Below are positions 1-64,000 of a stretch of DNA of 64,000 nt, piece by piece (position 1 is the first letter of the stretch; the number at the start of each line of letters is the position of its first letter). Where the stretch lies: contig JADLHZ010000104.1 in the NCBI GenBank assembly GCA_020848545.1, positions 72,306-136,305 on the forward strand, read 5' to 3'. The position numbers and the translations under genes were made by a program. The notes under the pieces were generated by a model. It saw only the letters and a list, made by a program, of their open reading frames with translations, was not told where the DNA came from and ran no database searches. This stretch comes from Deltaproteobacteria bacterium. Lineage in GTDB: Bacteria; Myxococcota; JADLHZ01.

Positions 1-660
1 ACCGAGGTCGTGTGGCACCGGCGAGGCACCGGCTCTGGTCTTTCCGGCCATTGGTCAGCCATCGACGACGGAAAGACCTTCCTCTTGAGCCTCTTGCCGG
101 GCGAGGAGTTCATCTTGTCCATCGACCGGAAGGATCCGAACGCGTGCACGGGCGGCACCACCCAAGGACCCGGGTATTTCGCCAACGGTTGCTGGGTCGA
201 TGCGCTGGCCGTGGCCTCGATCGTGGCCGACGGGCTGCTGACGGACTGGGCCGGCGTAGCGCCCATCACCGACCCGGCGAGCGACAGCGCTGCAAGCGCA
301 ACCGGCGACGATATCATCGCGCTGTCTGTCGCGGGCAGTGCGACCGACATCGCGTGGCGGATCACGTTCTCCGAGCCGATTGCGGGAGGAGTTCAGCCGA
401 GCGGCAGCTACAACATCGGCTACTCGACGCAAAATCGACTTGGGTCTTTTCGTGTTCGTTACGAGCCCGGCCTCGGGCAATTCGCGGTCTTCGATCTCTC
501 TGGCGCGACCGTCGCTGCGAGCGCGACCGACCTCGAGGTCGTGGCTCCTTGGTCGAGCATCGGCGGCAAGAGCGCGCTCGTGCAGACCCAGGTCCGCACC
601 ACGAGCGACACGCCGGGCGCCGAGCCGCTCGATGAAGGCCCCTGTTTCGTCGAGTTCTAG
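1..660 (+). CDS. Hypothetical protein, C-terminal fragment (gene starts upstream of window)
   Basis: Frame 1 is open from position 1 to the stop at 660; protein-like composition; no recognisable motif. Confidence 0.35.
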   Translation, partial: TEVVWHRRGTGSGLSGHWSAIDDGKTFLLSLLPGEEFILSIDRKDPNACTGGTTQGPGYFANGCWVDALAVASIVADGLLTDWAGVAPITDPASDSAASATGDDIIALSVAGSATDIAWRITFSEPIAGGVQPSGSYNIGYSTQNRLGSFRVRYEPGLGQFAVFDLSGATVAASATDLEVVAPWSSIGGKSALVQTQVRTTSDTPGAEPLDEGPCFVEF

Positions 661-751
661 CTCGAAAGCGCGCTTCTCTCGCTTCACTCTGCTGGACGCG
701 CGAGCCTTGCGCTTCGAACGCATATCGCGCGCTCGGCGTCTCGGCACGACG

Positions 752-3709
752 TCAGCATCGAAACAGCGCGATGCCTTGCTCGTACGCGAGAGCGCAGACG
801 AAGCCGTCGTCGATGGCCAGGACGGCGGCCTGCCCCACGCCGAGGCGGAGTGAAGAGGTCACCTGGATTGCGCCGTCCTCGGCGGTGCGCAGACGAACCT
901 TGTTGTCCTTGCCGAGACCGAGGCCACGAAAGTCCGTCGCCGTGCCAGCGTGGGTCGTGAGCCTGTCGAGATCCGTGAAAGCGATGGGCGTCGCCGCAAT
1001 GGTGCCGTCTGCGGCCACGGAAACATAGGCCGCCGCGGAGGTGCTCGAGGACGCTGCGTGCATGACGATGTCGCCGCCCATGGTGAACAGATCCGCGACG
1101 GTGCCGTCGAGCGGGCGCTCGAAGACCTTTGAGCCTGCCGAGTCCAGTCGTAGCAAACCGTATTTGGCAACGCTCGTGTCGTAGACGAGCAAGAGGGCTC
1201 CGGCGTCATCGGTTGCGCGTACGACCCTGGGATAGCGTGTGCCTAGCTGGACGAGCCCGTCGGTGCCGAAATCGGCGCACTCAACGCCTGTGTGCGCCTG
1301 CAGACACTGCAACGCGAAGGTGTCGAGCGCGCCGCCGACCGTCGCTGGTTGACGCAACGACAGAACGAGGCGCGCTTCGTCTCGGCTGAGCGCAGTGGGC
1401 GTCTGCCAGTAGCCGTCGACGACAGAGTGCAGGGTGACACTTCCGCCGGTACCGATCGTCGTCATCGGCGCCGCGGCGGCGTCGAGGAAATCGACGTGGG
1501 CGTCGGCGTAATCGTACCAAACATCGAAGAGTCGCCCGGAAGGCGTCGCGAGCACACGATGAAACGATCGCGCAGGGGTTCGGTGAGCGGAGACCGGCGC
1601 CTCCCGCGGAAGATCGGCGTCGAGCGTGGCCTCGATGATCTGCTGGTAGGCGTAGATCGTGTCGGCGTCCGGCATGGCGGCCGCGACGACGACGCGCCCG
1701 TCGCTCTTGCGCTGCGCGAGGCTCAGGCTCTGCGGCATGATCCCATGAAAGCCGCGCGTCACGGCGGACGACGACGAGAGCACGCCGTCGCGATCGAAGC
1801 GCCCGACCCACGCGCGCCGCTGGCTCAACCCATCCCGACCCGTGAGCAAGAAGTGGGTCGCATCGACGACCTTCGCGCTGCTGACGTCCGACCACGGCGC
1901 GGAGAGGCTCAGTGAGACGACTCCGCTCGAGCCGAAGCTCGTGTCGAGGCCCGCCGCGGTGAACGCTCGCAGCTCTTGCTGCGCGGCATTCGACGTGACG
2001 AGGATCATGCGGTCGTCGAGCCGAAGCAAGTGCGCCACGGTGTAGCGAGAGAGAGAGAACGCTCCGCCGCCCGCAAACGCTGCGTCGGCGCTGCCATCGG
2101 GTTGACGCCGCAAGAGCGTGGTGAAGCCCGTGCCACTGAGCGCGAGCCACAGATGTCCGCTCGGCTCGACCGCGAACCTCACGCGCGTCGCGTTGGGGCT
2201 CGAGACGGTCACGACGCCGCTGACTCCGAACGCGCTATCGTGCACGCCTTCACTGCTCAGGCGCACGATGCGCACGCCGCCGGCGCAGCCGGACGCCACC
2301 CACAAACGGCCGATCGTGTCTTGCTGAAGATCGAAGAGGGAGCACTCGGGCGAACCGAGCTCCACTCGCCCGTTGGAGCCGAAGACATCGGACGGCGTCG
2401 AGTCCATGGCGCTGCCGTCGTCGGGCGATCCGTCGTCGTTGAAGCGATGCAGCACTGTCGGTTTGTAGCCGGTGTCATGGCCTTTGACCGCGACGACCCA
2501 GCGCGCGTTTGGTTGTTGCAGGAGCTTCACGCCGTCGCTGTTGAGCCCGGATCCGGCGACCGGAATCTGGAGCGGCGCGAAGCCGGCCCTCGCCGAGCCG
2601 TCGTTGGCGAAACGGCGCAGCTCGACGACATTCGCTTGCGTTGCGTGCACGGCGGTCATCACGTCGCCGTTGCTCGCGCGGACGATCGCCGGCATCGTTC
2701 CGCTTGGAGCGTCAGACAAGCGAGTGACGCCGCTCGGATCCGCCCCGGGATCGCCGATGCGGCGCACCCCGCTCGCGTCTTCGCGCACGAGCCCGATCGC
2801 GTAGTTGAAGCCGAGCGGCGCGCGCATGATGGCCCAGTAGCCGTCCCCGTCAGGGATCGCGTCGAGATGAGCGATCGCCAAGCTGGACCCGGCCGAGAGC
2901 AGCCTCGTCAGGGCGGCGTAGCTGCGCAGCTCCGTGCGCTCAATGGTCCCGGACGCGTCGTCGCGGTAGCGCGCCTCGAAGTGTCCGAGCGGCTCTGCCG
3001 ACGAGCGGGGAATGAGCAGTGTCGTCAGCGTGCAGCTCTGGTTCGGCGCGAGCGACGCAGGGCAGTCGCTCACTGCATCCGTGTCGAAGGCAAGCTCGGT
3101 CGCTGCCGTGGCAGAGAACATCAGATCCAGCGCTGCGGCAGTGCCTTCGTTGCGAATCGTACGCGTGTCGAGCGCGGCTTCGCCTGGCCGCAGAACGTGG
3201 AAGGTGGGTGCGCTCGCCGTGAGCCGTGCGCGAGCGGGCAGCGCAAAGCCTTGCGCCCTCACGTTCACGGTGACGGAGCTCGCGGCCGATGCCGAACGCA
3301 GCTCGACGATGATCGGCGCGCTCATCGGGCCGATCACGTCGGCGGTCATCAGCACGGAAAACCCACAGGTGGCAGGCGCCGACAGTGGGTTCGCGCAGCT
3401 GATTGATTGTACCGCGGCGCGGGGGTCGAGGCTGACCACCGTAAGAGCGCCATCGCCCGACACGGCGCTTACCGTGAAATCGGCGCGGCGGCTCGCATGG
3501 ATCGGCTGCCTGCCGAGATCGATGAACGCGGGCGTGACGGTGATCAGCGGCGTATGAGGTCTAGAGGCGCCGTCGGTCGGCGCGGTGGCAGACTCCGCCG
3601 CCGGGTCGTCGTTGTTTGACGCATCCCCGCCGCGCGGGACGAGGCGCGACGACTGGCACTGACAGGCCGCAACGGTGAGAACACAGACAGACGCAATGAG
3701 GCGCAGCAT
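752..3709 (-). CDS. Large secreted lipoprotein, repeat-rich (985 aa), function unknown
   Basis: N-terminal signal peptide with lipobox-like LTVAAC; long Ser/Gly/Thr/Asp-rich body typical of beta-propeller or beta-sandwich surface proteins; longest ORF in the region. Confidence 0.6.
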   Translation of the reverse strand: MLRLIASVCVLTVAACQCQSSRLVPRGGDASNNDDPAAESATAPTDGASRPHTPLITVTPAFIDLGRQPIHASRRADFTVSAVSGDGALTVVSLDPRAAVQSISCANPLSAPATCGFSVLMTADVIGPMSAPIIVELRSASAASSVTVNVRAQGFALPARARLTASAPTFHVLRPGEAALDTRTIRNEGTAAALDLMFSATAATELAFDTDAVSDCPASLAPNQSCTLTTLLIPRSSAEPLGHFEARYRDDASGTIERTELRSYAALTRLLSAGSSLAIAHLDAIPDGDGYWAIMRAPLGFNYAIGLVREDASGVRRIGDPGADPSGVTRLSDAPSGTMPAIVRASNGDVMTAVHATQANVVELRRFANDGSARAGFAPLQIPVAGSGLNSDGVKLLQQPNARWVVAVKGHDTGYKPTVLHRFNDDGSPDDGSAMDSTPSDVFGSNGRVELGSPECSLFDLQQDTIGRLWVASGCAGGVRIVRLSSEGVHDSAFGVSGVVTVSSPNATRVRFAVEPSGHLWLALSGTGFTTLLRRQPDGSADAAFAGGGAFSLSRYTVAHLLRLDDRMILVTSNAAQQELRAFTAAGLDTSFGSSGVVSLSLSAPWSDVSSAKVVDATHFLLTGRDGLSQRRAWVGRFDRDGVLSSSSAVTRGFHGIMPQSLSLAQRKSDGRVVVAAAMPDADTIYAYQQIIEATLDADLPREAPVSAHRTPARSFHRVLATPSGRLFDVWYDYADAHVDFLDAAAAPMTTIGTGGSVTLHSVVDGYWQTPTALSRDEARLVLSLRQPATVGGALDTFALQCLQAHTGVECADFGTDGLVQLGTRYPRVVRATDDAGALLLVYDTSVAKYGLLRLDSAGSKVFERPLDGTVADLFTMGGDIVMHAASSSTSAAAYVSVAADGTIAATPIAFTDLDRLTTHAGTATDFRGLGLGKDNKVRLRTAEDGAIQVTSSLRLGVGQAAVLAIDDGFVCALAYEQGIALFRC

Positions 3710-3845
3710 GGCCGATCGACTAGCACTCGCGGTCGGCGCGCGTGAATTCGCATTGCGCCGCGGATTGGGCCGCGCATTTGCGTCGAGAAAAGACGGACAT
3801 TTCGCGCGAAAAAGGCGACTGCTGTTGCGCCGTGGCGTCGTTCGT

Positions 3846-4463
3846 TCAGCTTTTGCTCAGAAACACGCCCGTGAACCCGGCGGCGATCGACTTCGCGAGC
3901 TTGCGTCGCTCTGCGGCCGGTATCTGGCGAAGCGCAGTCTCCCGCATCGCACCTTCGGCGGCATGAAACGCGATGAACGCCCGTTGAGCCAGGGTCGCTC
4001 GCGGCAGGTGCGAGAAGAAGGGCTCGGCGAGTGACGCGATCTGCTCCTCGTAGACGGCGAAGATCCGCCGCATCACGTGGCTGCTCCCCGTCGCGTAGAG
4101 GTACTCTATGAGCACGGCCCGCACCGATGCATTGCGCGCATATTGCTCGAGCATGGCCGTCGCGAGCTCCTCGACGAGCGCCTCGAACCCGACACCTCGC
4201 TTGTCCGCCTGTAGCGAGAGGAACAGGGCAAGATCCTGCTCCATGTACGTTTCTGCCAGCACGACGAGCAGCGACCCCTTGTCGGAGAAGTACTGGTACA
4301 GCGAGCCGACGCTGACGCCGGCAACTTCGGCAATGCGCGTCGTCGTGACGGCGGCGCTGCCCTCGGTCAAGATGATCTTCTCGGCCGCCTCGAGCATCGC
4401 CGCGACGCTCAGCTGCGCCCGCGCTTGCTTGGGTCGCTTGCGAGTGACGGATCTCGGTTTCAT
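3846..4463 (-). CDS. TetR/AcrR family transcriptional regulator
   Basis: N-terminal HTH signature (AAVTTTRIAEVAGVSVGSLYQYFSDK) followed by a helical ligand-binding domain; 205 aa. Confidence 0.85.
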   Translation of the reverse strand: MKPRSVTRKRPKQARAQLSVAAMLEAAEKIILTEGSAAVTTTRIAEVAGVSVGSLYQYFSDKGSLLVVLAETYMEQDLALFLSLQADKRGVGFEALVEELATAMLEQYARNASVRAVLIEYLYATGSSHVMRRIFAVYEEQIASLAEPFFSHLPRATLAQRAFIAFHAAEGAMRETALRQIPAAERRKLAKSIAAGFTGVFLSKS

Positions 4464-4525
4464 TTGTGTGCCTTATCGACGACTGGAGCGTGGCGGTGCC
4501 GACGTGACAAGCCCAGTCGACAGAA

Positions 4526-5371
4526 GTGTCGCGCCAGCTTGGCGGCGGGACATCGATAATAGACACGTATGTCTGTTGTGAGGTATGGCGCCGCGTGCTT
4601 CGCTCCGAGCGAAACAAGGTCGCGCGCATTCTCGATTGGGCCGCCACGGGCGCGGCTGCCGGCGGCGTCTTCAGCGCGCTCGCCACCTTCGAGCTGGCGC
4701 AGCGGATCGCCATTCGCTTGGGGCCGCACGCGCACCAACGCACGGTCAGCGGCATGGCGCACGCGGTGAACTTGGCGGCGGGCCTCGCCGGCACGCGCTT
4801 TCGCGTCGAGGGCCTCGAGCACGTCGCGCCTGGCCGCAACTACGTGATCGTCTCGAACCACCAGTCGTTGCTCGACATCTCCATGTGCTCGCACTACCTG
4901 CGCGCGCTCCAGCCGCGTTACATCTCGAAGAAAGAGCTCGCCCGCGGTATCCCCGGCGTCTCGTTCAACATTCGGCGCGGCGGCTCGGCGGCGATCGATC
5001 GCAAGGATCCCGAGCAAGCGCACCAAGCGATCGCCGAGCTCGCGCGGCACGTTCACGAAGACGGATGGAGCGTGTGCATCTTCCCCGAGGGCACGCGCTC
5101 GAAGACCGGGACCATGCGCGCATTTCGCACCGGCGGTCTCCTCACGCTGCTCGCCAACGCGCCGGGTGTTCCCGTGCTGCCGGTGACGACGTCCGGCGGC
5201 TCGCGCCTCTTTGCGCACGGGCTGAAGCCGATCGTGCGCGGCGTCGAGCTGGTCTTTCGGGTTCACCCGTCGATGACGCCGCCGGATCCGCACGACGAGG
5301 CGGCGATGCGCGAGTTCCTGCGCGCGGTCGAGGAGACGATCGCGCGCGGCCTTCGCACGGAGCACGCATGA
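4526..5371 (+). CDS. 1-acyl-sn-glycerol-3-phosphate acyltransferase (PlsC/LPLAT family)
   Basis: Acyltransferase motifs NHQSLLD (HX4D block) and FPEGTRS; GTG start at 4526, true start uncertain. Confidence 0.8.
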   Translation: MSRQLGGGTSIIDTYVCCEVWRRVLRSERNKVARILDWAATGAAAGGVFSALATFELAQRIAIRLGPHAHQRTVSGMAHAVNLAAGLAGTRFRVEGLEHVAPGRNYVIVSNHQSLLDISMCSHYLRALQPRYISKKELARGIPGVSFNIRRGGSAAIDRKDPEQAHQAIAELARHVHEDGWSVCIFPEGTRSKTGTMRAFRTGGLLTLLANAPGVPVLPVTTSGGSRLFAHGLKPIVRGVELVFRVHPSMTPPDPHDEAAMREFLRAVEETIARGLRTEHA

Positions 5372-5841
5372 AGAAGTGGTTCATGGCGCTCGGTGCGGCG
5401 CTCGTCATCGCGGTGATCGCCTTCGTCGTCCACGAGCACCACGGCGGACACGACCACGCCGCCGGCGGAGACTCAGCGAAGCTCACGCTGCACGACGGCG
5501 CGAAGTGGGAGACCGACGCCCCGATGAAGGAAGAGATGGCCGCCATCAAGGACGAGGTCGCCGCGGCGCTCGGCGGTATTCGCGGCGGCGCCTACTCGCC
5601 CGAACAATACGGCGCGCTCGCTGACGCCATCGTGCGGCGGGTCAACGCCATCTTCAGCAAGTGCAAGCTGCCGCCCGAGGTCGACGCGCAGGCGCACCTC
5701 GTGCTCGGCGAGCTGCTCGCCGGCGCCGCGGCGATGAAGGGCGAAGGTGATCGGAGCGCCGGCGCTGCGAAGGTGGTCCGCGCCCTCGCTGCCTATGGCG
5801 ATCACTTCGCGCACCCGGGTTGGCAGCCGCTCGAGCGCTGA
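5368..5841 (+). CDS. Hypothetical membrane-anchored protein with His-rich segment
   Basis: ATG overlaps the upstream stop (ATGA); N-terminal hydrophobic helix (MKKWFMALGAALVIAVIAFVV) followed by HEHHGGHDH. Confidence 0.5.
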   Translation: MKKWFMALGAALVIAVIAFVVHEHHGGHDHAAGGDSAKLTLHDGAKWETDAPMKEEMAAIKDEVAAALGGIRGGAYSPEQYGALADAIVRRVNAIFSKCKLPPEVDAQAHLVLGELLAGAAAMKGEGDRSAGAAKVVRALAAYGDHFAHPGWQPLER

Positions 5842-5918
5842 GGCTCATCGCGCGGGACTTCGAGCAGGAACCTCGTCCGCGCCGCCTCCAGAGACGCACT
5901 GCCGCCGTGCCTGCGGTC

Positions 5919-7808
5919 CTAAGCGAGCTCCTTCGAATGCAAGGTCGGCATGCTCGTCGTGACGGTGGCGTCTTCGCGCGCGGTGTCGACCACTTGATCG
6001 ATGATGCGCACGATGTCGTCGACGTTGCGCGAGGTCTCTTCCGGACGCTCGCAGTGCTCGAAGTGCGGATAGTGGCCGCCGGTCGCGAAGCGGTGCACCT
6101 GCGCGCGGTGCATGCCGATCTTCTCGACCGCGGCCGACACGAGCATGCTCTCCTGCCAATGCGGATCACGCGCGCCGATGATGACCGAGCAGCGGGCGAG
6201 CTCGGCGACGGGCGCCGTCTTGGCGCTCGCGTTCATGCGGGTGATGTCCGCGAGCGCTCGCAGATCGGCGCGCGCGAGCTCGCGGGCGAAGATCGCCCGT
6301 TGCTCGGCGGTGAGGCCGCGCCATTCTTCACGTGCGTCAAGGGAGCGCGCAAGCCGGCGGAACAAGGACGGGAACCGGCGCGCGGCCTGAAACAACAGCG
6401 CGACGAGCGGCGCCATCACGGCGGCGCGCCGGTTGTGCTCGGGAAAGAGCGGCGTCAATGCCACGCGCGCGGTGTGGGGGTGCAGCGCGCGATCTTCCAA
6501 AGTCATCAGGCCGGTCGCGGCGAGCGAGTGCCCAACGAGCACGCGCGGCAGCCCTTCGATGCCGAGGACCTCGAGCCACGAGAGCAACGCCTGCGCCAGC
6601 GCGCCGGGTGAGGTCTGCGCGCGCGAACGGGCCGCCGAGAAGCGCGACTCGCCGAAGCCGTGCACGTCCGGCACGAGCACGATCGCCCGCGCGTTGTCAC
6701 GGCAGATCGCGAGGGCGATCCGCCGCCACGCCTCGCGCGTACACATCCACCCATGCGCAAGGACGACGGCGACGTCGGCGCGCGAGAACGCGTCGGCGGA
6801 GTCGATACGGCCGAGGCGGCCTTCGTGTCCGAAGACGGACCAGCCAAAGTCCTCGTAGGCGCTGCGCTCGCGAAAGCGCATCGACGCCTGCGCGATGTCG
6901 CCGTGCGCCGCTTCGAGATGGCGCAGGCGGTACCGTGCCTCGGCGATCTCCGGCGTGTGCGCGACTCGCGCGATCGGGTGCTCGGCCCAGCCGAACGGCC
7001 GCCGCGAGCGTACGCGGTCGGCCACGAGCACGTGCGGGCCGGTGGCCGACAGATCGATCGCGGACAGCGCCGCCGTGAGCTCGGCCACGCTCGCGAAGCG
7101 TTCGCCCGGCGCCTCTCTTGTGGCGCGTTCGAGGCACGCGACCAAATCGGGTGGCAGATCCACCGGCAGCTTCGCGCGCACGCTCGGCCAATCGTCCGGC
7201 AGCTCGTCGCCGGCGAGCGCGCGAAGGAGCGTGCGCCCGAGCGCATATTGATCCGCCGCCGGCGTCGCGCCGTCCCAGCCGCGCTGCTCGGGCGCCATGT
7301 AGCCGGGCGTGCCGATGGGGACGACCGCTCGCCCCGGGACGCGCTCATCGGTGAGCTGCGCGATACCGAAGTCGGCGAGGAACGCGTTGTCATGCCGATC
7401 GAGGAGGATGTTCGAAGGCTTCACGTCGCAATGCACGACGCCGCGTTCGTGCGCGTGCGCGAGGGCCGATCCGATCTGCATCGTGATGCGGACGGCTTCG
7501 GCCGGCTCCATCGGGGCGCGCAGCTTGTGCGTGAGATCGACGCCGTCGATGTACGCCATCGCGATGTGACCGTCGGCGAGCTCGTAGCGCGCCACGATGT
7601 GCGGATGCGCGAGCCGAGCGATCGCACGCCGCTCGGTCTCCAAGCTCTCGACGTTGCGGCGCTTGGTCGCGAGCGCCGGCGGGACGAGCTTCACGGCGAC
7701 GACGCCTCCCGTCTGCTCATGGCGTGCGAGCCACACCTCGCCCATGGCGCCGCGGCCGAGCCGGCGCTCGAGCAAGTACGGGCCCTTCTTGGCGGGCGTC
7801 TCGCTCAC
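5919..7808 (-). CDS. Ser/Thr protein kinase fused to a C-terminal alpha/beta-hydrolase-like domain
   Basis: Kinase subdomains GRGAMGEVW, VAVK, HCDVKPSNILL, DFG, GTPGYMAPE; C-terminal half has a hydrolase-like GHSLA nucleophile elbow. Confidence 0.85.
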   Translation of the reverse strand: MSETPAKKGPYLLERRLGRGAMGEVWLARHEQTGGVVAVKLVPPALATKRRNVESLETERRAIARLAHPHIVARYELADGHIAMAYIDGVDLTHKLRAPMEPAEAVRITMQIGSALAHAHERGVVHCDVKPSNILLDRHDNAFLADFGIAQLTDERVPGRAVVPIGTPGYMAPEQRGWDGATPAADQYALGRTLLRALAGDELPDDWPSVRAKLPVDLPPDLVACLERATREAPGERFASVAELTAALSAIDLSATGPHVLVADRVRSRRPFGWAEHPIARVAHTPEIAEARYRLRHLEAAHGDIAQASMRFRERSAYEDFGWSVFGHEGRLGRIDSADAFSRADVAVVLAHGWMCTREAWRRIALAICRDNARAIVLVPDVHGFGESRFSAARSRAQTSPGALAQALLSWLEVLGIEGLPRVLVGHSLAATGLMTLEDRALHPHTARVALTPLFPEHNRRAAVMAPLVALLFQAARRFPSLFRRLARSLDAREEWRGLTAEQRAIFARELARADLRALADITRMNASAKTAPVAELARCSVIIGARDPHWQESMLVSAAVEKIGMHRAQVHRFATGGHYPHFEHCERPEETSRNVDDIVRIIDQVVDTAREDATVTTSMPTLHSKELA

Positions 7809-9196
7809 GCGGAGGGCTTGTGCAGCGCGGCGAGGATGTCGGGCAGGAGCGCGAGCAGCGTGTGGCGCTCGTTCAGGCCCGGCTCTTCGAGCACGCGTTC
7901 GAGCAGCGCTTCGAGCACGTCGCGAACGATCCGCGACGGCTTCAGGGCGAGCGCTTGCATGACGTCGTTGCCGTCGATCGCGAGGTCCGTCACCTTCACC
8001 GCGCGCGACTTGCTCAGCACGTCGGTGATGCGCGTCTTCAGCGGCTCGAGCTCGCTCCGGGGATCTTCGCCTTGGCCGCGGCCGACGATGTCCGCCGCGC
8101 GCAGATCGAAGAGCGGCTCCAAGCGCTCCTCACCGACGCGACCGACGAAGCGGCGGACGGCGCCGTCGCTCCACGCGGGGTCGTACCAAAACATGTGGTT
8201 CTTCACGAGCGCCACGATGAGCTCGCGCTCTTCGTTCGAGAAGCGCAGGCGGCGCAGGATTTGATCCGACAGGTCGGCGCCGACGTGGTCGTGGCGATAA
8301 AAAGTGTTCTCGCCGGGAGCGCCTTCCTTCGGCGCGACGGTGCGCGGCTTGGCGATGTCGTGGAAGAGCGCGCCGAGCCGCGCGGTCCTCCCCACCGCCG
8401 CGTCGATGCATGCAATCGTGTGATCGTACACCGAGTACTTATGGAAGTGGTTCTGGTGCATGCCGACGCCTTCGAGCAGCTCCGGCAATACAATCGCGAG
8501 CAGGCCGCTCGTGCGCATCAGCTCGAACGCGATCGACGGCTTGTCGGTGTCCAAGATCTTCAAGAGCTCGTCGCGCAGACGTTCGACCGAGACCCTGCGA
8601 ACGACGTCCAGCGTCTCGCCGATCGCCGAGAACGTGCGCGCTTCGATCTGAAAGCCGAGCTGCGCCGCAAAACGCACCGCGCGCATCGGGCGCAGGCCGT
8701 CCTCGGAGAAGCGCTGCACCGCTGCGCCCACCGCGCGCAGGACCTTCCCGTCGAGATCCGTCTGACCGCCGTACGGATCAACGAGGCGATCGGCCGCGGG
8801 GTCGTAGGCGATGGCGTTTATCGTGAAGTCGCGTCGCGCGAGGTCGTCTTCGATCTTCGACTTGAACTCGACTTGGTCCGGGCGGCGGCCGTCGCTGTAA
8901 CCGACGTCGGCGCGGTAGGTCGTCACTTCGATCGGCTTGCCGGCGCCGCTCGAGTTCATCCACACGCTGATCGTCCCGTGCGCGATGCCGGTCGGCACCG
9001 TGAACGGAAAGAGCGTCGCCACCTTCTTGGGCAGCAGGTTCGTCGCGAGGTCGAAGTCGCCCGGCGTCTTGCCGAGCAGCACGTCCCGAACGGCGCCGCC
9101 GACGACGAACGCTTCGCCCCCCGCCCGGCGCAGGTTTTCCGCGGCGTCGTGGACCACCTGGGGGATGTTTCGAGGCTCAATGGAGCGACGCGTCAT
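7805..9196 (-). CDS. cca: CCA tRNA nucleotidyltransferase / poly(A) polymerase family with HD domain
   Basis: Pol-beta nucleotidyltransferase motif GGAVRD...GDFDLAT, RRDFTINA motif, and a downstream HD domain (HDIAK, RHDHVGADL); ATG start. Confidence 0.85.
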   Translation of the reverse strand: MTRRSIEPRNIPQVVHDAAENLRRAGGEAFVVGGAVRDVLLGKTPGDFDLATNLLPKKVATLFPFTVPTGIAHGTISVWMNSSGAGKPIEVTTYRADVGYSDGRRPDQVEFKSKIEDDLARRDFTINAIAYDPAADRLVDPYGGQTDLDGKVLRAVGAAVQRFSEDGLRPMRAVRFAAQLGFQIEARTFSAIGETLDVVRRVSVERLRDELLKILDTDKPSIAFELMRTSGLLAIVLPELLEGVGMHQNHFHKYSVYDHTIACIDAAVGRTARLGALFHDIAKPRTVAPKEGAPGENTFYRHDHVGADLSDQILRRLRFSNEERELIVALVKNHMFWYDPAWSDGAVRRFVGRVGEERLEPLFDLRAADIVGRGQGEDPRSELEPLKTRITDVLSKSRAVKVTDLAIDGNDVMQALALKPSRIVRDVLEALLERVLEEPGLNERHTLLALLPDILAALHKPSA

Positions 9197-9274
9197 TTTT
9201 CAGTTGCCAGCTTTGACGCAGCGTGTTAGCTTCGCGTCCATCAGTTGAACCGCAGCTGTATAGGAGAGAAGCAA

Positions 9275-9616
9275 ATGGAAACGCAACCGAAGGCTTATGG
9301 TGAGACGTTTCGGCGGGGCATCAGCCGCGCCCTCGAGCGCTTGGACCAAGTCGGCTTCCTCTCCGAAGACGTCAAAGAGACGCTGACCTCGAACGCCGCC
9401 AAGCTCTGCCTCGCCGAGGCGATCGCCGAGCAAAAAGCCGTGGAGCTCTCCGAGCGCGCGCGCAAAGAATGGGACGCCCAAGCGCCGCAAATCATCGCAT
9501 CGATCGAACGGTTGGTGAGCGCGCTGAAGACGCCGCCACCGTCACCGACTGCCACCGCCGAGGCTGCCGATTCTCCCCAGACTCCACCCGAGGCGGATGG
9601 CAAGCCGGAGGCGTGA
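9275..9616 (+). CDS. Hypothetical small protein
   Basis: ATG preceded by AGGAGAGAAG ribosome-binding site; helical, Pro/Ala-rich tail. Confidence 0.45.
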   Translation: METQPKAYGETFRRGISRALERLDQVGFLSEDVKETLTSNAAKLCLAEAIAEQKAVELSERARKEWDAQAPQIIASIERLVSALKTPPPSPTATAEAADSPQTPPEADGKPEA

Positions 9617-9701
9617 TCGCCCGCGCCCTTCGAGGCGATCACGCTTCCGGCTCAATTTTTTGGAACCAAGCTCAGGAAACACAAGGATAGGAGAGAGATA
9701 T

Positions 9702-10097
9702 ATGAGCAAGAAAGAACCGCAACATGAAGGCGTCAAGGAACTGGTCGAGAAGGTGCAAGCTTCCTTCAAGACGGCGGAGGAGAGCCTCGCCAAGACCTTG
9801 AAAGAGCTGAGCGAGCGCCTCGCTGACGCGCAGCAGGACGCCAAGAAGCGCTTGGACGAAGTCCTCGCGCTCGTCCAAGGCAAGGACCTGCAAGACCTCC
9901 AAGACGACGCCCTCGCCCGCGTGCAAGCGCTGCGCGAAGAAGTCGAAGGCAAGCTCGATCCGGCGGCGCTCTTTGCCGCGCTTGGCCTCGCCACGAAGCA
10001 AGACGTGGCTGCGGCGAACAAGAAGATCGCCGCCCTCACGAAGCGCGTCAACGAGCTCGAAGGCTCGAAGAAACCGTCGCGCCGCGCCGACGCCTAG
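9702..10097 (+). CDS. Phasin-family (PHA granule-associated) protein
   Basis: Strong RBS AGGAGAGAG upstream; coiled-coil protein whose C-terminal segment LGLATKQDVAAANKKIAALTKRVNELEG matches the phasin-family pattern. Confidence 0.6.
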   Translation: MSKKEPQHEGVKELVEKVQASFKTAEESLAKTLKELSERLADAQQDAKKRLDEVLALVQGKDLQDLQDDALARVQALREEVEGKLDPAALFAALGLATKQDVAAANKKIAALTKRVNELEGSKKPSRRADA

Positions 10098-10255
10098 GTC
10101 TCGAAAGACACCTAGACGAATCCGAAAACGTTCTGTAATGAGCCGCCGGTCTTTGACGGACTGGGACGGAGCGTCACGTTCCGCGTTCGGGCGCTTGGGC
10201 GTGGCGGATCAGCACGGCGATACCTACACTGGGATCGCCGCAGGGAGCAGAAGTC

Positions 10256-10624
10256 ATGGCAGAGCCGCAGCAACAAAAGACACCCTCGATCCTCGACGTC
10301 GTTCGCGAGGGCTTCACCCAGACCCTCGGCAAGATCGCGATCACTCGGGAAGCAGCCGAGGGCGCTGTGTCGCGCACCGTCAACCGCTTGGTCGAGCTCG
10401 GCAAGCTCACCCAAGACGAAGCGCGCAACTTCACCAACGAGTTGAAGGGCCTGATCGACAAGAACCGCACCGAGCTCGAGAAGCGCATCGACGACAGCGT
10501 GTCGAACGCGATGAGCGCGGTGCGTTTTCCGAAGCGTGAGGAGCTCGAAACGCTCAGGGAACGCGTGGTCCAGCTCGAAAGGTTGATCGACGAGCTGGTC
10601 GCGCAAAAGGCGGCACGGCACTGA
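10256..10624 (+). CDS. Phasin-family (PHA granule-associated) protein, second copy
   Basis: 122 aa helical protein with the same C-terminal pattern (REELETLRERVVQLERLIDEL); adjacent to the first phasin-like gene. Confidence 0.6.
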   Translation: MAEPQQQKTPSILDVVREGFTQTLGKIAITREAAEGAVSRTVNRLVELGKLTQDEARNFTNELKGLIDKNRTELEKRIDDSVSNAMSAVRFPKREELETLRERVVQLERLIDELVAQKAARH

Positions 10625-10894
10625 GCCCGTCCTAGCGGGCGCCGGTCGCGCGGATGACAAAACATGGTGGACCGAACGCGACCGAGAGAGGCGAGGCGCC
10701 GACGTGTATCCTCGGCCAGGCACGAGCCCGGGCAGCAGCTCTCGCTGCCCCTCGGGATCTCGGCTCGTCACGGTCGCGCCCCGCGCCTGCGCCACACGGG
10801 TGAGTCGCGCTTCGTTCAGCGGCCGACCGCCGAGCGCTTCGCCGCGGCGCTGCTGACCCAGCACGATCCGGCGAAGGCCGCTTCGAAGCGCGCG

Positions 10895-11638
10895 ATGAAG
10901 GCGCTGCTCTTGGCGGTGGCGCTCGCGCTGGTCGCCACGTCGACGCTCGTGTGGAGCTCAGTCACGTGGAACGACGCGCCGGTGCGCGAAGGCATGCTCG
11001 GCGCGATCGATGCGGCGTTGACCCGCGCGATCGATCGCCTCGTCGCCGGCCGCTGGCGCCCCGCGCCGGCATCGTTTCGTGACTTCGCCGATCAAACGCT
11101 GGCGCCGACGTTGACGGCGCCCCGTTTCTCGCTCGACACGCGCGGCGCGGTGCGATCGATCTTCGCCGAGCGCTCGAAGCTCGAGCTGAAGGACGCCGTG
11201 CGCGTGGCCGATGCCCTCGTCGACGAAGCGCAGGCGGTGGGCATCGATCCGCTCTTGCTCGTCGCGGTGATCGACGTCGAGAGCAAGTTCGATCATCAGG
11301 CGACCTCGCTGCGCGGCGCGCGCGGCCTCATGCAGCTCATGCCCGAAACGCGCGCGTGGATGATCGATCGCACGCCCGAGCTGTGGAGCGAGACCGGCAA
11401 AGACGACGCGCTCTCGCCGGAGTCGAACGTCCGCGTCGGCGTGCGCTACTTCGCGCATCTGAAGAAGGGCTTTCGCCGCTTGGACCACCTGCTGCAAGCG
11501 TACAACTGCGGTCCCGGGCGGCTCGTCGAGATCTTGAGCGGCAAGGCGGTGTTGCCGGAAGAGACGAAGTTCTATGCCGAGCGCGTGCAACGGATCTACT
11601 CGCGTTTGCGCCGCGACTTCGTGTACGCAAAGACGTGA
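10895..11638 (+). CDS. Lytic transglycosylase (SLT domain), secreted
   Basis: Signal peptide MKALLLAVALALVATS; SLT motifs LMQLMPETR and AYNCGPGR; start moved to an internal ATG because the upstream ORF extension is Arg-rich. Confidence 0.75.
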   Translation: MKALLLAVALALVATSTLVWSSVTWNDAPVREGMLGAIDAALTRAIDRLVAGRWRPAPASFRDFADQTLAPTLTAPRFSLDTRGAVRSIFAERSKLELKDAVRVADALVDEAQAVGIDPLLLVAVIDVESKFDHQATSLRGARGLMQLMPETRAWMIDRTPELWSETGKDDALSPESNVRVGVRYFAHLKKGFRRLDHLLQAYNCGPGRLVEILSGKAVLPEETKFYAERVQRIYSRLRRDFVYAKT

Positions 11639-12777
11639 TCGCGCTCGTCTTCGTCTTCTTGCAAGCGGCGCCGGCCTTTGTCCGCGTGCATGCCGCTGAA
11701 CCTGTGACATCGTACGCGAACGTGCCGGGGCTCGCGCTCTTGGCTGCGGCGCCGACGCGCGCGTTCTTCCGTCCGCTCGTGACGGCGCTCGAGGCCGCGC
11801 GCGTCCCTGGTCCGTTGCCGAAGGCGCTCGGCTGCAACCGCGACGCCGTCCTCTCCGTCGACTTCGACGTGGCTGGCTGGCTCACGGAGATGGCGCAGCA
11901 TCCGGACGGCCATGAACGTGCGATTCGGGTGCTCAGCGCGCTCGGCGTGTCCGACGCGCAGCGCTTCGTCGCCTGCGTGGTGCCGACGAAGAAGGGCGTC
12001 GACCTCCGCGGCCGGCTCGTGCTCGCGCGTTGGAGCGGCATGCTCGCAAGCGTCGGCGCCCCGGAGCTCACGAAGCTGCGTTTTGCCAAGGACGCCTACT
12101 GGTCCGCATCGGCATCGCTCGCGTGGCCCGACGCGTTTCGCGCGGTGAAGCAGATCGACAAAGCGTGGGCGAATACTCGCGGCTCGCGCTTGGACGCTGC
12201 GATCGCCGCGTCGTCGACCCTGCTCGACGTCGACTTCGAGCGCGCGTTCGTGGCGCCGCTCACCGGCCGCTTCGACGTGGCGCTCGTCTACCGCGCGGCG
12301 ACCAAAGAAGCGGCGATGGTCGCGGTTGCCGACGCGAAGAGCACCGCCGACGCTGCGCGCGTGCTCGCGGTCACCGAAGAGACGATGCCGCGCGCGAGCT
12401 TCGATCGCACTCGGCAGAAGAACGAGTGGGGCTTCGTCGCCGGCGTCGAGCCCTTGTTCGTCCGCTTGGGCGCGACCGAGATGCGCGCGGCGAACGCAGC
12501 GTTTGCGCTGGCGCTCGCGCCCGACAACCTGGCGGCGACCGACGGCGCGGCGTCGGTGCTCGGCTTCGTCGACGTCGGCCGCTACCGCCGCTTGTACGAG
12601 CGCGTCGGGCGCATCGAGGATACGACGGCGCTCGTGCGAGAGCTTCATCTCGCCGGGGCGGTCGACATGCAAAAGACGCCTCACCCCAAAGCGCTCTTCG
12701 TTGGGGTCGAGAAGTGTGAAGCGGCGTTGAAGCGCGGCGAAAGCGAGCTTTCGTTCACCTTGCGGTGCGTGCGCTAG
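11635..12777 (+). CDS. Hypothetical protein
   Basis: Protein-like composition, unlike the Arg-rich opposite-strand ORF; putative GTG start overlapping the upstream stop; no motif recognised. Confidence 0.4.
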   Translation: MIALVFVFLQAAPAFVRVHAAEPVTSYANVPGLALLAAAPTRAFFRPLVTALEAARVPGPLPKALGCNRDAVLSVDFDVAGWLTEMAQHPDGHERAIRVLSALGVSDAQRFVACVVPTKKGVDLRGRLVLARWSGMLASVGAPELTKLRFAKDAYWSASASLAWPDAFRAVKQIDKAWANTRGSRLDAAIAASSTLLDVDFERAFVAPLTGRFDVALVYRAATKEAAMVAVADAKSTADAARVLAVTEETMPRASFDRTRQKNEWGFVAGVEPLFVRLGATEMRAANAAFALALAPDNLAATDGAASVLGFVDVGRYRRLYERVGRIEDTTALVRELHLAGAVDMQKTPHPKALFVGVEKCEAALKRGESELSFTLRCVR

Positions 12778-15740
12778 GCCGTCTCGGGCGCGAACCCACG
12801 GCGCATCGTGTTCTCGGTGACGACGCGCGGCTCGACGAACTGCAAGAGGTAATCGGGCCCGCCGGCCTTGCTGCCGATGCCGCTGAGCTTGAAGCCGCCG
12901 AACGGCTGCCGGCCGACGATGGCGCCGGTCGTGCCGCGGTTCAAGTACAGATTGCCGACGCGAAACTCTGTGCGCGCGCGCTTCAGGTTGTCGGGGCTGC
13001 GCGAGAACACGCCGCCGGTCAGCGCGTACTTCGTGCCGTTGGCGATCTGCAGCGCCTCGTCGAAGTCTTTCGCCTTGATCACGGCCAAGACGGGGCCGAA
13101 GAGCTCTTCTTGCGCCAGCTTGTCCTGCGGATCCACGCCGGTGAAGATCGTCGGCGGGACGTAGTAGCCTTCAGCGTCGCTCGGATCCTTGCCGATGACC
13201 CGCGGGTAGCGGGCGGCGCCGTCTTTGATCGCGCCGGCGAGCCGCGCGAACGCTTCGCGATCGACGACAGGACCGAGGCTCGACGGCGGCGCCTCCGGCC
13301 GGCCGAGGACCAGGGTCTCGGTCGCGCTGACGAGCCGCTCCACGAGCTCGTCGTGGCGATCTTGCAGCACGATCACGCGCGAGCACGCCGAGCACTTTTG
13401 GCCGGCGAAGCCGAACGCCGAGTGCACGACGCCGAGCACGGCCTCGTCGAGATCGGCGTCGCTGTCGACGATGATCGCGTTCTTGCCGCCGAGCTCCAAG
13501 ATCACTTTGCGAATGTGATCCTGTCCGCCCGACAGCACTGAGCTCTCGCGCAAAATGTGCATGCCGACTTCGCGTGAGCCGGTGAACGCCACGAGCGCGA
13601 CGTCCGGCGACGCGACGAGCTCGGCGCCGACTTCTTCGCCGCGACCGGGCAAGAACTGCAGCGCGCCTTCCGGGACGCCGGCTTGGCGCAAGATCCGATA
13701 GACGCGCAGCGCGATCGCGCTCGCTTGCTCCGCCGGCTTCATGACGACGGTGTTGCCGGTGACGAGCGCCGCGGTCACCATGCCGGTCAAAATCGCGCAC
13801 GGAAAGTTCCACGGCGCCACGACGGCTGCCACGCCGCGTGCTTCGTAGGTGAGCCTGTTGTCTTCGCCGGGGACGTCGCCTTGCTTGCTACCAGCGAAGA
13901 GGCGCACCGCCTCCCGCGCGTAGTATTCGCAAAAATCGATCGCTTCGATGACGTCGCCGTCGGCTTCGCGCGCGGTCTTGCCGACTTCGTAGACCATGAG
14001 CGCCGAAAGCTCGTGCCGCTCTTCGCGCATGATCCGCGCCGCGGCGAGCAAGATGTTCGCGCGCTCTTCGACGCTGCGATCGCGCCAGGCAGGAAACGCG
14101 CGCTTGCACGAGGCGATCGCCTGTTGCGCCTGCGCCTTCGTCGCGTAGCCGACCTCCGCGACGACATCGTTCAGCGCCGCCGGGTTCTCGCGCTTCTCGA
14201 TCGCCGCCGGCGATTGCTCCTTGCCGTCGATCACCGGCGCGACGCGCATCGGCAGCGAAGCCTTCACCGTGTGCAGCGCTTTGCTGAAGCGCTCGCGCGT
14301 ATCACGATCGGCGAAGTCGAGCGGGGGATCGTTCGCGAAGGGCTCACCCAACGTCCGCGCGCGCGGCTTCTCCTGCTTCGGCGGCGCGTAGGGTTGCGGC
14401 TCCTGCAGGAGTTGATCGAGTGTCTTCGCCTCGACGAAGCGTTGCCGTAAGAAGCCCTCGTTCGACGTGTTTTCGAGCAAACGCCGCACGAGATACGCCA
14501 TGCCCGGAAGCAACGCGCCGACCGGCGCATACACGCGCACCCGCTCGCCGAGCGCCACGAGCGCGCGGCGGATCGGCTCTGCCATGCCGTAGAGCATCTG
14601 CACTTCGTACGCGCGCTCGGGCAGCTTGTGGCGCTTGGCATACGCGATCGCGTGCGACACCGAGCGCAAGTTGTGCGAGCCGACCGCGAGGCGCACGTGC
14701 GGATAATTGTCGAGCAAGAGCTCCGCGATCTTCTCGTAGCTCGCGTCGGTCTCGTGCTTCTTCTCGAACACCGGCACGCGCCAGCCCTTTTGCGCGGCCT
14801 GCACCGTCTCGTAGTCCCAGTATGCGCCCTTCACCAGGCGAATCGTGAACGGCTGCTTCGTCTTCTTCGCGAGCTTCACCAGGCTCTCGGCGTCTTCGTA
14901 TGCGTCCTTCAAGTACGCTTGCACGACGACGCCGAGGTGAGGCCATCCTTCGAGCTCCGGCAGCGCGCGCAGGCGGCGGAACACCTCGAAGGTCAGTTCC
15001 TTCAGCGCGTACTGCTCGAGATCCAAGTTGATGAACACGCCGGCCTGGCGCGCGCGCACGAGCAGCGGCTTCACGCGCTCGACCAACGCCTGCACGGAAG
15101 CTTCGAAGGCGAGGGGATCGATCGCGGAATAGAACGAGCTGAGCTTGATGCTGACGTTGACCTTGGGAATGTCGCCGAGGGCGTCCTTGTCGAGCACGTT
15201 GTTCGTGCTCCAAGACTTCGCCGCTTCGCTCACTCGATCGATCGCGTCGATGTAGCGCTTGATGTACACCTGGCTCTCACGCTCGCTGACCGCCGCCTCG
15301 CCGAGCAGATCGAGCGTGAAGCCCACGTTTTCTTTGCGCAGCTCTTCGAAGACGGCGATCGCCTGATCGTAGCTCTCGCCGACGATGAACTTCTTCGCCA
15401 TGTCGGTGATCTGCGCGTTGATCTGGCCGCCGCCGAGCTTCTGGCCGATGCCGGTGCCGAGCGTCTTGATCGACAGCGCGATCGGCGCGGGCAGATCCAG
15501 TCCCTCGCGCAGAAAGTACTCGCGCAGGTGCTGCGCCACTTGCTCCGGTGTCTTCAGCACGCTGAACACGTCGACGAAGCGGAAGAGCTCGACCTTGAAC
15601 GCCGGGTCCTTCATCGAGAACTCGAGCATGCGCCCGGTCCAAAAGTCCTTGTTGAAGACGCCCGGGCTCTCTTTCTTGCTGAGCTCGGTGAGGCGCTCGG
15701 CGATCTCGCGAATGCTCTTTTCGACTGCTTTGTCCGCCAT
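12774..15740 (-). CDS. putA: Bifunctional proline dehydrogenase / L-glutamate-gamma-semialdehyde (P5C) dehydrogenase
   Basis: 988 aa; N-terminal proline dehydrogenase barrel and C-terminal aldehyde dehydrogenase domain (ELGGKNA, catalytic Cys in FGFAGQKCSACSR); ATG start. Confidence 0.9.
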   Translation of the reverse strand: MADKAVEKSIREIAERLTELSKKESPGVFNKDFWTGRMLEFSMKDPAFKVELFRFVDVFSVLKTPEQVAQHLREYFLREGLDLPAPIALSIKTLGTGIGQKLGGGQINAQITDMAKKFIVGESYDQAIAVFEELRKENVGFTLDLLGEAAVSERESQVYIKRYIDAIDRVSEAAKSWSTNNVLDKDALGDIPKVNVSIKLSSFYSAIDPLAFEASVQALVERVKPLLVRARQAGVFINLDLEQYALKELTFEVFRRLRALPELEGWPHLGVVVQAYLKDAYEDAESLVKLAKKTKQPFTIRLVKGAYWDYETVQAAQKGWRVPVFEKKHETDASYEKIAELLLDNYPHVRLAVGSHNLRSVSHAIAYAKRHKLPERAYEVQMLYGMAEPIRRALVALGERVRVYAPVGALLPGMAYLVRRLLENTSNEGFLRQRFVEAKTLDQLLQEPQPYAPPKQEKPRARTLGEPFANDPPLDFADRDTRERFSKALHTVKASLPMRVAPVIDGKEQSPAAIEKRENPAALNDVVAEVGYATKAQAQQAIASCKRAFPAWRDRSVEERANILLAAARIMREERHELSALMVYEVGKTAREADGDVIEAIDFCEYYAREAVRLFAGSKQGDVPGEDNRLTYEARGVAAVVAPWNFPCAILTGMVTAALVTGNTVVMKPAEQASAIALRVYRILRQAGVPEGALQFLPGRGEEVGAELVASPDVALVAFTGSREVGMHILRESSVLSGGQDHIRKVILELGGKNAIIVDSDADLDEAVLGVVHSAFGFAGQKCSACSRVIVLQDRHDELVERLVSATETLVLGRPEAPPSSLGPVVDREAFARLAGAIKDGAARYPRVIGKDPSDAEGYYVPPTIFTGVDPQDKLAQEELFGPVLAVIKAKDFDEALQIANGTKYALTGGVFSRSPDNLKRARTEFRVGNLYLNRGTTGAIVGRQPFGGFKLSGIGSKAGGPDYLLQFVEPRVVTENTMRRGFAPETA

Positions 15741-15893
15741 GAGAGCGGCGCCCTAGCACTCGGAACGCGCGCCGAGCAATGGCAGTGTTTTAGCGGAAGT
15801 TACGTATAACTATCAAAGAGATGCTCGCTTTCTTCATCGTCGCAACACGTTCACGCACCGCGCCGATATCGCCTTCACGAAGGTGAGGAGCGC

Positions 15894-16586
15894 ATGGGTA
15901 TCCGTGAGTTTTTCGGAATGAAGCCGGCGGCGGCAGTCGTTGCCAAAGACACGGCGCCGGCGAAGCCCGCGGCGCTCGACATGACGCAGCTGAAGACGGT
16001 GAACTTCAAGCTCGACCTCACCTTGGCCGCCATCCCCGGCGCGCAGAAGCTGCTCGACAAGTGCCACGCGCTCGGCGGCGTCTCGCAAGGACCGAAGCCC
16101 GGCGAGGCGACGACCAAGGTGAGCTGGAACATCTGGACCCATTCGGCAAAGACCAACGAGCACTACGGTCACGGCCTCACCGACAAGCAGATCGCCGAAG
16201 GAGACATCATCGTCGTCGTGCAGGAGGACCCGAAGGGGCCGGCGCTGCCGCTCGGTGATCCGCGCGAGGTCCGCGGAACCGTGGTGGCGATGCATCGTCT
16301 CTGCGATATGTCGCACCAGTACAGCGCGTGCGCCGACGGGGGCCATTGGGGCAACATGAAGGTGCAAGCGTTCGGCAAGGCGGGCGAGAAGGCGACGCTC
16401 TCATGGCGGATCATCAACGTCGCCGACGACGGCCGCGTGCGTGGCGGCGGCTTTCCTCCGCCGCGGCCGGCGAACCACAAGGACGGCAGCGGCGCAGGCA
16501 CGGCCGGCGGCGAGTACGCTGGGCGCAAGTGGGAAGTGACGATCGGGCAAGACGCGTCTGTTCCCATCATCGAAGACGAGCACTAA
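15894..16586 (+). CDS. Hypothetical protein
   Basis: ATG preceded by GGTGAGGAG RBS; 230 aa; convergent with the fli-like operon; no motif recognised. Confidence 0.5.
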   Translation: MGIREFFGMKPAAAVVAKDTAPAKPAALDMTQLKTVNFKLDLTLAAIPGAQKLLDKCHALGGVSQGPKPGEATTKVSWNIWTHSAKTNEHYGHGLTDKQIAEGDIIVVVQEDPKGPALPLGDPREVRGTVVAMHRLCDMSHQYSACADGGHWGNMKVQAFGKAGEKATLSWRIINVADDGRVRGGGFPPPRPANHKDGSGAGTAGGEYAGRKWEVTIGQDASVPIIEDEH

Positions 16587-16687
16587 AAATCGCGATACGG
16601 GCCCGTCTGCTTCGTTGCTCGGTCGCGCCTCGCATACGAACCCGTCTCACGGCCACTTGCACGGCCACTGGGCGCAGCGACGAGGGC

Positions 16688-17617
16688 TCACGCCTCGCCG
16701 CGGACTTTGACCTCGAACGACTCGAGCTTCATGCCTTTCTTCTCGAACATGCGCATGAACAAACCCTTCGACGAGTCGAGCAGGTTCTTCGCGTTTTTGT
16801 CCTTCATCGTGAAGGCGATCTTCAGCTTCTTGTCCTTGTCGATCGTCACGCGCAAAGAACCGCCGCCGAGCGCGTCGTCCTTCAGCTGGATCTGAAACTC
16901 GTTCATGCCTTGGGTCGACATGACGGCGACCTGATCGACCAGCTTCTGCATCACCGGCTGCGGGATACGCTCGCCGGCCGCCGCTCTCATCGTCTTGCCG
17001 ATCGCCACCTTGCCGGCGTTCTGGGCGTTGTCCGTCTTCGTCGACGAGCCTGCACCGCCGGCCTTCGCCGCGCCGCCGAGGCCGCCGACGGTCTTCTCGT
17101 CGTCGCGCTTGTCTTGTTGCTGGCCCTGCTGCCCCGACTGCTGCTGGCCGGGCTGCTGCTGGCTCTGCCCTTGACCCTGCTGATCCTTCTGCTTGTCGTC
17201 GTCCTTCTGCACCGGCGCATCGAAGCGTTGCTCCGCCTGCGTCTGTTGAATCGCGTCTTCCTTCGACTCGACCGAGTCCATCTCCCGCTTCTCGGAGTCG
17301 GTGCTGAGGTCCTTCTCGCGCGACGTCGTCGTGTCCCTGTCGGTTTTCGTGTCGTCGTCGCGGTTCTTCACCAAGCGCTCGGCCTGCGTGCGGCCGGCGA
17401 TGCCTTGGCGTGACATCAGCAAGTTCTGGTTGAAGCTCTTTTGCTGCTGCTGGTTCTTCGTCTGCGCTTCGTTCTTTTGCGTCTGGGTGTTCTTCGACGC
17501 GAAGGTCGCCTTGAACTTGACCGCCGCCGCTTCTTTTTCCTTCTCGGTCTTCTGATTCTGGAGCTTCTTCTGGTCGATGACCTCTTGGGTCCGCCGCTCC
17601 TCGACTCTGTCGCTCAT
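16688..17617 (-). CDS. FliK/SctP-like hook or needle length-control protein
   Basis: Internal ATG overlapping the upstream stop (ATGA); Gln/Lys-rich low-complexity region then a Flg_hook-like C-terminal domain (EFQIQLKDDALGGGSLRVTIDKD...); sits after the FliJ-like gene. Confidence 0.6.
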   Translation of the reverse strand: MSDRVEERRTQEVIDQKKLQNQKTEKEKEAAAVKFKATFASKNTQTQKNEAQTKNQQQQKSFNQNLLMSRQGIAGRTQAERLVKNRDDDTKTDRDTTTSREKDLSTDSEKREMDSVESKEDAIQQTQAEQRFDAPVQKDDDKQKDQQGQGQSQQQPGQQQSGQQGQQQDKRDDEKTVGGLGGAAKAGGAGSSTKTDNAQNAGKVAIGKTMRAAAGERIPQPVMQKLVDQVAVMSTQGMNEFQIQLKDDALGGGSLRVTIDKDKKLKIAFTMKDKNAKNLLDSSKGLFMRMFEKKGMKLESFEVKVRGEA

Positions 17618-18114
17618 TGGCCGCTCCGATTTCTCTCGAAGATCGTCTGCGCCAGATCGTCGAGTTGGTCCTCTTCTTTCAGCTGCATCTCGCGCTTCAC
17701 TTCGGCGATCCACTTCTCGTAGTGCTTCTCGAGCGCCTTGACGTCCTGCGTCGCTTGCACCATCGCGTCCATCGCCGCCTTCTCCGCTTCCTTCTTCTCC
17801 TCGATCACGACCTTCTGCTGCTCGATGCGCTCTTTCTGCAGCTCTTCTTCTTCCTTCAGTCGCTCGATGAACGTGTTGGCCGACATCGCGAGCTGCGCGT
17901 TGTGCTCTCCGCGCATTTGCTTGTCCGCGTATTCGCGCCGCTTCAGCTCGCGCCGCTCGATCATGCGGCGCAGCTCCTCTTCCATTTCCTTGAGCTTGAG
18001 CTCCTCTGCCTCGCGCGCTTTCTTGGCCTCGGACCACGCCTTTTCCGCTTCTTCCTTCTTACGCTCTTTGATCTCCTTGAGCGTTTTGAGCGGATAGTCC
18101 GGCAGCTTCGCCAT
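17614..18114 (-). CDS. FliJ/SctO-like export stalk protein
   Basis: 166 aa highly charged coiled coil immediately downstream of the ATPase, the conserved FliJ/SctO position. Confidence 0.65.
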   Translation of the reverse strand: MAKLPDYPLKTLKEIKERKKEEAEKAWSEAKKAREAEELKLKEMEEELRRMIERRELKRREYADKQMRGEHNAQLAMSANTFIERLKEEEELQKERIEQQKVVIEEKKEAEKAAMDAMVQATQDVKALEKHYEKWIAEVKREMQLKEEDQLDDLAQTIFERNRSGQ

Positions 18115-18182
18115 GAGGCAATGCTACATCGTTCTACACGACCCGCGCTACCTTTGGCTGTCTCTAAAATCTATTGAATCGA

Positions 18183-19592
18183 TTAAGATTCAGCGGCGTC
18201 GGCGAACATCTCGACCATGCGGGCCACGGTCTCGTCGAAGCTTTGGTTGTCGTGCGTCGACTGCTTCAAAAAAGTCTCGACGGCTTCGATCTTGTCGATC
18301 GCGTAGTCGGTCTTCGGATCGGTGCCGTACTGGTACGCACCGAGGATGATGAGGTCGCGCTGCTTCTCGTAGGTCGCGAGCACTTCGCGCAGCTTGCCGG
18401 CCGCCTTCTTGTGCTCGGGCGAGACGATGCCGCTCATGACACGGGAGAGCGAGGGCAGGATGTCGATCGCGGGCCAGTGGTTTCGCGCGCCGAGCGCACG
18501 GTTCAGGATGATGTGGCCGTCCAAAATACCGCGGACTTCGTCGGCGATGGGCTCTTCCATGTCGCCGCCCTGCACGAGGATCGTATAGAGCGCGGTGATC
18601 GAGCCGGTCTCGTTGTTGCCGGTGCGCTCCATCAAGCGCGGAATGTAGGCGAAGACGCTCGGCGGATAGCCTTGGCGGGCAGGGGGCTCGCCGATCGCGA
18701 GGCCGATCTCACGCTGCGCACGGGCGAAGCGCGTCGAGCTGTCCATCATGAACAAGACGTCTTTGCCTTGATCGCGGAACCACTCGGCGATCGCCGTCGC
18801 CACGAAGCACGACTTCTGGCGCACGAGCGAGGGCGTGTTCGAGGTGGCGCAGACGACGACGGTCTTCGCGCGGCCTTCTTCGCCGAGCGAGTCCTCGATG
18901 AACTCGACGACTTCGCGACCGCGCTCGCCGACCAGGCAGGTGACGACGACTTCGGCCGAGCAATTGCGCGCGATCTGCCCCATCAACGTCGACTTACCGA
19001 CGCCCGAGCCGGCGAAGAGACCGATACGCTGGCCGCGGCCGATCGTGAGCAACGCATCCAACGCGCGCACGCCCATGGCGATCGGGCGATCGACGCGCAT
19101 GCGCTTCATCGGATCCGGCGCGTCGCGCATCACCGCCCAGTCGATGAGCCCTTCGATCTGATCGAGTGGGGGACCCCCATCACACGGCTCGCCGAGGCCG
19201 TTCAAAACGCGGCCGAGCAAGCCCCAGCCCGCTTTGATGTTGAACGGCTTGCCCGTGGGGATGACCTCGGAGTCAGGCCCGATGCCAGACGCTTCGCCGA
19301 GCGGCATCAACATGACCGCCTCGTCTTTGAAGCCGACGACCTCGCACTTCAGCATGCCGCTCTCGGTCGACACGAAGCAGAGCTCGCCGGTCTTGACGCC
19401 AGGCACGGCAGCTTTGATGACGAGGCCCGTGACCTCGGTGACGCGGCCGCGCACGCTCGTCGTCGGCGTCTCGTCGAGCAGCGCCATGAAGCGATCGAGG
19501 TCGATGGGCTTGCTGCCGCTCGAGAAGTCCGCTTCGGCGTCGCCGCTGTCGATGCTGCCGATGCCGTCCAACTGGTCGTCCGTGGCTGCCAT
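18183..19592 (-). CDS. Type III secretion / flagellar export ATPase (FliI/SctN family)
   Basis: Walker A GSGVGKST, Walker B LFMMDSSTR, F1-type ATPase fold; 469 aa. Flagellar versus injectisome clade cannot be decided by eye. Confidence 0.9.
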   Translation of the reverse strand: MAATDDQLDGIGSIDSGDAEADFSSGSKPIDLDRFMALLDETPTTSVRGRVTEVTGLVIKAAVPGVKTGELCFVSTESGMLKCEVVGFKDEAVMLMPLGEASGIGPDSEVIPTGKPFNIKAGWGLLGRVLNGLGEPCDGGPPLDQIEGLIDWAVMRDAPDPMKRMRVDRPIAMGVRALDALLTIGRGQRIGLFAGSGVGKSTLMGQIARNCSAEVVVTCLVGERGREVVEFIEDSLGEEGRAKTVVVCATSNTPSLVRQKSCFVATAIAEWFRDQGKDVLFMMDSSTRFARAQREIGLAIGEPPARQGYPPSVFAYIPRLMERTGNNETGSITALYTILVQGGDMEEPIADEVRGILDGHIILNRALGARNHWPAIDILPSLSRVMSGIVSPEHKKAAGKLREVLATYEKQRDLIILGAYQYGTDPKTDYAIDKIEAVETFLKQSTHDNQSFDETVARMVEMFADAAES

Positions 19593-19595
19593 CGT

Positions 19596-20303
19596 CTAGA
19601 TCAGCTTCTTTCCCATGAGGACTTTTTCGATGACCGCCATCTGCGTCTCGATGCGCGCGTCGATGGTACCCGCTTCCGTCTCGATGACCATGGAGCCGGC
19701 GGTGAGCGCGTCGTCGGAGCGGATCTCGATCTCCTTGGCGCGCCCGAGCTGATCGATGAGCTCGCGCTTGGCCTCGCGCAGGTGCTCGAGGTCGGTCGGG
19801 CACACGCGCAAGTACACCTCGCGGCGCTGGCGAATCGACTGCAGGTGCTTCTTCGCCATGTCGACGATCGCTTCCGGGTTGAACTCGAGCTCCTTGCCGA
19901 TGATCTTCTTGGCGATCGCCAGCGAGAGCTGACGAATCTGGCCGGCGACTTCGTTCTCTTTCGCCTCCATTTTGACGGAGTGCGTGGCGATGATCTCGGT
20001 GTACTTCGACGCGGCTTCGTCGGCGCCCTCTTTGAAGCCTTGGTCATGCGCGGTGGCCTTCATTTGATCGGCTTCCGCTTGCGCCGCGGTCGTGATCGCC
20101 TGCGCCTTCGCCTCGGCCTCGGCGACGATCTGCTGCGCCTTCGCCTGCGCGTCGGCGACGATCTTGCGCGCGTCGCTCTGCGCGTCGAACTCTTCCTTGC
20201 TGACGATGGCCGCTTTCTTGCGCGGCATGTCGGAAAAGCTCCCCTCGTCGAGCGACGCCGCGTCGCCACCGCCGCCCGTGCCTTTGATGATCTTGCCTGC
20301 CAT
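19596..20303 (-). CDS. FliH/SctL-like ATPase regulator
   Basis: 235 aa from an internal ATG; Ala/Gln/Glu-rich coiled coil (AQAKAQQIVAEAEAKAQAIT) followed by a small globular C-terminal domain; directly upstream of the ATPase. Confidence 0.7.
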   Translation of the reverse strand: MAGKIIKGTGGGGDAASLDEGSFSDMPRKKAAIVSKEEFDAQSDARKIVADAQAKAQQIVAEAEAKAQAITTAAQAEADQMKATAHDQGFKEGADEAASKYTEIIATHSVKMEAKENEVAGQIRQLSLAIAKKIIGKELEFNPEAIVDMAKKHLQSIRQRREVYLRVCPTDLEHLREAKRELIDQLGRAKEIEIRSDDALTAGSMVIETEAGTIDARIETQMAVIEKVLMGKKLI

Positions 20304-27517: not shown

Positions 27518-29551
27518 GTGCCGAATCGGCTGATTCACGAGACGAGCCCCTACTTGCTGCAACACGCGCACAACCCGGTCGATTGGTACCCGTGGGGCGA
27601 CGAAGCGTTTGCGCGGGCCAAGCGTGAGCAGCGGCCGATCCTGCTGAGCATCGGCTATTCGACCTGCCACTGGTGCCACGTGATGGAGCACGAGTCGTTC
27701 GAGGACCCGGAGATCGCCGAGGTGATGAACAGGCTCTACGTCTCGGTGAAGGTCGATCGTGAGGAGCGGCCCGACGTCGACGCGATCTACATGAGCGCGG
27801 TGCAGCTTCTGTCGGGCCAGGGCGGCTGGCCGATGACGGTGTGGCTCACGCCGGACAGAGAACCTTTCTACGCCGCGACCTATATTCCGCCGCGCGACGG
27901 CGCCCGCGGGGTGCGCGTCGGCTTCAAGACGATGCTCGAGCAACTGCGGACGCTCTTCGACACGACGCCCGAGCGGGTGCAGGCGGCGGCGGCCGATCTC
28001 GTGCGGGCGGTGCGGGAGTCGCTCGCGAGCGAACGCGGCGGCGATCCTGTGGACGCCGGCGTGATCACGCGCGCGCTCGAAGAGTGCCGGCGCCGCTTCG
28101 ATCCCGAGGCGGGCGGCGTGCGCGGCGCGCCGAAGTTTCCGTCGAGCATGCCCGTCCGTCTGTTGATGCGCCTGCACGAGCGCACCGGCGACCTCGACGC
28201 AGCGAAGATGGTGCGCTTGACGCTCGATGGCATGGCGAACGGCGGCATCTACGATCACTTGGCCGGCGGCTTTCATCGCTACTCGACCGACGCCGAGTGG
28301 CTGGTGCCGCACTTCGAGAAGATGCTCTATGACAACGCGTTGCTCGCGAGCGCCTATGCCGAGGCGTTCTCGCTCTTTGGTCGCGCCGAGGACGCTGCCG
28401 TTTGCCGTGAGATCATAGACTACGTGCTCCGCGACATGACGGCGGCGAACGGGGCCTTCTACTCCGCGACGGACGCCGACAGCCTGACGCCCGACGGGCA
28501 CAAGGACGAGGGCTACTTCTTCACCTGGACGCAGCAAGAGGTGAAGGCCGAGCTCGGCGCCGAGGCCGAGGCGTTCTGCCGCGCGTACGGCGTGTCGGCC
28601 GAGGGCAACTTCGAAGGGCGCAACGTCTTGAGCCTGCAGGACGCGAGCGCGCGCGCACAGCTGACGGGCGCACGCAAGAAGCTCCTCGCGGCGCGCAACG
28701 AACGGCCGCAGCCGATGCGCGACGAGAAGCACATCACGGCATGGAACGGCCTCATGGTGAGCGCCCTCGCCGTTTCGGGCTTCGCGCTCAACGAGCCGCG
28801 CCACGTGGACGCCGCCGTGCGCGCGGCGCAGGTGCTGTGGTCCGAGCGCTTCTCCGAACGCGGTTTTTCTCGCGTGGGCAAGGCGCCTGGCTTCCTCGAC
28901 GATCAGGCGAACATGCTCGCGGCCTGCGTCGATCTCTACTTGGCGACGAGCGATCCGACGTGGATCGTTCGCGCGAGGAAGATCGCCGAGGTGCTCGAGG
29001 GGCGCTTCCTCGATCGCGAGGGCGGCGGGTTCTTCAACGTGCCGGAGGGCGGCGAGACGCTGATCGCGCGCGAGAAGCCGAGCTACGACGGCGCTGAGCC
29101 GAGCGGGAGCTCTACCGCGGCGATCGGCCTCTTGCGTTTGGCGCGCGTGACCGGCGACGAGCGGCTGCGCAGCCTCGGCGAGCGGACCGTGCGCGCGTTT
29201 TCACGCCTGCTCGCCGGCGCGCCGCAAGCGATGGGCGAGATGCTGATCGCCGTGGATCTGATGGAGCGGCCGGTGAGGGAAGTCGTCATCGTCGGCGACG
29301 CGGCGGCGCGGGCGCCGTTCGTCGATGTGCTCAGGCGCGGCTTACGGCCCGGGCTCGTGTGGGCGGCAGGGGACGAGCGCGCGATCGCAGAGCTTGGCGC
29401 GGTCGTTCCGTTCGCGTCGAACCGCCAGGCGATCGACGGGCGCGCCACCGTCTACGTGTGCGAGAACATGGCGTGTCGCTTGCCCGTGCATACGGTCGAG
29501 GACTTCGTCGCGGCGTTGGATCAGCTCACTCCGCCGGCAACGCCACGCTGA
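27518..29551 (+). CDS. Thioredoxin-domain protein (DUF255/YyaL family) with C-terminal six-hairpin-like domain
   Basis: N-terminal [24 protein letters not shown]...[18 protein letters not shown] is the DUF255 thioredoxin-like signature; 677 aa. Confidence 0.85.
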
Positions 29552-31073
29552 AGTGATTCTTGTCGTCGACGCTCGCCTGGCCGACGAGCTCGGCGCCGTC
29601 ACCGATCACCCGATAGAACTCCAAGATCGCGCCGGACATCCGTTTGTCGCCAAACGTCGTCACCTCGCCGCCGACGAGCGCGACTGGAGGCAGCACGAGC
29701 TCGAGCGGGTTGCTCGTCGCGTCGATCGTCGCGCGGATCGTCGTCCGTGGCAGCCTTGCGCCCGAGGGCGGAACGAGCGCGAACGCGTACTCGCCGGGGT
29801 CGAGGAAGAAATCGAAGGTGCCGTCGTCGCGGCTCACGGCTGGCACGGTGGCGCCGCCGTCGTTGCTCTTGGCGACGATGTTCATCGCTGCGACGCGCTG
29901 CCCGCTGGCGTCGACGACGTAGCCATTGACCGGCAGGCGTTCGCCGAGACTGAGCGCGATCGGCGCCGGCTCGCCGGTCGTCTCGAGCGTGTAAATGAGC
30001 GCGGCTCGCCCCCGGCTCGAGCTCGCGAGCGCCGTCGCGTTGATCGCGTAGGTGAGCTCGGTCGACGCCTCTCCGCGCAAGAGCTTCAAGGCGAACTTGC
30101 CGTTCTTGTCGCTGGTCGTGCCGGTGCGATAGACGCCGCCGAGCATCGCCGCTTCGGCCGAGATCGACACGTTCGGCTCGGGCTGCAGGTCGGCGTTGAG
30201 CACCGTGCCGGCGACGATGACTGGGCTGCCGACGTCGCCGAGGTAGACGTCCTTCAGCGCTGTCGCGCGCGAGAGGACGAGCGGCATCCCGTTACTCCCC
30301 TTGGTGAACTCAATCTGCGGCAGCGACGCGTTCTGGTTGCTCGGCGCGACGAAGAGGCTGAACTCGCCGCCGACGCCGAAGATCACGAGGTCGAACGAGC
30401 CGTCGGCGCGCGTCGTCGCGACGGTGGAAGTGAGCGGCTGCCCTTTGAGCTTCGCGAAGACGGTGGCGCCTTCGAAGCCCGGGAAGATCAGGTCGGATGG
30501 CGTCGTCGTCAAGCGGCCGCTGATCGTCGAGAAGCTGGTGGGGTACGGGATCGAGACGTCGAAGTTGTCGATCTCGGTCACGTTCCACGCCTCTTCGAGG
30601 CGGAGCGGCGCGCGTTGTAGGTCCGCGTTCGGTACGAGCGTCACGGTGTAGGCGCCCGGCTCGAGCTCGATGGAGAACGGCGCCCCCTCGGGAGCCCGCG
30701 CCGCGAACGAGATGGGCCGGCCGGGGATCAACGCCGCGCGGTTGAACGTGAGGAGGCCGTGAATACGAAAGCCGACGGCGAGATCACGGATCGTGCCTTT
30801 CCAGAGCGTCGGTTGCTTCCACTCGACCGTCGCGCGCCCGCGCGGCGCAGTGAACGCCTTCTGCTGCGGCGGCAAGGTGAGGCGGGCAGGCGGTGCGACC
30901 TCGACGAAGAGATCCGCCGCCGCATCGCGCAGCGGCGCCACGCACTCGCGAAAGAAGCAGATCTGGCCGGTGACGCACTCTGTGTTCGTGCGGCACTCCG
31001 GGCTCTGCGTATCGCGGATGATGAGCTGACAGCCGGCCAACCCCGCCGCCAGCAACGCCAGCGCACGGATCAT
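29526..31073 (-). CDS. Lipoprotein with carboxypeptidase-regulatory-like beta-sandwich repeats
   Basis: Lipobox LAGC; Cys-rich N-terminal module then repeated beta-sandwich-like segments. Confidence 0.55.
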
Positions 31074-31619
31074 CGCGCGACCTTGCTCTTGCAGCTGAGC
31101 TGCTCGAGGTCGTCACAGCCGATGCCGCGCCGGCGGATGCGCACCGTCCACTGCTTGACCGCCACGTGCGCGTCGTCCGGGAGCGCGCGGCCCGTCGGCA
31201 GGCCCTCGGGGAGAAACTCGCGATCGGCGATCCACGTCTCGAGGGTGTGAATGCTGCCGTCGTCTTTGGCGTCTTGGAAGCGCGAGTTCAGCGGCACGTC
31301 ACAGGTGACGAGCGTGCGATCGGCGTTCGGATTGGCCGGCGGCTGCACCTTGTTACTGCAGAAGCCGTCGCTCGCGGGCAGCGTGTCGTAGTCGAAGAAC
31401 CAGCGGTAGAAGAGCGTGTCGGTGATGTCCGGGTCTTCGATCTGCAGCGAGAAGGTGCAGGTCTCGCAGTTCAAGTTGAGCTCGACGAAGGCCTTCTGCG
31501 GCTTGGCGGTCTCGTTGACCACGAAGGGCTCGTTGTTGATCTGCTCTTCGACGGCGACCGGCGGCGGCAAGATGCACGCGGCGCCCATCACGAGCGCGAC
31601 GAGCGCCGGGCGGATCGCG

Positions 31620-31648
<29 letters not shown>
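31070..31648 (-). CDS. Secreted hypothetical protein
   Basis: Signal peptide, several Cys pairs; stop overlaps the downstream start. Confidence 0.45.
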
Positions 31649-33437
<1,789 letters not shown>

Positions 33438-33461
33438 GCCACCCTCCAGACCCGCGATTTC

Positions 33462-34310
33462 TTAGTACATCATACCGAAGCGCAAACCTACAGAAACGTC
33501 GGTTGAGCTCGGAAGGCTGCTCCCTTTGCCGCGATCTTTTTCGATCGTGACGACCGGTTGAAAAAACAGCCGTGCATGGACTGCGCCAGCGGCCCACCCG
33601 GCGATGAAGGTGCCGAGTCCCGAGTACTGCACGGCGAGCCAGACGTCGCGCTTCCAGGCGTCGCGCGGAGCGATGATACCGGTTCTGTCCGCGAGCAGCT
33701 GGCCCATGATGTAGCCAAGGACGTTCGCCGCGAGGGCCACGACGTCGATCGTCAAAAAGAGGATCCCCATGCCGATGTGCCCGTTTTGGAATTGGCCGAT
33801 GCCGAAGGGCAGGTAGGTGAGGAACTCGATGTGCTTGATGCGATCGCGCTCGATGTAGCGCGGCGCTTCGAAGCGGGTCTTACGGTGCGCGTAGATGCGC
33901 TCGACCTCGGCGCTCTTTTGCTCCACCTCGGCCTTGATCTCGTCGAAGAAGCGCAAGACCGGCGGCGCCGTCGCGTAGAGATCGAGCTGCGTGTCTTTCC
34001 TGATGAGCAACGCGAGCTCGAACTGCACGCGCGCCTTCGCCTCGTCGCCGAGCAGAAAGTACATCGTGCCGAGCGTCTTACGCGCCTCGACGAGATCGTC
34101 CTCGTTGTCGAGCTGCACCGGGTCGAGCAAGCGCTCCAAGCGGGCGGCGGCCGCTTTGTAGTCGCCTTGGGTGAAGTCGAAGAGCGCGCGGCGGAAGCTG
34201 ACTTGGGGATCCTCTTTGTCGGCGCCGAATGCTCGCGACGCGGTGGCGCAGAAGAGCGCCAGCACGACGAGAGCGAGCCGCAAGCAGAGCATCGCTGCCC
34301 AGTTTTTCAC
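33462..34310 (-). CDS. Membrane protein with periplasmic TPR-like region
   Basis: Signal/TM segment, helical TPR-like stretch, C-terminal hydrophobic helices. Confidence 0.5.
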   Translation of the reverse strand: MKNWAAMLCLRLALVVLALFCATASRAFGADKEDPQVSFRRALFDFTQGDYKAAAARLERLLDPVQLDNEDDLVEARKTLGTMYFLLGDEAKARVQFELALLIRKDTQLDLYATAPPVLRFFDEIKAEVEQKSAEVERIYAHRKTRFEAPRYIERDRIKHIEFLTYLPFGIGQFQNGHIGMGILFLTIDVVALAANVLGYIMGQLLADRTGIIAPRDAWKRDVWLAVQYSGLGTFIAGWAAGAVHARLFFQPVVTIEKDRGKGSSLPSSTDVSVGLRFGMMY

Positions 34311-34325
34311 ACTTCATGCGCGGTC

Positions 34326-36080
<1,755 letters not shown>

Positions 36081-36136
36081 CCGTGTCGTCCATTGTAGCA
36101 GGATCTCGCGCAGAACCTCAGATCAGTTCGCGGGGC

Positions 36137-37687
36137 TCAGTTGGCGGGACAGCTGAGCGGCACTTGCGGCCACCGCGGCGGGCTGGCGTTCGGGTCGAAG
36201 CCTTCGAAGGTGTTGCCGAGCTTCGGATCCGTGTAGCTCGTCAGCAAATTGCCGCCGCCCGTGTTGTTGCGGATGCCCGAGCCGGCGATGAAGCGGAAGG
36301 TGCTGTTCGTGATCGGCGGGCCTTCGTAGTCCCAGCCGATGCCGCGGAAGAACACGATCGCCGCGATGCCGTTGCCCTTGTCGTTGCAGTTGTAGACGGT
36401 GTCTTTGCCGGTGCCGCCGCCGTACTCGAAGATGACGTGATCGAAGCGCGACATGCCGAGGCGCTTCTTCTTCGCGCAGTCTTGGGCGCCGGGGCAGAAG
36501 CAGCCCGGCACGAAGACGATGCTCGGCCAGTCGCCCGGCTGGGGATCTTCGCCGCGCACGAACGCGTCGGAGGTGAAGACGATCGGCTCTTCCTTCGTGC
36601 CGACCGCCTCGATGTTCGCGAAGCTGTTGCCGCCGTCGCAGATGCGCAGCGAGCCGCCGTTGCTCAGCGCGATGACCGTGCCGGGATCGATCTTCAAGGT
36701 CGGCGGCTCGTCCGGGTAGCCGTTCACTTTCATGTTCTGAATGTTGCGCCAGACCAGGCCCTTCTGCAGTTTGTGCAGCGTGACGTTCTGATCGATGTTC
36801 ATGCCTTCGGCGTGATCGAGCTGGATGTAGCGGGCCGCCGGCGGGATCTCGCCGACCTTGAACGTCTCTTCGGTCACGGTGTGTGCGGCGTAGGGATGAA
36901 TGCGCAAGGTCGGGTAGCCGTCGTACCAATAACGCTTCGCCTGATCGTCGGTGTAATTGTTGTAGACGATGCGCGTCTCCGGCGTGAACCCCGAGGTGAG
37001 GTTCTGCAGGCCGAGGCGTTGGCTCGAGTAATAAGTCACGTGTTGCAGGTCGAGCGGCGGCGCCTTGAAGTCCGGAAAGGTGCTCAACGGGTGGCCCGAG
37101 CCGCTGCCGCCGGCGTTGTAGACGTCGACGTACTGGAGCGTGGACTGATCGTTCAGCGCGCCAGACGCGAAGTACATGCCGCCCCAGTACTCGTTCTTGC
37201 CGTTCTGCGAGGTGAAGACGATGTGCTTGTCGGGCTTGCCGAGCATCTTCACCCACGCTTTTTCCATGAACTCGATGTTGCCCGGCGGCGGATTGGCGCT
37301 GCCTTCGGTCGGAAAGTCCGCGTAGGTCATGCAGATGACGGTGCCGGCTTGGATCGTCAGCGACTTCTTGATGTGGATCGGGCCGTGGATCGAATAGACG
37401 TTGTCCGGCGTCCACACTTCGTCTTTTTCCAAGACGGCGTTCGGGTTCAGCGTATGACCGTAGACTTTGACCGGCTTACCGCTGTCGAGCGGGCAGGGCA
37501 TGCGCGGCGTCTTGCCGCCGGTCGCTGCCGGCGCTTTGCCGCCGGCGCTCGGTGGGGCGCTCGCTGCGGGTGTTGGGGCTGCGACTGCCGGAGCTTCCTT
37601 CGCCGGCTTCGCTTTACCTTTCTTGGCCGCGATGAAGGTGAAGGCCACACAACACAGCAGGAGGGGACGCCATGGCTTTCGGTTCAT
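36137..37687 (-). CDS. Secreted hypothetical protein
   Basis: Signal peptide; 516 aa; Asn/Gly/Thr-rich, consistent with a beta-helix fold. Confidence 0.55.
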   Translation of the reverse strand: MNRKPWRPLLLCCVAFTFIAAKKGKAKPAKEAPAVAAPTPAASAPPSAGGKAPAATGGKTPRMPCPLDSGKPVKVYGHTLNPNAVLEKDEVWTPDNVYSIHGPIHIKKSLTIQAGTVICMTYADFPTEGSANPPPGNIEFMEKAWVKMLGKPDKHIVFTSQNGKNEYWGGMYFASGALNDQSTLQYVDVYNAGGSGSGHPLSTFPDFKAPPLDLQHVTYYSSQRLGLQNLTSGFTPETRIVYNNYTDDQAKRYWYDGYPTLRIHPYAAHTVTEETFKVGEIPPAARYIQLDHAEGMNIDQNVTLHKLQKGLVWRNIQNMKVNGYPDEPPTLKIDPGTVIALSNGGSLRICDGGNSFANIEAVGTKEEPIVFTSDAFVRGEDPQPGDWPSIVFVPGCFCPGAQDCAKKKRLGMSRFDHVIFEYGGGTGKDTVYNCNDKGNGIAAIVFFRGIGWDYEGPPITNSTFRFIAGSGIRNNTGGGNLLTSYTDPKLGNTFEGFDPNASPPRWPQVPLSCPAN

Positions 37688-37731
37688 GCGGCCGATTGCC
37701 GCGAGGACGAGGGCGGGTCAAGCTGCTGTGC

Positions 37732-38865
37732 TCAGTCCCCGAAGCCCATGCCGATCGCGCGCGCCATCCGCACGAGCTCGCCTTTTGGATCGACGCGCTT
37801 CTCAATCGCCACGGCCTTGTCGAGCGGCGTCGTGATCATGCGATCGCCCTCGACGCCGACGAGCACGCTCTCTTCGCCGCGCAAGAAGGCGTCGACGGCG
37901 TGCGCGCCCATGCGGGTGGCGAGCAGGCGATCGTACGATGACGGCGTGCCGCCGCGCTGGATGTGCCCGAGCACGGTGACGCGCACTTCGCGATCGGTGC
38001 GCTGGATGATCTCGTGTGCGACGACGTGGCCGACGCCGCCGTAGCGGGGCATGGCGCCTTTCCTTGTCTCGAGGATGGTCACGTCGCCGCCCTTCGCCTT
38101 CGCGCCTTCGGCGACGACGACCAGCGAGAAGAAGGTGCCGCGCCGCACGCGGTGCGTGATCCGATCGATGATCGCCGCCATGTCGTACGGGATCTCGGGG
38201 ATGAGGCAGATGTCGGCGGCGCCGGCGATCGCCGTGTGCAGCGCGATGAAGCCAGCGTCTCTGCCCATGACCTCGAGGATCATCACGCGGTCGTGGCTCT
38301 CCGCCGTCGAGTGCAGGCGATCGAGCGCTTCGGTCGCGATCTCGACGGCGGTGTTGAAGCCGAAGGTGACCTCGGTGCCGCCGAGATCGTTGTCGATCGT
38401 CTTCGGCACGCCGATGACGTTGATGCCGCGCGCGACGAGCTCGAGCGAAATCCGCTGGCTGCCGTCGCCGCCGACCGAGATGACGGCGTCGATGCCGAGC
38501 GCCTTCAGCTTGCCCATGACCTCGGGCGATCGATCGATCGTGCCCCTGCCGCCTTTATCGGTCTCGAAGCGAAAGGGATTGCCGCGGTTCGTGGTGCCCA
38601 AGATGGTGCCGCCGCGGTTCAAGATGTCCTTGACGTCGTCGTTCGTGAGCTCGCGCACCTTGCCGTTGCCGAGGAGGCCGCCGAACGCGCGCTCGATGCC
38701 GAAGACGCGCACGCCGTTTTGCGCCGCGGTCTTCACCACCGCACGAATGACCGCGTTCAGGCCGGGGCAGTCGCCGCCGCCGGTCATGATCGCGACGCGT
38801 TTTTCGCCGGCCGGCTTCTTCTGCCACTCTGTCGGCCAATCGGAAGGCCAGGGTACGTTGCTCAT
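37732..38865 (-). CDS. pfk: 6-phosphofructokinase (ATP- or PPi-dependent)
   Basis: Internal ATG start (377 aa); motifs GGDCPGLNAVIRA, GGDGS, MGRDAGFIA; upstream ORF extension is Arg-rich. Confidence 0.9.
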   Translation of the reverse strand: MSNVPWPSDWPTEWQKKPAGEKRVAIMTGGGDCPGLNAVIRAVVKTAAQNGVRVFGIERAFGGLLGNGKVRELTNDDVKDILNRGGTILGTTNRGNPFRFETDKGGRGTIDRSPEVMGKLKALGIDAVISVGGDGSQRISLELVARGINVIGVPKTIDNDLGGTEVTFGFNTAVEIATEALDRLHSTAESHDRVMILEVMGRDAGFIALHTAIAGAADICLIPEIPYDMAAIIDRITHRVRRGTFFSLVVVAEGAKAKGGDVTILETRKGAMPRYGGVGHVVAHEIIQRTDREVRVTVLGHIQRGGTPSSYDRLLATRMGAHAVDAFLRGEESVLVGVEGDRMITTPLDKAVAIEKRVDPKGELVRMARAIGMGFGD

Positions 38866-39890
38866 GCGGGGGTCCTCTTCAGATGCGCACTCGCCGGCAA
38901 AAACGCCAGCGCGGTGCAAAATGCCATCATCGCGAGGGTGAAGGCGAGCGTCGCCGGCCAATCGAAGGTGCCTTTGTAGCGGTGAAAGTAGAGCCCGTAG
39001 CAGAGCTCCACGTGCACCCAATAAATGACGAGCGAGCGCCGCCCGAGCAAGGTGAAGGTGCTTACGAAGCGGGTCGTGCGTTCCAAGTAGAGCGACGCCG
39101 GCCACAGCAAGCCGAGCGCCAGCGCCGTGCGTTCGAGCGTGAACACCGGGTGGATGTTCGTGCGGCTGAACGCGAGCGGGCCGGGGAAGAGCGCGCGGAC
39201 GAGGAAGATCAGCGGGTAGGCGACGAAGAGCCACTTCGCCAGGCCGAACAAGCGCGTGGCGGTGTGCGCTTTGCCGTCCTTCGTGGCGTACGCTCCGAGC
39301 GCGGCGCCGAGCAACGCGACGCCGGCCCACGGAAAGAGCGGAAAGAGCGCGAATTGCGGCGGGCCGCCCAAGTGGTGGCGAAGCGGACCGGGAACGTTCG
39401 CGAGCCAGTCGGCCTTCGCGATGAGCGGCGTGACGAGCACCGTGATGAGGCCGGTCACGGCGAGCGCGGTGGCTTCGTGATGCCGGGCGAGCCGGTGCAC
39501 GAGGACGCAGAGCAAGATCGAGAGGCCGATGCAGTTGAGCACGTCGACCCGCAGGAGCATGCCCGAGTACGAGCCGTCGCCGCCGAGCGCCCACTCTTGG
39601 ATGCGAAAGAGCAAGGACAGCAGCCAGATCTCGACGCCTCTGCGAAACATCGCGCCGGCGCCTTGGGTGATCGCGAGGCTGGTGGCGAGGCCGGCGAGGG
39701 CGAGGAACATCGGCGCGGCGCCGCCGCCGAGGTAGTAGCTGAGATCGCCGTAGAAGCTCTTCTTCGTGGCGGCGGAGCCGAAGCTGTCGAACGCGTGCAG
39801 GAGAATCATGCACAGCACGGCGCCGCCGCGCACACAGTCGACGGCGGCGAGGCGCGGCGCCGGTCTCTGGCCGGTCTGGGGGACGAGCAC
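38862..39890 (-). CDS. Polytopic membrane protein (DUF1624 / acyltransferase-3-like)
   Basis: About nine hydrophobic helices; stop overlaps the pfk start by 4 nt. Confidence 0.55.
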   Translation of the reverse strand: MLVPQTGQRPAPRLAAVDCVRGGAVLCMILLHAFDSFGSAATKKSFYGDLSYYLGGGAAPMFLALAGLATSLAITQGAGAMFRRGVEIWLLSLLFRIQEWALGGDGSYSGMLLRVDVLNCIGLSILLCVLVHRLARHHEATALAVTGLITVLVTPLIAKADWLANVPGPLRHHLGGPPQFALFPLFPWAGVALLGAALGAYATKDGKAHTATRLFGLAKWLFVAYPLIFLVRALFPGPLAFSRTNIHPVFTLERTALALGLLWPASLYLERTTRFVSTFTLLGRRSLVIYWVHVELCYGLYFHRYKGTFDWPATLAFTLAMMAFCTALAFLPASAHLKRTPA

Positions 39891-39933
39891 CGGGCCCGTT
39901 GATACGCTTTTTCAGGCGTGGTCAAGTTGTCGG

Positions 39934-41601
39934 ATGTCGTTCTATCAGACGCCGCCCGTGCTGGAGAATCAGTTCACGACCGATCGCCTGCTGCGGACGT
40001 ACTTGCAGCGCACGCTCGGCGACGCGCTCGCGTCGGTGACGCCCGAGCTCGACGCGCTGGGAGCGCTGACCGCCGGCGAGATGTGGCAGCGTGCGCGGGC
40101 GGAGCGCGACGACGAGCCGTCGTTGGCGCAGTGGGACGCGTGGGGCCATCGCGTCGATCACATCGAGCTCTCGCACAGCTGGAAGCACGCCAAGCGCATC
40201 GCGTGCGAGTTCGGCCTGGTCGGCACCGCGTACGAACGCAAGCTCGGCGCGTTGTCGCGCGTCTTGCAGTTCGCCAAGGTGTACCTGTTCGAGCCGTCGA
40301 GCGACACGTATTCCTGCCCGTTGGCGATGACCGACGGCGCTGCCAAGACGCTGCTCACGCACGAGAACAGGGCGCTCATCGATCGTGCGGTGTCGCGGCT
40401 GACTTCTCGCCGCGCTGAAGACGCGTGGACGAGCGGGCAGTGGATGACCGAGCGCACCGGCGGCTCCGACGTGAGCAAGACCGAGACCGTCGCGCGGCTC
40501 GTGGACGGTGAATACCGGTTGTACGGCACGAAGTGGTTCACCTCGGCGACGACGTCGGAGATGACGCTGACTTTGGCGCGACCCGAAGGGCAACCGGAAG
40601 GGAGCCGCGGGCTCTCGTTGTTCTACTTGGAGCGCGCGCGCGCGGACGGATCGGCGAACGGCATCACGGTGAATCGGCTGAAGGACAAGCTCGGCACGCG
40701 CAAGCTGCCGACGGCGGAGCTTTTACTCGACGGCGCCATCGCGGTGCCGGTGAAGGGCATCGGCGACGGCGTGCGCAACATCGCGCCGATGCTGAACGTG
40801 ACGCGCTTGTGGAACTCGGTGTGCGCCGCGGCGGGCATGCGGCGCGGCATCGCTCTGTCGCGCGACTACGCGAGACGCCGGCTCGCGTTCGGCATGCCGC
40901 TGTCGCAGAAGCCGCTGCACCTCGATACGCTCGCGGGGATGCAAGCGGAGCTGGAGGCCGGGTTCATGCTCGCGTTCCGGGTGGCGGAGCTGCTCGGCGC
41001 CGACGAAGCGGGGCAGAACGCGCAGCCCGAGCTCGCGCGCCTGGTGACGCCGCTGGCGAAGCTGACGACGGGCAAGCAAGTCGTCGCGGTGGCGAGCGAA
41101 GCGCTCGAGTGCTTCGGCGGGGCGGGGTACGTGGAAGACTGCGGCGTCTCGCGCTTGCTGCGCGACGCGCAGGTGCTGCCGATCTGGGAGGGGACGACGA
41201 ACGTGTTGTCGCTGGACACGCTGCGGGTGCTCGCCGGCGGCGCGGGCCATGCGGCGTTGCTCGAGGACACGGCGCGGCTCATGAAGGAGACGAAGGACAA
41301 GGAGCTCGCTGCGGTGGCGTCGTCCGGGCACGAAGCGATCGGGCGGACGGTGGCGAAGGCAGGCGAGCTCGCGGGCCGCGATCCGGTCGCGGTCGAGCAG
41401 GCGGCGCGGCGCGTGGCGATGACGCTCGGGCGATCGTACGCGTTGGTGCTTTTGTGTCATCACGCGGACTGGTGTTTGCGGACGCTCGGGGATCGACGGT
41501 CACGGGCGGCGGCGTTGCGCTTCGCGGCGCATGGCTTCGATCTGATGAGCCGGCCGGAGGTCGCCGTGCGCGAGGACGAGGCGGCGATGGCCATGGAGTG
41601 A
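39934..41601 (+). CDS. Acyl-CoA dehydrogenase family protein (AidB-like)
   Basis: Internal ATG MSFYQTPP; 555 aa; acyl-CoA dehydrogenase middle and C-terminal domains (GTKWFTSA..., ALECFGGAGYVED). Confidence 0.8.
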   Translation: MSFYQTPPVLENQFTTDRLLRTYLQRTLGDALASVTPELDALGALTAGEMWQRARAERDDEPSLAQWDAWGHRVDHIELSHSWKHAKRIACEFGLVGTAYERKLGALSRVLQFAKVYLFEPSSDTYSCPLAMTDGAAKTLLTHENRALIDRAVSRLTSRRAEDAWTSGQWMTERTGGSDVSKTETVARLVDGEYRLYGTKWFTSATTSEMTLTLARPEGQPEGSRGLSLFYLERARADGSANGITVNRLKDKLGTRKLPTAELLLDGAIAVPVKGIGDGVRNIAPMLNVTRLWNSVCAAAGMRRGIALSRDYARRRLAFGMPLSQKPLHLDTLAGMQAELEAGFMLAFRVAELLGADEAGQNAQPELARLVTPLAKLTTGKQVVAVASEALECFGGAGYVEDCGVSRLLRDAQVLPIWEGTTNVLSLDTLRVLAGGAGHAALLEDTARLMKETKDKELAAVASSGHEAIGRTVAKAGELAGRDPVAVEQAARRVAMTLGRSYALVLLCHHADWCLRTLGDRRSRAAALRFAAHGFDLMSRPEVAVREDEAAMAME

Positions 41602-41682
41602 GGGACAAACTTGCACCCCGCGCGCCCTGCCGTGCCGCAGCGGAGCGGAGTCGGCGGTGGGGGCGTACGGCCGGGGCGTCGA

Positions 41683-41790
41683 TCGTGCGGCGGTCGTCGT
41701 CATCACGGCCGGGCGCGCGGCGTCCGGCGCTGCAAACGTGAGTGCGCGCACCGCCCGCGCCACGCTGCGCGTGTCACGGGCGCTGCACAT
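41683..41790. repeat. Left arm of an imperfect inverted repeat flanking the HNH gene
   Basis: Reverse complement closely matches 43388..43500, including the shared core gtgcgcgcaccgcccgcgccacgctgcgcgtgtcacgggcg; boundaries approximate. Confidence 0.55.
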
Positions 41791-41792
41791 GG

Positions 41793-43019
41793 TTAGCCGC
41801 GGCGCGCTGGGCTCGCTTTTCCCGCCCAGCCGCAGCACCGCACGAGCGAGTTGACGACGTAGTGATAGTCCATCGTCGCGTACTTCGGCATCACCATCTC
41901 GGCGGTCGCGAGCGCGGTGCCAGTCGGCGAAGGCAGCGCGGGCGGTGCATTGGCGATCGGTGCGCCGCGCGGATCCCTGAACACGATGAGCCCGTTCGCA
42001 TCGCGCTTCACCGCGTAGCCGTGCTCATGAACGAAGCGATGGTGGCGGCGACAGAGCGAGACGAGGTTCTCCAACGTCGTCGCGCCGCCTTGGCTCCAGT
42101 GTTCGACGTGGTGGCCGTCGGTGAACGTGTTCGTGCAACCAGGGAAACGGCACGTGCCGTCTCGTTCTTTGAGCTTCCGGCGCAGCGGCGTCGAGATCAC
42201 GCGTGTCTTGCGTCCGATATTGACCACGTTGCCGTCCTTGTCGTGCGTCATCGTCACGATGCTCGCGTCGCACGCGAGACGGCGCGAGACTTCCGCGGAA
42301 ACGCCGACACCTTCGATCTCGGCGCGGCCGTCCAAAGCATCGTGCGTGAGCACTTCGGCGTCGACATGCACGACCACCTGCACGCGATCGGCGCTCGAAG
42401 CTTCGCTGCGCGCGCCCGACAGCGCTTCCTCGGAAACGCGCACGAGCGCATCGGCGAGACGCTTGCCCGCGGGCATCCGTTCCTTCGGCGAGGGCACCGC
42501 TTCGAGCATCTTCATGATCATCGCGCCTTCGTCGGGAAGGAAGCGCCCCTGCATCACGAACATGCCGTCGTCGTCGAAGAAGCACGTGAGGCTGCGCGCC
42601 TCCTCGCGCTTCTCCGCTGACTCGAGCGTCTCGACCCGCCGCACGCCCCGCACGACTTTCTCGAGCGCCGCGGCGGAGATTTCCTTCGCGACCATGAGCA
42701 GCTCTTCCTCTTTCTCGGGCGTCGCGATGCGCGTGAGAGCGCGGACCTTCGAGTAGGACAACGCGCCCGACGCAAACGCCGCGTCGATCTTCGGCAGCTT
42801 CGCGATCGCATGCGCCACGCGCACCTTCTCGCGCGCGGTAGGCAACGAGAGGCCGAGGCGATAGTTCAAGTAGTGCGCGGTCGACAGGTACGCCATCGAC
42901 GCGAACACCTCGCGCTCGTCGAACTCGCGGATCTTCACGAGCAGCCGGTGCGTGATTGCCGTGAACTCGGCACCGAGGGCAGCAATCTCTGAATCCAACG
43001 CGTCTGTTTCTTCGCTCAT
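41793..43019 (-). CDS. HNH endonuclease domain protein (DUF222 / 13E12-repeat-like)
   Basis: C-terminal HNH motif (CRFPGC...DGHHVEHWSQGG...NLVSLCRRHHRFVHE) with an N-terminal DUF222-like helical region; start taken at internal ATG (MSEETD). Confidence 0.75.
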   Translation of the reverse strand: MSEETDALDSEIAALGAEFTAITHRLLVKIREFDEREVFASMAYLSTAHYLNYRLGLSLPTAREKVRVAHAIAKLPKIDAAFASGALSYSKVRALTRIATPEKEEELLMVAKEISAAALEKVVRGVRRVETLESAEKREEARSLTCFFDDDGMFVMQGRFLPDEGAMIMKMLEAVPSPKERMPAGKRLADALVRVSEEALSGARSEASSADRVQVVVHVDAEVLTHDALDGRAEIEGVGVSAEVSRRLACDASIVTMTHDKDGNVVNIGRKTRVISTPLRRKLKERDGTCRFPGCTNTFTDGHHVEHWSQGGATTLENLVSLCRRHHRFVHEHGYAVKRDANGLIVFRDPRGAPIANAPPALPSPTGTALATAEMVMPKYATMDYHYVVNSLVRCCGWAGKASPARRG

Positions 43020-43387
43020 GACGACTCTTCTACCACGCACTTTTTCGACGCAGCCGTAGGCCCGCTGCGAAGCGCAAAGTGATCGATCCACGAAAAATCT
43101 CTCGCCACCGCACCGCGCGTCGTGTGCGCGGCAATAGGCTCAGCAAGAGCCTTCGCCGACGCGACTCAGCAAACGACCGCTGCACAGCGAAAAAACCCGT
43201 CAAGAGGCAATCGCGAAAAAGATAAAAAACACCGAGAAACGCCGCATGAAACCGCAGCCGCGTTTCCGCGGTAGCGTTCGCGCGCGATGACAGCGAAGCT
43301 GAGTGACAGCGGCGCCGGGCGAGCCCCGCCCAGACGCCCCGAGCGCTGCGGCTGGGCGGGAGAGCGAGCCCGAAGCGCCGCGGCAAA

Positions 43388-43500
43388 TCAAGTGCAACGC
43401 CCGTGACACGCGCAGCGTGGCGCGGGCGGTGCGCGCACTCTCGTTCGAAGGTACAGACGCCGCGCGCCCGGCCGCGACGACCGCGACCGCCGCATGCTCG
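43388..43500. repeat. Right arm of the inverted repeat flanking the HNH gene
   Basis: Inverted copy of 41683..41790 (about 85-90% identity over the matching blocks, divergent centre). Confidence 0.55.
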
Positions 43501-43551
43501 CTGCCACCGGCCGCATGCCCCCGCCGCGCTCCTCGCTCCGTTGCTCCAGGT

Positions 43552-44535
43552 TCAGCGGCAGACGAGCTTCGCCAAGCACTTTCCGGTCGACAGCTCGCAG
43601 CGGTAGCACGTGCCGCAATCGACGTTCGCCGTGCATCCGCCGCCGCTCGTCGTTGGTCTGTCGTCGGGCGTCGTGCCTGTGCGGGTTCCGGTCCACGACC
43701 ACTTCTGCGGCGTTGTGCTGCCGGAGTAGTCCCAGCCGCCCGTGAAGCTCTCGCCGGCGCCGCTGAACACGAACTGATAAGGCCCGGATGCGCTGCCGTC
43801 TTGATGCCACGTCCCGGTGAGCACGCATCCGGCGAGCTTGCCGTCGAAGGTACCGAGCGAGCCTTGGGTGCCGCGATACCACCCGACGACGTCGCTGCCG
43901 TTTTGGCTGAGGTTCACCGGCTGCGTGTAATCCTTGCCGTCGTTCGCATTGCGTTCTTGCGAGGTGTACTTGCCGGTGACGTTCAGCGTCGCGGAGCACG
44001 TGGCGCCGGTCGTGCCAGTGGTGCCCGTCGCGCCGGTCGCGGCTTTCCATGCGATCGTCTGGCAGTCGGTGACTTGGATCGGATCGTAGAGCACATAGTT
44101 GAGCTCGCGACACACGATTGGGACGTCGCTGGTCGTGCATTTTGACACCTGCGTATCGCCGGCAAGACATCCCGTCGCGATGCAGCGGCAGTTGTTGGCG
44201 CTCTTGCAACAAGCGCCGTTCGCCGGCGGAGTGCATTCGGCCACGGTGCTGCTTGGCGCCTCGTACGCTGCTCTGCACCAACAACCGTCAGAAGAGGTGC
44301 GGCACGCGATCTGGGGGACGCCACACGAACAACGCCCTTGATCCGGAAAAGTCTTGTCCGCGCAGCAGACACCGTTGGCAAACGCTGCTGCGTTGCATGT
44401 TCCCCCGGTCTTGTCGGCCGCCTGGGTCTCGGGCGAACACTTGCACGCGTTGACCGCGTACGGATCTTTGTCGCAGCCGTAGCTGACCGCACGACACGAC
44501 GTGAGAAGCCAAAGCAGAACGAGAGCAGCACGCAT
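43552..44535 (-). CDS. Cysteine-rich secreted protein
   Basis: Signal peptide (MRAALVLLWLLTSC); over 30 Cys in the N-terminal 150 aa; Gly/Thr-rich C-terminal half. Confidence 0.6.
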   Translation of the reverse strand: MRAALVLLWLLTSCRAVSYGCDKDPYAVNACKCSPETQAADKTGGTCNAAAFANGVCCADKTFPDQGRCSCGVPQIACRTSSDGCWCRAAYEAPSSTVAECTPPANGACCKSANNCRCIATGCLAGDTQVSKCTTSDVPIVCRELNYVLYDPIQVTDCQTIAWKAATGATGTTGTTGATCSATLNVTGKYTSQERNANDGKDYTQPVNLSQNGSDVVGWYRGTQGSLGTFDGKLAGCVLTGTWHQDGSASGPYQFVFSGAGESFTGGWDYSGSTTPQKWSWTGTRTGTTPDDRPTTSGGGCTANVDCGTCYRCELSTGKCLAKLVCR

Positions 44536-44641
44536 GGTTCGAGCTCCTTGGTCGTTATCTCACTTCACCGGCACCGCCTCCGCGAGCGCCTGTGTCCCAC
44601 CCGGCACTTGTGTATTCGCTCGTGCGTTGCGAGCCAAGCCC

Positions 44642-46399
44642 CTACGATCGCCGCGGCAGCGTGATCGTGAACGTCGTGCCTTTACCCTCGGCGCTCTCGA
44701 CCGCGATCGTGCCCTTGTGCTGCTCGACGATCGTCTGGCTGACGCTGAGCCCGAGCCCGGTGCCTTCGCCCTTCGGCTTCGTCGTGAAGAACGGCTTGAA
44801 CAACTGCGCGCGCGTCGCTTCGTCCATGCCCGACCCCGTGTCGGCGATCTTCAAGCACACGCTGCCGTTGCCGCCGTGCTCGGTGGCGAGCGTCAAGGTG
44901 CCGCCGTTCGGCCGCATCGCGTGCTGCGCGTTCATCACCATGTTGAGGACGACCTGCTGCAGCTGCCCCGCGTTGCCGAGGACGAGGGCGCCGTCGCAGA
45001 GGGTGCTCTGCACCTTGATGCGCTGCGACGCAAGCTGGTGGCGCACGAGCTTCAAGGTGTCGCCGACGACGTCGTTCAAGTTGACCGGCTCGTTCTGGTT
45101 GCGCTCGACGCGGGTGAAGCGCAGCGTATTGTCGAGCAGCTCGCGCACGCGCTTCGTTTGCTTCTCGATCGTCGCCAGGTGCTCTTTGATCTCGGCGAGG
45201 TCGGTCGACTTCTGCGCGATCTGCGCGAAGCCGAGCACGCTGGTCAGCGGGTTCTTGATCTCGTGCGAGATCTCCGCCGAGAGCGCCCCGAGCGCCGCGA
45301 GCTTCTCCGAGTGGATCAGCTGATCGCGCGCTTGCTCGATGCGCTTGTCGCGATCCTGGAGCTCCGAGGCCATCGTGTTGAACGCGGTCGCGAGCACGCC
45401 GACCTCGTCGCGCGATTCGACGGCGACGTTGACGAGGAACTCGCCGCGGCCGACGTCGGTCATCGCCTCGCTCAGGCGCTTGAGTGGCGACGCGAGGCGA
45501 CGCGAGAAGTAGATGCTCACGAGCATCGCGGCGAGGACGATGCCCACGGCGAAGAGGGCCGACTTCTTGATCAGCTCCCGCGACGCGTTGAACGCTTCGC
45601 TCTCCGGCGTCTCGGTGACGACGAGCAGCGGTGGATCTTTGATGCGCGCGTAGGCGCCGATCACCGTCTGGCCGTCGCGCTCGCGTAGCTGGACGACGGC
45701 GCGGCTCGACTTCTCGGCGAGCGCGGCGTCGAGGCCAGCGAGGTGGCGCATGTTGTCGTGCTTGATCACGCGCTCCGGATCGGGATGCACGACGAGCTGC
45801 CCGCGGCCGTCGACGAGGTAGGCGACATAGGCGCCGCTCTCGCCGAAGATGCGCAGGAGCCGCTCCGGCCTAAGGAGCGCGGCGATCACACGATCGTCGT
45901 CTTTGATCGCCAGCCACAGGAGCGAGACGTCCGGCGCCACGCTCGCGTTCGCGACGAAGCGGCCGGTCGCGAGCACGGCGTCGAAGTCGATCGGGTGCTC
46001 CTTGTGCGCGGTCTCGAGGTCGTCGCTCGTCACGTTGAAGGCGGCGAGGCGCGGCGCGTCGGTGAGCGTGGCGTCGCGGGCGAACGACGTGCCTTGCTTC
46101 GACCAGAGCGAGATCTGCAGGAGATCCGGCTCGCCGGCGAAGACCTTCATGAGCGTGGCGCGCGGGTCCTTCTGTGCTTTGGACGCGGCCACGTAGAACA
46201 AGAGCTTATCCGACACCGAGCCCACGGCGCTCGCCACCTCTTCCGAGAGCGTGTGCGCGATCGATGCGTTGAGATCGAAGATGAACGCGCGCTTGTCACG
46301 TTGAAAGAGCGTCGACGCCAGCAAGAGGTAGCTCAGCATCGCGACCACGAGCACACCGGTCACGAGCAAGAGCATCTTGTAGCGGATCGAGAACCGCAT
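44642..46399 (-). CDS. Sensor histidine kinase with periplasmic sensor domain and HAMP
   Basis: Two TM helices around a ~270 aa periplasmic domain; HAMP; H-box SAEISHEIKNPL; HATPase_c G-boxes (GTGLGLS). Confidence 0.85.
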   Translation of the reverse strand: MRFSIRYKMLLLVTGVLVVAMLSYLLLASTLFQRDKRAFIFDLNASIAHTLSEEVASAVGSVSDKLLFYVAASKAQKDPRATLMKVFAGEPDLLQISLWSKQGTSFARDATLTDAPRLAAFNVTSDDLETAHKEHPIDFDAVLATGRFVANASVAPDVSLLWLAIKDDDRVIAALLRPERLLRIFGESGAYVAYLVDGRGQLVVHPDPERVIKHDNMRHLAGLDAALAEKSSRAVVQLRERDGQTVIGAYARIKDPPLLVVTETPESEAFNASRELIKKSALFAVGIVLAAMLVSIYFSRRLASPLKRLSEAMTDVGRGEFLVNVAVESRDEVGVLATAFNTMASELQDRDKRIEQARDQLIHSEKLAALGALSAEISHEIKNPLTSVLGFAQIAQKSTDLAEIKEHLATIEKQTKRVRELLDNTLRFTRVERNQNEPVNLNDVVGDTLKLVRHQLASQRIKVQSTLCDGALVLGNAGQLQQVVLNMVMNAQHAMRPNGGTLTLATEHGGNGSVCLKIADTGSGMDEATRAQLFKPFFTTKPKGEGTGLGLSVSQTIVEQHKGTIAVESAEGKGTTFTITLPRRS

Positions 46400-46428
46400 C
46401 GCCTCTCGTGAGTACCAGATAGTCGCGC

Positions 46429-47847
46429 TCAGTACACATCATACGCCAGCGAGAACACGGCGAGGAGGCCGCCGGTCTGCATGGTCAGCTGTGGATGTAT
46501 GAGCGGCGCGTGGGCGAAGCGGAGCTCGAGCGAGCCGACCGCGCGGCGGACGGCGTAGCCAAAGCCTAGGCCGCCGCCGGCGCCGGCAGCGATGCCTCCA
46601 GGTTGTGCCGTACGGCCCGCGCTGGCGAGCAGCATGACGAGTGGCCGCACGGCGGCGAAGGCGATGACGAAGAAGCGCCACGCCTTGTACGAGAACTCGT
46701 AGGTGATCGTCGGATCGATCGGAAACGCGAGGAGCCCCGAGCTTTGAAACGTGCGCGCCGGCTCGTTGCGCGCGTCGTAGCCGGCGATGGCGAGCGAGAG
46801 CTGCAAGAACACGGCGTGCGGCCCGGCGCGGATCCCGGCGCCCGCACGGAGCCCAGTCCACAGTCCGCCGCTGGCCACGAAGTTCGTGACGATCCCGTGC
46901 GCAAGGCCGAGGCGCAGCGCAAAGCCGACGCCGGCGGGTGGCGCCACGGGTTGGCTCGCGGTCGGAACGCGTTTCTCCTCGACGGTGAAGCTGCGCGACG
47001 CGGAGGGGCCGTGGCGGCGGCCGCGATCATCCTCGCTGAAGACGCGCCAGGTGTAGACGCCGGGCGCCGTCGGGCGGAACATGCGCTCGTTCTTCGTCGT
47101 GCGCTCGCTCATGACTTCGGCCTTCGCCGCGCCGGCCGAGGCGATCTGCACACGGTAGCCGCTCGCGCCGCGGACCCTCGTCCACTGCAGCGGCACCTCG
47201 CCCCCGAGCACGATCGCGACCGCGTCGGGCGTGAGCAGCGCCGGTGCGTCGAGGATGATCGAGAACGCGCCTTCGACTGGCTCCGCGCTTTTGCCGTCCT
47301 CGGTCGTCGCGAAGAAGCGGTAGTGGTAGGTGCCGAGCGCTTTGGCCGAGAAGATGATCGGCGACGCGGCGCTCGACTCGTCGAACACGCGGGCCTCGAA
47401 GCGCTCGTCGGTCGCGACTTGCAAGGTGTAGCGCGTGAAGATCTGGGCGAGCTCGAAGTGAAACTCGACGCGCTCGAGCTCGCCGCCGCCGACGAACATC
47501 GCGTTCTTCTTCGGCTTCGTCAGCGGCGGCGTGACGAAGACGGCGGCGATCTCCTTGGCTTCGCTCCACGGCCCCGGCTGCTCTGTTTCGTCGAGGCCGC
47601 GCGCGCGAAAGTAGTGCGTCTTCGCTGGCAAGGCGTCCCAGCGGTAGCCGTTCTGCGCGATGCGCACGTTGAGCACCACGTCCTTGAACTCGGCGTCGGC
47701 GGCGATCTCGAGATCGTAGAACACCGCGTCCTTCACGGCGCTCCAACGCAGCACGATCGACGAGCTCGCGGCCGACGCGATCTTTGGCGCGATCGTCGGG
47801 GCGAGCACCGCCAGCGCACAAAGCAAGAGCGCCGATCTAGCGATCAT
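46429..47847 (-). CDS. Secreted protein with FnIII-like repeats and Gly-rich C-terminal region
   Basis: Signal peptide; repeated YTWRV/YHYRF strand motifs; hydrophobic Gly/Ala-rich C-terminus. Confidence 0.5.
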   Translation of the reverse strand: MIARSALLLCALAVLAPTIAPKIASAASSSIVLRWSAVKDAVFYDLEIAADAEFKDVVLNVRIAQNGYRWDALPAKTHYFRARGLDETEQPGPWSEAKEIAAVFVTPPLTKPKKNAMFVGGGELERVEFHFELAQIFTRYTLQVATDERFEARVFDESSAASPIIFSAKALGTYHYRFFATTEDGKSAEPVEGAFSIILDAPALLTPDAVAIVLGGEVPLQWTRVRGASGYRVQIASAGAAKAEVMSERTTKNERMFRPTAPGVYTWRVFSEDDRGRRHGPSASRSFTVEEKRVPTASQPVAPPAGVGFALRLGLAHGIVTNFVASGGLWTGLRAGAGIRAGPHAVFLQLSLAIAGYDARNEPARTFQSSGLLAFPIDPTITYEFSYKAWRFFVIAFAAVRPLVMLLASAGRTAQPGGIAAGAGGGLGFGYAVRRAVGSLELRFAHAPLIHPQLTMQTGGLLAVFSLAYDVY

Positions 47848-49045
47848 GCGCCCTCAGCTCGAGCTCTGGATCGTAGAGCTCGGGCGCGTGCGGGAGCGGC
47901 TTGCGCGTCAGCCGGAAGCTGCGCGGCGGCGACGCAGGCGAGGGTGGGCCGCTCGAGCGTTCGGCGTGCACGCGCCAATGATAGAGACCCTCCGCGAGGT
48001 TCGGGACCGCCTCCGTCGCGTTCTTCGTCTTCTGCTGCAGGACAACGTCGCGGAAGCCAGCGTCGGCGGCGATCTCGAGCACATAAGTCGTGGCGCCATC
48101 GACCTCGGTCCACGAAAAGAGGAGCGCGTCTGCTTGCCGTTTTGCGACGAGGTACTCGAGATCGCGCGGCACGAGCGCGCGCGGCGGCTCGTTGTCGGCC
48201 ACGACGAAGTACGAGGTCGGCGACGCTGGTGAGCCCGCGCCGTCGACGAGCCGCCAGTACACGGGCCCGCGGCGGCCCCACGCGATCTCGACCTCGGCAG
48301 CGCCGGCTTCGCGCGCGATCGCCGGGCGAAGGAAGTCACTCGTCGCGGCGACTTGCACGAAGAGCGGCTCGCGCTCGGCGGCGGCGCGGCGAAAGCGCAG
48401 CGCGATCGATCCGTCTACGCCCGCGGCCGCGTAGACGCGCGCGCCTGGGGGTGGCGAGGCGAGCATCGCGCGGTGCAAAACGATCTGGCCCGGCTCCGAG
48501 AGCTTGCTGCTTTGACCTTCCTTGACCGCGGCGCCCGCGAGCTTCACTTCGCCTGCGAGCACGTCGATGCGCTCCTGACTGTCGAGCCGCGCCTCGGTGC
48601 CCGGAGTGAGCTCTGCCGCCCGTCCGCCGACGTCGAGCACGACGCCCTTCTCCTTCGAGCGCGAGGTGAGGGCGCCCTTCGTGAGCGACAGCCGGTGCGG
48701 CGCTTCCTGGTTGCTCTCCTCGAGCACGAGCAAGCTGTTCTCTTCGAGCGTGAGCTCGGTGCCGTCGCGCAGCGTGATGACGGCGTCGGTGCCCGGTGGA
48801 ACGAAGATGGTGTCGTGCGTGAAGGTCTCGTCGCCGATCACGAGCGTATCCCAGCCGAGGCTGTGCATCGGGCGGCGGCGGATCGTCGCCTGCGCATGCG
48901 TCAGCGCGCCAATGGCCGTCGCGCTGCTGTGGGCGCCGACGTTCCGCGCGCCGCCGTCCTGGGCGATGAGCCACGACACGAGCAACAGGCCGGCGACGCA
49001 GGCGGCGCTGAGCACGGTGTCTGGTTCGCTCTTGGTCTTGGCCAC
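47837..49045 (-). CDS. Membrane-anchored hypothetical protein
   Basis: N-terminal TM segment; 402 aa; stop overlaps the downstream start. Confidence 0.45.
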   Translation of the reverse strand: MAKTKSEPDTVLSAACVAGLLLVSWLIAQDGGARNVGAHSSATAIGALTHAQATIRRRPMHSLGWDTLVIGDETFTHDTIFVPPGTDAVITLRDGTELTLEENSLLVLEESNQEAPHRLSLTKGALTSRSKEKGVVLDVGGRAAELTPGTEARLDSQERIDVLAGEVKLAGAAVKEGQSSKLSEPGQIVLHRAMLASPPPGARVYAAAGVDGSIALRFRRAAAEREPLFVQVAATSDFLRPAIAREAGAAEVEIAWGRRGPVYWRLVDGAGSPASPTSYFVVADNEPPRALVPRDLEYLVAKRQADALLFSWTEVDGATTYVLEIAADAGFRDVVLQQKTKNATEAVPNLAEGLYHWRVHAERSSGPPSPASPPRSFRLTRKPLPHAPELYDPELELRAHDR

Positions 49046-49072
49046 AATCTCACCCCGCCGGCTGCGGTGCGT

Positions 49073-49531
49073 TCAGCGCTTGTTCTTTCCGAGCAGCGCG
49101 TCGAGCTCGGCGCGCGCTTCTTCGAGCCGCCGAATGTGCGCGTGCATGCGATAGGACGCGTGCACGACATCGACGAAGTCAGCGATGTCGTCGAACGGCT
49201 TGAGCAGGTAGTAGTCGATGCGCTGGCGAAAGCCGCGCGTCGAGCTCTCGAGGTTGCCCTTGGCGGTGATCATGACGACGCCGATGTGCGGGTGCAGGTG
49301 GCGCGCTTGATCGATCACTTCGTGGCCGTCGATGCCCGGGAGGCTCTTGTCGGTGACCAGGACGTCGAAGGTGCGTTCGGCGAGGATCTTCAGCGCGTCT
49401 TCGCCGCTGCCCGTTTGCACGACGTCCTCGGTGCCGGCGCGCTTCAACGCCGCCGTCAGCAACGCGAGGATGCTCTCTTCATCGTCGACGAGCAGCACGG
49501 ATCGCGGCGGGCCGACGTTCGCTTGAGACAT
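49073..49531 (-). CDS. Single-domain response regulator (receiver only)
   Basis: Internal ATG; receiver motifs VLLVDDEESI, phospho-acceptor in VLVTDKSLPGIDG, conserved Lys in AKG. Confidence 0.8.
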   Translation of the reverse strand: MSQANVGPPRSVLLVDDEESILALLTAALKRAGTEDVVQTGSGEDALKILAERTFDVLVTDKSLPGIDGHEVIDQARHLHPHIGVVMITAKGNLESSTRGFRQRIDYYLLKPFDDIADFVDVVHASYRMHAHIRRLEEARAELDALLGKNKR

Positions 49532-49675
49532 ACTCAAACTTACCTCTTCACCGAGGCGCGCACCACGTTCTATCCGCGGCCCCGTGCCGTCGCGCATCGT
49601 GTGTCTGACCGAAGAGACGAACGGGACGCGCTATCGTCGCGCGGCGGGCGGGCGGAGTAATTCTGAAAAGCGACG

Positions 49676-51268
49676 TTAGGGGCAAGCAGTCAACGTTTGA
49701 TTGTGATGCACCACGAGGTTGTAAGATCCTGCGCCGGGGACGCCGGTGACGAGGGCAGCGAAGGTGTTCGCTCCCTGCTGGCTCTCGCTGCAGAACACGT
49801 TGGCCATGCTCCCAGCGCCGAAGTTCAGCGTCGGCCCATTGGACAGTGCCATGGCGGCGCCTCCTGTCGGGGCTGCGTCGATGCGCCGGATGGTCGAACT
49901 GCCGATGGTGAGGCTCGATGGGCCCGAAGCCGCCTTGTCCACGGCGATGCCGACGCTCGCGGTGCGTACCGTTGAGAAGTTCATCGTGACGGTGGCTCGT
50001 CTCAGGCTTAGTACGGCGGTCGACCCGTGGCCTGCGAGGAGGACCCGCGTCAGGTTGGCGGTGCTGTCTAGGTCCAGAAGCAGCGCCGGGCCGGCCGCAT
50101 TGTCGACGCTGCTGTCGGTTGCGCTCAGCGTGAGCCCTTGAGCCGCCGTCGCCGGCGTTGGTGGGGCGGCGCGAATCGCACCCAGGCCACCGCCCGCGAT
50201 CCTGATGGATGAACGGACGAGATCGACGCGCGATCCGCTGGTGGTCAGGATCGCGACATCGGCTTGCGTGTCGATGAGGCTGTCTTCGAGCATGAGCGCC
50301 CCTGTCGAGACGAATGCAGCGTCGGTCCCGCCGAGGGTCAGCGTCGAGCGTTGCAGGACGGTCGCCGTAGCGCCGGTCGATTGGTCGAGGATCAAATAGG
50401 TGCCAAGCGTGGTGGGCGCGTCGATTCGAACGTTGCTTAGTACCGTGCCTTCTCCTCCGCCGAGCTTGAGCGCGTGGTTGCCTGTCGCGCTCGATTGAAT
50501 CACCGCGTGGGCGATGACGACGCCGTTGGCCCCGTACGGGACGAAGAAACCGGCTGATGTCGTCAGGGTCACCAAGAACGGAGCGCCTTCGATTCCCAGG
50601 AGACGCACATTGCTGTGGTCGACGACGACCGCCAGATCGACGTTCTGTGGGCGCGGATTCGCGAAAGCGACGCCTGCGCCGATACACAGTGTGAGGTTAT
50701 CGCTCGTCATCCGATCGTCGAGGTTGGCTAGGCTTTCGCTCGTCGCAATGAGCACGTCGCAGGAATGAAACGTCACTCGCGGATGCGAGGCCTTCGGCAC
50801 GTAACGGTGCTCGGCGGTGCATGTCGCCCCCAGGCTGGCGCGGATGACGAGCTCGCGCCAAAGCGCGTGATCGGCGAGGGTGTAGATGAGCGTCGTGCTC
50901 GTATCGCACGCGGCAAATGTTGTGCCCCCGTCATGTGAACATGCAACGGCGTCTCCGGTGTGAGTGAACGAGAGCGTGCGTGCGAGCACGTCGTGAGATC
51001 CATAGTGCAACGCCTGGACCGGAGGCTCGGTTACCGAAAGGTTGAGCTCTGCGCATGTGGACGTGGTGATGCCAGTCCCAGCCGTGGAACCCGTCGCGCC
51101 TTTGGGCGCCGCCGTGTCGCCAGGCGTTGTTGCTGCGTCGTCCGGGACTGCTGGGTCGAGATCATCGCCCGCGACCGACTCACTGCGGGTCGACATCGGT
51201 CGAATGGTGTCGAGCACCAAACACGCGGGCAGGAGCGGTAGCAGCATCGAAAGCGCGGTCGAGCGCAT
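49676..51268 (-). CDS. Secreted lipoprotein, probable beta-helix fold
   Basis: Internal ATG with signal/lipobox (MRSTALSMLLPLLPAC); Ser/Thr/Gly/Ala-rich repetitive body; upstream ORF extension rejected. Confidence 0.55.
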   Translation of the reverse strand: MRSTALSMLLPLLPACLVLDTIRPMSTRSESVAGDDLDPAVPDDAATTPGDTAAPKGATGSTAGTGITTSTCAELNLSVTEPPVQALHYGSHDVLARTLSFTHTGDAVACSHDGGTTFAACDTSTTLIYTLADHALWRELVIRASLGATCTAEHRYVPKASHPRVTFHSCDVLIATSESLANLDDRMTSDNLTLCIGAGVAFANPRPQNVDLAVVVDHSNVRLLGIEGAPFLVTLTTSAGFFVPYGANGVVIAHAVIQSSATGNHALKLGGGEGTVLSNVRIDAPTTLGTYLILDQSTGATATVLQRSTLTLGGTDAAFVSTGALMLEDSLIDTQADVAILTTSGSRVDLVRSSIRIAGGGLGAIRAAPPTPATAAQGLTLSATDSSVDNAAGPALLLDLDSTANLTRVLLAGHGSTAVLSLRRATVTMNFSTVRTASVGIAVDKAASGPSSLTIGSSTIRRIDAAPTGGAAMALSNGPTLNFGAGSMANVFCSESQQGANTFAALVTGVPGAGSYNLVVHHNQTLTACP

Positions 51269-51322
51269 AGCGACCTCGTCTTCTCTCCGTTTCTGCAAGA
51301 GGCACGCCGCGTTCGTTGCGCA

Positions 51323-52837
51323 GTGTTTCTCACTCGGAATGCACGCCGAGCCACTGTGGCTTGCCTCGGTCGGCCGCCAACTCTTGTCGCGGATGGGGTT
51401 GTCTGTCGTTATGCTGCATCGGTGCAGCTTGGTGAGTTTCAGCTCGTACGTAGGCTCGGAAGCGGCGGAATGGGCGAGGTCTTTTTGGTCGAGAGGCGCG
51501 GCCAGAGACTGGTGTTGAAGCGTCCATTGCCGCATCTGGCGAACGATCCCCTCATCAGAGACAGCCTGCGTCGGGAAGCTGCGGTGCTTGCGCGACTCAA
51601 ACACACCTGTATCCCGCGTCTCATCGACGCCGGCGTCATCGATGATGTCCCCTACGTCTGCACCGAGTTCGTCGAAGGTCTCTCCGCTGCGTCGCTTCTC
51701 TCGACATCCGCCACCTTGCCGCCTGGCATCGCGCTGCGCATCGCCGCGGATCTCGCGCAGGCCCTACACCACGCTCACCGCGCCGTCGCAAGCGATGGAA
51801 GCGCCCTGAACCTCGTGCATCGCGACGTATCACCTGCGAACATCATTGTCGGGAAGGATGGGATAGCCCGCGTGATCGACTTCGGCATCGCCAAGACCGA
51901 GTTCACAGAGCAGACCACGACAGGTCGAATCAAAGGCAAGTTTCGTTACATGTCACCTGAGCAGCTTGCAGGTGAGTTGGTCGATGCGCGTTCAGACATC
52001 TTTTCTGCGGGTGTCGTATTGTACGAGCTCTTGACGAGGACGCCCCCGTTCGACGCGAAAAGCGAGCTCGCATTGCTCAACGCCATCGCCCATTCCACGC
52101 CTCTCAAACCCTCAGAACACGGAGCGCCGCTTGTGCTCGACGCGATCGTATTGCGTGCGCTCGAGAAGGCACCGGAGCGGCGCTACGCTTCGGCGGCGCA
52201 GTTCGAAGCCGCCTTGCTCGAACAGTTGCTCGCGCTGGGAACAGGCAACGACCATCGTGCGGTCGCAGCCTACCTCGCCGCCCAAATTTCGACTGATCCG
52301 GTGTTGCCTTCGCAGAGCGCGGAACCTGCAGCGACCCGGCCGAGTACGTCCGAGACCAAAGGTTTTTCCGTGCGCGGAACGACGTACGGCATCGATCGCG
52401 TCGGCCGTGTCCTTGTCCAACTAGACACCAAACCGCCAGACGTGGCCCACTTGAACAGGTTCTTCGATCTACTCGACGCATTGGTCTCTTCGACAGAAGG
52501 AGATGTGGGCACGCTCTGGGTGATCTCGCCGGCGCGTCATCAAAAAGCTTCGCTGTCGGGCGAAGCACGTGCGCGTTTGGTGCAGCGTATTCGCAAGACT
52601 CCGCTGCGCGTGACGAAGATCGCCGTGGTGCTGGAAACGCCTGGCTTCATTCGCATCGCCGTCAAGCCGCTGATCGTGTTGCTTGCCAAGTTCGCCAGCG
52701 GGCGAAGGGATTATCGAATCTTCGATACGGTGGAGCAAGCGTCGGAGTGGATGGTCCAATCGCTGCACGATGGGCCGCCCGCGGCTGAGCTCGTCGCTGC
52801 GGTCGCGACCTTGCGCGCCGAGATTAGAAAAGCCTGA
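51323..52837 (+). CDS. Ser/Thr protein kinase with uncharacterised C-terminal domain
   Basis: GSGGMGEVFL, HRDVSPANIIV, DFG, YMSPEQ motifs; GTG start, true start uncertain. Confidence 0.85.
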   Translation: MFLTRNARRATVACLGRPPTLVADGVVCRYAASVQLGEFQLVRRLGSGGMGEVFLVERRGQRLVLKRPLPHLANDPLIRDSLRREAAVLARLKHTCIPRLIDAGVIDDVPYVCTEFVEGLSAASLLSTSATLPPGIALRIAADLAQALHHAHRAVASDGSALNLVHRDVSPANIIVGKDGIARVIDFGIAKTEFTEQTTTGRIKGKFRYMSPEQLAGELVDARSDIFSAGVVLYELLTRTPPFDAKSELALLNAIAHSTPLKPSEHGAPLVLDAIVLRALEKAPERRYASAAQFEAALLEQLLALGTGNDHRAVAAYLAAQISTDPVLPSQSAEPAATRPSTSETKGFSVRGTTYGIDRVGRVLVQLDTKPPDVAHLNRFFDLLDALVSSTEGDVGTLWVISPARHQKASLSGEARARLVQRIRKTPLRVTKIAVVLETPGFIRIAVKPLIVLLAKFASGRRDYRIFDTVEQASEWMVQSLHDGPPAAELVAAVATLRAEIRKA

Positions 52838-52900
52838 TTTGGCAGACGCCTGGGTCACGCAGCGTGGGTCGGGTTCTCGCGAGTGTGAGATTGCGGGTGT

Positions 52901-55066
52901 CTATTGTCCCAAGCAAAGCAGGTGTAGCCCCGTCGTTGGCTTCGGCTCTGCCGTGTAGCCGGTGCCGTCGCAGCCTCGGTAGTGTCCTGCGAGCCAATGG
53001 GTGTAGCCGCGCGTTTGCCAGGCAGCGTGCGTGACCCAGACCCGCGCGAAGGGGTTCGCGATCGTGTAGTCGATGCAGTTCCCGACGTTGAAGCCATAGG
53101 TGGTGGAGTAGGCGTTCTCGCCATCGAGGCCGTAAAGCACACGATCCGCCCACGTGTCGGGCGTGCCGTCGCCATCGAGATCCTTGTTGGGTACGCCGGC
53201 GGGAATCGGCAGCGCTGGCGGCGTCCCCGTCAGAATCTCCGCGTCCGTGTCGACGAGCGGCGTGCCGAACTCGGTGAGCAAGCGACTCGACGGCACGCCC
53301 TGTTCGAGGTCGGCGATCGAAATGACATCTCCGGCCTGATTGTACCAAGGCCCAGCGCCAACCCGTTTCGTGCCCAGCTCTCGGTTGGCGACGGCCGCCA
53401 CCGAGAGCAACGCCTTCCAGGTGCGCGCCTTGACGGCTGGTGGCGCAGAAGACGCGTTGATCGCGGCGCTACAGACGGCATCCGCCTGAAGGACGCTGCC
53501 GACCGCCGCACCCGAGGGGCCACCTATGCCGGTGCTGGTGACGAAAAACGACAGCGTGTTCGAGCCGGTGCTGCCAGTCGAGCCGGTGCTGCCGGTCGAG
53601 CCGGTGCTGCCGGTCGAGCCGGTGCTGCCGGTCGAGCCGGTGCTGCCGGTGCTCGCATCAGAACCCTTGGTCACGAGGACGGTGACGGCGGCGGTGCGGA
53701 TCAGGTCGCCGGAGCGAGTCGCGTTTCCGCCTCGCGCGACGAGCTTCAGTTGGTACACGCTTGGAAGAAAGTTGGATCCGGCGGGTACGTTTTCGCCCAC
53801 GTGCAGGGTGACCCGGGTCGGACTGTCCTGAAGGGCGAGGGGAAGCGATCCCCGCGGGTCGGTGTTGAGCAAGACCTCACGATAAACGCTGCCATCGAGA
53901 ACATTGCCCGCCGCATCTTCTAGCCAAATTGCATCCGGCGAACGCACGTTGAGAGGTTGTATGGATGCTCCGACGGCTTCGAGCCCGTAACTGATCTGAT
54001 AGCCCCACTGGTCAATGCACGAGGCGTTGATGGTGAGGGGGGCGCTGCGACGACACTGTGTGTTGGCACAGGTCTCGAGACTGACGAGTTGCAAATCGGA
54101 GCGCTCATCGTCGGTGAGTGTCTCGGGGCGCAAGATCCAAATGCCAAAGTCTCGCGCGTGGGTTGGGCCGGTTGCTACACGACGCGGCTCTAGCGAACTA
54201 TACACTCCATCCAGGGGCGGCAGGTCAGCGGGGGTATCGATCGCAAAGAAGTAGTGATCGAAGCCTCCGCTCGCGCTGCGCAGGGCCCGGACGTACTGCG
54301 TGTCGCTTGAGGCGGTGATGACGGCCGTGCCGGTTGAATCAGGGATGCGAAAGGCGTCCGTCTGAGACTCCGCACCAAGCAGCGCCGCCTCCCAGCACCC
54401 GGACCCGTTCACGCAAGCGTCAACGCGCGAAATGCTGTGCCACCCGCTTCCATAGGAAACGAACGCGCGATTGCACACCGAGTCGAGTCCATCCTCAATG
54501 ATGAAGGGATCACGCAACCAACGCACGCTCGGTGCGATGTCTACTGGTCTCCGAATCGATCGAAACGCGAAGAATTCACCAGCTTGGCCATCGCTCTGAA
54601 CAAAGTTCCCAAACCATCCGTTTGAAACAGTCGTCGTGCCGGTGAGCCTCAGCGACTGATCATCGGTAGGTGTGCTCAGTCGCAATTCAATATCGAACAG
54701 AGGGCACCCGTCCGCATTGGTTGCGCGAAAGCTACCAGAGACGGAACCCGTGAAAGGCCCAGCGAAATCACCTACCGAATCAGTGACGTCTTGTAACGTG
54801 TCGGCGCACAAGGGCGTATCTTGGCGGACGCGCAAGCTTGCGCGAGTGTATAGGAACAGCTTTGGAGCCTCGTAGTATGGCTGCCCTCTGTTGGTATAAG
54901 TAAGGACGTAGGTCCAGTCTTCCGGATCCCGCGCCAAGTCATCAGCACCACCCGCCGCCCCCGTATCGCTGCTGCCTGAGCAAGCGCCGGGCGACGCACC
55001 CAGCAGCAGTGAAACAAGGCATAGGAGAACACAAGCTTGGCTGACGGGGCGCGTTTGCGTCTGCAT
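52901..55066 (-). CDS. Secreted lipoprotein with a (Gly-Ser-Thr)n linker
   Basis: Internal ATG with signal peptide (MQTQTRPVSQACVLLCLVSLLLGASPGACSG); central GSTGSTGSTGSTGSTGSTGSTGSTGS linker; C-terminal Cys-containing domain. Confidence 0.6.
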   Translation of the reverse strand: MQTQTRPVSQACVLLCLVSLLLGASPGACSGSSDTGAAGGADDLARDPEDWTYVLTYTNRGQPYYEAPKLFLYTRASLRVRQDTPLCADTLQDVTDSVGDFAGPFTGSVSGSFRATNADGCPLFDIELRLSTPTDDQSLRLTGTTTVSNGWFGNFVQSDGQAGEFFAFRSIRRPVDIAPSVRWLRDPFIIEDGLDSVCNRAFVSYGSGWHSISRVDACVNGSGCWEAALLGAESQTDAFRIPDSTGTAVITASSDTQYVRALRSASGGFDHYFFAIDTPADLPPLDGVYSSLEPRRVATGPTHARDFGIWILRPETLTDDERSDLQLVSLETCANTQCRRSAPLTINASCIDQWGYQISYGLEAVGASIQPLNVRSPDAIWLEDAAGNVLDGSVYREVLLNTDPRGSLPLALQDSPTRVTLHVGENVPAGSNFLPSVYQLKLVARGGNATRSGDLIRTAAVTVLVTKGSDASTGSTGSTGSTGSTGSTGSTGSTGSTGSTGSNTLSFFVTSTGIGGPSGAAVGSVLQADAVCSAAINASSAPPAVKARTWKALLSVAAVANRELGTKRVGAGPWYNQAGDVISIADLEQGVPSSRLLTEFGTPLVDTDAEILTGTPPALPIPAGVPNKDLDGDGTPDTWADRVLYGLDGENAYSTTYGFNVGNCIDYTIANPFARVWVTHAAWQTRGYTHWLAGHYRGCDGTGYTAEPKPTTGLHLLCLGQ
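53561..53650. repeat. Five tandem copies of an 18 bp unit (cgagccggtgctgccggt) within the lipoprotein CDS
   Basis: Seen directly in the sequence; in-frame on the minus strand, encoding the GST repeats; copies nearly identical. Confidence 0.7.
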
Positions 55067-55206
55067 GGAAGGACCTCGGCTCTCTTCCACGAGCAAGCAC
55101 AGTGCCAGATGCATGGCGCTTGACGGGTTGGCGCTACCAACCAAGCTGATGCGACTTCATGCTGGGCGAGCCACAGTGGCTCGCCCAGCGCGCTGGCCAC
55201 GCGCGG

Positions 55207-56517
55207 CTACTTTCTGAACGACTCGGGGGAGAGAGAGAAGCGCTTCAGCCAACGATAGATCTGTTTGCGATCGGCATCGAGCGCTTTGGCGAGCGCCACC
55301 ACGTTGCCCTTGCTTTGCTCCAAGGCCGCGACGAAGGCCTCCTTGCTCATGGGGGGGCTCGGCGAGCGTCGCTTGACCCGTCCGATTGGCGTGTCTGCGG
55401 CCTGGTTCGCGATGGCGGGTGTCGTTGTCTCGGGCGTGCACGACGTGAGCAACGTGCTGATCGGAGTACCCAATGCGAAGCGTTGCAACACCGAACGGAG
55501 TTCGCGCACGTTGAGCGGCCAGTCGAAACACAGCAAACGCTCGAGATCGTCGACAGTGAGCACTTCGTTGGGCGGCATGAGCGCGGCAGCGATCAGGGGA
55601 ATATCCTCTTTTCTCGCGCGCAAAGGTGGGACGTGAAGCAGCCCAGCGCTGAGGCGCGCGAAGAGATCGCGACGAAAGTGCTTGGCACCCGGAAGATCAA
55701 TGGCCGCATTGGTCGCCGCCACGATTCGGGCGTTCGACTTCTCGGCCTTGCGCGCGCCCACCGGCGTGAAGTCCAGCGTCTCGAGCACACGCAGGAGCTT
55801 GGCTTGCTGCGACTGCGGCATCTCGCCGACTTCGTCGAGAAAAAGCGTGCCGTCTCTGGCCTGCTCGAACGCGCCGCTGGCATCGGTGCTCGCTCCAGTG
55901 AATGCACCTTTGACATGACCGAACATGTACGACTCGAAGAGCGTCTCAGGGATGGCTGAGACGTTGACGGGAACGAGCTGGCCTTTGCGCTCGCTCTGCG
56001 CGTGTAAACGGCGCGCGAGCAGCTCCTTGCCCGAGCCGGTCTCGCCGATCAGCAGCACGGGTAACTCCGTGCGCGCGAGCGCGTCGAGCGCACTGAGGAG
56101 TGAGGTCAAGGTGGCCGAGCGACCGATCAATTCACCGCTCGTTGCCGGCGGCCCCTCGGGAAGCTGCGTCCAGATGAACAAGGTGTCGCCGATGCGAAGC
56201 ACGTCGTGTGCGCGCAGCGTAGAGCGTTGCACCTTGGCTCCGTTGACGAAGGTGCCGTTCTTGCTGCCGGCGTCCTCAACCACGACCGCGTCGCCCTGCC
56301 TGGTCAGCACCGCGTGGCGACGCGAGGCTCGCTCGTCCTGGGTGAGCGCAATGTCGACGGTCTCGCCACCGCCGCGGCCGAGCGACAGCTGTTTAGACAC
56401 AGCGTGACTGACGCCCTCGAGCGCTGCGTTTGCGTAGCGAACGACGATCAAGCCGAATTGCGGCGAGGCAGGCGCTGCTTGGCCACGGTCGATCCGGGAG
56501 ACAGTGCTGTTGGCCAT
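55207..56517 (-). CDS. Sigma-54-dependent transcriptional activator with N-terminal FHA domain
   Basis: FHA-like N-terminus; AAA+ sigma-54 interaction domain (GETGSGKE, GAFTGA, LFLDEVGEM); C-terminal HTH; ATG at 56517 (ORF begins at TTG 56526). Confidence 0.9.
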   Translation of the reverse strand: MANSTVSRIDRGQAAPASPQFGLIVVRYANAALEGVSHAVSKQLSLGRGGGETVDIALTQDERASRRHAVLTRQGDAVVVEDAGSKNGTFVNGAKVQRSTLRAHDVLRIGDTLFIWTQLPEGPPATSGELIGRSATLTSLLSALDALARTELPVLLIGETGSGKELLARRLHAQSERKGQLVPVNVSAIPETLFESYMFGHVKGAFTGASTDASGAFEQARDGTLFLDEVGEMPQSQQAKLLRVLETLDFTPVGARKAEKSNARIVAATNAAIDLPGAKHFRRDLFARLSAGLLHVPPLRARKEDIPLIAAALMPPNEVLTVDDLERLLCFDWPLNVRELRSVLQRFALGTPISTLLTSCTPETTTPAIANQAADTPIGRVKRRSPSPPMSKEAFVAALEQSKGNVVALAKALDADRKQIYRWLKRFSLSPESFRK

Positions 56518-56612
56518 GTCAGACAATTACTTGCTCGAGTCATGGTAGGACAAGATCTTCGCGTCTGACGTCAAAAGGACATGCCGTTCGGCTGCTTTCG
56601 CGAGCGAAGCGA

Positions 56613-57143
56613 ATGAGCCTCGGTTGGTTCGCAGACGACGTGTGCCTTGGCGCTCCTGATGGTGTGGCTCGCGGTGCGGCTCGCGGCGTGGCTCCGCATA
56701 CGTGGCTCAAGAAGAATCCGCGCAGTCGCAGGCCGATGGCGACCTCGTGGGTCGCGCCTCGCGGGCAGCGAGCGCCTGGTACGCACCGTGCATTTTTCCG
56801 CGCCATGGGCGACCCGAGTCAACGCGCGTATGGTTCTCGACTGCTCAAGGAAGTCGCCGAGGACTATCAGACGAGCACGCGCACATTGCAGCGGAGGTTC
56901 GCCGCCAAAGGCGTCCGCTTCCGCGATCTGCGAAACGACGCGCAAACGAACACGGCCAAGCAACTGCTTCTGATCGGCCGGTATACCGTTCGCGAAGTCG
57001 CAGCACAGCTCGGCTACGCTACGTCCTCGAGCTTCTGTCGCGCGTTCAAACGCAACGCCGGCTGCACGCCGCGCGAGTATGTGACCAACGCGGCTGCTCG
57101 CCCTGACGGCTCGGGGGCTCAGCCTGAGCTCGACAATTCTTGA
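56613..57143 (+). CDS. AraC-family HTH domain protein
   Basis: C-terminal AraC-type HTH (TLQRRFAAKGVRFRDLRNDAQTNTAKQLL...VREVAAQLGYATSSSFCRAFKRNAGCTPREY); N-terminal extent uncertain. Confidence 0.5.
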   Translation: MSLGWFADDVCLGAPDGVARGAARGVAPHTWLKKNPRSRRPMATSWVAPRGQRAPGTHRAFFRAMGDPSQRAYGSRLLKEVAEDYQTSTRTLQRRFAAKGVRFRDLRNDAQTNTAKQLLLIGRYTVREVAAQLGYATSSSFCRAFKRNAGCTPREYVTNAAARPDGSGAQPELDNS

Positions 57144-57188
57144 TCTTCCGGCGCGGACCGCCGCAACGCGAGCGATGGGGGCGACGCG

Positions 57189-59543
57189 ATGAACATCGGT
57201 CGACTGACTGAAATTGTCGCCCAGGCGATCACCAGCGAGCAAACGCTGGCGGCCAACCTGACGCGGGCGCGAGAACGCGTCGAAGCTGTGCCTGCCGACG
57301 AGGAGGGATGGTTCGCACTGGTGGTCGCGACGGCGATGACAGGCGACGCGCGCGTGATCGATCACGCGATCGTGTCGGCGCGGGTGAAGGTGTCGAGCAG
57401 CGACGCACTGCAGCTGTGTGTCGCCTTTGCTTCCTGGCGCGCACGCGAGACACGTCGCGCGCTCCGCAGCCTCACGGAGTCGCCCGCTTGCGATCTGCGC
57501 GTCGCCATCGCGGCGCTCATGCACCCGACGTCAGAGGATGAACCGTTGCGAGATCTGCGACTGGAGGCGCTGCGCGGGCTCCGTGCGGAGGCGGAAGGTC
57601 GGTGCCACGTCCCGAGCGGCGATCACTGGTTAGAACTGGCGCACCGATTGCGCGCGGTAAGGCAAGGGCTCGCCGTCGAGGCGTCACCGGTCGATCTCTT
57701 GGTCGACCTCGAGTCGGCCTTGACCCTCGCCGATCGATTGGAGGTCGACTTCGAGCGGGGCCTCGCGTTCGAGCTTCGCGCGGCGGCGCTCGCCGCGAAC
57801 GATGCGTCGGACGCGGATGTTACCGCGGCCTTGTCCCATGCCGCTCGCGCCTACCTGGCAGTCGGCGCCTACAAAGAGGCCCAGGCGCTTTCGCCGATGT
57901 TCTCGCGCTTCGGCGCGCGGGCGAGCGACGGGCACGTGCCGCAGCGCCTGCGCCGTGCGATTCGCGAGAGCGTTGCCGAGACGCACGCAATCCGCGATTG
58001 CGTGGGGGCGCTCAACGACACCGTCAGCGCCCACGCCGGGCCGCGCGAGCTCGTCGGCCACCTCGAGTGCTTGGAAGATCAAGTCGCGCTCATCCAACGC
58101 TACACAGATCAGACGGTGGGCGTGCGAGAACGCGAGTACCGTGCGGGAGGCATGATCGAGTCACTGATCGAGCTGCAGGGAACCGAGCTCGTCTGCCAAG
58201 CGCTCGTCGCAACGGTGTACGCTGATTGTCAGGCTCGGGGATGTTTGGTCTGCCGTTGGGATCAGCGCGTCACGTCGATCGTCGCACGGGCTGGGGCGTC
58301 GGTGGAGGGAGCCGAGGGAACGGTACGCTACGCTCTCGACGAAGCAAGCCAGCTCGCGATGATTGTCTTGCCTCACGAGCGGGCTGACGATGAAGATCGC
58401 GCCCGGGTGCGGCGGTTGGTCGCTGCTACACGACTCGCGCTGGATCGCTTGGCGTTGCGGCGAGATGTCGACGGGTTGCGCGAACAACTGCGTCTCGTCG
58501 GGCAAACCCCGAACCTCCAAGCCAGAGCAGAAGGCCGAGGCAACACGCGCTACCAGCTCAAAGACTTCGTCGGCCGTTCGCCCTCAGCCCGCGCCGCTGT
58601 CGAAGCAGCAGAACGGGCGGCGCGAACCGACCTGCCCGTCTTGATCATCGGCGAGACAGGCACCGGCAAAGAGCTCATCGCGCAAGCGATCCATGCGGCA
58701 TCGCCGCGAAAGGATGCGCCGTTCGTCGCGCTCAATATGGCTGCGATACCTCTCGAGCTGTTCGAGGCGGAGCTGTTTGGTTACGAGGCAGGGGCATTCA
58801 CGGGCGCCAATCCGCGAGGGGCGCAGGGAAAACTGGAGCTGGCCGGTGACGGGACGCTGCTGCTCGACGAAATCGGCGATCTGCCCTTCGTCATGCAGGC
58901 TAAGCTCTTGCGAGCGATCCAAGAACGGCGGTTTCGTCGCGTGGGTGGGCAAAAAGAGCACATGTTCTTCGCGCGTGTGATCGCGACCACGAATGTCGAT
59001 TTACCGACGAAGGTCAAGAACGAAGCCTTTCGCGCCGATCTCTATTATCGGCTCGCGGGAGTGCGGATTTCGCTACCGCCGCTACGGGAGCGACGCGAAG
59101 ACATTCCCGATCTCGTGAACCACTACATCGCGCGCGCGTGTGCTCGCTTGGGTCGCGCGCGGGTCGACGTCGCAGCGATCGTCATGCAGTCTTTGCGTGC
59201 GCGGCAGTGGCCGGGCAACGTGAGAGAGCTCGAGATGGCGATCGAAAGAGCGATTGCGGCCCTGCCGGAACACAGCCGTCTTTGGGATCGTAGCGGTGAG
59301 GAAGAGCACGAAACCGGACCGACGCTACACTCGGTTCGAACCTTGTCGTCGACCGTCGATGTCGCGATCCGGGACCTGTTCGTCGACGCGATCACACGGA
59401 CTTCCGGCGATGTGACGCGCATGTCTCGCGAGCTTGGGATGTCGAAGGTGACGGTGTATGCGAAGCTGAAGCGCCTCGGGCTTACCGACACATTGGAGCA
59501 AGCGAGGCTCGAGCGACGCGCCGTACAAAAGACGACGCAGTGA
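57189..59543 (+). CDS. Sigma-54-dependent transcriptional activator with large N-terminal sensory region
   Basis: About 470 aa N-terminal region of unknown type; AAA+ sigma-54 domain (GETGTGKE, GAFTGA, LLLDEIGDL); C-terminal HTH; ATG start. Confidence 0.9.
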   Translation: MNIGRLTEIVAQAITSEQTLAANLTRARERVEAVPADEEGWFALVVATAMTGDARVIDHAIVSARVKVSSSDALQLCVAFASWRARETRRALRSLTESPACDLRVAIAALMHPTSEDEPLRDLRLEALRGLRAEAEGRCHVPSGDHWLELAHRLRAVRQGLAVEASPVDLLVDLESALTLADRLEVDFERGLAFELRAAALAANDASDADVTAALSHAARAYLAVGAYKEAQALSPMFSRFGARASDGHVPQRLRRAIRESVAETHAIRDCVGALNDTVSAHAGPRELVGHLECLEDQVALIQRYTDQTVGVREREYRAGGMIESLIELQGTELVCQALVATVYADCQARGCLVCRWDQRVTSIVARAGASVEGAEGTVRYALDEASQLAMIVLPHERADDEDRARVRRLVAATRLALDRLALRRDVDGLREQLRLVGQTPNLQARAEGRGNTRYQLKDFVGRSPSARAAVEAAERAARTDLPVLIIGETGTGKELIAQAIHAASPRKDAPFVALNMAAIPLELFEAELFGYEAGAFTGANPRGAQGKLELAGDGTLLLDEIGDLPFVMQAKLLRAIQERRFRRVGGQKEHMFFARVIATTNVDLPTKVKNEAFRADLYYRLAGVRISLPPLRERREDIPDLVNHYIARACARLGRARVDVAAIVMQSLRARQWPGNVRELEMAIERAIAALPEHSRLWDRSGEEEHETGPTLHSVRTLSSTVDVAIRDLFVDAITRTSGDVTRMSRELGMSKVTVYAKLKRLGLTDTLEQARLERRAVQKTTQ

Positions 59544-59572
59544 TCCGTTCGTCGAGCGTTCGCGAGATGGTC

Positions 59573-61645
59573 TCACGGGCGGTCGTAGAAGAAGCCCACC
59601 GTCGCCCAGAACCTGGGCCCAACGGCCTCACCCGAGTTCGACTCGCCGCGGTAGGCAAAGGTGCCCGGCGTGCGAAAGCGAAACCAGCGAATATCCAGCA
59701 GGTTCAGCACCGAGGCCGACACCTGCCAGCGCTTCTTCGCGTCGAGCCAATAACTCGCCTTGGCGTTCACGATCACTCGGCCGGGCACGTCGGTAGGGCT
59801 CGTCGGGTCAGCCTGCGCTTGGTCGTGAAAGAAGACCTGGGTCGAGACAGCGAACGATCGCCACGTATAGTCGACCCCAAAACCGGCCACGTGCATGATG
59901 CTGTTGGCGACGAGGGTGTACTGAAGAAAGAGGTGGAGATTCTCGATCGGCCGCGCATCGATGCGGGCAACGGCGCCGGGAATCGGCGTCTCGATGGTGC
60001 CGAGGTAGAACGGTAGCTTGAAGCGCCCCCCCATCTCTGGCTGGTAGAGCGGTTGCCCGAGGTATTCGGTCGTGGGGTCGTTGTAGGCGGTCGCGTTCGG
60101 AGCCACGAGGTTCAACGCGTAGGCAATGTAAGGCTCCAAGCGAACTGACAACCAGCGAAACTTGCCGAGCCAGCTGAGGCCCACCGAGTGCACCACCTCG
60201 TCACGCAGGTTCGGGTTGCCGACGAAGAATATTTGGCCATCGCCGCCGACGAAGGTTGCCGCGCGCTCAGTGCCGGACGGTGTTCGCGATGCGCTGGCGT
60301 ACTCCAGGCGCAGCGAGTGCTCCTGATTGATGAGCCAGACGATTGAAGCGCGCGGTGAGAACGACAAGAATTGAAACGGATTCCCCTGACCTTGCGAAAC
60401 GTGGATGTCGCCGCGGAGCCCGAGGGTGATGAGCAACTGTTTGATCGGCCGGTAGTTGTCTTCGGCGAAGATGCCGAATTGCAGCAGCGTTTTGCCGATC
60501 GGCGCGTAGGCGTCGCAGTCGTTGAGCGTGCCGCGCAGAAGAACGCCGATCGCCAGCGTGTTGCCGAAGAACGTCGGTAGATTGTACGTCCCTTTGGTCT
60601 CTATCGTCTTCGATGCGAAGATGATGCTCGGCGCCGGGAGCGCGACGCGCGGGCTGTAGTGCATCGTGTAGCTGCGAAACGAGGTGACGAGGGTGAGTTG
60701 ATCGTCGCGGATGCTCCGCTGCTTCTCGACGGTGAAAGTGAACGCATAGTCCAATTGCTCGTTGGGACCACCGTCGATAATCTCCAAAATGCCGGTCTTG
60801 TACGCGAAGTCGCCCTGCAATCGGAGATTCCAACCGTTCACGTCTTGCACGACGTCGAGCATCGCGGAGACTCTGCGGCCGGGAAGCGTCAGGATCTGGC
60901 CCGAGTCCGTGTGGTACCCGAACGTCGGCGTGTACTGCGCGCCGACGGACAGCTGAACGCCACCACTGCCCCAGCCGTGTCCGTACTGCGTGTAGGCGTT
61001 GGTATATGGCAAAAGGCGGTACGGCGCCCCTGGCGTGAGCTCGGCGCCAACGACGCCGCCGCCATCGATCTGGGCCGTCGCACGGTCGCCCTGCCGGGGC
61101 GGCCTCCTGCGCGTAATGCTGAGCACTCCGTTGAAGGCGTTCGGTCCATAGAGTGTCGAGGAGGGCCCGTTGACCACCTCTATGCGTTCGATGTCCTGCA
61201 GATTGAGCAGCGTCTTGTCATAGAGTTGGATGCTGTCGCTCGACATCGTTCGACCGTCGACCAGCACCAGCGTTTGGACGTCGGGAAATCCGCCCCAAAA
61301 GCGGAGCCCCGAATCAGGGTTCGAAAGCGAGTAGTCGCGGATCAACGTCCCTGGGATCATCCGTAGGGAGTCGACTAAGCTCATCGCGGCCGTGTTGCGC
61401 AGGGTCTTCTCGTCGATCACCCACACGCTGGTCGGCGCTTCGCGCAGTGTCGTCGTTCGCGCGCTGCCCAAGGTGATGGCGGCGTACTCTTCCGCGACGA
61501 AGCCGAAGATGTCGACAGGCTGCGATGCTGGTTGCGACGTGGGCGCGTCTTCCGCACGGACCGCGTGTGGCGCGCACAGCATGACGATGAAGGTCGCACA
61601 GAGCTTGATCGGAGCTTCCCTCGACACATGCGATCGACAGGTCAT
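59573..61645 (-). CDS. TonB-dependent receptor-like outer-membrane protein
   Basis: Signal peptide; plug-like N-terminal domain (VIDEKTLRNTAAMSLVDSLRMIPG, VVNGPSSTLYGPNAFNGVLSI); long Gly/Tyr/Thr-rich beta-barrel-like body. Confidence 0.65.
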   Translation of the reverse strand: MTCRSHVSREAPIKLCATFIVMLCAPHAVRAEDAPTSQPASQPVDIFGFVAEEYAAITLGSARTTTLREAPTSVWVIDEKTLRNTAAMSLVDSLRMIPGTLIRDYSLSNPDSGLRFWGGFPDVQTLVLVDGRTMSSDSIQLYDKTLLNLQDIERIEVVNGPSSTLYGPNAFNGVLSITRRRPPRQGDRATAQIDGGGVVGAELTPGAPYRLLPYTNAYTQYGHGWGSGGVQLSVGAQYTPTFGYHTDSGQILTLPGRRVSAMLDVVQDVNGWNLRLQGDFAYKTGILEIIDGGPNEQLDYAFTFTVEKQRSIRDDQLTLVTSFRSYTMHYSPRVALPAPSIIFASKTIETKGTYNLPTFFGNTLAIGVLLRGTLNDCDAYAPIGKTLLQFGIFAEDNYRPIKQLLITLGLRGDIHVSQGQGNPFQFLSFSPRASIVWLINQEHSLRLEYASASRTPSGTERAATFVGGDGQIFFVGNPNLRDEVVHSVGLSWLGKFRWLSVRLEPYIAYALNLVAPNATAYNDPTTEYLGQPLYQPEMGGRFKLPFYLGTIETPIPGAVARIDARPIENLHLFLQYTLVANSIMHVAGFGVDYTWRSFAVSTQVFFHDQAQADPTSPTDVPGRVIVNAKASYWLDAKKRWQVSASVLNLLDIRWFRFRTPGTFAYRGESNSGEAVGPRFWATVGFFYDRP

Positions 61646-61717
61646 GTGTCAGTATCCGACGTGGCGTTCAAATTGCGATGTCCATTTTGCGTCACGCGCG
61701 CCCGGGGTGCGCGCCGC

Positions 61718-64000: not shown

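What the first reader, a model, noticed from the sequence alone, without database searches (positions are those of the whole stretch)
5919..7808. Ser/Thr kinase fused to an alpha/beta-hydrolase-like domain
A single 629 aa ORF joins a complete Hanks-type kinase domain to a C-terminal domain with a GHSLA nucleophile-elbow motif, an uncommon pairing that could couple phosphosignalling to a hydrolytic or ligand-sensing function. Its start overlaps the stop of the cca gene.
Basis: partly seen in the sequence, partly recalled or inferred. Interest (0 to 1): 0.4.

Follow-up and report, generated by a model that had tools for sequence, protein, structure and literature searches.

The report
Myxobacterial kinase fused to RsbQ-like hydrolase
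This is a real gene for a soluble bacterial Ser/Thr protein kinase joined to an apparently catalytically intact alpha/beta-hydrolase domain; it belongs to a conserved but unstudied family, named only from myxobacteria so far, and the hydrolase half most resembles the small-molecule receptor enzymes RsbQ/KAI2/D14, so it probably acts as a built-in ligand sensor for the kinase.

Summary
Its GTG start overlaps the cca stop by 4 nt. Pfam finds Pkinase (E 3.6e-36) and Abhydrolase_6 (E 1.3e-15). All kinase catalytic residues are present, with HCD in place of HRD. The hydrolase triad S428/D548/H579 and the HG motif are invariant or nearly so across more than 100 full-length homologues (39-48% identity). 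Every homologue that carries an organism name is from Myxococcota. AlphaFold2 gives pLDDT 93 and pTM 0.93 for the whole chain, which implies one rigid two-domain body. The C-terminal part is a canonical capped alpha/beta hydrolase. So the fusion is real and conserved, not a one-off. It is still rare: 137 hits among 1.84 billion representative proteins. A family profile of the hydrolase module hits B. subtilis RsbQ best in the PDB (E 1e-12), followed by KAI2/D14 receptors. The cap is the most variable region, the activation loop is acidic, and gene neighbourhood is not conserved. The best reading (about 0.45) is a cytoplasmic one-component sensor kinase gated by ligand binding or hydrolysis in the hydrolase domain. 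I found no literature on this family. Interest is moderate.

The parts
5919..7808 (-). Whole gene: 629-aa kinase/alpha-beta-hydrolase fusion protein, GTG start, stop codon at 5919-5921
   Evidence: ORF list and translation. GC3 is 0.88. An identical protein is in NCBI as 'MAG: protein kinase [Deltaproteobacteria bacterium]'.
7047..7781 (-). Hanks-type Ser/Thr kinase domain, residues about 10-254. Key residues: G-loop 18-23, K40 (7689-7691), E59, H126-C127-D128 (D128 at 7425-7427), N133, D146-F-G (7371-7373), T167, A-P-E174, D186, R237.
   Evidence: Pfam Pkinase E 3.6e-36. The catalytic residues are invariant in 103-120 homologues. Foldseek matches PknI/PknB with TMt about 0.8. Codons checked.
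6774..7046 (-). Conserved N-terminal extension of the hydrolase module, residues 255-345. It holds a helix, a beta-hairpin and an inserted helical pair. R267 and G333 are invariant; W274, R331, L332 and R343 are nearly invariant. It links the two domains.
   Evidence: Conservation. Secondary structure with pLDDT above 90. The same extension is present in stand-alone 343-385 aa hydrolase relatives.
6444..6773 (-). Alpha/beta-hydrolase core, N-terminal half, residues 346-455. It holds the H352-G353 oxyanion motif, the G426-H-S428-L-A430 nucleophile elbow (S428 at 6525-6527) and invariant R448.
   Evidence: Pfam Abhydrolase_6. S428 is invariant in 120/120 sequences. Foldseek.
6207..6443 (-). Four-helix cap (lid) domain, residues 456-534. 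This is the most variable part of the protein.
   Evidence: DSSP helices at 460-476, 480-492, 501-513 and 516-527 between strands 446-451 and 540-544. Column entropy is 2.66 bits against 1.4-2.0 elsewhere.
5955..6206 (-). Alpha/beta-hydrolase core, C-terminal half, residues 535-618. It holds catalytic D548 (6165-6167) and H579 (6072-6074), followed by a long C-terminal helix (589-618).
   Evidence: D548 is conserved in 120/120 and H579 in 119/120 sequences. The triad columns align with those of RsbQ.
7805..9196 (-). Upstream cca (CCA-adding tRNA nucleotidyltransferase with HD domain). Its TGA stop overlaps the kinase GTG start, so the two are probably co-transcribed or translationally coupled in this genome only.
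   Evidence: Pfam PolyA_pol, PolyA_pol_RNAbd and HD; NCBIfam TIGR02692 E 7e-82, below its cut-off. Junction sequence. cca is not adjacent in any of 7 homologue loci.

Best explanation
The gene encodes a soluble (no membrane segment was noticed on reading the sequence; no predictor was run), one-polypeptide sensor kinase. Its N-terminal half is a catalytically competent Hanks-type Ser/Thr kinase. Its C-terminal 375 residues are a capped alpha/beta-hydrolase module with an intact Ser428-Asp548-His579 triad. By profile, this module is closest to the receptor-hydrolases RsbQ, KAI2 and D14. The proposed mechanism is inferred, not shown. A small hydrophobic ester or lactone-type ligand enters the pocket under the variable four-helix cap and is bound, and probably hydrolysed. 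The resulting change in the cap and core passes through the conserved 90-residue extension, which packs the two domains into one rigid body. That switches the kinase, which then phosphorylates unknown cytoplasmic targets. Shown here: both domains, their catalytic residues, their conservation as a fixed architecture, the fold, and the rigid-body prediction. Inferred: the direction of information flow (hydrolase to kinase), the nature of the ligand, and the targets.
For: The architecture is conserved in at least 120 clusters at 90% identity, all with 86-99% query coverage; every named source is Myxococcota (Polyangia, Kofleriaceae, Polyangiaceae, Myxococcales). Full-length AF2 gives pLDDT 93.3 and pTM 0.93, the same pTM as the C-terminal part alone, so the inter-domain geometry is confidently predicted. 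The hydrolase fold is confirmed. A profile of 20 C-terminal modules ranks RsbQ first in the PDB (E 9.9e-13, near full length). KAI2, D14 and HTL fill most of the list, and hhalign gives 97.8% probability with the triad columns aligned. The precedent is real: RsbQ signals to the PP2C phosphatase RsbP, hydrolyses butenolides and is modified on its catalytic His (bioRxiv 10.1101/2023.12.05.570042). The cap is the most variable region while the triad is invariant, as expected if specificity diversifies. The activation loop is D/E-rich and has no conserved Ser/Thr apart from the GT threonine; this protein and 7 others are non-RD (HCD or HGD). That pattern fits regulation by something other than activation-loop phosphorylation. 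The layout of N-terminal kinase plus C-terminal sensor is the usual one for bacterial Hanks kinases (established knowledge, e.g. PknB-PASTA, PknD beta-propeller). In the exhaustive search the module is almost never found apart from the kinase.
Against: No ligand, substrate or target is known, and no experiment exists. RsbQ leads generic esterases by only 6-10 bits, and Foldseek gives a flat list of esterases, lactonases, dehalogenases, epoxide hydrolases and KAI2. The residue after the HG motif, which aligns with RsbQ Phe29 (chain numbering; probably the pocket residue the RsbQ paper calls F27, an offset I inferred), varies in this family (W/T/M/L/G). An invariant triad fits an ordinary enzyme equally well. 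Gene neighbourhoods give no functional clue. I could not inspect model coordinates or PAE, so the triad geometry and the interface were not measured.
Confidence: 0.45

Rival explanations
1. It is a bifunctional enzyme in which the hydrolase is the output. The kinase would regulate the esterase, lipase or thioesterase activity of its own C-terminal domain, for example by autophosphorylation. Alternatively, both activities act on the same target or pathway.
For: The triad and HG motif are strictly conserved, as in working enzymes. The rigid two-domain model would also allow control in cis. The nearest structural neighbours include many plain esterases and lactonases. A PlsC-type acyltransferase gene lies convergent downstream in this window.
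Against: The acyltransferase neighbour is absent from all 7 homologue loci examined. The family has no conserved Ser/Thr-rich segment that would look like a regulatory phospho-site cluster. Bacterial Hanks kinases normally carry sensor domains, not effector domains, at the C-terminus (established knowledge). The variable cap suggests changing ligands rather than one housekeeping substrate.
Confidence: 0.27
2. The hydrolase domain is a non-signalling scaffold, serving for dimerisation, localisation or substrate docking. Its catalytic residues would be retained for structural reasons or for an unrelated side activity.
For: Alpha/beta-hydrolase folds are sometimes used as protein-interaction modules (established knowledge). 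The extension and core are well conserved while the cap drifts.
Against: Invariance of Ser in 120/120, Asp in 120/120 and His in 119/120 sequences, plus the HG motif, at 39-48% overall identity is hard to explain without catalysis.
Confidence: 0.1
3. It is an artefact: two separate genes joined by a frameshift, an assembly error or a mis-called ORF.
For: None beyond the general possibility in metagenome-assembled sequence.
Against: More than 100 independent full-length homologues from many samples have the same architecture and length. Seven were seen in their own contigs. Coding GC3 is continuous. The single-chain model is confident, with a conserved linker module.
Confidence: 0.01

Closest known systems
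RsbQ-RsbP energy-stress module of Bacillus subtilis (alpha/beta-hydrolase RsbQ plus PAS-PP2C phosphatase RsbP)
   Same: A small capped Ser-His-Asp alpha/beta hydrolase is coupled to Ser/Thr phosphosignalling. RsbQ is the best PDB match of the family profile (E 9.9e-13; hhalign 97.8%), with the triad aligned. RsbQ acts as a ligand-perceiving hydrolase.
   Different: In B. subtilis there are two proteins in an operon, and the partner is a phosphatase with a PAS domain. Here there is one polypeptide, the partner is a Hanks kinase, and there is no PAS domain. This module has an extra 90-residue N-terminal extension. The residue after the HG motif, aligned with the RsbQ Phe, is variable. Sequence identity is only about 19%.
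Plant KAI2 / D14 / HTL butenolide receptor-hydrolases
   Same: They share the fold class, the four-helix lid, a GHS(V/M/L)x(A/G)-type elbow and a GHxPH(L/x) His motif. They fill most of the profile hit list and appear among the Foldseek hits.
   Different: The plant receptors signal through the F-box protein MAX2 and SMXL degradation, not through a fused kinase. Similarity is distant (E 1e-10 to 1e-4), and membership of the clade was not established.
Bacterial Hanks-type kinases with C-terminal sensor domains (PknB/StkP-PASTA, PknD beta-propeller, PknG-TPR)
   Same: The kinase domain is closest to these (StkP, PknE, PknB and PknA by profile E 1e-59 to 1e-51; PknI/PknB TMt about 0.8). The logic of kinase at the N-terminus and sensor at the C-terminus is the same.
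   Different: No transmembrane helix was noticed on reading the sequence (no predictor was run). The sensor is an enzyme fold with an intact active site. The score against the PASTA-kinase equivalog is 146 bits against a cut-off of 450. The activation loop is acidic and this copy is non-RD (HCD).
Stand-alone 'extended' alpha/beta hydrolases of 343-385 aa (unnamed; P0183, P0188, P0192, P0200, P0204, P0207, P0241)
   Same: They share the N-terminal extension, HGW, PDVNGFG, the VGHSMGG elbow, and the Asp and His positions. P0183 and P0207 were confirmed as complete genes.
   Different: They have no kinase domain. They are only weakly similar (E 1e-11 to 1e-4) and have a different His motif (GDHYFFS).

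Membership tests
Hanks-type (eukaryote-like) Ser/Thr protein kinase | Match to the Pkinase profile above the curated threshold | tested here: met
   PF00069 scores 125.3 bits against a cut-off of 31.7, at residues 13-202.
Hanks-type (eukaryote-like) Ser/Thr protein kinase | Catalytic signature residues: GxGxxG, VAIK Lys, alphaC Glu, HRD Asp, Asn, DFG, APE, subdomain IX Asp, subdomain XI Arg | tested here: met
   G18-G23, K40, E59, D128, N133, D146FG, APE174, D186 and R237 are all present and invariant in the family. HRD is HCD here (non-RD; 6 of 120 sequences have Cys).
Hanks-type (eukaryote-like) Ser/Thr protein kinase | Bilobal kinase fold | tested here: met
   The AF2 model matches PknI and PknB with TMt 0.76-0.82 and probability 1.00.
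PASTA kinase (PknB/Stk1 equivalog NF033483) | Whole-protein score above the curated cut-off, with TM helix and PASTA repeats | tested here: not met
   The score is 146 bits against a cut-off of 450, and only the kinase domain aligns.
Alpha/beta-hydrolase fold superfamily | Profile match above threshold | tested here: met
   PF12697 Abhydrolase_6 scores 59.1 bits against 26.3, and all 20 of 20 sampled family members match.
Alpha/beta-hydrolase fold superfamily | Nucleophile elbow Sm-x-Nu-x-Sm, and triad order nucleophile-acid-His on the canonical loops | tested here: met
   G426-H-S428-L-A430 follows strand 422-427, D548 follows strand 540-544 and H579 follows strand 571-573. Ser and Asp are invariant and His is 119/120.
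Alpha/beta-hydrolase fold superfamily | Fold | tested here: met
   The C-terminal model (pLDDT 93.6) gave 966 PDB matches at E<=1e-3. The 50 best listed are nearly all alpha/beta hydrolases, with TMt up to 0.73.
RsbQ / KAI2 / D14 receptor-hydrolase clade | Closest relatives by sequence, or placement inside the clade | tested here: inconclusive
   RsbQ is the top PDB hit of the family profile (51 bits), but unrelated esterases score 40-44 bits. The Foldseek order is flat. No phylogeny was made.
RsbQ / KAI2 / D14 receptor-hydrolase clade | Four-helix V-shaped lid inserted after strand beta6 | tested here: met
   Four helices (460-476, 480-492, 501-513, 516-527) lie between strands 446-451 and 540-544. 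Lids of this kind also occur in BioH- and MenH-type enzymes, so this feature is not specific.
RsbQ / KAI2 / D14 receptor-hydrolase clade | Conserved aromatic pocket residue after the oxyanion motif (F27 in the RsbQ paper; Phe29 in PDB chain numbering, an offset I inferred) | tested here: not met
   The aligned position (residue 354) is W here and varies in the family: W36, T18, M16, L16, G12.
RsbQ / KAI2 / D14 receptor-hydrolase clade | Butenolide hydrolysis with covalent modification of the catalytic His, and ligand-dependent partner binding | not testable with these tools
   This needs biochemistry.
BioH / MenH / HsaD and other named hydrolase equivalogs (NCBIfam) | Score above the curated cut-off | tested here: not met
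   All matches are far below their cut-offs: for this protein BioH scores 17.8 against 207 and HsaD 20.5 against 400; MenH matches 10 of the 20 family members only weakly (best E 2.7e-07).

The most novel reading that the evidence does not exclude
This family would be a one-component receptor kinase for a diffusible lactone or butenolide-type signal. An RsbQ/KAI2-like receptor-hydrolase would be hard-wired to a Hanks kinase, so that ligand hydrolysis directly gates Ser/Thr phosphorylation in myxobacteria. It would be a bacterial counterpart of plant strigolactone/karrikin perception with a phosphorylation output. It would also be a simple system for learning how receptor-hydrolases transmit a signal and what their natural ligands are.
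Probability: 0.2. Interest if true: 0.7.

Novelty: new variant of a known kind. Interest (0 to 1): 0.42.

Why it matters
Bacterial Hanks kinases are known with many sensor domains. A conserved fusion to a catalytically intact RsbQ/KAI2-like alpha/beta hydrolase has not been described in anything I could find. If the hydrolase is the sensor, the protein holds the receptor and its output in one soluble chain. That makes it experimentally easy to ask how ligand hydrolysis in a receptor-hydrolase is turned into a signal. The natural ligands of RsbQ and KAI2 are still unknown, so such a system could be informative. It would also add a chemical-sensing input to the very large, mostly unassigned myxobacterial kinome. 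If it proves to be a kinase-regulated esterase, it is a modest addition to enzyme regulation.

Tried and rejected
1. The genome-contig scan with the full-length alignment chose generic kinase motifs. It returned 80 unrelated kinases, none with the hydrolase module (tblastn).
2. The word-indexed homologue search with the C-terminal part alone found only 5 proteins. The exhaustive HMMER search replaced it.
3. The PDB profile search with alignment A2 was dominated by kinase columns. It was redone with trimmed sequences (A3).
4. Full-length Foldseek returned only kinases (TMq at most 0.35), so no solved two-domain analogue exists.
5. Conserved gene neighbours were sought in 7 homologue loci, and flanking hypothetical proteins were compared by BLAST. 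Nothing was shared, and there was no cca, PP2C or FHA partner.
6. Literature searches for kinase/alpha-beta-hydrolase fusions, the myxobacterial kinome, and RsbQ in myxobacteria found no description. Perez et al. 2008 (PMC2572974) is not held.
7. Organism names for homologues on long contigs were not available.
8. Model coordinates are not exposed to scripts, so triad distances, pocket lining and the domain interface could not be measured.
9. The 547-bp convergent gap downstream (5372-5918) has no Rfam match and only one weak, unconvincing terminator-like match (5547-5535, minus strand).
10. Assembly or frameshift artefact was rejected, as set out under the rival explanations.

Full report
**Observation.** The ORF exists exactly at 5919..7808, but on the minus strand (629 aa, GTG start). 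Its codon-position GC (0.73/0.51/0.88) matches real genes in this roughly 67% GC window, and overlapping ORFs in other frames do not show that pattern. The upstream gene (7805-9196, minus strand) is a CCA-adding enzyme with PolyA_pol, an RNA-binding domain and an HD domain. Its TGA overlaps the kinase GTG as GTGA. No alternative start is sensible, because the kinase G-loop begins at residue 18 and homologues have 8-18 residues before it.

**Domains.** Pfam gives Pkinase at residues 13-202 (E 3.6e-36) and Abhydrolase_6 at 348-591 (E 1.3e-15), both well above their gathering scores. NCBIfam gives only sub-threshold matches to named kinase and hydrolase families.
- Kinase motifs are complete: G18-R-G-A-M-G23, K40, E59, H126-C-D128, N133, D146-F-G, T167, A-P-E174, D186 and R237.
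- HRD is HCD here, a non-RD variant found in 6 of 120 family members.
- The hydrolase has H352-G353 (oxyanion motif), G426-H-S428-L-A430 (nucleophile elbow), D548 and H579.

**Family.** The identical protein is already in NCBI as 'MAG: protein kinase [Deltaproteobacteria bacterium]'.
- The next 119 hits (39-48% identity, 86-99% coverage, E below 1e-113) all carry a kinase domain plus an alpha/beta-hydrolase domain. Every source that gives an organism name says Polyangia, Kofleriaceae, Polyangiaceae, Myxococcales or Deltaproteobacteria.
- In alignments of 103-120 members, all kinase catalytic residues, S428 and D548 are invariant. H579 is 119/120 and H352/G353 are above 97%.
- An exhaustive HMMER scan of 1.84 billion representative proteins with residues 255-629 found only 137 hits at E<=1e-3, of which 51 were at E<=1e-30.
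- Thirty-six of those are 598-706 aa proteins with the match beginning at residue 228-295, which means they are fused.
- Most of the shorter strong hits are truncated fusions that still carry kinase C-lobe remnants.
- The pairing is therefore rare in sequence space, but it forms a coherent, conserved family and is not a one-off or an artefact.

**Structure.** AF2 on the full chain with the family alignment gives mean pLDDT 93.3 and pTM 0.93. The C-terminal 375 residues alone give 93.6 and 0.93. A pTM this high for a 629-residue two-domain chain implies that the relative placement of the domains is predicted confidently. This is an inference, because the PAE was not available.
- Foldseek with the whole model finds only kinase domains (PknI, PknB, PknA; TMt about 0.8) and no two-domain analogue.
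- The C-terminal model matches canonical capped alpha/beta hydrolases at probability 1.00 and TMt 0.55-0.73. These include RPA1511, a feruloyl esterase, ZHD lactonase, dehalogenases, epoxide hydrolases and ShHTL7/KAI2/D14, and no family clearly wins.
- Four helices (460-527) form a lid between strands 446-451 and 540-544.
- Residues 255-345 are not a loose linker. They are a structured, conserved extension in which R267 and G333 are invariant and W274, R331, L332 and R343 are nearly so.
- The same extension occurs in weakly related stand-alone hydrolases of 343-385 aa. P0183 and P0207 were confirmed as complete genes.

**Which hydrolases is it closest to?** A profile of 20 trimmed C-terminal modules ranks B. 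subtilis RsbQ first in the PDB (E 9.9e-13, residues 23-259 of 271). PpKAI2-like H comes next, and KAI2, D14 and HTL receptors fill most of the remaining list. A few generic esterases score 40-44 bits against 51 for RsbQ. hhalign against the RsbQ segment gives 97.8% probability, with Ser, Asp and His aligned. RsbQ is the ligand-perceiving hydrolase that works with the PP2C phosphatase RsbP, hydrolyses butenolides and becomes modified on its catalytic His (bioRxiv 10.1101/2023.12.05.570042). The resemblance is a lead, not proof of membership: the margin is small, the PDB is rich in D14/KAI2 entries, and the position aligned with the RsbQ pocket Phe is variable here.

**Further features bearing on mechanism.**
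- Column entropy is lowest in the kinase (1.41 bits), intermediate in the extension and core (1.66-1.99) and highest in the cap (2.66). Only 21% of cap positions are identical to the query. So the pocket lid diversifies while the triad stays fixed.
- The activation loop is D/E-rich and has no conserved Ser/Thr apart from the GT threonine. This suggests control by something other than loop phosphorylation.
- No transmembrane segment was noticed on reading the sequence. This was not tested with a predictor.
- Neighbourhoods in 7 homologue loci differ: methylmalonyl-CoA mutase/MeaB and an aldo-keto reductase; a PPIase; rhodanese and M13 peptidase; DHFR/thymidylate synthase; DJ-1. None has cca, and the flanking hypothetical proteins are unrelated. 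This agrees with the reported poor synteny of myxobacterial kinases (PMC2887360). The cca overlap is therefore local and says nothing about function.

**Interpretation.** The best-supported reading (about 0.45) is a cytoplasmic one-component sensor kinase, in which ligand binding or hydrolysis in the RsbQ/KAI2-like module regulates the kinase through the conserved extension. The main rival (about 0.27) reverses the direction, with the hydrolase as a kinase-regulated enzyme. A purely structural role for the hydrolase (about 0.1) fits poorly with the invariant triad. An artefact is excluded.

**Novelty.** The protein is annotated in databases only as 'protein kinase' or 'alpha/beta fold hydrolase'. 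I found no paper describing the fusion. It is a new variant of a known kind, namely a Hanks kinase with a C-terminal sensor domain. It is of moderate interest, and of higher interest if the receptor-hydrolase link holds.

Noticed in passing
window 17614-26344, minus strand: A run of type III secretion or flagellar-export-like genes: an EscN-type ATPase (18183-19592), a weak FliG_C-like match (20303-21322), a YscJ/FliF ring lipoprotein (21382-22242) and a sigma-70 family factor (22970-23749). The region has lower GC (0.60-0.63) and a strongly negative AT skew.
   Followed up: partly
window 34326-36080 (-) and 51323-52837 (+): Two more Hanks-type kinase genes (Pkinase E 1.5e-47 and 1e-33), each with a C-terminal region that has no Pfam match. 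With the finding, that makes three such kinases in 64 kb.
   Followed up: partly
window 31620-33437 (-), 57189-59543 (+), 44642-46399 (-), 61532-63817 (+): Dense signalling content: a GAF sigma54 activator, a second sigma54 activator with a roughly 460-aa unassigned N-terminus, a HAMP histidine kinase with a weak, sub-threshold dCache match, and an sCache-HAMP hybrid histidine kinase.
   Followed up: no
window 752-3709 (-), 36137-37687 (-), 46429-47847 (-), 52901-55144 (-): Four large ORFs of 985, 516, 472 and 747 aa. Three have coding-like GC3 of 0.82-0.89, while 52901-55144 was not picked up by the GC3 filter. None has any Pfam match.
   Followed up: no
window 5372-5918: An unusually long (547 bp) gap between the convergent ends of the PlsC-type acyltransferase gene (4526-5371, +) and the kinase gene. 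It has no Rfam match and no convincing terminator, and the ORFs inside it lack coding-like GC3.
   Followed up: partly
window 7428-7430 (residue C127): This copy has HCD instead of HRD in the catalytic loop (a non-RD kinase). Only 6 of 120 family members have Cys here and 2 have Gly; the rest keep Arg.
   Followed up: partly
window 3846-4463 (-), 4526-5371 (+), 10664-11638 (+), 12774-15740 (-), 27518-29551 (+): Ordinary neighbours: a TetR regulator, a PlsC-type acyltransferase, an SLT lytic transglycosylase, trifunctional PutA and a DUF255 thioredoxin-like protein.
   Followed up: no

What the first reader, a model, noticed from the sequence alone, without database searches (positions are those of the whole stretch)
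41683..43500. HNH/DUF222 endonuclease gene bracketed by ~110 bp imperfect inverted repeats: candidate small mobile or formerly mobile element
The sequence just before the HNH gene stop (41683..41790) and a segment ~370 bp beyond its start (43388..43500) are reverse complements of each other, with long identical blocks (e.g. agtgcgcgcaccgcccgcgccacgctgcgcgtgtcacgggcg) and a divergent centre. The repeat even generates matching peptide strings in shadow ORFs (RAPPAPRCACHGRCT, SSRPGARR). DUF222-HNH proteins are associated with repeated, mobile-like loci in other high-GC bacteria.
Basis: seen in the sequence. Interest (0 to 1): 0.6.

Follow-up and report, generated by a model that had tools for sequence, protein, structure and literature searches.

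The report
Repeat-family HNH gene with extra inverted end
The inverted repeat is real, but it does not mark the two ends of a jumping gene: one arm is the normal upstream end of a multi-copy DUF222-HNH nuclease cassette (the myxobacterial counterpart of the mycobacterial REP13E12 repeats) and the other is a stray, inverted extra copy of that end left by a rearrangement.

Summary
Two ~200-nt arms (41637-41838 and 43343-43544) are 83% complementary (BLAST E ~1e-54) and bracket an intact DUF222+HNH gene. An independent assembly reproduces the left junction.

The "IR-bounded mobile element" reading is only partly supported.
- The right arm is the native 5' end of a repeat unit (arm + conserved 76-nt palindrome + promoter region + ORF). 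This unit recurs in probably at least 7 paralogous copies of the same Polyangia-like MAG, with different flanks.
- A 75% paralog starts its homology exactly at the arm's outer edge.
- Two paralog loci with DNA (90% and 75%) have no 3' arm. Three further paralogs stop 2-3 codons after "NSL".
- None of 51 distant relatives has a bracketing inverted repeat. There is no target-site duplication and no transposase.

The left arm is joined at the native stop codon, and its inner breakpoint lies at the centre of the palindrome. It differs from the right arm about as much as paralogs differ at neutral sites. I read it as the relic 5' end of another, inverted copy, at a synteny breakpoint.

This is a new member of a known, mechanistically unexplained repeat family, of moderate-to-low interest. 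The palindrome and the ParB-like fold of DUF222 are the useful leads.

The parts
41637..41838 (+). Left arm: an extra, inverted copy of the unit's 5' module (outer edge at 41637, inner edge at ~41838). It supplies the last ~14 codons (…VR|CCGWAGKASPARRG*) and the stop codon of the HNH ORF. It contains only the outer half of the palindrome plus 7 nt of its loop.
   Evidence: alignment with the right arm and the L001 arm; paralog C-termini show the native ORF ends 2-3 codons after NSL; junction confirmed in independent assembly L059.
41793..43019 (-). DUF222 + HNH endonuclease gene (408 aa, ATG at 43019, stop at 41793-41795). All family-invariant Cys/His/Asn residues of the HNH/zinc motif are present. 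It is under purifying selection against paralogs.
41740..41782 (.). 43-nt block identical in both arms (partner at 43398-43440). It forms a local hairpin. It is not conserved in the L001 arm, so it is most likely a gene-conversion patch between the two arms.
   Evidence: DNA fold z = -3.2; run-length P = 0.003.
43020..43342 (-). Leader/promoter region of the unit (GC 62%). It carries GTCGAAAAAGTG (43038-43049) and an extended -10-like GTGGTAGAA (43028-43036) just before the ATG, and the TTGACGGGTTTTT box (43191-43203). These motifs are shared with other myxobacterial DUF222-HNH subfamilies.
   Evidence: The promoter function is an inference; the sigma-70 consensus scan found nothing.
43307..43382 (.). 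76-nt imperfect palindrome (arms 43307-43333 / 43352-43382, loop 43334-43351, centre ~43342/43343). It is the most conserved stretch of the whole unit. Its centre coincides with the inner end of the right arm, and therefore with the breakpoint of the left arm.
   Evidence: Near-identical between the window and L001 (one 1-nt indel in the ~58-nt core, two more differences in the outer stem), against 80% for the ORF and 58% for the leader; DNA fold z = -2.7; compensating 1-bp change CGGGC/GCCCG -> CGGC/GCCG in L001.
43343..43544 (-). Right arm: the native 5'-terminal non-coding module of the repeat unit. Homology with paralog L001 begins at its outer edge (43539-43544), where the flanking genes differ.
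39934..41601 (+). Left flank: AidB-like acyl-CoA dehydrogenase gene. It is the last gene syntenic with the nearest relative (L058, 78% aa); synteny ends at its 3' end, 35 nt before the left arm.
43552..44535 (-). Right flank: cysteine-rich secreted protein gene (no Pfam hit). Its stop codon lies 7 nt from the outer edge of the right arm. It is unrelated to the gene upstream of the L001 copy.

Best explanation
The window holds one copy of a multi-copy DUF222-HNH gene cassette. It is the myxobacterial equivalent of the REP13E12 / '13E12 repeat' loci of mycobacteria. The unit is: a ~200-nt non-coding 5' module (the right arm), a strongly conserved 76-nt palindrome, a promoter/leader, and the ORF. 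The unit ends at its stop codon. The left arm is not the element's other terminus. It is an extra, inverted copy of the 5' module, most likely the remnant of a second, oppositely oriented copy of the same repeat family. A rearrangement joined it at the native stop codon of the present copy, and its breakpoint in the donor copy lay at the centre of the palindrome.

What is shown: the anatomy, the unit boundaries, the absence of the 3' arm in other copies, the synteny break, and the age of the arm.

What is inferred: (1) the relic-of-another-copy history; (2) that the protein, a ParB/KorB-like DNA-binding domain fused to an McrA/IscB-type HNH nuclease, acts on DNA at or near its own conserved palindrome; (3) that the family spreads or rearranges by break-and-repair and recombination, as 13E12 repeats do in M. 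tuberculosis, and not by transposase-mediated cut-and-paste.
For: 1. The unit is defined by comparing paralogs. DNA homology between the window and L001 (75% aa) starts at the outer edge of the right arm (window 43539) and runs through the leader and ORF. The upstream neighbour genes are unrelated.
2. The 3' boundary falls at the stop codon. Paralogs end …NSLVRD*, …NSLVRA*, …NSLAGR*; the window reads …NSLVR|CCGW… into the arm. L054 (90%) loses homology at window 41843, then has unrelated DNA and another gene. The L001 stop is followed after 32 nt by an Imm33 gene. An nhmmer arm profile finds only three arm copies: two in the window and one in L001.
3. The family is multi-copy. Six further paralogs carry accessions MCC6807338-MCC6812392, in the same block and under the same organism name as the window's MCC6810418/419/421, on six other contigs. 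The ENA sample ERZ27258515 holds the window locus (L059) plus two other copies (L054, L001).
4. The left arm differs from the right arm by 17% (22% outside the 43-nt identical patch). The window and L054 ORFs differ by 17.4% at third codon positions. The arm is therefore as old as the paralog split, and the L054-type copy lacks it.
5. The left arm stops inside the loop of the palindrome, which is the most conserved part of the unit.
6. The unit sits exactly where synteny with the nearest relative ends.
7. Family context: in Gordonia, at least 16 copies share a ~1.7-kb unit made of upstream non-coding DNA plus the ORF, ending in hairpins just after the stop, with no TIRs. No bracketing IR occurs in 51 relatives. 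In M. tuberculosis, 13E12 repeats are LexA-controlled (PMC3381160), are hot spots of gene conversion (PMC13061034), and are breakpoints of large inversions (PMC13157036).
Against: So I could not look for the reciprocal junction, for solo arms, or for other copies with a 3' arm. That all paralogs belong to one genome is inferred from accession numbering and shared sample, not shown. Homologous recombination between inverted copies would not by itself create an arm-to-stop-codon junction, so an illegitimate or site-specific break must be assumed. The arm may evolve faster than third codon positions, which weakens the dating argument. No binding or cleavage of the palindrome by the protein has been tested.
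Confidence: 0.55

Rival explanations
1. Local inverted duplication. The left arm was copied from this copy's own 5' module, for example by fold-back or template switching at the palindrome or by repair of a break at its centre, and was placed at the 3' end of the same unit. No second element copy was ever present here.
For: The left arm spans exactly from the unit's outer edge to the palindrome centre. The 43-nt identical patch shows the two arms have exchanged sequence. The arms resemble each other (83%) more than either resembles the L001 arm (72-76%).
Against: Outside the identical patch the arms differ by ~22%, more than the neutral divergence to the L054-type paralog (17.4%), which lacks the 3' arm. 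A fold-back at the palindrome would place the copy next to the 5' arm, not 1.5 kb away at the stop codon.
Confidence: 0.2
2. One reading: a ~1.9-kb transposon-like element with ~200-bp terminal inverted repeats whose nuclease is the DUF222-HNH protein. The window copy is the complete form, and L001, L054 and the other paralogs have lost the 3' repeat.
For: The symmetric structure fills the whole gap between two convergent genes. The 5' arm's outer edge is a true unit boundary. The family is multi-copy and sits in varied contexts. The relative L058 lacks the unit at this position.
Against: No 3' arm in the two paralog loci with DNA. Three more paralogs have short native C-termini, incompatible with the same ORF-arm junction. 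The window ORF has lost its native stop and reads into the arm. No TSD. No bracketing IR in 51 relatives or at the ends of the Gordonia units. No DDE, HUH, serine or tyrosine recombinase domain.
Confidence: 0.12
3. The arm is an independent short repeat (MITE/REP-like) that happened to land on both sides of the gene.
For: It is a discrete ~200-nt module with the same two boundaries in three contexts.
Against: All three known copies touch a DUF222-HNH gene. In L001 and the window the arm is contiguous with the conserved palindrome and leader. No solo copies occur in the 64-kb window, the 59 loci, JGI metagenomes, IMG/VR or plasmids. No TSD.
Confidence: 0.05
4. The repeat is functional as a repeat: either an invertible segment (recombination between the arms flips the gene) or long-range 5'/3' RNA pairing that controls HNH expression.
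For: 200-nt arms at 83% with a 43-nt identical core can recombine, and the gene-conversion patch shows that they interact.
Against: The independent assembly shows the same orientation. The conserved promoter-like motifs lie downstream of the 5' arm, so the arm is probably not in the mRNA. The arms do not fold better than shuffled sequence (z = +1.0 and +1.7). The arrangement is unique to this copy.
Confidence: 0.05

Closest known systems
REP13E12 / '13E12 repeat family' (DUF222-HNH) loci of Mycobacterium tuberculosis and other Actinobacteria
   Same: Same domain pair, PF02720 + PF01844. Several diverged copies per genome. The repeat unit is upstream non-coding DNA plus the ORF, without terminal inverted repeats. 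There are signs of gene conversion between copies. The unit lies at a rearrangement breakpoint (compare PMC13157036). It is used as an insertion site by another mobile element: a RIT element here, phiRv1 in M. tuberculosis (PMC3381160).
   Different: The host is a Polyangia-like myxobacterium. No LexA box of the Myxococcus type is present, whereas the Gordonia and proteobacterial relatives show LexA-like boxes. This subfamily has its own ~200-nt 5' module and a 76-nt conserved palindrome. This copy carries an extra inverted 5' module.
Free-standing HNH homing endonuclease genes
   Same: A self-contained nuclease gene with its own promoter, found between host genes, present or absent between relatives, with no transposase.
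   Different: Homing explains spread to the same site in other genomes, not at least 7 copies at different sites in one genome. No target site or intron/intein context is known, and cleavage is untested.
IscB / IS200-IS605 (HEARO) elements
   Same: The HNH domain is closest in sequence to IscB HNH domains (PDB E ~1e-3 over ~48 residues; NCBIfam guided_IscB 22 bits). A conserved non-coding region lies upstream of the ORF.
   Different: No RuvC or PLMP domains. The NCBIfam score is far below the cut-off (22 versus 175). No HEARO/omega-RNA or any other Rfam hit. The N-terminal domain is ParB/KorB-like. No TnpA and no IS200/605 ends.
Insertion sequences and MITEs with terminal inverted repeats
   Same: A pair of inverted repeats brackets a single ORF in an intergenic gap.
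   Different: The arms are ~200 nt and only 83% alike. There is no TSD and no transposase fold, the repeat is absent from sister copies, and the ORF reads through into one arm.

Membership tests
DUF222-HNH / REP13E12-like repeat family | DUF222 (PF02720) domain followed by an HNH (PF01844) motif with its conserved Cys/His/Asn residues | tested here: met
   Pfam 80.5 and 32.1 bits, both above cut-off. C290, C295, H303, H304, H307, N318, C323, H327 and H331 are invariant in a 45-sequence alignment and present in the window protein.
DUF222-HNH / REP13E12-like repeat family | Several diverged copies dispersed in one genome | tested here: inconclusive
   Seven proteins at 75-100% identity lie in one NCBI accession block under one organism name, on seven contigs. 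Three loci occur in one ENA sample. The full MAG could not be read, so 'same genome' is an inference.
DUF222-HNH / REP13E12-like repeat family | The repeat unit extends beyond the ORF into upstream non-coding DNA and has different flanks in each copy | tested here: met
   Window versus L001: ~525 nt of shared upstream DNA with unrelated neighbour genes. The same layout occurs in Gordonia.
DUF222-HNH / REP13E12-like repeat family | SOS/LexA control (shown for most M. tuberculosis members, PMC3381160) | tested here: not met
   No Myxococcus-type LexA box lies near the gene: one distant match with 2 mismatches in the window, fewer than chance expects. The LexA box of this lineage is unknown, so this says little about actual regulation.
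TIR-bounded transposon / insertion sequence | The same inverted repeats at both ends in independent copies | tested here: not met
   The 3' arm is absent in L001 and L054. Paralog C-termini are incompatible with it. No bracketing IR in 51 relatives.
TIR-bounded transposon / insertion sequence | Target-site duplication flanking the repeats | tested here: not met
   The flanks are …CCGTGCC | arm and arm | TCCAGGT…, with no direct repeat.
TIR-bounded transposon / insertion sequence | A transposase (DDE, HUH, serine or tyrosine recombinase) | tested here: not met
   Only DUF222 and HNH in Pfam. NCBIfam and PADLOC give only weak HNH-domain hits. The fold is ParB-like DNA-binding domain plus HNH.
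IscB / IS200-IS605 | RuvC + HNH protein reaching the guided_IscB cut-off, with an omega/HEARO RNA | tested here: not met
   22.1 bits against a cut-off of 175, HNH part only. No Rfam family matches in the window.
Free-standing homing endonuclease gene | Presence/absence polymorphism at an otherwise conserved site, and cleavage of the empty site | tested here: inconclusive
   The relative L058 lacks the unit after AidB, but synteny ends there, so there is no clean empty site. Cleavage cannot be tested with these tools.
MITE / REP-like short repeat | Many ORF-less copies dispersed in the genome | tested here: inconclusive
   None in the 64-kb window, 59 loci, JGI metagenomes, IMG/VR or plasmids. 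The rest of the source genome was not searchable.

The most novel reading that the evidence does not exclude
The 76-nt palindrome at the arm/leader boundary is the cis site of the element. In this reading, the ParB/KorB-like domain of the DUF222-HNH protein binds it, and the HNH domain cuts at its centre. The left arm, which ends exactly at that centre and is joined to the 3' terminus of another copy, would then be a footprint of such a cut repaired by end joining. That would give REP13E12/DUF222-HNH repeats a concrete mechanism for copying themselves and for the inversions and gene conversions they cause.
Probability: 0.12. Interest if true: 0.7.

Novelty: new member of a known kind. Interest (0 to 1): 0.33.

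Why it matters
DUF222-HNH (13E12) repeats are abundant in high-GC bacteria. In M. tuberculosis they drive gene conversion and large inversions, yet papers still describe them as lacking a defined function or mechanism (PMC13061034, PMC13157036). This locus adds nothing categorically new, but it offers three testable leads:
- a precise definition of the repeat unit in a myxobacterium: a 5' non-coding module, a palindrome, a promoter region and the ORF, ending at the stop codon;
- a palindrome more conserved than the coding sequence, whose centre is a rearrangement breakpoint;
- a structural prediction that DUF222 contains a ParB/KorB-type DNA-binding domain, a class that binds palindromic sites.
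It also warns scanners that a clean pair of inverted repeats around a nuclease gene need not mark an element's termini.

Tried and rejected
The source MAG beyond the window could not be read.
- The representative-genome scan did not contain the source species. It gave only relatives at 55% identity or less.
- My first inverted-repeat scan of those loci printed nothing. I re-ran it with the window as a positive control before accepting the negative result.
- The arm-pattern scans of JGI metagenomes and IMG/VR found nothing. A plasmid BLAST of arm + leader found nothing. The protein is nearly absent from phage records, 2 of 50,697.
- Rfam and tRNA scans of the window were empty.
- Whole-arm RNA folds are no better than shuffles. 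The sigma-70/terminator consensus scan was uninformative.
- The empty-site test via the AidB ortholog failed because synteny ends at the locus.
- A simple palindrome score upstream of relatives was not above shuffles in GC-rich DNA. The palindrome's significance therefore rests on conservation, not on stem strength.
- A 'GGAGCGAGG' 5'-terminal motif shared with Kofleriaceae L014 looked promising. I dropped it because the sister loci L015 and L027 lack it.
Full report

Yes, and it is larger than described. The repeat finder reports arms 41675-41822 / 43358-43505 (148 nt, 84% complementary) plus an offset 17-nt perfect extension. MAFFT and BLASTN extend the match to about 41637-41838 and 43343-43544: ~200 nt, 83% identity, two small indels, E ~1e-54. 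The quoted identical block occurs once per strand and never in 100 shuffles.

The longest identical run is 43 nt (41740-41782 / 43398-43440). That is longer than expected if the 35 differences were scattered at random (P = 0.003).

The window has no third copy, no Rfam match and no tRNA. An independent ENA assembly (L059) is 100% identical to the window over 39489-42032. That stretch covers the AidB gene, the left arm and the HNH 3' end, so the left junction is not an assembly artefact.

**2. Anatomy**

Between the arms lies one intact gene on the minus strand (41793-43019, 408 aa) with DUF222 (PF02720, 1.8e-22) and HNH (PF01844, 1.3e-7) domains. All family-invariant Cys/His/Asn residues are present. 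A 325-nt leader follows (GC 62%, against 76-77% for the arms).

The structure fills the gap between two convergent host genes. The AidB-like acyl-CoA dehydrogenase ends at 41601, 35 nt from the left arm. A Cys-rich secreted protein gene ends at 43552, 7 nt from the right arm. There is no target-site duplication. The host is a Polyangia-like myxobacterium, deposited as 'MAG: Deltaproteobacteria bacterium'.

**3. What the arms are: comparison with paralogs**

The protein family is huge, with more than 6,800 hits. The closest relatives matter most.

- *L001 (75% aa).* It shares DNA homology with the window from the outer edge of the right arm (window 43539) through the arm, leader and ORF. Its upstream neighbour (…IAHVDEL*) is unrelated to the window's Cys-rich protein. 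The right arm is therefore the native 5' end of a conserved unit.
- *The 3' side.* The conserved protein ends …YHYVVNSL in all close homologs. Paralogs then stop after 2-3 codons (…VRD*, …VRA*, …AGR*). The window instead reads …VR|CCGWAGKASPARRG* into the left arm.
- *L054 (90% aa).* It loses homology with the window at 41843, a few nucleotides from the arm's inner edge. It continues with unrelated DNA and another gene.
- *L001 downstream.* Its stop codon is followed after 32 nt by an Imm33 gene.
- *Profile search.* An nhmmer profile of the arm finds only the two window arms and the L001 5' arm among all loci held.

So the unit is [5' arm + leader + ORF], ending at the stop codon. Only the window copy has a second, inverted arm.

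**4. Copy number**

Cluster members of the close homologs carry accessions MCC6807338, 6809616, 6810472, 6810799, 6811938 and 6812392, under the same organism name, on contigs of 137, 15, 14, 122, 69 and 85 kb. The window's AidB, HNH and kinase genes are MCC6810418, 419 and 421, so numbering runs along contigs. I infer at least 7 paralogs (75-100% aa identity) in one MAG. This is an inference because I could not read that assembly. Independently, one ENA sample contains the window locus and two other copies.

**5. Is a bracketing repeat a family feature?**

No. The representative-genome scan returned 51 loci with relatives at 55% identity or less. Self-BLAST found no bracketing inverted repeat in any of them, while the window control was recovered.

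In Gordonia phosphorivorans, at least 16 copies share a ~1.7-kb unit at ~85% identity. The unit begins at a TCGAAC-TATT-GTKC box ~350 nt upstream of the ORF. From my own knowledge, that box resembles the actinobacterial LexA box. The unit ends just after the stop codon in GC hairpins whose stems co-vary. It has no terminal inverted repeats.

Proteobacterial relatives carry TACTGTATATAAACACAGTA, an E. coli-type LexA box, upstream of the gene. This agrees with the literature:
- most M. tuberculosis 13E12 genes are directly LexA-controlled (PMC3381160);
- 13E12 repeats are hot spots of gene conversion and 'lack defined biological function' (PMC13061034);
- they are breakpoints of large inversions (PMC13157036).

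**6. The palindrome**

Identity between the window and L001, by segment:

| Segment | Identity |
|---|---|
| Arm | 72% |
| Leader | 58% |
| ORF | 80% (codon positions 85 / 90 / 64%) |

One block stands out, 43307-43382. It is a 76-nt imperfect palindrome: CGCGGCGCTTCGGGCTCGCTCTCCCGCCCAG - 18-nt loop - CTGGGCGGGGCTCGCCCGGCGCCGCTG. Its ~58-nt core differs from L001 by a single 1-nt indel, with two more differences in the outer stem. L001 carries a compensating change on both sides of the stem (CGGGC/GCCCG versus CGGC/GCCG). It folds better than shuffles (z = -2.7).

Its centre (~43342/43343) is the inner end of the right arm. The left arm therefore contains only the outer half plus 7 nt of the loop, and the breakpoint of the extra arm lies at the palindrome centre. 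In the left arm this half-palindrome has accumulated several changes, as expected for a relic.

The 43-nt block identical between the two arms is not conserved in L001. It is best read as a gene-conversion patch.

**7. Age and origin of the left arm**

The arms differ by 17% overall, or 22% outside the identical patch. Third codon positions differ by 17.4% between the window and the L054-type paralog, and by 37% between the window and L001. The left arm is thus about as old as the split between paralogs, and the L054-type copy lacks it. This favours a relic of another copy over a recent self-duplication, provided arms do not evolve much faster than silent sites.

The locus is also a synteny breakpoint. 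The nearest relative (L058, AidB 78% aa) is collinear with window 35960-41547 and then continues with unrelated genes.

**8. How it probably works**

I therefore propose, as inference, a sequence-specific DNA-binding nuclease. Its gene travels and recombines as a cassette through DNA breaks and recombination between copies, not through transposase-mediated cut-and-paste. The conserved palindrome is the obvious candidate for its binding site.

Promoter-proximal motifs are shared by four myxobacterial subfamilies: GTCGAAAAA-N6-GTGGTAGA-N7-9-ATG, and a TCGAT-N6-TTGACG-N3-TTTTT box at -185 to -220. They lie downstream of the arm, so the arm is probably not part of the mRNA. No Myxococcus-type LexA box is present.

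**9. Verdict**

The repeat is real. The gene belongs to a known, repeated, mobile-like family, of which this is a new myxobacterial member. The 'inverted repeats = element termini' interpretation is not supported.

The best reading (confidence ~0.55) is a native 5' module plus a relic inverted 5' module from another copy, joined at the stop codon at a rearrangement breakpoint. Rivals:
- local inverted duplication (0.2);
- true TIR element with losses elsewhere (0.12);
- independent MITE (0.05);
- functional inverton or RNA pairing (0.05).

The full MAG would settle this within minutes of BLAST.

Noticed in passing
L001:1607-4957 (paralogous HNH gene; equivalent to window ~42053-42061): A 3.3-kb element with three tandem tyrosine recombinases (RIT-like) and 37-nt inverted repeats built of TTATGCCGC motifs interrupts the paralog's HNH gene at TGCCGC, within the codons …SLC|RRHH. 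The NCBI MAG version of the same gene (P0246) is intact. A second paralog (P0244/P0245) is truncated at the same codon. This suggests the element targets the conserved HNH-motif DNA, a parallel to phiRv1 integrating into REP13E12.
   Followed up: partly
window 42033-42162: All 19 differences between the window and the independent assembly L059 cluster in this 130-nt stretch of the HNH motif region, including a 2-nt and a 1-nt indel. Everything from 39489 to 42032 is identical. The cause is either gene conversion between paralogs or a chimeric assembly.
   Followed up: partly
window 36100-37732: About 1.6 kb present in the window but absent from the syntenic relative L058, between the kinase and PFK genes. 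It holds one 516-aa ORF (36137-37687, minus strand) with no Pfam match.
   Followed up: partly
L008:~2880-2905, L010, L025; Gordonia loci L029-L049 at the 5' edge of the repeat unit: LexA-box-like sequences lie upstream of DUF222-HNH genes in other phyla: TACTGTATATAAACACAGTA (CTGT-N8-ACAG type) in three proteobacterial MAGs, and TCGAAC-TATT-GTKC (GAAC-N4-GTTC type) at the start of at least 11 Gordonia phosphorivorans units. SOS control may be a family-wide trait.
   Followed up: partly
window 43028-43049 and 43191-43203; L001, L005, L013, L014, L015, L026, L027, L057 at equivalent positions: Myxobacterial DUF222-HNH subfamilies as distant as ~35% aa identity share GTCGAAAAA-N6-GTGGTAGA-N7-9-ATG (a possible extended -10 promoter giving a near-leaderless mRNA) and a TCGAT-N6-TTGACG-N3-TTTTT box 185-220 nt upstream.
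   Followed up: partly
L014:~2450-2600, L026, L015, L027 (about 300-450 nt upstream of the ORF): The Kofleriaceae and 'USDV' deltaproteobacterial units share a ~120-nt far-upstream block. It contains a small hairpin with a co-varying stem (CTGCGG-CCGG-CCGCG versus CTGCTG-TTGG-CAGCA). It is not recognisably homologous to the window's arm or palindrome.
   Followed up: no
window 43552-44535 (minus strand): A 327-aa cysteine-rich, signal-peptide-like protein with no Pfam match, directly upstream of the HNH unit.
   Followed up: no
L007 and L022 (contig CAVOSA010000022.1, 40683-55274): In a gammaproteobacterial MAG, a ~7-kb segment that includes a DUF222-HNH gene is duplicated 7.3 kb apart at 98% identity.
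   Followed up: no

What the first reader, a model, noticed from the sequence alone, without database searches (positions are those of the whole stretch)
49073..59543. Dense signalling neighbourhood: receiver protein, Ser/Thr kinase, FHA sigma-54 activator, AraC-like protein and a second sigma-54 activator interleaved with secreted lipoprotein genes
Within about 10 kb a Ser/Thr kinase (51323..52837), an FHA-containing sigma-54 activator (55207..56517) and another sigma-54 activator (57189..59543) flank large secreted or beta-helix-like lipoproteins. FHA domains bind phospho-Thr, suggesting a kinase-to-enhancer-binding-protein relay. A further FHA-GAF sigma-54 activator and kinase pair lies at 31.6..36.1 kb.
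Basis: partly seen in the sequence, partly recalled or inferred. Interest (0 to 1): 0.4.

Follow-up and report, generated by a model that had tools for sequence, protein, structure and literature searches.

The report
Kinase-gated sigma-54 lipoprotein control module
In an uncultured myxobacterium-like genome, a Ser/Thr kinase, a phosphothreonine-reading sigma-54 activator and three sigma-54 promoters that share one operator sequence appear to form a small circuit controlling two surface lipoproteins and two further regulators; this is a clear new example of a known kind of myxobacterial signalling.

Summary
The only perfect TGGCAC-N5-TTGCW site in 64 kb (chance expectation 0.04) lies in the 140-bp gap between the FHA activator gene and the 721-aa lipoprotein gene. 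It is followed by a Shine-Dalgarno sequence and the ATG.

Two weaker −24/−12 sites precede lipoprotein 1 and a 112-aa AraC-type gene that heads an operon with the second activator. All three promoters carry GAGCCAC/GTGGCTC half-sites upstream: palindromes at −72 and −94, and four tandem copies at −136 to −98. Six of the 17 copies in the window fall in these 580 bp (P≈1.6e-8).

The FHA domain has the canonical pThr-binding residues. The kinase has its catalytic residues apart from one Lys→Ser change. Homologous FHA activators sit beside a Ser/Thr kinase gene in 9 of 9 informative loci, usually next to a sigma-54 promoter that drives an exported protein.

- The 31.6-kb activator has no canonical FHA domain.
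- The "fli-like" genes are a type III secretion cluster with no sigma-54 site.
- "Beta-helix" could not be confirmed.

Verdict: a new member of a known kind (myxobacterial kinase/FHA-activator/sigma-54 modules). Side finding: many of these sigma-54 promoters sit 11–13 nt from an ATG, which implies leaderless mRNAs.

The parts
49073..49531 (-). Stand-alone receiver (REC) protein, 152 aa, with a C-terminal coiled-coil tail. It lies 144 nt downstream of lipoprotein 1 and heads or joins a REC / FecR-domain / unknown / dCache-HAMP histidine kinase gene string that runs to 44642.
   Evidence: Pfam Response_reg 4.9e-23. Start ATG 49531 has an SD. The acidic pocket DD, phospho-acceptor D, T and K are present in the sequence. 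Its GC3 is like the flanking genes, so membership in the module is uncertain.
49676..51268 (-). Lipoprotein 1, 530 aa. Lipobox LLPAC, no known family.
   Evidence: ORF and translation. Start ATG 51268 with an SD. No Pfam, NCBIfam or PDB relative.
51294..51309 (-). Sigma-54-type -24/-12 element CGGCGTGCCTCTTGCA (weak). It ends 25 nt before the lipoprotein 1 ATG. Predicted TSS about 51283.
   Evidence: Weighted scan, score 17 of 20. The geometry is identical to the lipoprotein 2 promoter. The SD GACGAGG lies in the spacer. On its own this score is at chance level. Its position and the upstream operator argue for it.
51345..51365 (.). Operator/UAS copy GCCGAGCCACTGTGGCTTGCC (core AAGCCAC-A-GTGGCTC), centred about -72 from the lipoprotein 1 TSS, in the divergent lipoprotein 1 / kinase gap.
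   Evidence: It is the only other match in 64 kb to the 21-bp palindrome, with 2 mismatches; chance expectation 0.2. Geometry. It lies in a divergent promoter region, so a terminator role is implausible.
51422..52837 (+). Soluble Hanks-type Ser/Thr kinase, 471 aa (ORF open from 51323), with an uncharacterised C-terminal domain of about 170 aa.
   Evidence: Pkinase 1e-33. Full-length alignment to PknB at 5e-44 shows the Gly-loop, beta3 Lys, alphaC Glu, HRD, Asn, DFG and SPE. The catalytic-loop Lys is Ser (HRDVSPAN). The activation loop is Thr-rich. No TM segment. The C-terminal domain has no Pfam or PDB hit.
52901..55066 (-). Lipoprotein 2, 721 aa: an orphan N-terminal region of about 460 aa, a (GST)9 linker, and a conserved C-terminal domain of about 220 aa (FFVTS...VGxGPWxN, weakly DUF1554-like).
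   Evidence: Translation. One full-length homologue only, P0001, 28% identity. The C-terminal domain is shared with 24 metagenome loci. DUF1554 E=0.004.
55092..55107 (-). Perfect sigma-54 promoter TGGCACTGTGCTTGCT. Predicted TSS about 55081. SD GAGG at 55077-55074; ATG at 55066.
   Evidence: It is the only perfect TGGCAC-N5-TTGCW in 64 kb, with expectation 0.04. About 4e-5 are expected in this oriented gap. Sequence context.
55161..55189 (.). Perfect 14+14 bp inverted repeat GCTGGGCGAGCCAC-t-GTGGCTCGCCCAGC, centred about -94 from the lipoprotein 2 TSS and 18 nt after the EBP1 stop codon. Candidate enhancer (UAS); it may also act as the EBP1 terminator hairpin.
   Evidence: There is no T-tract after the stem, and the generic terminator scan did not pick it up.
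55207..56517 (-). EBP1: FHA - AAA+ (sigma-54 interaction) - HTH activator, 436 aa.
   Evidence: Pfam FHA 8e-16, Sigma54_activat 5e-54, HTH_8 6e-4. Walker A and B and GAFTGA are intact. FHA residues. 100% identical to P0003, annotated 'MAG: sigma 54-interacting transcriptional regulator [Deltaproteobacteria bacterium]'.
56664..56708 (+). Four tandem direct half-sites (GTGGCTC, GCGGCTC, GTGGCTC, GTGGCTC; spacing 12, 12 and 14 bp), centred at -136 to -98 from the AraC/EBP2 promoter, in the divergent EBP1 / AraC gap.
   Evidence: Six of the 17 exact GTGGCTC/GAGCCAC copies in the window fall in the three promoter gaps (580 bp), Poisson P=1.6e-8.
56777..56792 (+). Sigma-54-type promoter TGGTACGCACCGTGCA, 12 nt before ATG 56805. 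The predicted transcript is leaderless.
   Evidence: Matches TGGYRY-N6-TGCW, for which there are 6 sites against 1.46 expected. Score 18.5 of 20. The AraC homologue in L001 has the same 12-nt spacing.
56805..57143 (+). AraC/XylS-type regulator, 112 aa, DNA-binding domain only (MarA/SoxS-like architecture).
   Evidence: HTH_18 6e-18 covering residues 18-93. The GC3 frame plot shows coding only from about 56800. 38% identical to the 126-aa HTH_18 protein next to the lipoprotein 2 homologue in L001.
57189..59543 (+). EBP2: sigma-54 activator, 784 aa, with an orphan 455-aa helical N-terminal region, 45 nt downstream of the AraC-type gene (probable operon).
   Evidence: Sigma54_activat 1e-62, AAA_lid_14, HTH_8. 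GAFTGA and Walker motifs. The N-terminal region has no homologue at E<=1e-3 among 1.84e9 representative proteins or in the word-indexed search. Its coding signature is good.

Best explanation
The region from 49.7 to 59.5 kb is a self-contained sigma-54 regulatory module of an uncultured Myxococcota-type bacterium.

Proposed input (inferred): the soluble Ser/Thr kinase (51.4-52.8 kb) senses something through its uncharacterised C-terminal domain. It creates a phosphothreonine epitope, either on its own Thr-rich activation loop or on a partner. The FHA domain of EBP1 reads this epitope, which relieves inhibition or promotes assembly of the EBP1 AAA+ ring.

Proposed DNA targets (sequence shown, binding inferred): the activator binds GAGCCAC/GTGGCTC half-sites arranged in two ways. 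Palindromes lie at -72 and -94 of the two lipoprotein promoters. Four tandem copies lie at -136 to -98 of the regulator operon.

Proposed outputs: the activator remodels sigma-54 RNA polymerase at three -24/-12 promoters. These drive (i) lipoprotein 2, (ii) lipoprotein 1, and (iii) a leaderless transcript for a MarA/SoxS-like AraC-type regulator followed by EBP2. EBP2 is a second sigma-54 activator with an orphan sensor region. The third output would give a feed-forward or cascade layer, as in the M. xanthus activator cascade.

The net effect would be signal-dependent remodelling of the cell surface.

What is shown here: the domains, the motifs, the promoter and operator sequences with their statistics, and the conserved gene neighbourhood.

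What is inferred: phosphorylation, FHA-pThr binding, which activator binds the operator, and transcription.
For: (1) The perfect sigma-54 consensus occurs once in 64 kb (expected 0.04). It lies in the correct orientation 25 nt before the lipoprotein 2 ATG, with an SD in between. About 4e-5 such sites are expected in that gap.

(2) The lipoprotein 1 promoter has the same layout, with the ATG at +16.

(3) The 21-bp palindrome upstream of lipoprotein 2 recurs only once in the window, upstream of lipoprotein 1. The AraC/EBP2 promoter has four tandem half-sites. Six of 17 half-site copies lie in 580 bp of promoter gaps, P=1.6e-8. Leaving out the discovery palindrome, 4 of 15 lie in 440 bp, which I calculated by hand from the counts as P about 4e-6. 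The -72 and -94 centres are two helical turns apart.

(4) EBP1 has an intact FHA pThr pocket, Walker A and B, GAFTGA and an HTH. The kinase has its catalytic residues and a Thr-rich activation loop.

(5) A kinase gene lies within two genes of EBP1 homologues in 9 of 9 informative loci, and abuts the activator gene in L004, L033 and L034.

(6) Sigma-54-type promoters sit just upstream of adjacent genes in those loci, often genes for lipoproteins or other exported proteins (L003, L033, L001, L034). The promoter-to-start spacing is strongly bimodal. Cases at 11-13 nt all start with ATG, and cases at about 25-29 nt all have an SD. Nine of 19 pairs fall at 11-13 nt, P=2e-12. Chance motif hits would not behave this way.

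(7) The only locus with a lipoprotein 2 homologue (L001, plus a 94-kb contig) also carries a kinase, an FHA activator and a homologous short AraC-type gene. Sigma-54-type sites precede the lipoprotein gene, the AraC gene and two other genes there.

(8) Experimental precedents in M. xanthus: FHA-domain activators (Jelsbak 2005, cited); Nla28 using 3-5 tandem 8-bp half-sites and targeting activator genes (PMC9765219); PexR binding dyad-symmetry UAS repeats upstream of sigma-54 promoters (PMC12754779).
Against: - There are no experimental data.
- The lipoprotein 1 promoter (17 of 20) and the AraC promoter (18.5 of 20) score at levels that occur by chance across the window (34 observed against 34 expected; 6 against 6). 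Only their position and the operator argue for them.
- The lipoprotein 2 palindrome lies 18 nt after the EBP1 stop codon, so it could simply be a terminator hairpin.
- Nothing shows whether EBP1, EBP2 or the AraC-type protein binds the half-sites.
- The kinase catalytic-loop Lys is replaced by Ser (HRDVSPAN).
- Here the kinase and EBP1 are separated by the lipoprotein 2 gene and are not co-transcribed, unlike in L004, L033 and L034.
- Myxococcota genomes carry many kinases, so the cognate kinase could lie elsewhere.
- rpoN is not in the window.
- L001 does not share the GTGGCTC operator.
Confidence: 0.55

Rival explanations
1. The regulon is real, but EBP2 (or EBP2 together with EBP1 as a hetero-oligomer) is the protein that binds the GAGCCAC/GTGGCTC operator. 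The FHA activator and the kinase would then act on other promoters, or only upstream in a cascade.
For: The four tandem half-sites sit in front of the operon that encodes EBP2, which fits autoregulation. Both activators have intact GAFTGA and an HTH, and their recognition helices differ. M. xanthus activators regulate their own and other activator genes. A title in a reference list says that myxobacterial activators act as hetero-oligomers (Volz 2012, seen).
Against: The strongest promoter and the longest perfect palindrome lie immediately downstream of the EBP1 gene. In relatives, sigma-54 promoters track the FHA-activator/kinase pair without any EBP2-like gene. EBP2's sensor region has no homologue anywhere, whereas the lipoprotein, AraC, kinase and FHA-activator association recurs in L001.
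Confidence: 0.2
2. This is chance co-location. Myxococcota genomes are packed with kinases, sigma-54 activators and lipoproteins. Only the lipoprotein 2 promoter is real, the palindrome is the EBP1 terminator, and the other sites and the kinase link are coincidental.
For: The window alone has three kinases and three activators. The weak promoter scores are at chance frequency. The palindrome directly follows a stop codon. The kinase is not co-transcribed with EBP1.
Against: The second palindrome copy lies in a divergent promoter gap where a terminator makes no sense. The half-site clustering has P about 1e-8. Kinase adjacency holds in 9 of 9 loci. The L001 synteny includes the AraC-type gene with the same 12-nt promoter spacing. 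The spacing classes match the presence or absence of an SD.
Confidence: 0.15
3. The short AraC-type protein, not a sigma-54 activator, binds the GTGGCTC repeats. It would act as a repressor or co-activator at the three promoters.
For: AraC-family proteins often use direct repeats (general knowledge of the family). The gene is conserved next to the lipoprotein gene in L001.
Against: MarA/SoxS-type monomers bind asymmetric sites of about 20 bp, not 15-bp perfect palindromes (general knowledge of the family). Sigma-54 promoters need an AAA+ activator bound upstream. The -72 to -136 positions are typical for a UAS (text).
Confidence: 0.07
4. The low-GC3 island is an anti-phage defence or conflict island built around a PD-T4-6-like kinase.
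For: The kinase matches PADLOC PD-T4-6 models at up to 3.7e-73. The module genes have atypical codon usage, GC3 0.70-0.78 against 0.88-0.93 in flanking genes.
Against: The PADLOC matches cover only the generic catalytic domain. The activator matches cover only the AAA+ core. The lipoproteins and the AraC-type protein have no defence hits. No integrase or tRNA lies nearby. The promoter and operator logic points to lipoprotein genes.
Confidence: 0.03

Closest known systems
FHA-domain enhancer-binding proteins of Myxococcus xanthus (Jelsbak, Givskov & Kaiser 2005; Jakobsen et al. 2004)
   Same: The architecture is the same: N-terminal FHA, sigma-54 AAA+ domain with GAFTGA, C-terminal HTH. The phylum is the same or closely related. 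The proposed input is also the same, a Ser/Thr kinase acting through pThr recognition.
   Different: The window protein is at most 47% identical to any other protein in a 5.8-billion-sequence collection. It comes from an uncultured MAG. Here candidate target promoters and an operator can be read directly beside the gene. I could not read the 2005 paper, so its details rest on citations and on my own knowledge.
Nla28/Nla6 activator cascade of M. xanthus (PMC9765219)
   Same: Short half-sites occur in tandem, 3-5 per promoter. An activator targets the promoters of other activator genes. Targets include envelope-related genes.
   Different: Nla28 is a response regulator driven by a histidine kinase, not an FHA protein. 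Its half-site is CT(C/G)CG(C/G)AG, and most of its promoters are intragenic. Here the promoters are intergenic and very close to the start codons.
PexR of M. xanthus (PMC12754779)
   Same: A sigma-54 activator binds repeated dyad-symmetry UAS elements upstream of -24/-12 promoters of adjacent genes. Leaderless mRNAs are noted in myxobacteria.
   Different: PexR senses peroxide through a metal-binding GAF domain. Its palindrome is CACCG-N6-CGGTG. [quoted passage not shown]
Mycobacterial kinase-to-FHA relays: PknB-GarA and PknH-EmbR (references listed in PMC6213207)
   Same: A Hanks-type kinase recruits or phosphorylates an FHA-domain regulator through pThr. EBP1's FHA aligns with the GarA and Rv1747 FHA domains and keeps the conserved residues.
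   Different: The output domain here is a sigma-54 AAA+ activator. GarA is a metabolic-enzyme regulator and EmbR is an OmpR/SARP-type DNA-binding protein.
MarA/SoxS-type AraC-family regulators
   Same: The protein is about 110 aa and consists only of the double-HTH DNA-binding domain, so its activity is probably set by how much of it is made (the link to synthesis level is my own knowledge).
   Different: It is not an orthologue: the SoxS model scores 20 bits against a cutoff of 174. Here its gene appears to be sigma-54-dependent and leaderless.
Rrp2-RpoN control of lipoproteins in Borrelia, and the 'sigma-54 controls the bacterial exterior' theme (PMC3162934)
   Same: Sigma-54 and an activator control surface lipoprotein genes.
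   Different: In Borrelia, Rrp2-RpoN also controls Sigma-S (RpoS). Here the lipoprotein genes themselves carry the -24/-12 promoters.

Membership tests
Bacterial enhancer-binding proteins (sigma-54 activators): EBP1 and EBP2 | AAA+ sigma-54 interaction domain with Walker A and B | tested here: met
   PF00158 at 4.7e-54 (EBP1) and 9.6e-63 (EBP2). GETGSGKE/LFLDE and GETGTGKE/LLLDE.
Bacterial enhancer-binding proteins (sigma-54 activators): EBP1 and EBP2 | GAFTGA loop that contacts sigma-54 | tested here: met
   GAFTGA at residue 204 (EBP1), 535 (EBP2) and 373 (EBP3).
Bacterial enhancer-binding proteins (sigma-54 activators): EBP1 and EBP2 | C-terminal HTH DNA-binding domain | tested here: met
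   EBP2 scores 24.0 bits on HTH_8, above the cutoff of 22. EBP1 scores 19.9 bits, just below the cutoff, with further HTH_29 and HTH_23 matches on the same residues 395-431.
Bacterial enhancer-binding proteins (sigma-54 activators): EBP1 and EBP2 | A -24/-12 target promoter with an upstream activator sequence | tested here: met
   The perfect site at 55107-55092 and two weaker sites, each with GAGCCAC/GTGGCTC half-sites at -72 to -136. Which activator uses them was not determined.
Bacterial enhancer-binding proteins (sigma-54 activators): EBP1 and EBP2 | ATP-dependent activation of sigma-54 RNA polymerase; rpoN present in the genome | not testable with these tools
   Only 64 kb are available and rpoN is not in the window.
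FHA-domain activators paired with Hanks kinases (Myxococcota) | FHA fold with the pThr-binding residues (Gly-Arg, Ser-x-x-His, Asn-Gly) | tested here: met
   PF00498 at 8.4e-16. G47R48, S65RRH68 and S85KNGT align to the GarA, Rv1747 and TB39.8 FHA domains.
FHA-domain activators paired with Hanks kinases (Myxococcota) | A Ser/Thr kinase gene in the immediate neighbourhood | tested here: met
   In the window the kinase is two genes away. In homologues, 9 of 9 informative loci have one.
FHA-domain activators paired with Hanks kinases (Myxococcota) | pThr-dependent control of activator activity | not testable with these tools
   This needs phosphorylation and binding assays.
Hanks-type Ser/Thr kinase (the 51.4-52.8 kb gene) | Catalytic motifs: Gly-loop, beta3 Lys, alphaC Glu, HRDxKxxN, DFG, APE | tested here: inconclusive
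   All motifs are present in the alignment to PknB except the catalytic-loop Lys, which is Ser (HRDVSPAN). The effect of this change on activity is unknown.
   No FHA hit in Pfam. Yop-YscD_cpl at E=0.23. hhalign probability 25%, with the SxNGT loop absent. The sequence lacks GR and SxxH. GAF, AAA+ and HTH are present.
MarA/SoxS subfamily of AraC/XylS regulators (the 112-aa protein) | Double-HTH domain only, with no ligand or dimerisation domain | tested here: met
   HTH_18 covers residues 18-93 of 112. The coding signal starts at about 56800.
MarA/SoxS subfamily of AraC/XylS regulators (the 112-aa protein) | Orthology to SoxS or MarA | tested here: not met
   NCBIfam SoxS scores 20.3 bits against a cutoff of 174. 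The best hit, QhpR, scores 72 against 250.
PD-T4-6 / kinase-based anti-phage defence | A match beyond the generic kinase domain, and a defence-island context | tested here: inconclusive
   PADLOC PD-T4-6 models match residues 4-309 only, which is the catalytic domain. The neighbours have no defence hits.

The most novel reading that the evidence does not exclude
FHA-activator/kinase pairs in uncultured Myxococcota form a widespread, conserved three-part cassette: kinase, pThr-reading sigma-54 activator, and an adjacent sigma-54-driven gene for an exported protein. A large share of the sigma-54 promoters in these cassettes would start transcription at or within about 3 nt of the ATG. That would be sigma-54-dependent leaderless mRNAs, a combination I could not find described in the searched literature. 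The window would then show the most elaborate version: three promoters sharing one operator, feeding a leaderless MarA-like regulator and an activator whose 455-aa sensor region has no homologue among 1.84 billion representative proteins.
Probability: 0.4. Interest if true: 0.55.

Novelty: new member of a known kind. Interest (0 to 1): 0.38.

Why it matters
For FHA-domain sigma-54 activators, the cognate kinase, the DNA site and the target genes have rarely been identified together. In this locus all three can be proposed from sequence: a kinase, a 15-29 bp operator, and three promoters. That gives a compact system that is directly testable for how Ser/Thr phosphorylation is turned into sigma-54 transcription. 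The comparative pattern suggests a general rule for annotating Myxococcota genomes: a kinase beside the activator in 9 of 9 loci, and adjacent sigma-54 promoters in front of genes for lipoproteins or other exported proteins. The 11-13-nt promoter-to-ATG class, if confirmed by 5'-end mapping, would show that sigma-54 promoters can drive leaderless genes, and it would also improve start-codon calling. None of this overturns current understanding. It extends a known myxobacterial theme.

Tried and rejected
- **Lipoprotein 2 homologue search.** The (GST)9 repeat probably saturated the word index. Only one true homologue came back.
- **Genome-collection scan.** It returned only the same MAG as L001.
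- **Metagenome scan.** It returned 24 loci that share only the C-terminal domain of about 120 aa, so they say nothing about promoter conservation.
- **Depositor's gene calls for the window contig.** Not on record. I refined the starts myself from GC3 frame plots and SD motifs.
- **Structure prediction.** The EBP2 N-terminal region gave pLDDT 40 and the lipoprotein 2 C-terminal domain gave pLDDT 35. Both models are unusable, so I ran no fold search.
- **Sequence searches against PDB.** The kinase C-terminal domain, lipoprotein 1 and lipoprotein 2 gave nothing. The only hits were Gly/Ser-linker artefacts.
- **NCBIfam.** No protein reaches an equivalog cutoff.
- **PADLOC.** Only generic kinase and AAA+ matches.
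- **Rfam and tRNA scans.** Nothing found.
- **Sigma-70 promoter and terminator scan.** At chance level.
- **Sigma-54-like hit at 39121-39106 with an upstream GAGCCAC.** It lies inside a coding region about 300 nt upstream of a phosphofructokinase-like gene, so I treated it as chance.
- **Candidate sites near the TonB-receptor / hybrid-kinase gap (61738-61723 and 61662-61677).** They are weak, have no half-sites, and are left undecided.
- **Sigma-54 sites before the T3SS genes.** None credible.
- **Search for the GTGGCTC operator in L001.** Absent. A different 8-mer, GTCACATG, occurs only twice there, both times near sigma-54-type promoters. That is too little to build on.
- **Palindromes upstream of promoters in other loci.** Heterogeneous and uninformative.
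- **Jelsbak 2005 paper.** Not held in the library.

Full report
**Source and setting.** The window is about 65% G+C. The FHA activator encoded at 55207-56517(-) is 100% identical to an NCBI protein from a 183-kb contig annotated "MAG... [Deltaproteobacteria bacterium]". The next-closest proteins are at most 47% identical and come from Myxococcota-type MAGs, including Sandaracinaceae, Kofleriaceae and "Myxococcota" bins. The window carries three Hanks-type kinases, three sigma-54 activators, several histidine kinases and a type III secretion cluster. That density is typical of this phylum.

**Observation check.** The two interleaved large ORFs have lipoprotein signal peptides (LLPAC; LGASPGAC) and no family.

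I refined the gene starts with GC3 frame plots and SD motifs.
- The AraC-type gene is only 112 aa (56805-57143), that is, a bare double-HTH domain.
- The kinase most likely starts at 51422.
- Lipoprotein 1 starts at 51268 and lipoprotein 2 at 55066.

- The activator at 31620-33461 has GAF + AAA+ + HTH but no canonical FHA. Pfam finds none, hhalign gives 25%, and the pThr-binding motifs are absent.
- The "fli-like" genes are T3SS genes: YscO, an EscN-type ATPase and YscJ.
- "Beta-helix-like" has no support from Pfam or PDB sequence searches.

TGGCAC-N5-TTGCW occurs exactly once in the 64 kb, where 0.04 are expected and 4 of 100 shuffles had one or more. It lies at 55107→55092 on the minus strand, in the 140-bp gap between the EBP1 stop codon (55207) and the lipoprotein 2 ATG (55066). 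It is followed by GAGG seven nucleotides before the ATG. The expected number of perfect sites in that oriented gap is about 4e-5.

A weighted scan found two further sites in promoter position. TGGTACGCACCGTGCA (56777-56792, +) lies 12 nt before the ATG of the AraC-type gene. CGGCGTGCCTCTTGCA (51309→51294, -) lies 25 nt before the ATG of lipoprotein 1. Window-wide, such scores occur at chance frequency (34 against 34; 6 against 6), so these two rest on their position and on the evidence below.

**A shared operator.** Upstream of the lipoprotein 2 promoter is a perfect 14+14-bp inverted repeat, GCTGGGCGAGCCAC-t-GTGGCTCGCCCAGC (55161-55189). It is centred about -94 from the predicted start. Its 21-bp core recurs only once in the window, with 2 mismatches, at 51345-51365. 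That copy is centred about -72 from the predicted lipoprotein 1 start (expectation 0.2). It lies in a divergent promoter gap, where a terminator has no role.

The gap upstream of the AraC-type gene contains four tandem half-sites (GTGGCTC, GCGGCTC, GTGGCTC, GTGGCTC) centred at -136, -124, -112 and -98. Six of the 17 exact GTGGCTC/GAGCCAC copies in the window fall within these three gaps, which total 580 bp (Poisson P=1.6e-8). Leaving out the palindrome from which the motif was derived, 4 of 15 copies fall in 440 bp, which I calculated by hand as P about 4e-6.

The two lipoprotein promoters are built identically, with the ATG at +16, and their palindromes are 22 bp apart, which is two helical turns. 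This is the anatomy of a small regulon served by one DNA-binding activator. M. xanthus offers experimental parallels. Nla28 uses 3-5 tandem 8-bp half-sites and targets activator genes (PMC9765219). PexR binds repeated dyad-symmetry UAS elements upstream of sigma-54 promoters (PMC12754779).

**The proteins.**
- EBP1 has Walker A and B, GAFTGA and an HTH. Its FHA domain carries G47-R48, S65-R-R-H68 and S85-K-N-G-T, aligned to the mycobacterial FHA domains of GarA, Rv1747 and TB39.8.
- The kinase aligns end to end with PknB (5e-44) and has all catalytic motifs except the catalytic-loop Lys, which is Ser (HRDVSPAN). Its activation loop is Thr-rich. It has no TM segment, and its C-terminal domain of about 170 aa has no relatives in Pfam or PDB.
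- EBP2 has a complete AAA+/HTH core. Its 455-aa N-terminal region has a good coding signature but no homologue at E≤1e-3 among 1.84 billion representative proteins.
- The genes from 49.7 to 59.5 kb have GC3 of 0.70-0.78, against 0.88-0.93 in flanking genes. The module is compositionally distinct: recently acquired, fast-evolving, or weakly expressed.

**Comparative evidence.** Lipoprotein 2 has a single full-length homologue, P0001 (28% identity over 93% of the length). P0001 is found in another Myxococcota MAG. Its neighbourhood contains two kinases, an FHA sigma-54 activator and a 126-aa HTH_18 protein that is 38% identical to the window's AraC-type protein. In that locus (L001), sigma-54-type sites precede four genes, including the lipoprotein gene and the AraC-type gene. 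The AraC-type gene shows the same 12-nt promoter-to-ATG spacing as in the window.

For EBP1 homologues (38-47% identity), I examined every context with enough flanking DNA. A Pkinase gene lies within two genes in 9 of 9, and it abuts the activator gene in L004, L033 and L034. In most of these loci a sigma-54-type promoter sits immediately before a gene adjacent to the pair. Several of those genes encode lipoproteins or other exported proteins: the L003 750-aa lipoprotein, the L033 lipoprotein, the L034 protein with a Tat-like signal, and genes in L001.

**A side finding that also validates the promoter calls.** The distance from the end of the 16-nt motif to the called start codon is bimodal. 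Nine of 19 pairs lie at 11-13 nt (binomial P=2e-12; 8 of 14 outside the window, P=6e-12). All nine start with ATG and leave no room for an SD. The 25-29-nt class always has a GGAG-type SD in the spacer. With the -12 C defined as -12, an ATG 12 nt after the motif begins at about +3. These transcripts are therefore predicted to be leaderless. A literature search found no paper that links sigma-54 promoters with leaderless mRNAs. Leaderless transcripts as such are noted for myxobacteria. Random motif hits would not show this structure.

**Mechanism proposed.**
- Shown: the domains, motifs, promoters, operator and synteny.
- Inferred: the kinase generates a pThr epitope on its activation loop or on a partner, as PknB does for GarA and PknH for EmbR (references). 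The EBP1 FHA domain reads this epitope. Active EBP1 bound at the GAGCCAC/GTGGCTC sites then drives sigma-54 transcription of lipoprotein 2, lipoprotein 1 and the AraC-EBP2 operon. The bare-HTH AraC-type protein would act according to how much of it is made. EBP2 adds a second, independently sensed layer.
- The outcome would be regulated change of the cell surface, in line with the proposed general role of sigma-54 in controlling the bacterial exterior (PMC3162934).

**Rivals.** The main rival is that EBP2 rather than EBP1 binds the operator. This cannot be resolved in silico. A pure-coincidence reading is disfavoured by the operator statistics, the divergent-gap copy, the 9 of 9 kinase adjacency and the L001 synteny. 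An AraC-operator reading and a defence-island reading have little support.

**Novelty and score.** FHA-domain sigma-54 activators and their presumed kinase inputs have been known in M. xanthus since 2004-2005 (citations). Activator cascades and UAS architectures are also well described there. This is a new and unusually legible member of that kind. Its modestly novel features are a shared operator across three promoters, a sigma-54-driven leaderless MarA-like regulator, and an orphan sensor on EBP2. It also gives a comparative hint of a general cassette and of leaderless sigma-54 promoters. I score interest at 0.38.

Noticed in passing
window 56777-56807; L001 1277-1307, 4877-4908, 4808-4778; L003 10765-10735; L031 6835-6864; L032 7400-7431; L033 10919-10949; L034 11080-11111: Sigma-54-type promoters whose 16-nt motif ends 11-13 nt before an ATG start, with no SD possible. 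This predicts leaderless sigma-54 transcripts. Nine of 19 promoter-gene pairs fall in this class (P about 2e-12). A second class at 25-29 nt always has a GGAG-type SD. I found no description of sigma-54-driven leaderless mRNAs in the searched literature.
   Followed up: partly
window 57189-58553 (+): The 455-aa N-terminal region of EBP2 is a true orphan. It has no homologue at E<=1e-3 in 1.84 billion representative proteins, yet it has a normal coding signature. It is predicted all-helical, but the model is unreliable (pLDDT 40).
   Followed up: partly
window about 49676-59543 compared with flanks: The module genes have GC3 of 0.70-0.78, while neighbouring genes (histidine kinase at 44.6 kb, EBP3, STK2, PutA) have 0.88-0.93. 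Regional G+C drops to 0.61-0.64. This is a compositionally distinct island with no tRNA or integrase nearby.
   Followed up: partly
window 17614-26356 (-): A type III secretion gene cluster (YscO-like, EscN-type ATPase, FliG_C-like, YscJ/FliF, TPR chaperone-like) in a lower-GC stretch. No credible sigma-54 promoter was found upstream of these genes.
   Followed up: partly
window 31620-36122 (-): STK2 (598 aa), a TPR protein (283 aa) and EBP3 (GAF-AAA+-HTH) are packed head to tail, with a 12-nt gap and then no gap, so they probably form an operon. EBP3's N-terminal 100 residues resemble only the C-terminal strands of an FHA domain and lack the pThr-binding residues. This may be a degenerate FHA-like domain.
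   Followed up: partly
window 53561-53650 (-), within lipoprotein 2: A perfect (Gly-Ser-Thr)9 repeat links the orphan N-terminal region to the conserved C-terminal domain (FFVTS...VGxGPWxN; weak DUF1554 hit). The homologue P0001 has only a short remnant. The repeat produced spurious collagen and linker hits in several searches.
   Followed up: no
window 51872-51895 (+), kinase catalytic loop: The catalytic loop reads HRDVSPAN rather than HRDxKxxN. The Lys that normally contacts the gamma-phosphate is Ser. Whether this is a lineage-typical variant of active kinases was not tested.
   Followed up: no
window 44642-49531 (-): REC (152 aa), a FecR-domain membrane protein (402 aa), a secreted protein of unknown family (472 aa) and a dCache-HAMP histidine kinase (585 aa) are closely spaced or overlapping. 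This is probably a separate two-component operon just downstream of lipoprotein 1. Whether it is read through from the lipoprotein 1 promoter is unknown.
   Followed up: no
window 5919-8129 (-): A third Hanks-type kinase, fused to a C-terminal alpha/beta-hydrolase domain (Pkinase + Abhydrolase_6).
   Followed up: no
L001 2870-2877 and 4821-4828: The 8-mer GTCACATG occurs only twice in the 12-kb locus, both times just upstream of sigma-54-type promoters (one copy inside an 11+11 palindrome CGCGCGTCACATGCGACGCGCG). It may be the operator of that locus's own activator.
   Followed up: partly
window 41793-43139 (-): A DUF222 + HNH endonuclease gene sits between housekeeping genes. Genes of this kind are often mobile. 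It has no obvious link to the module.
   Followed up: no
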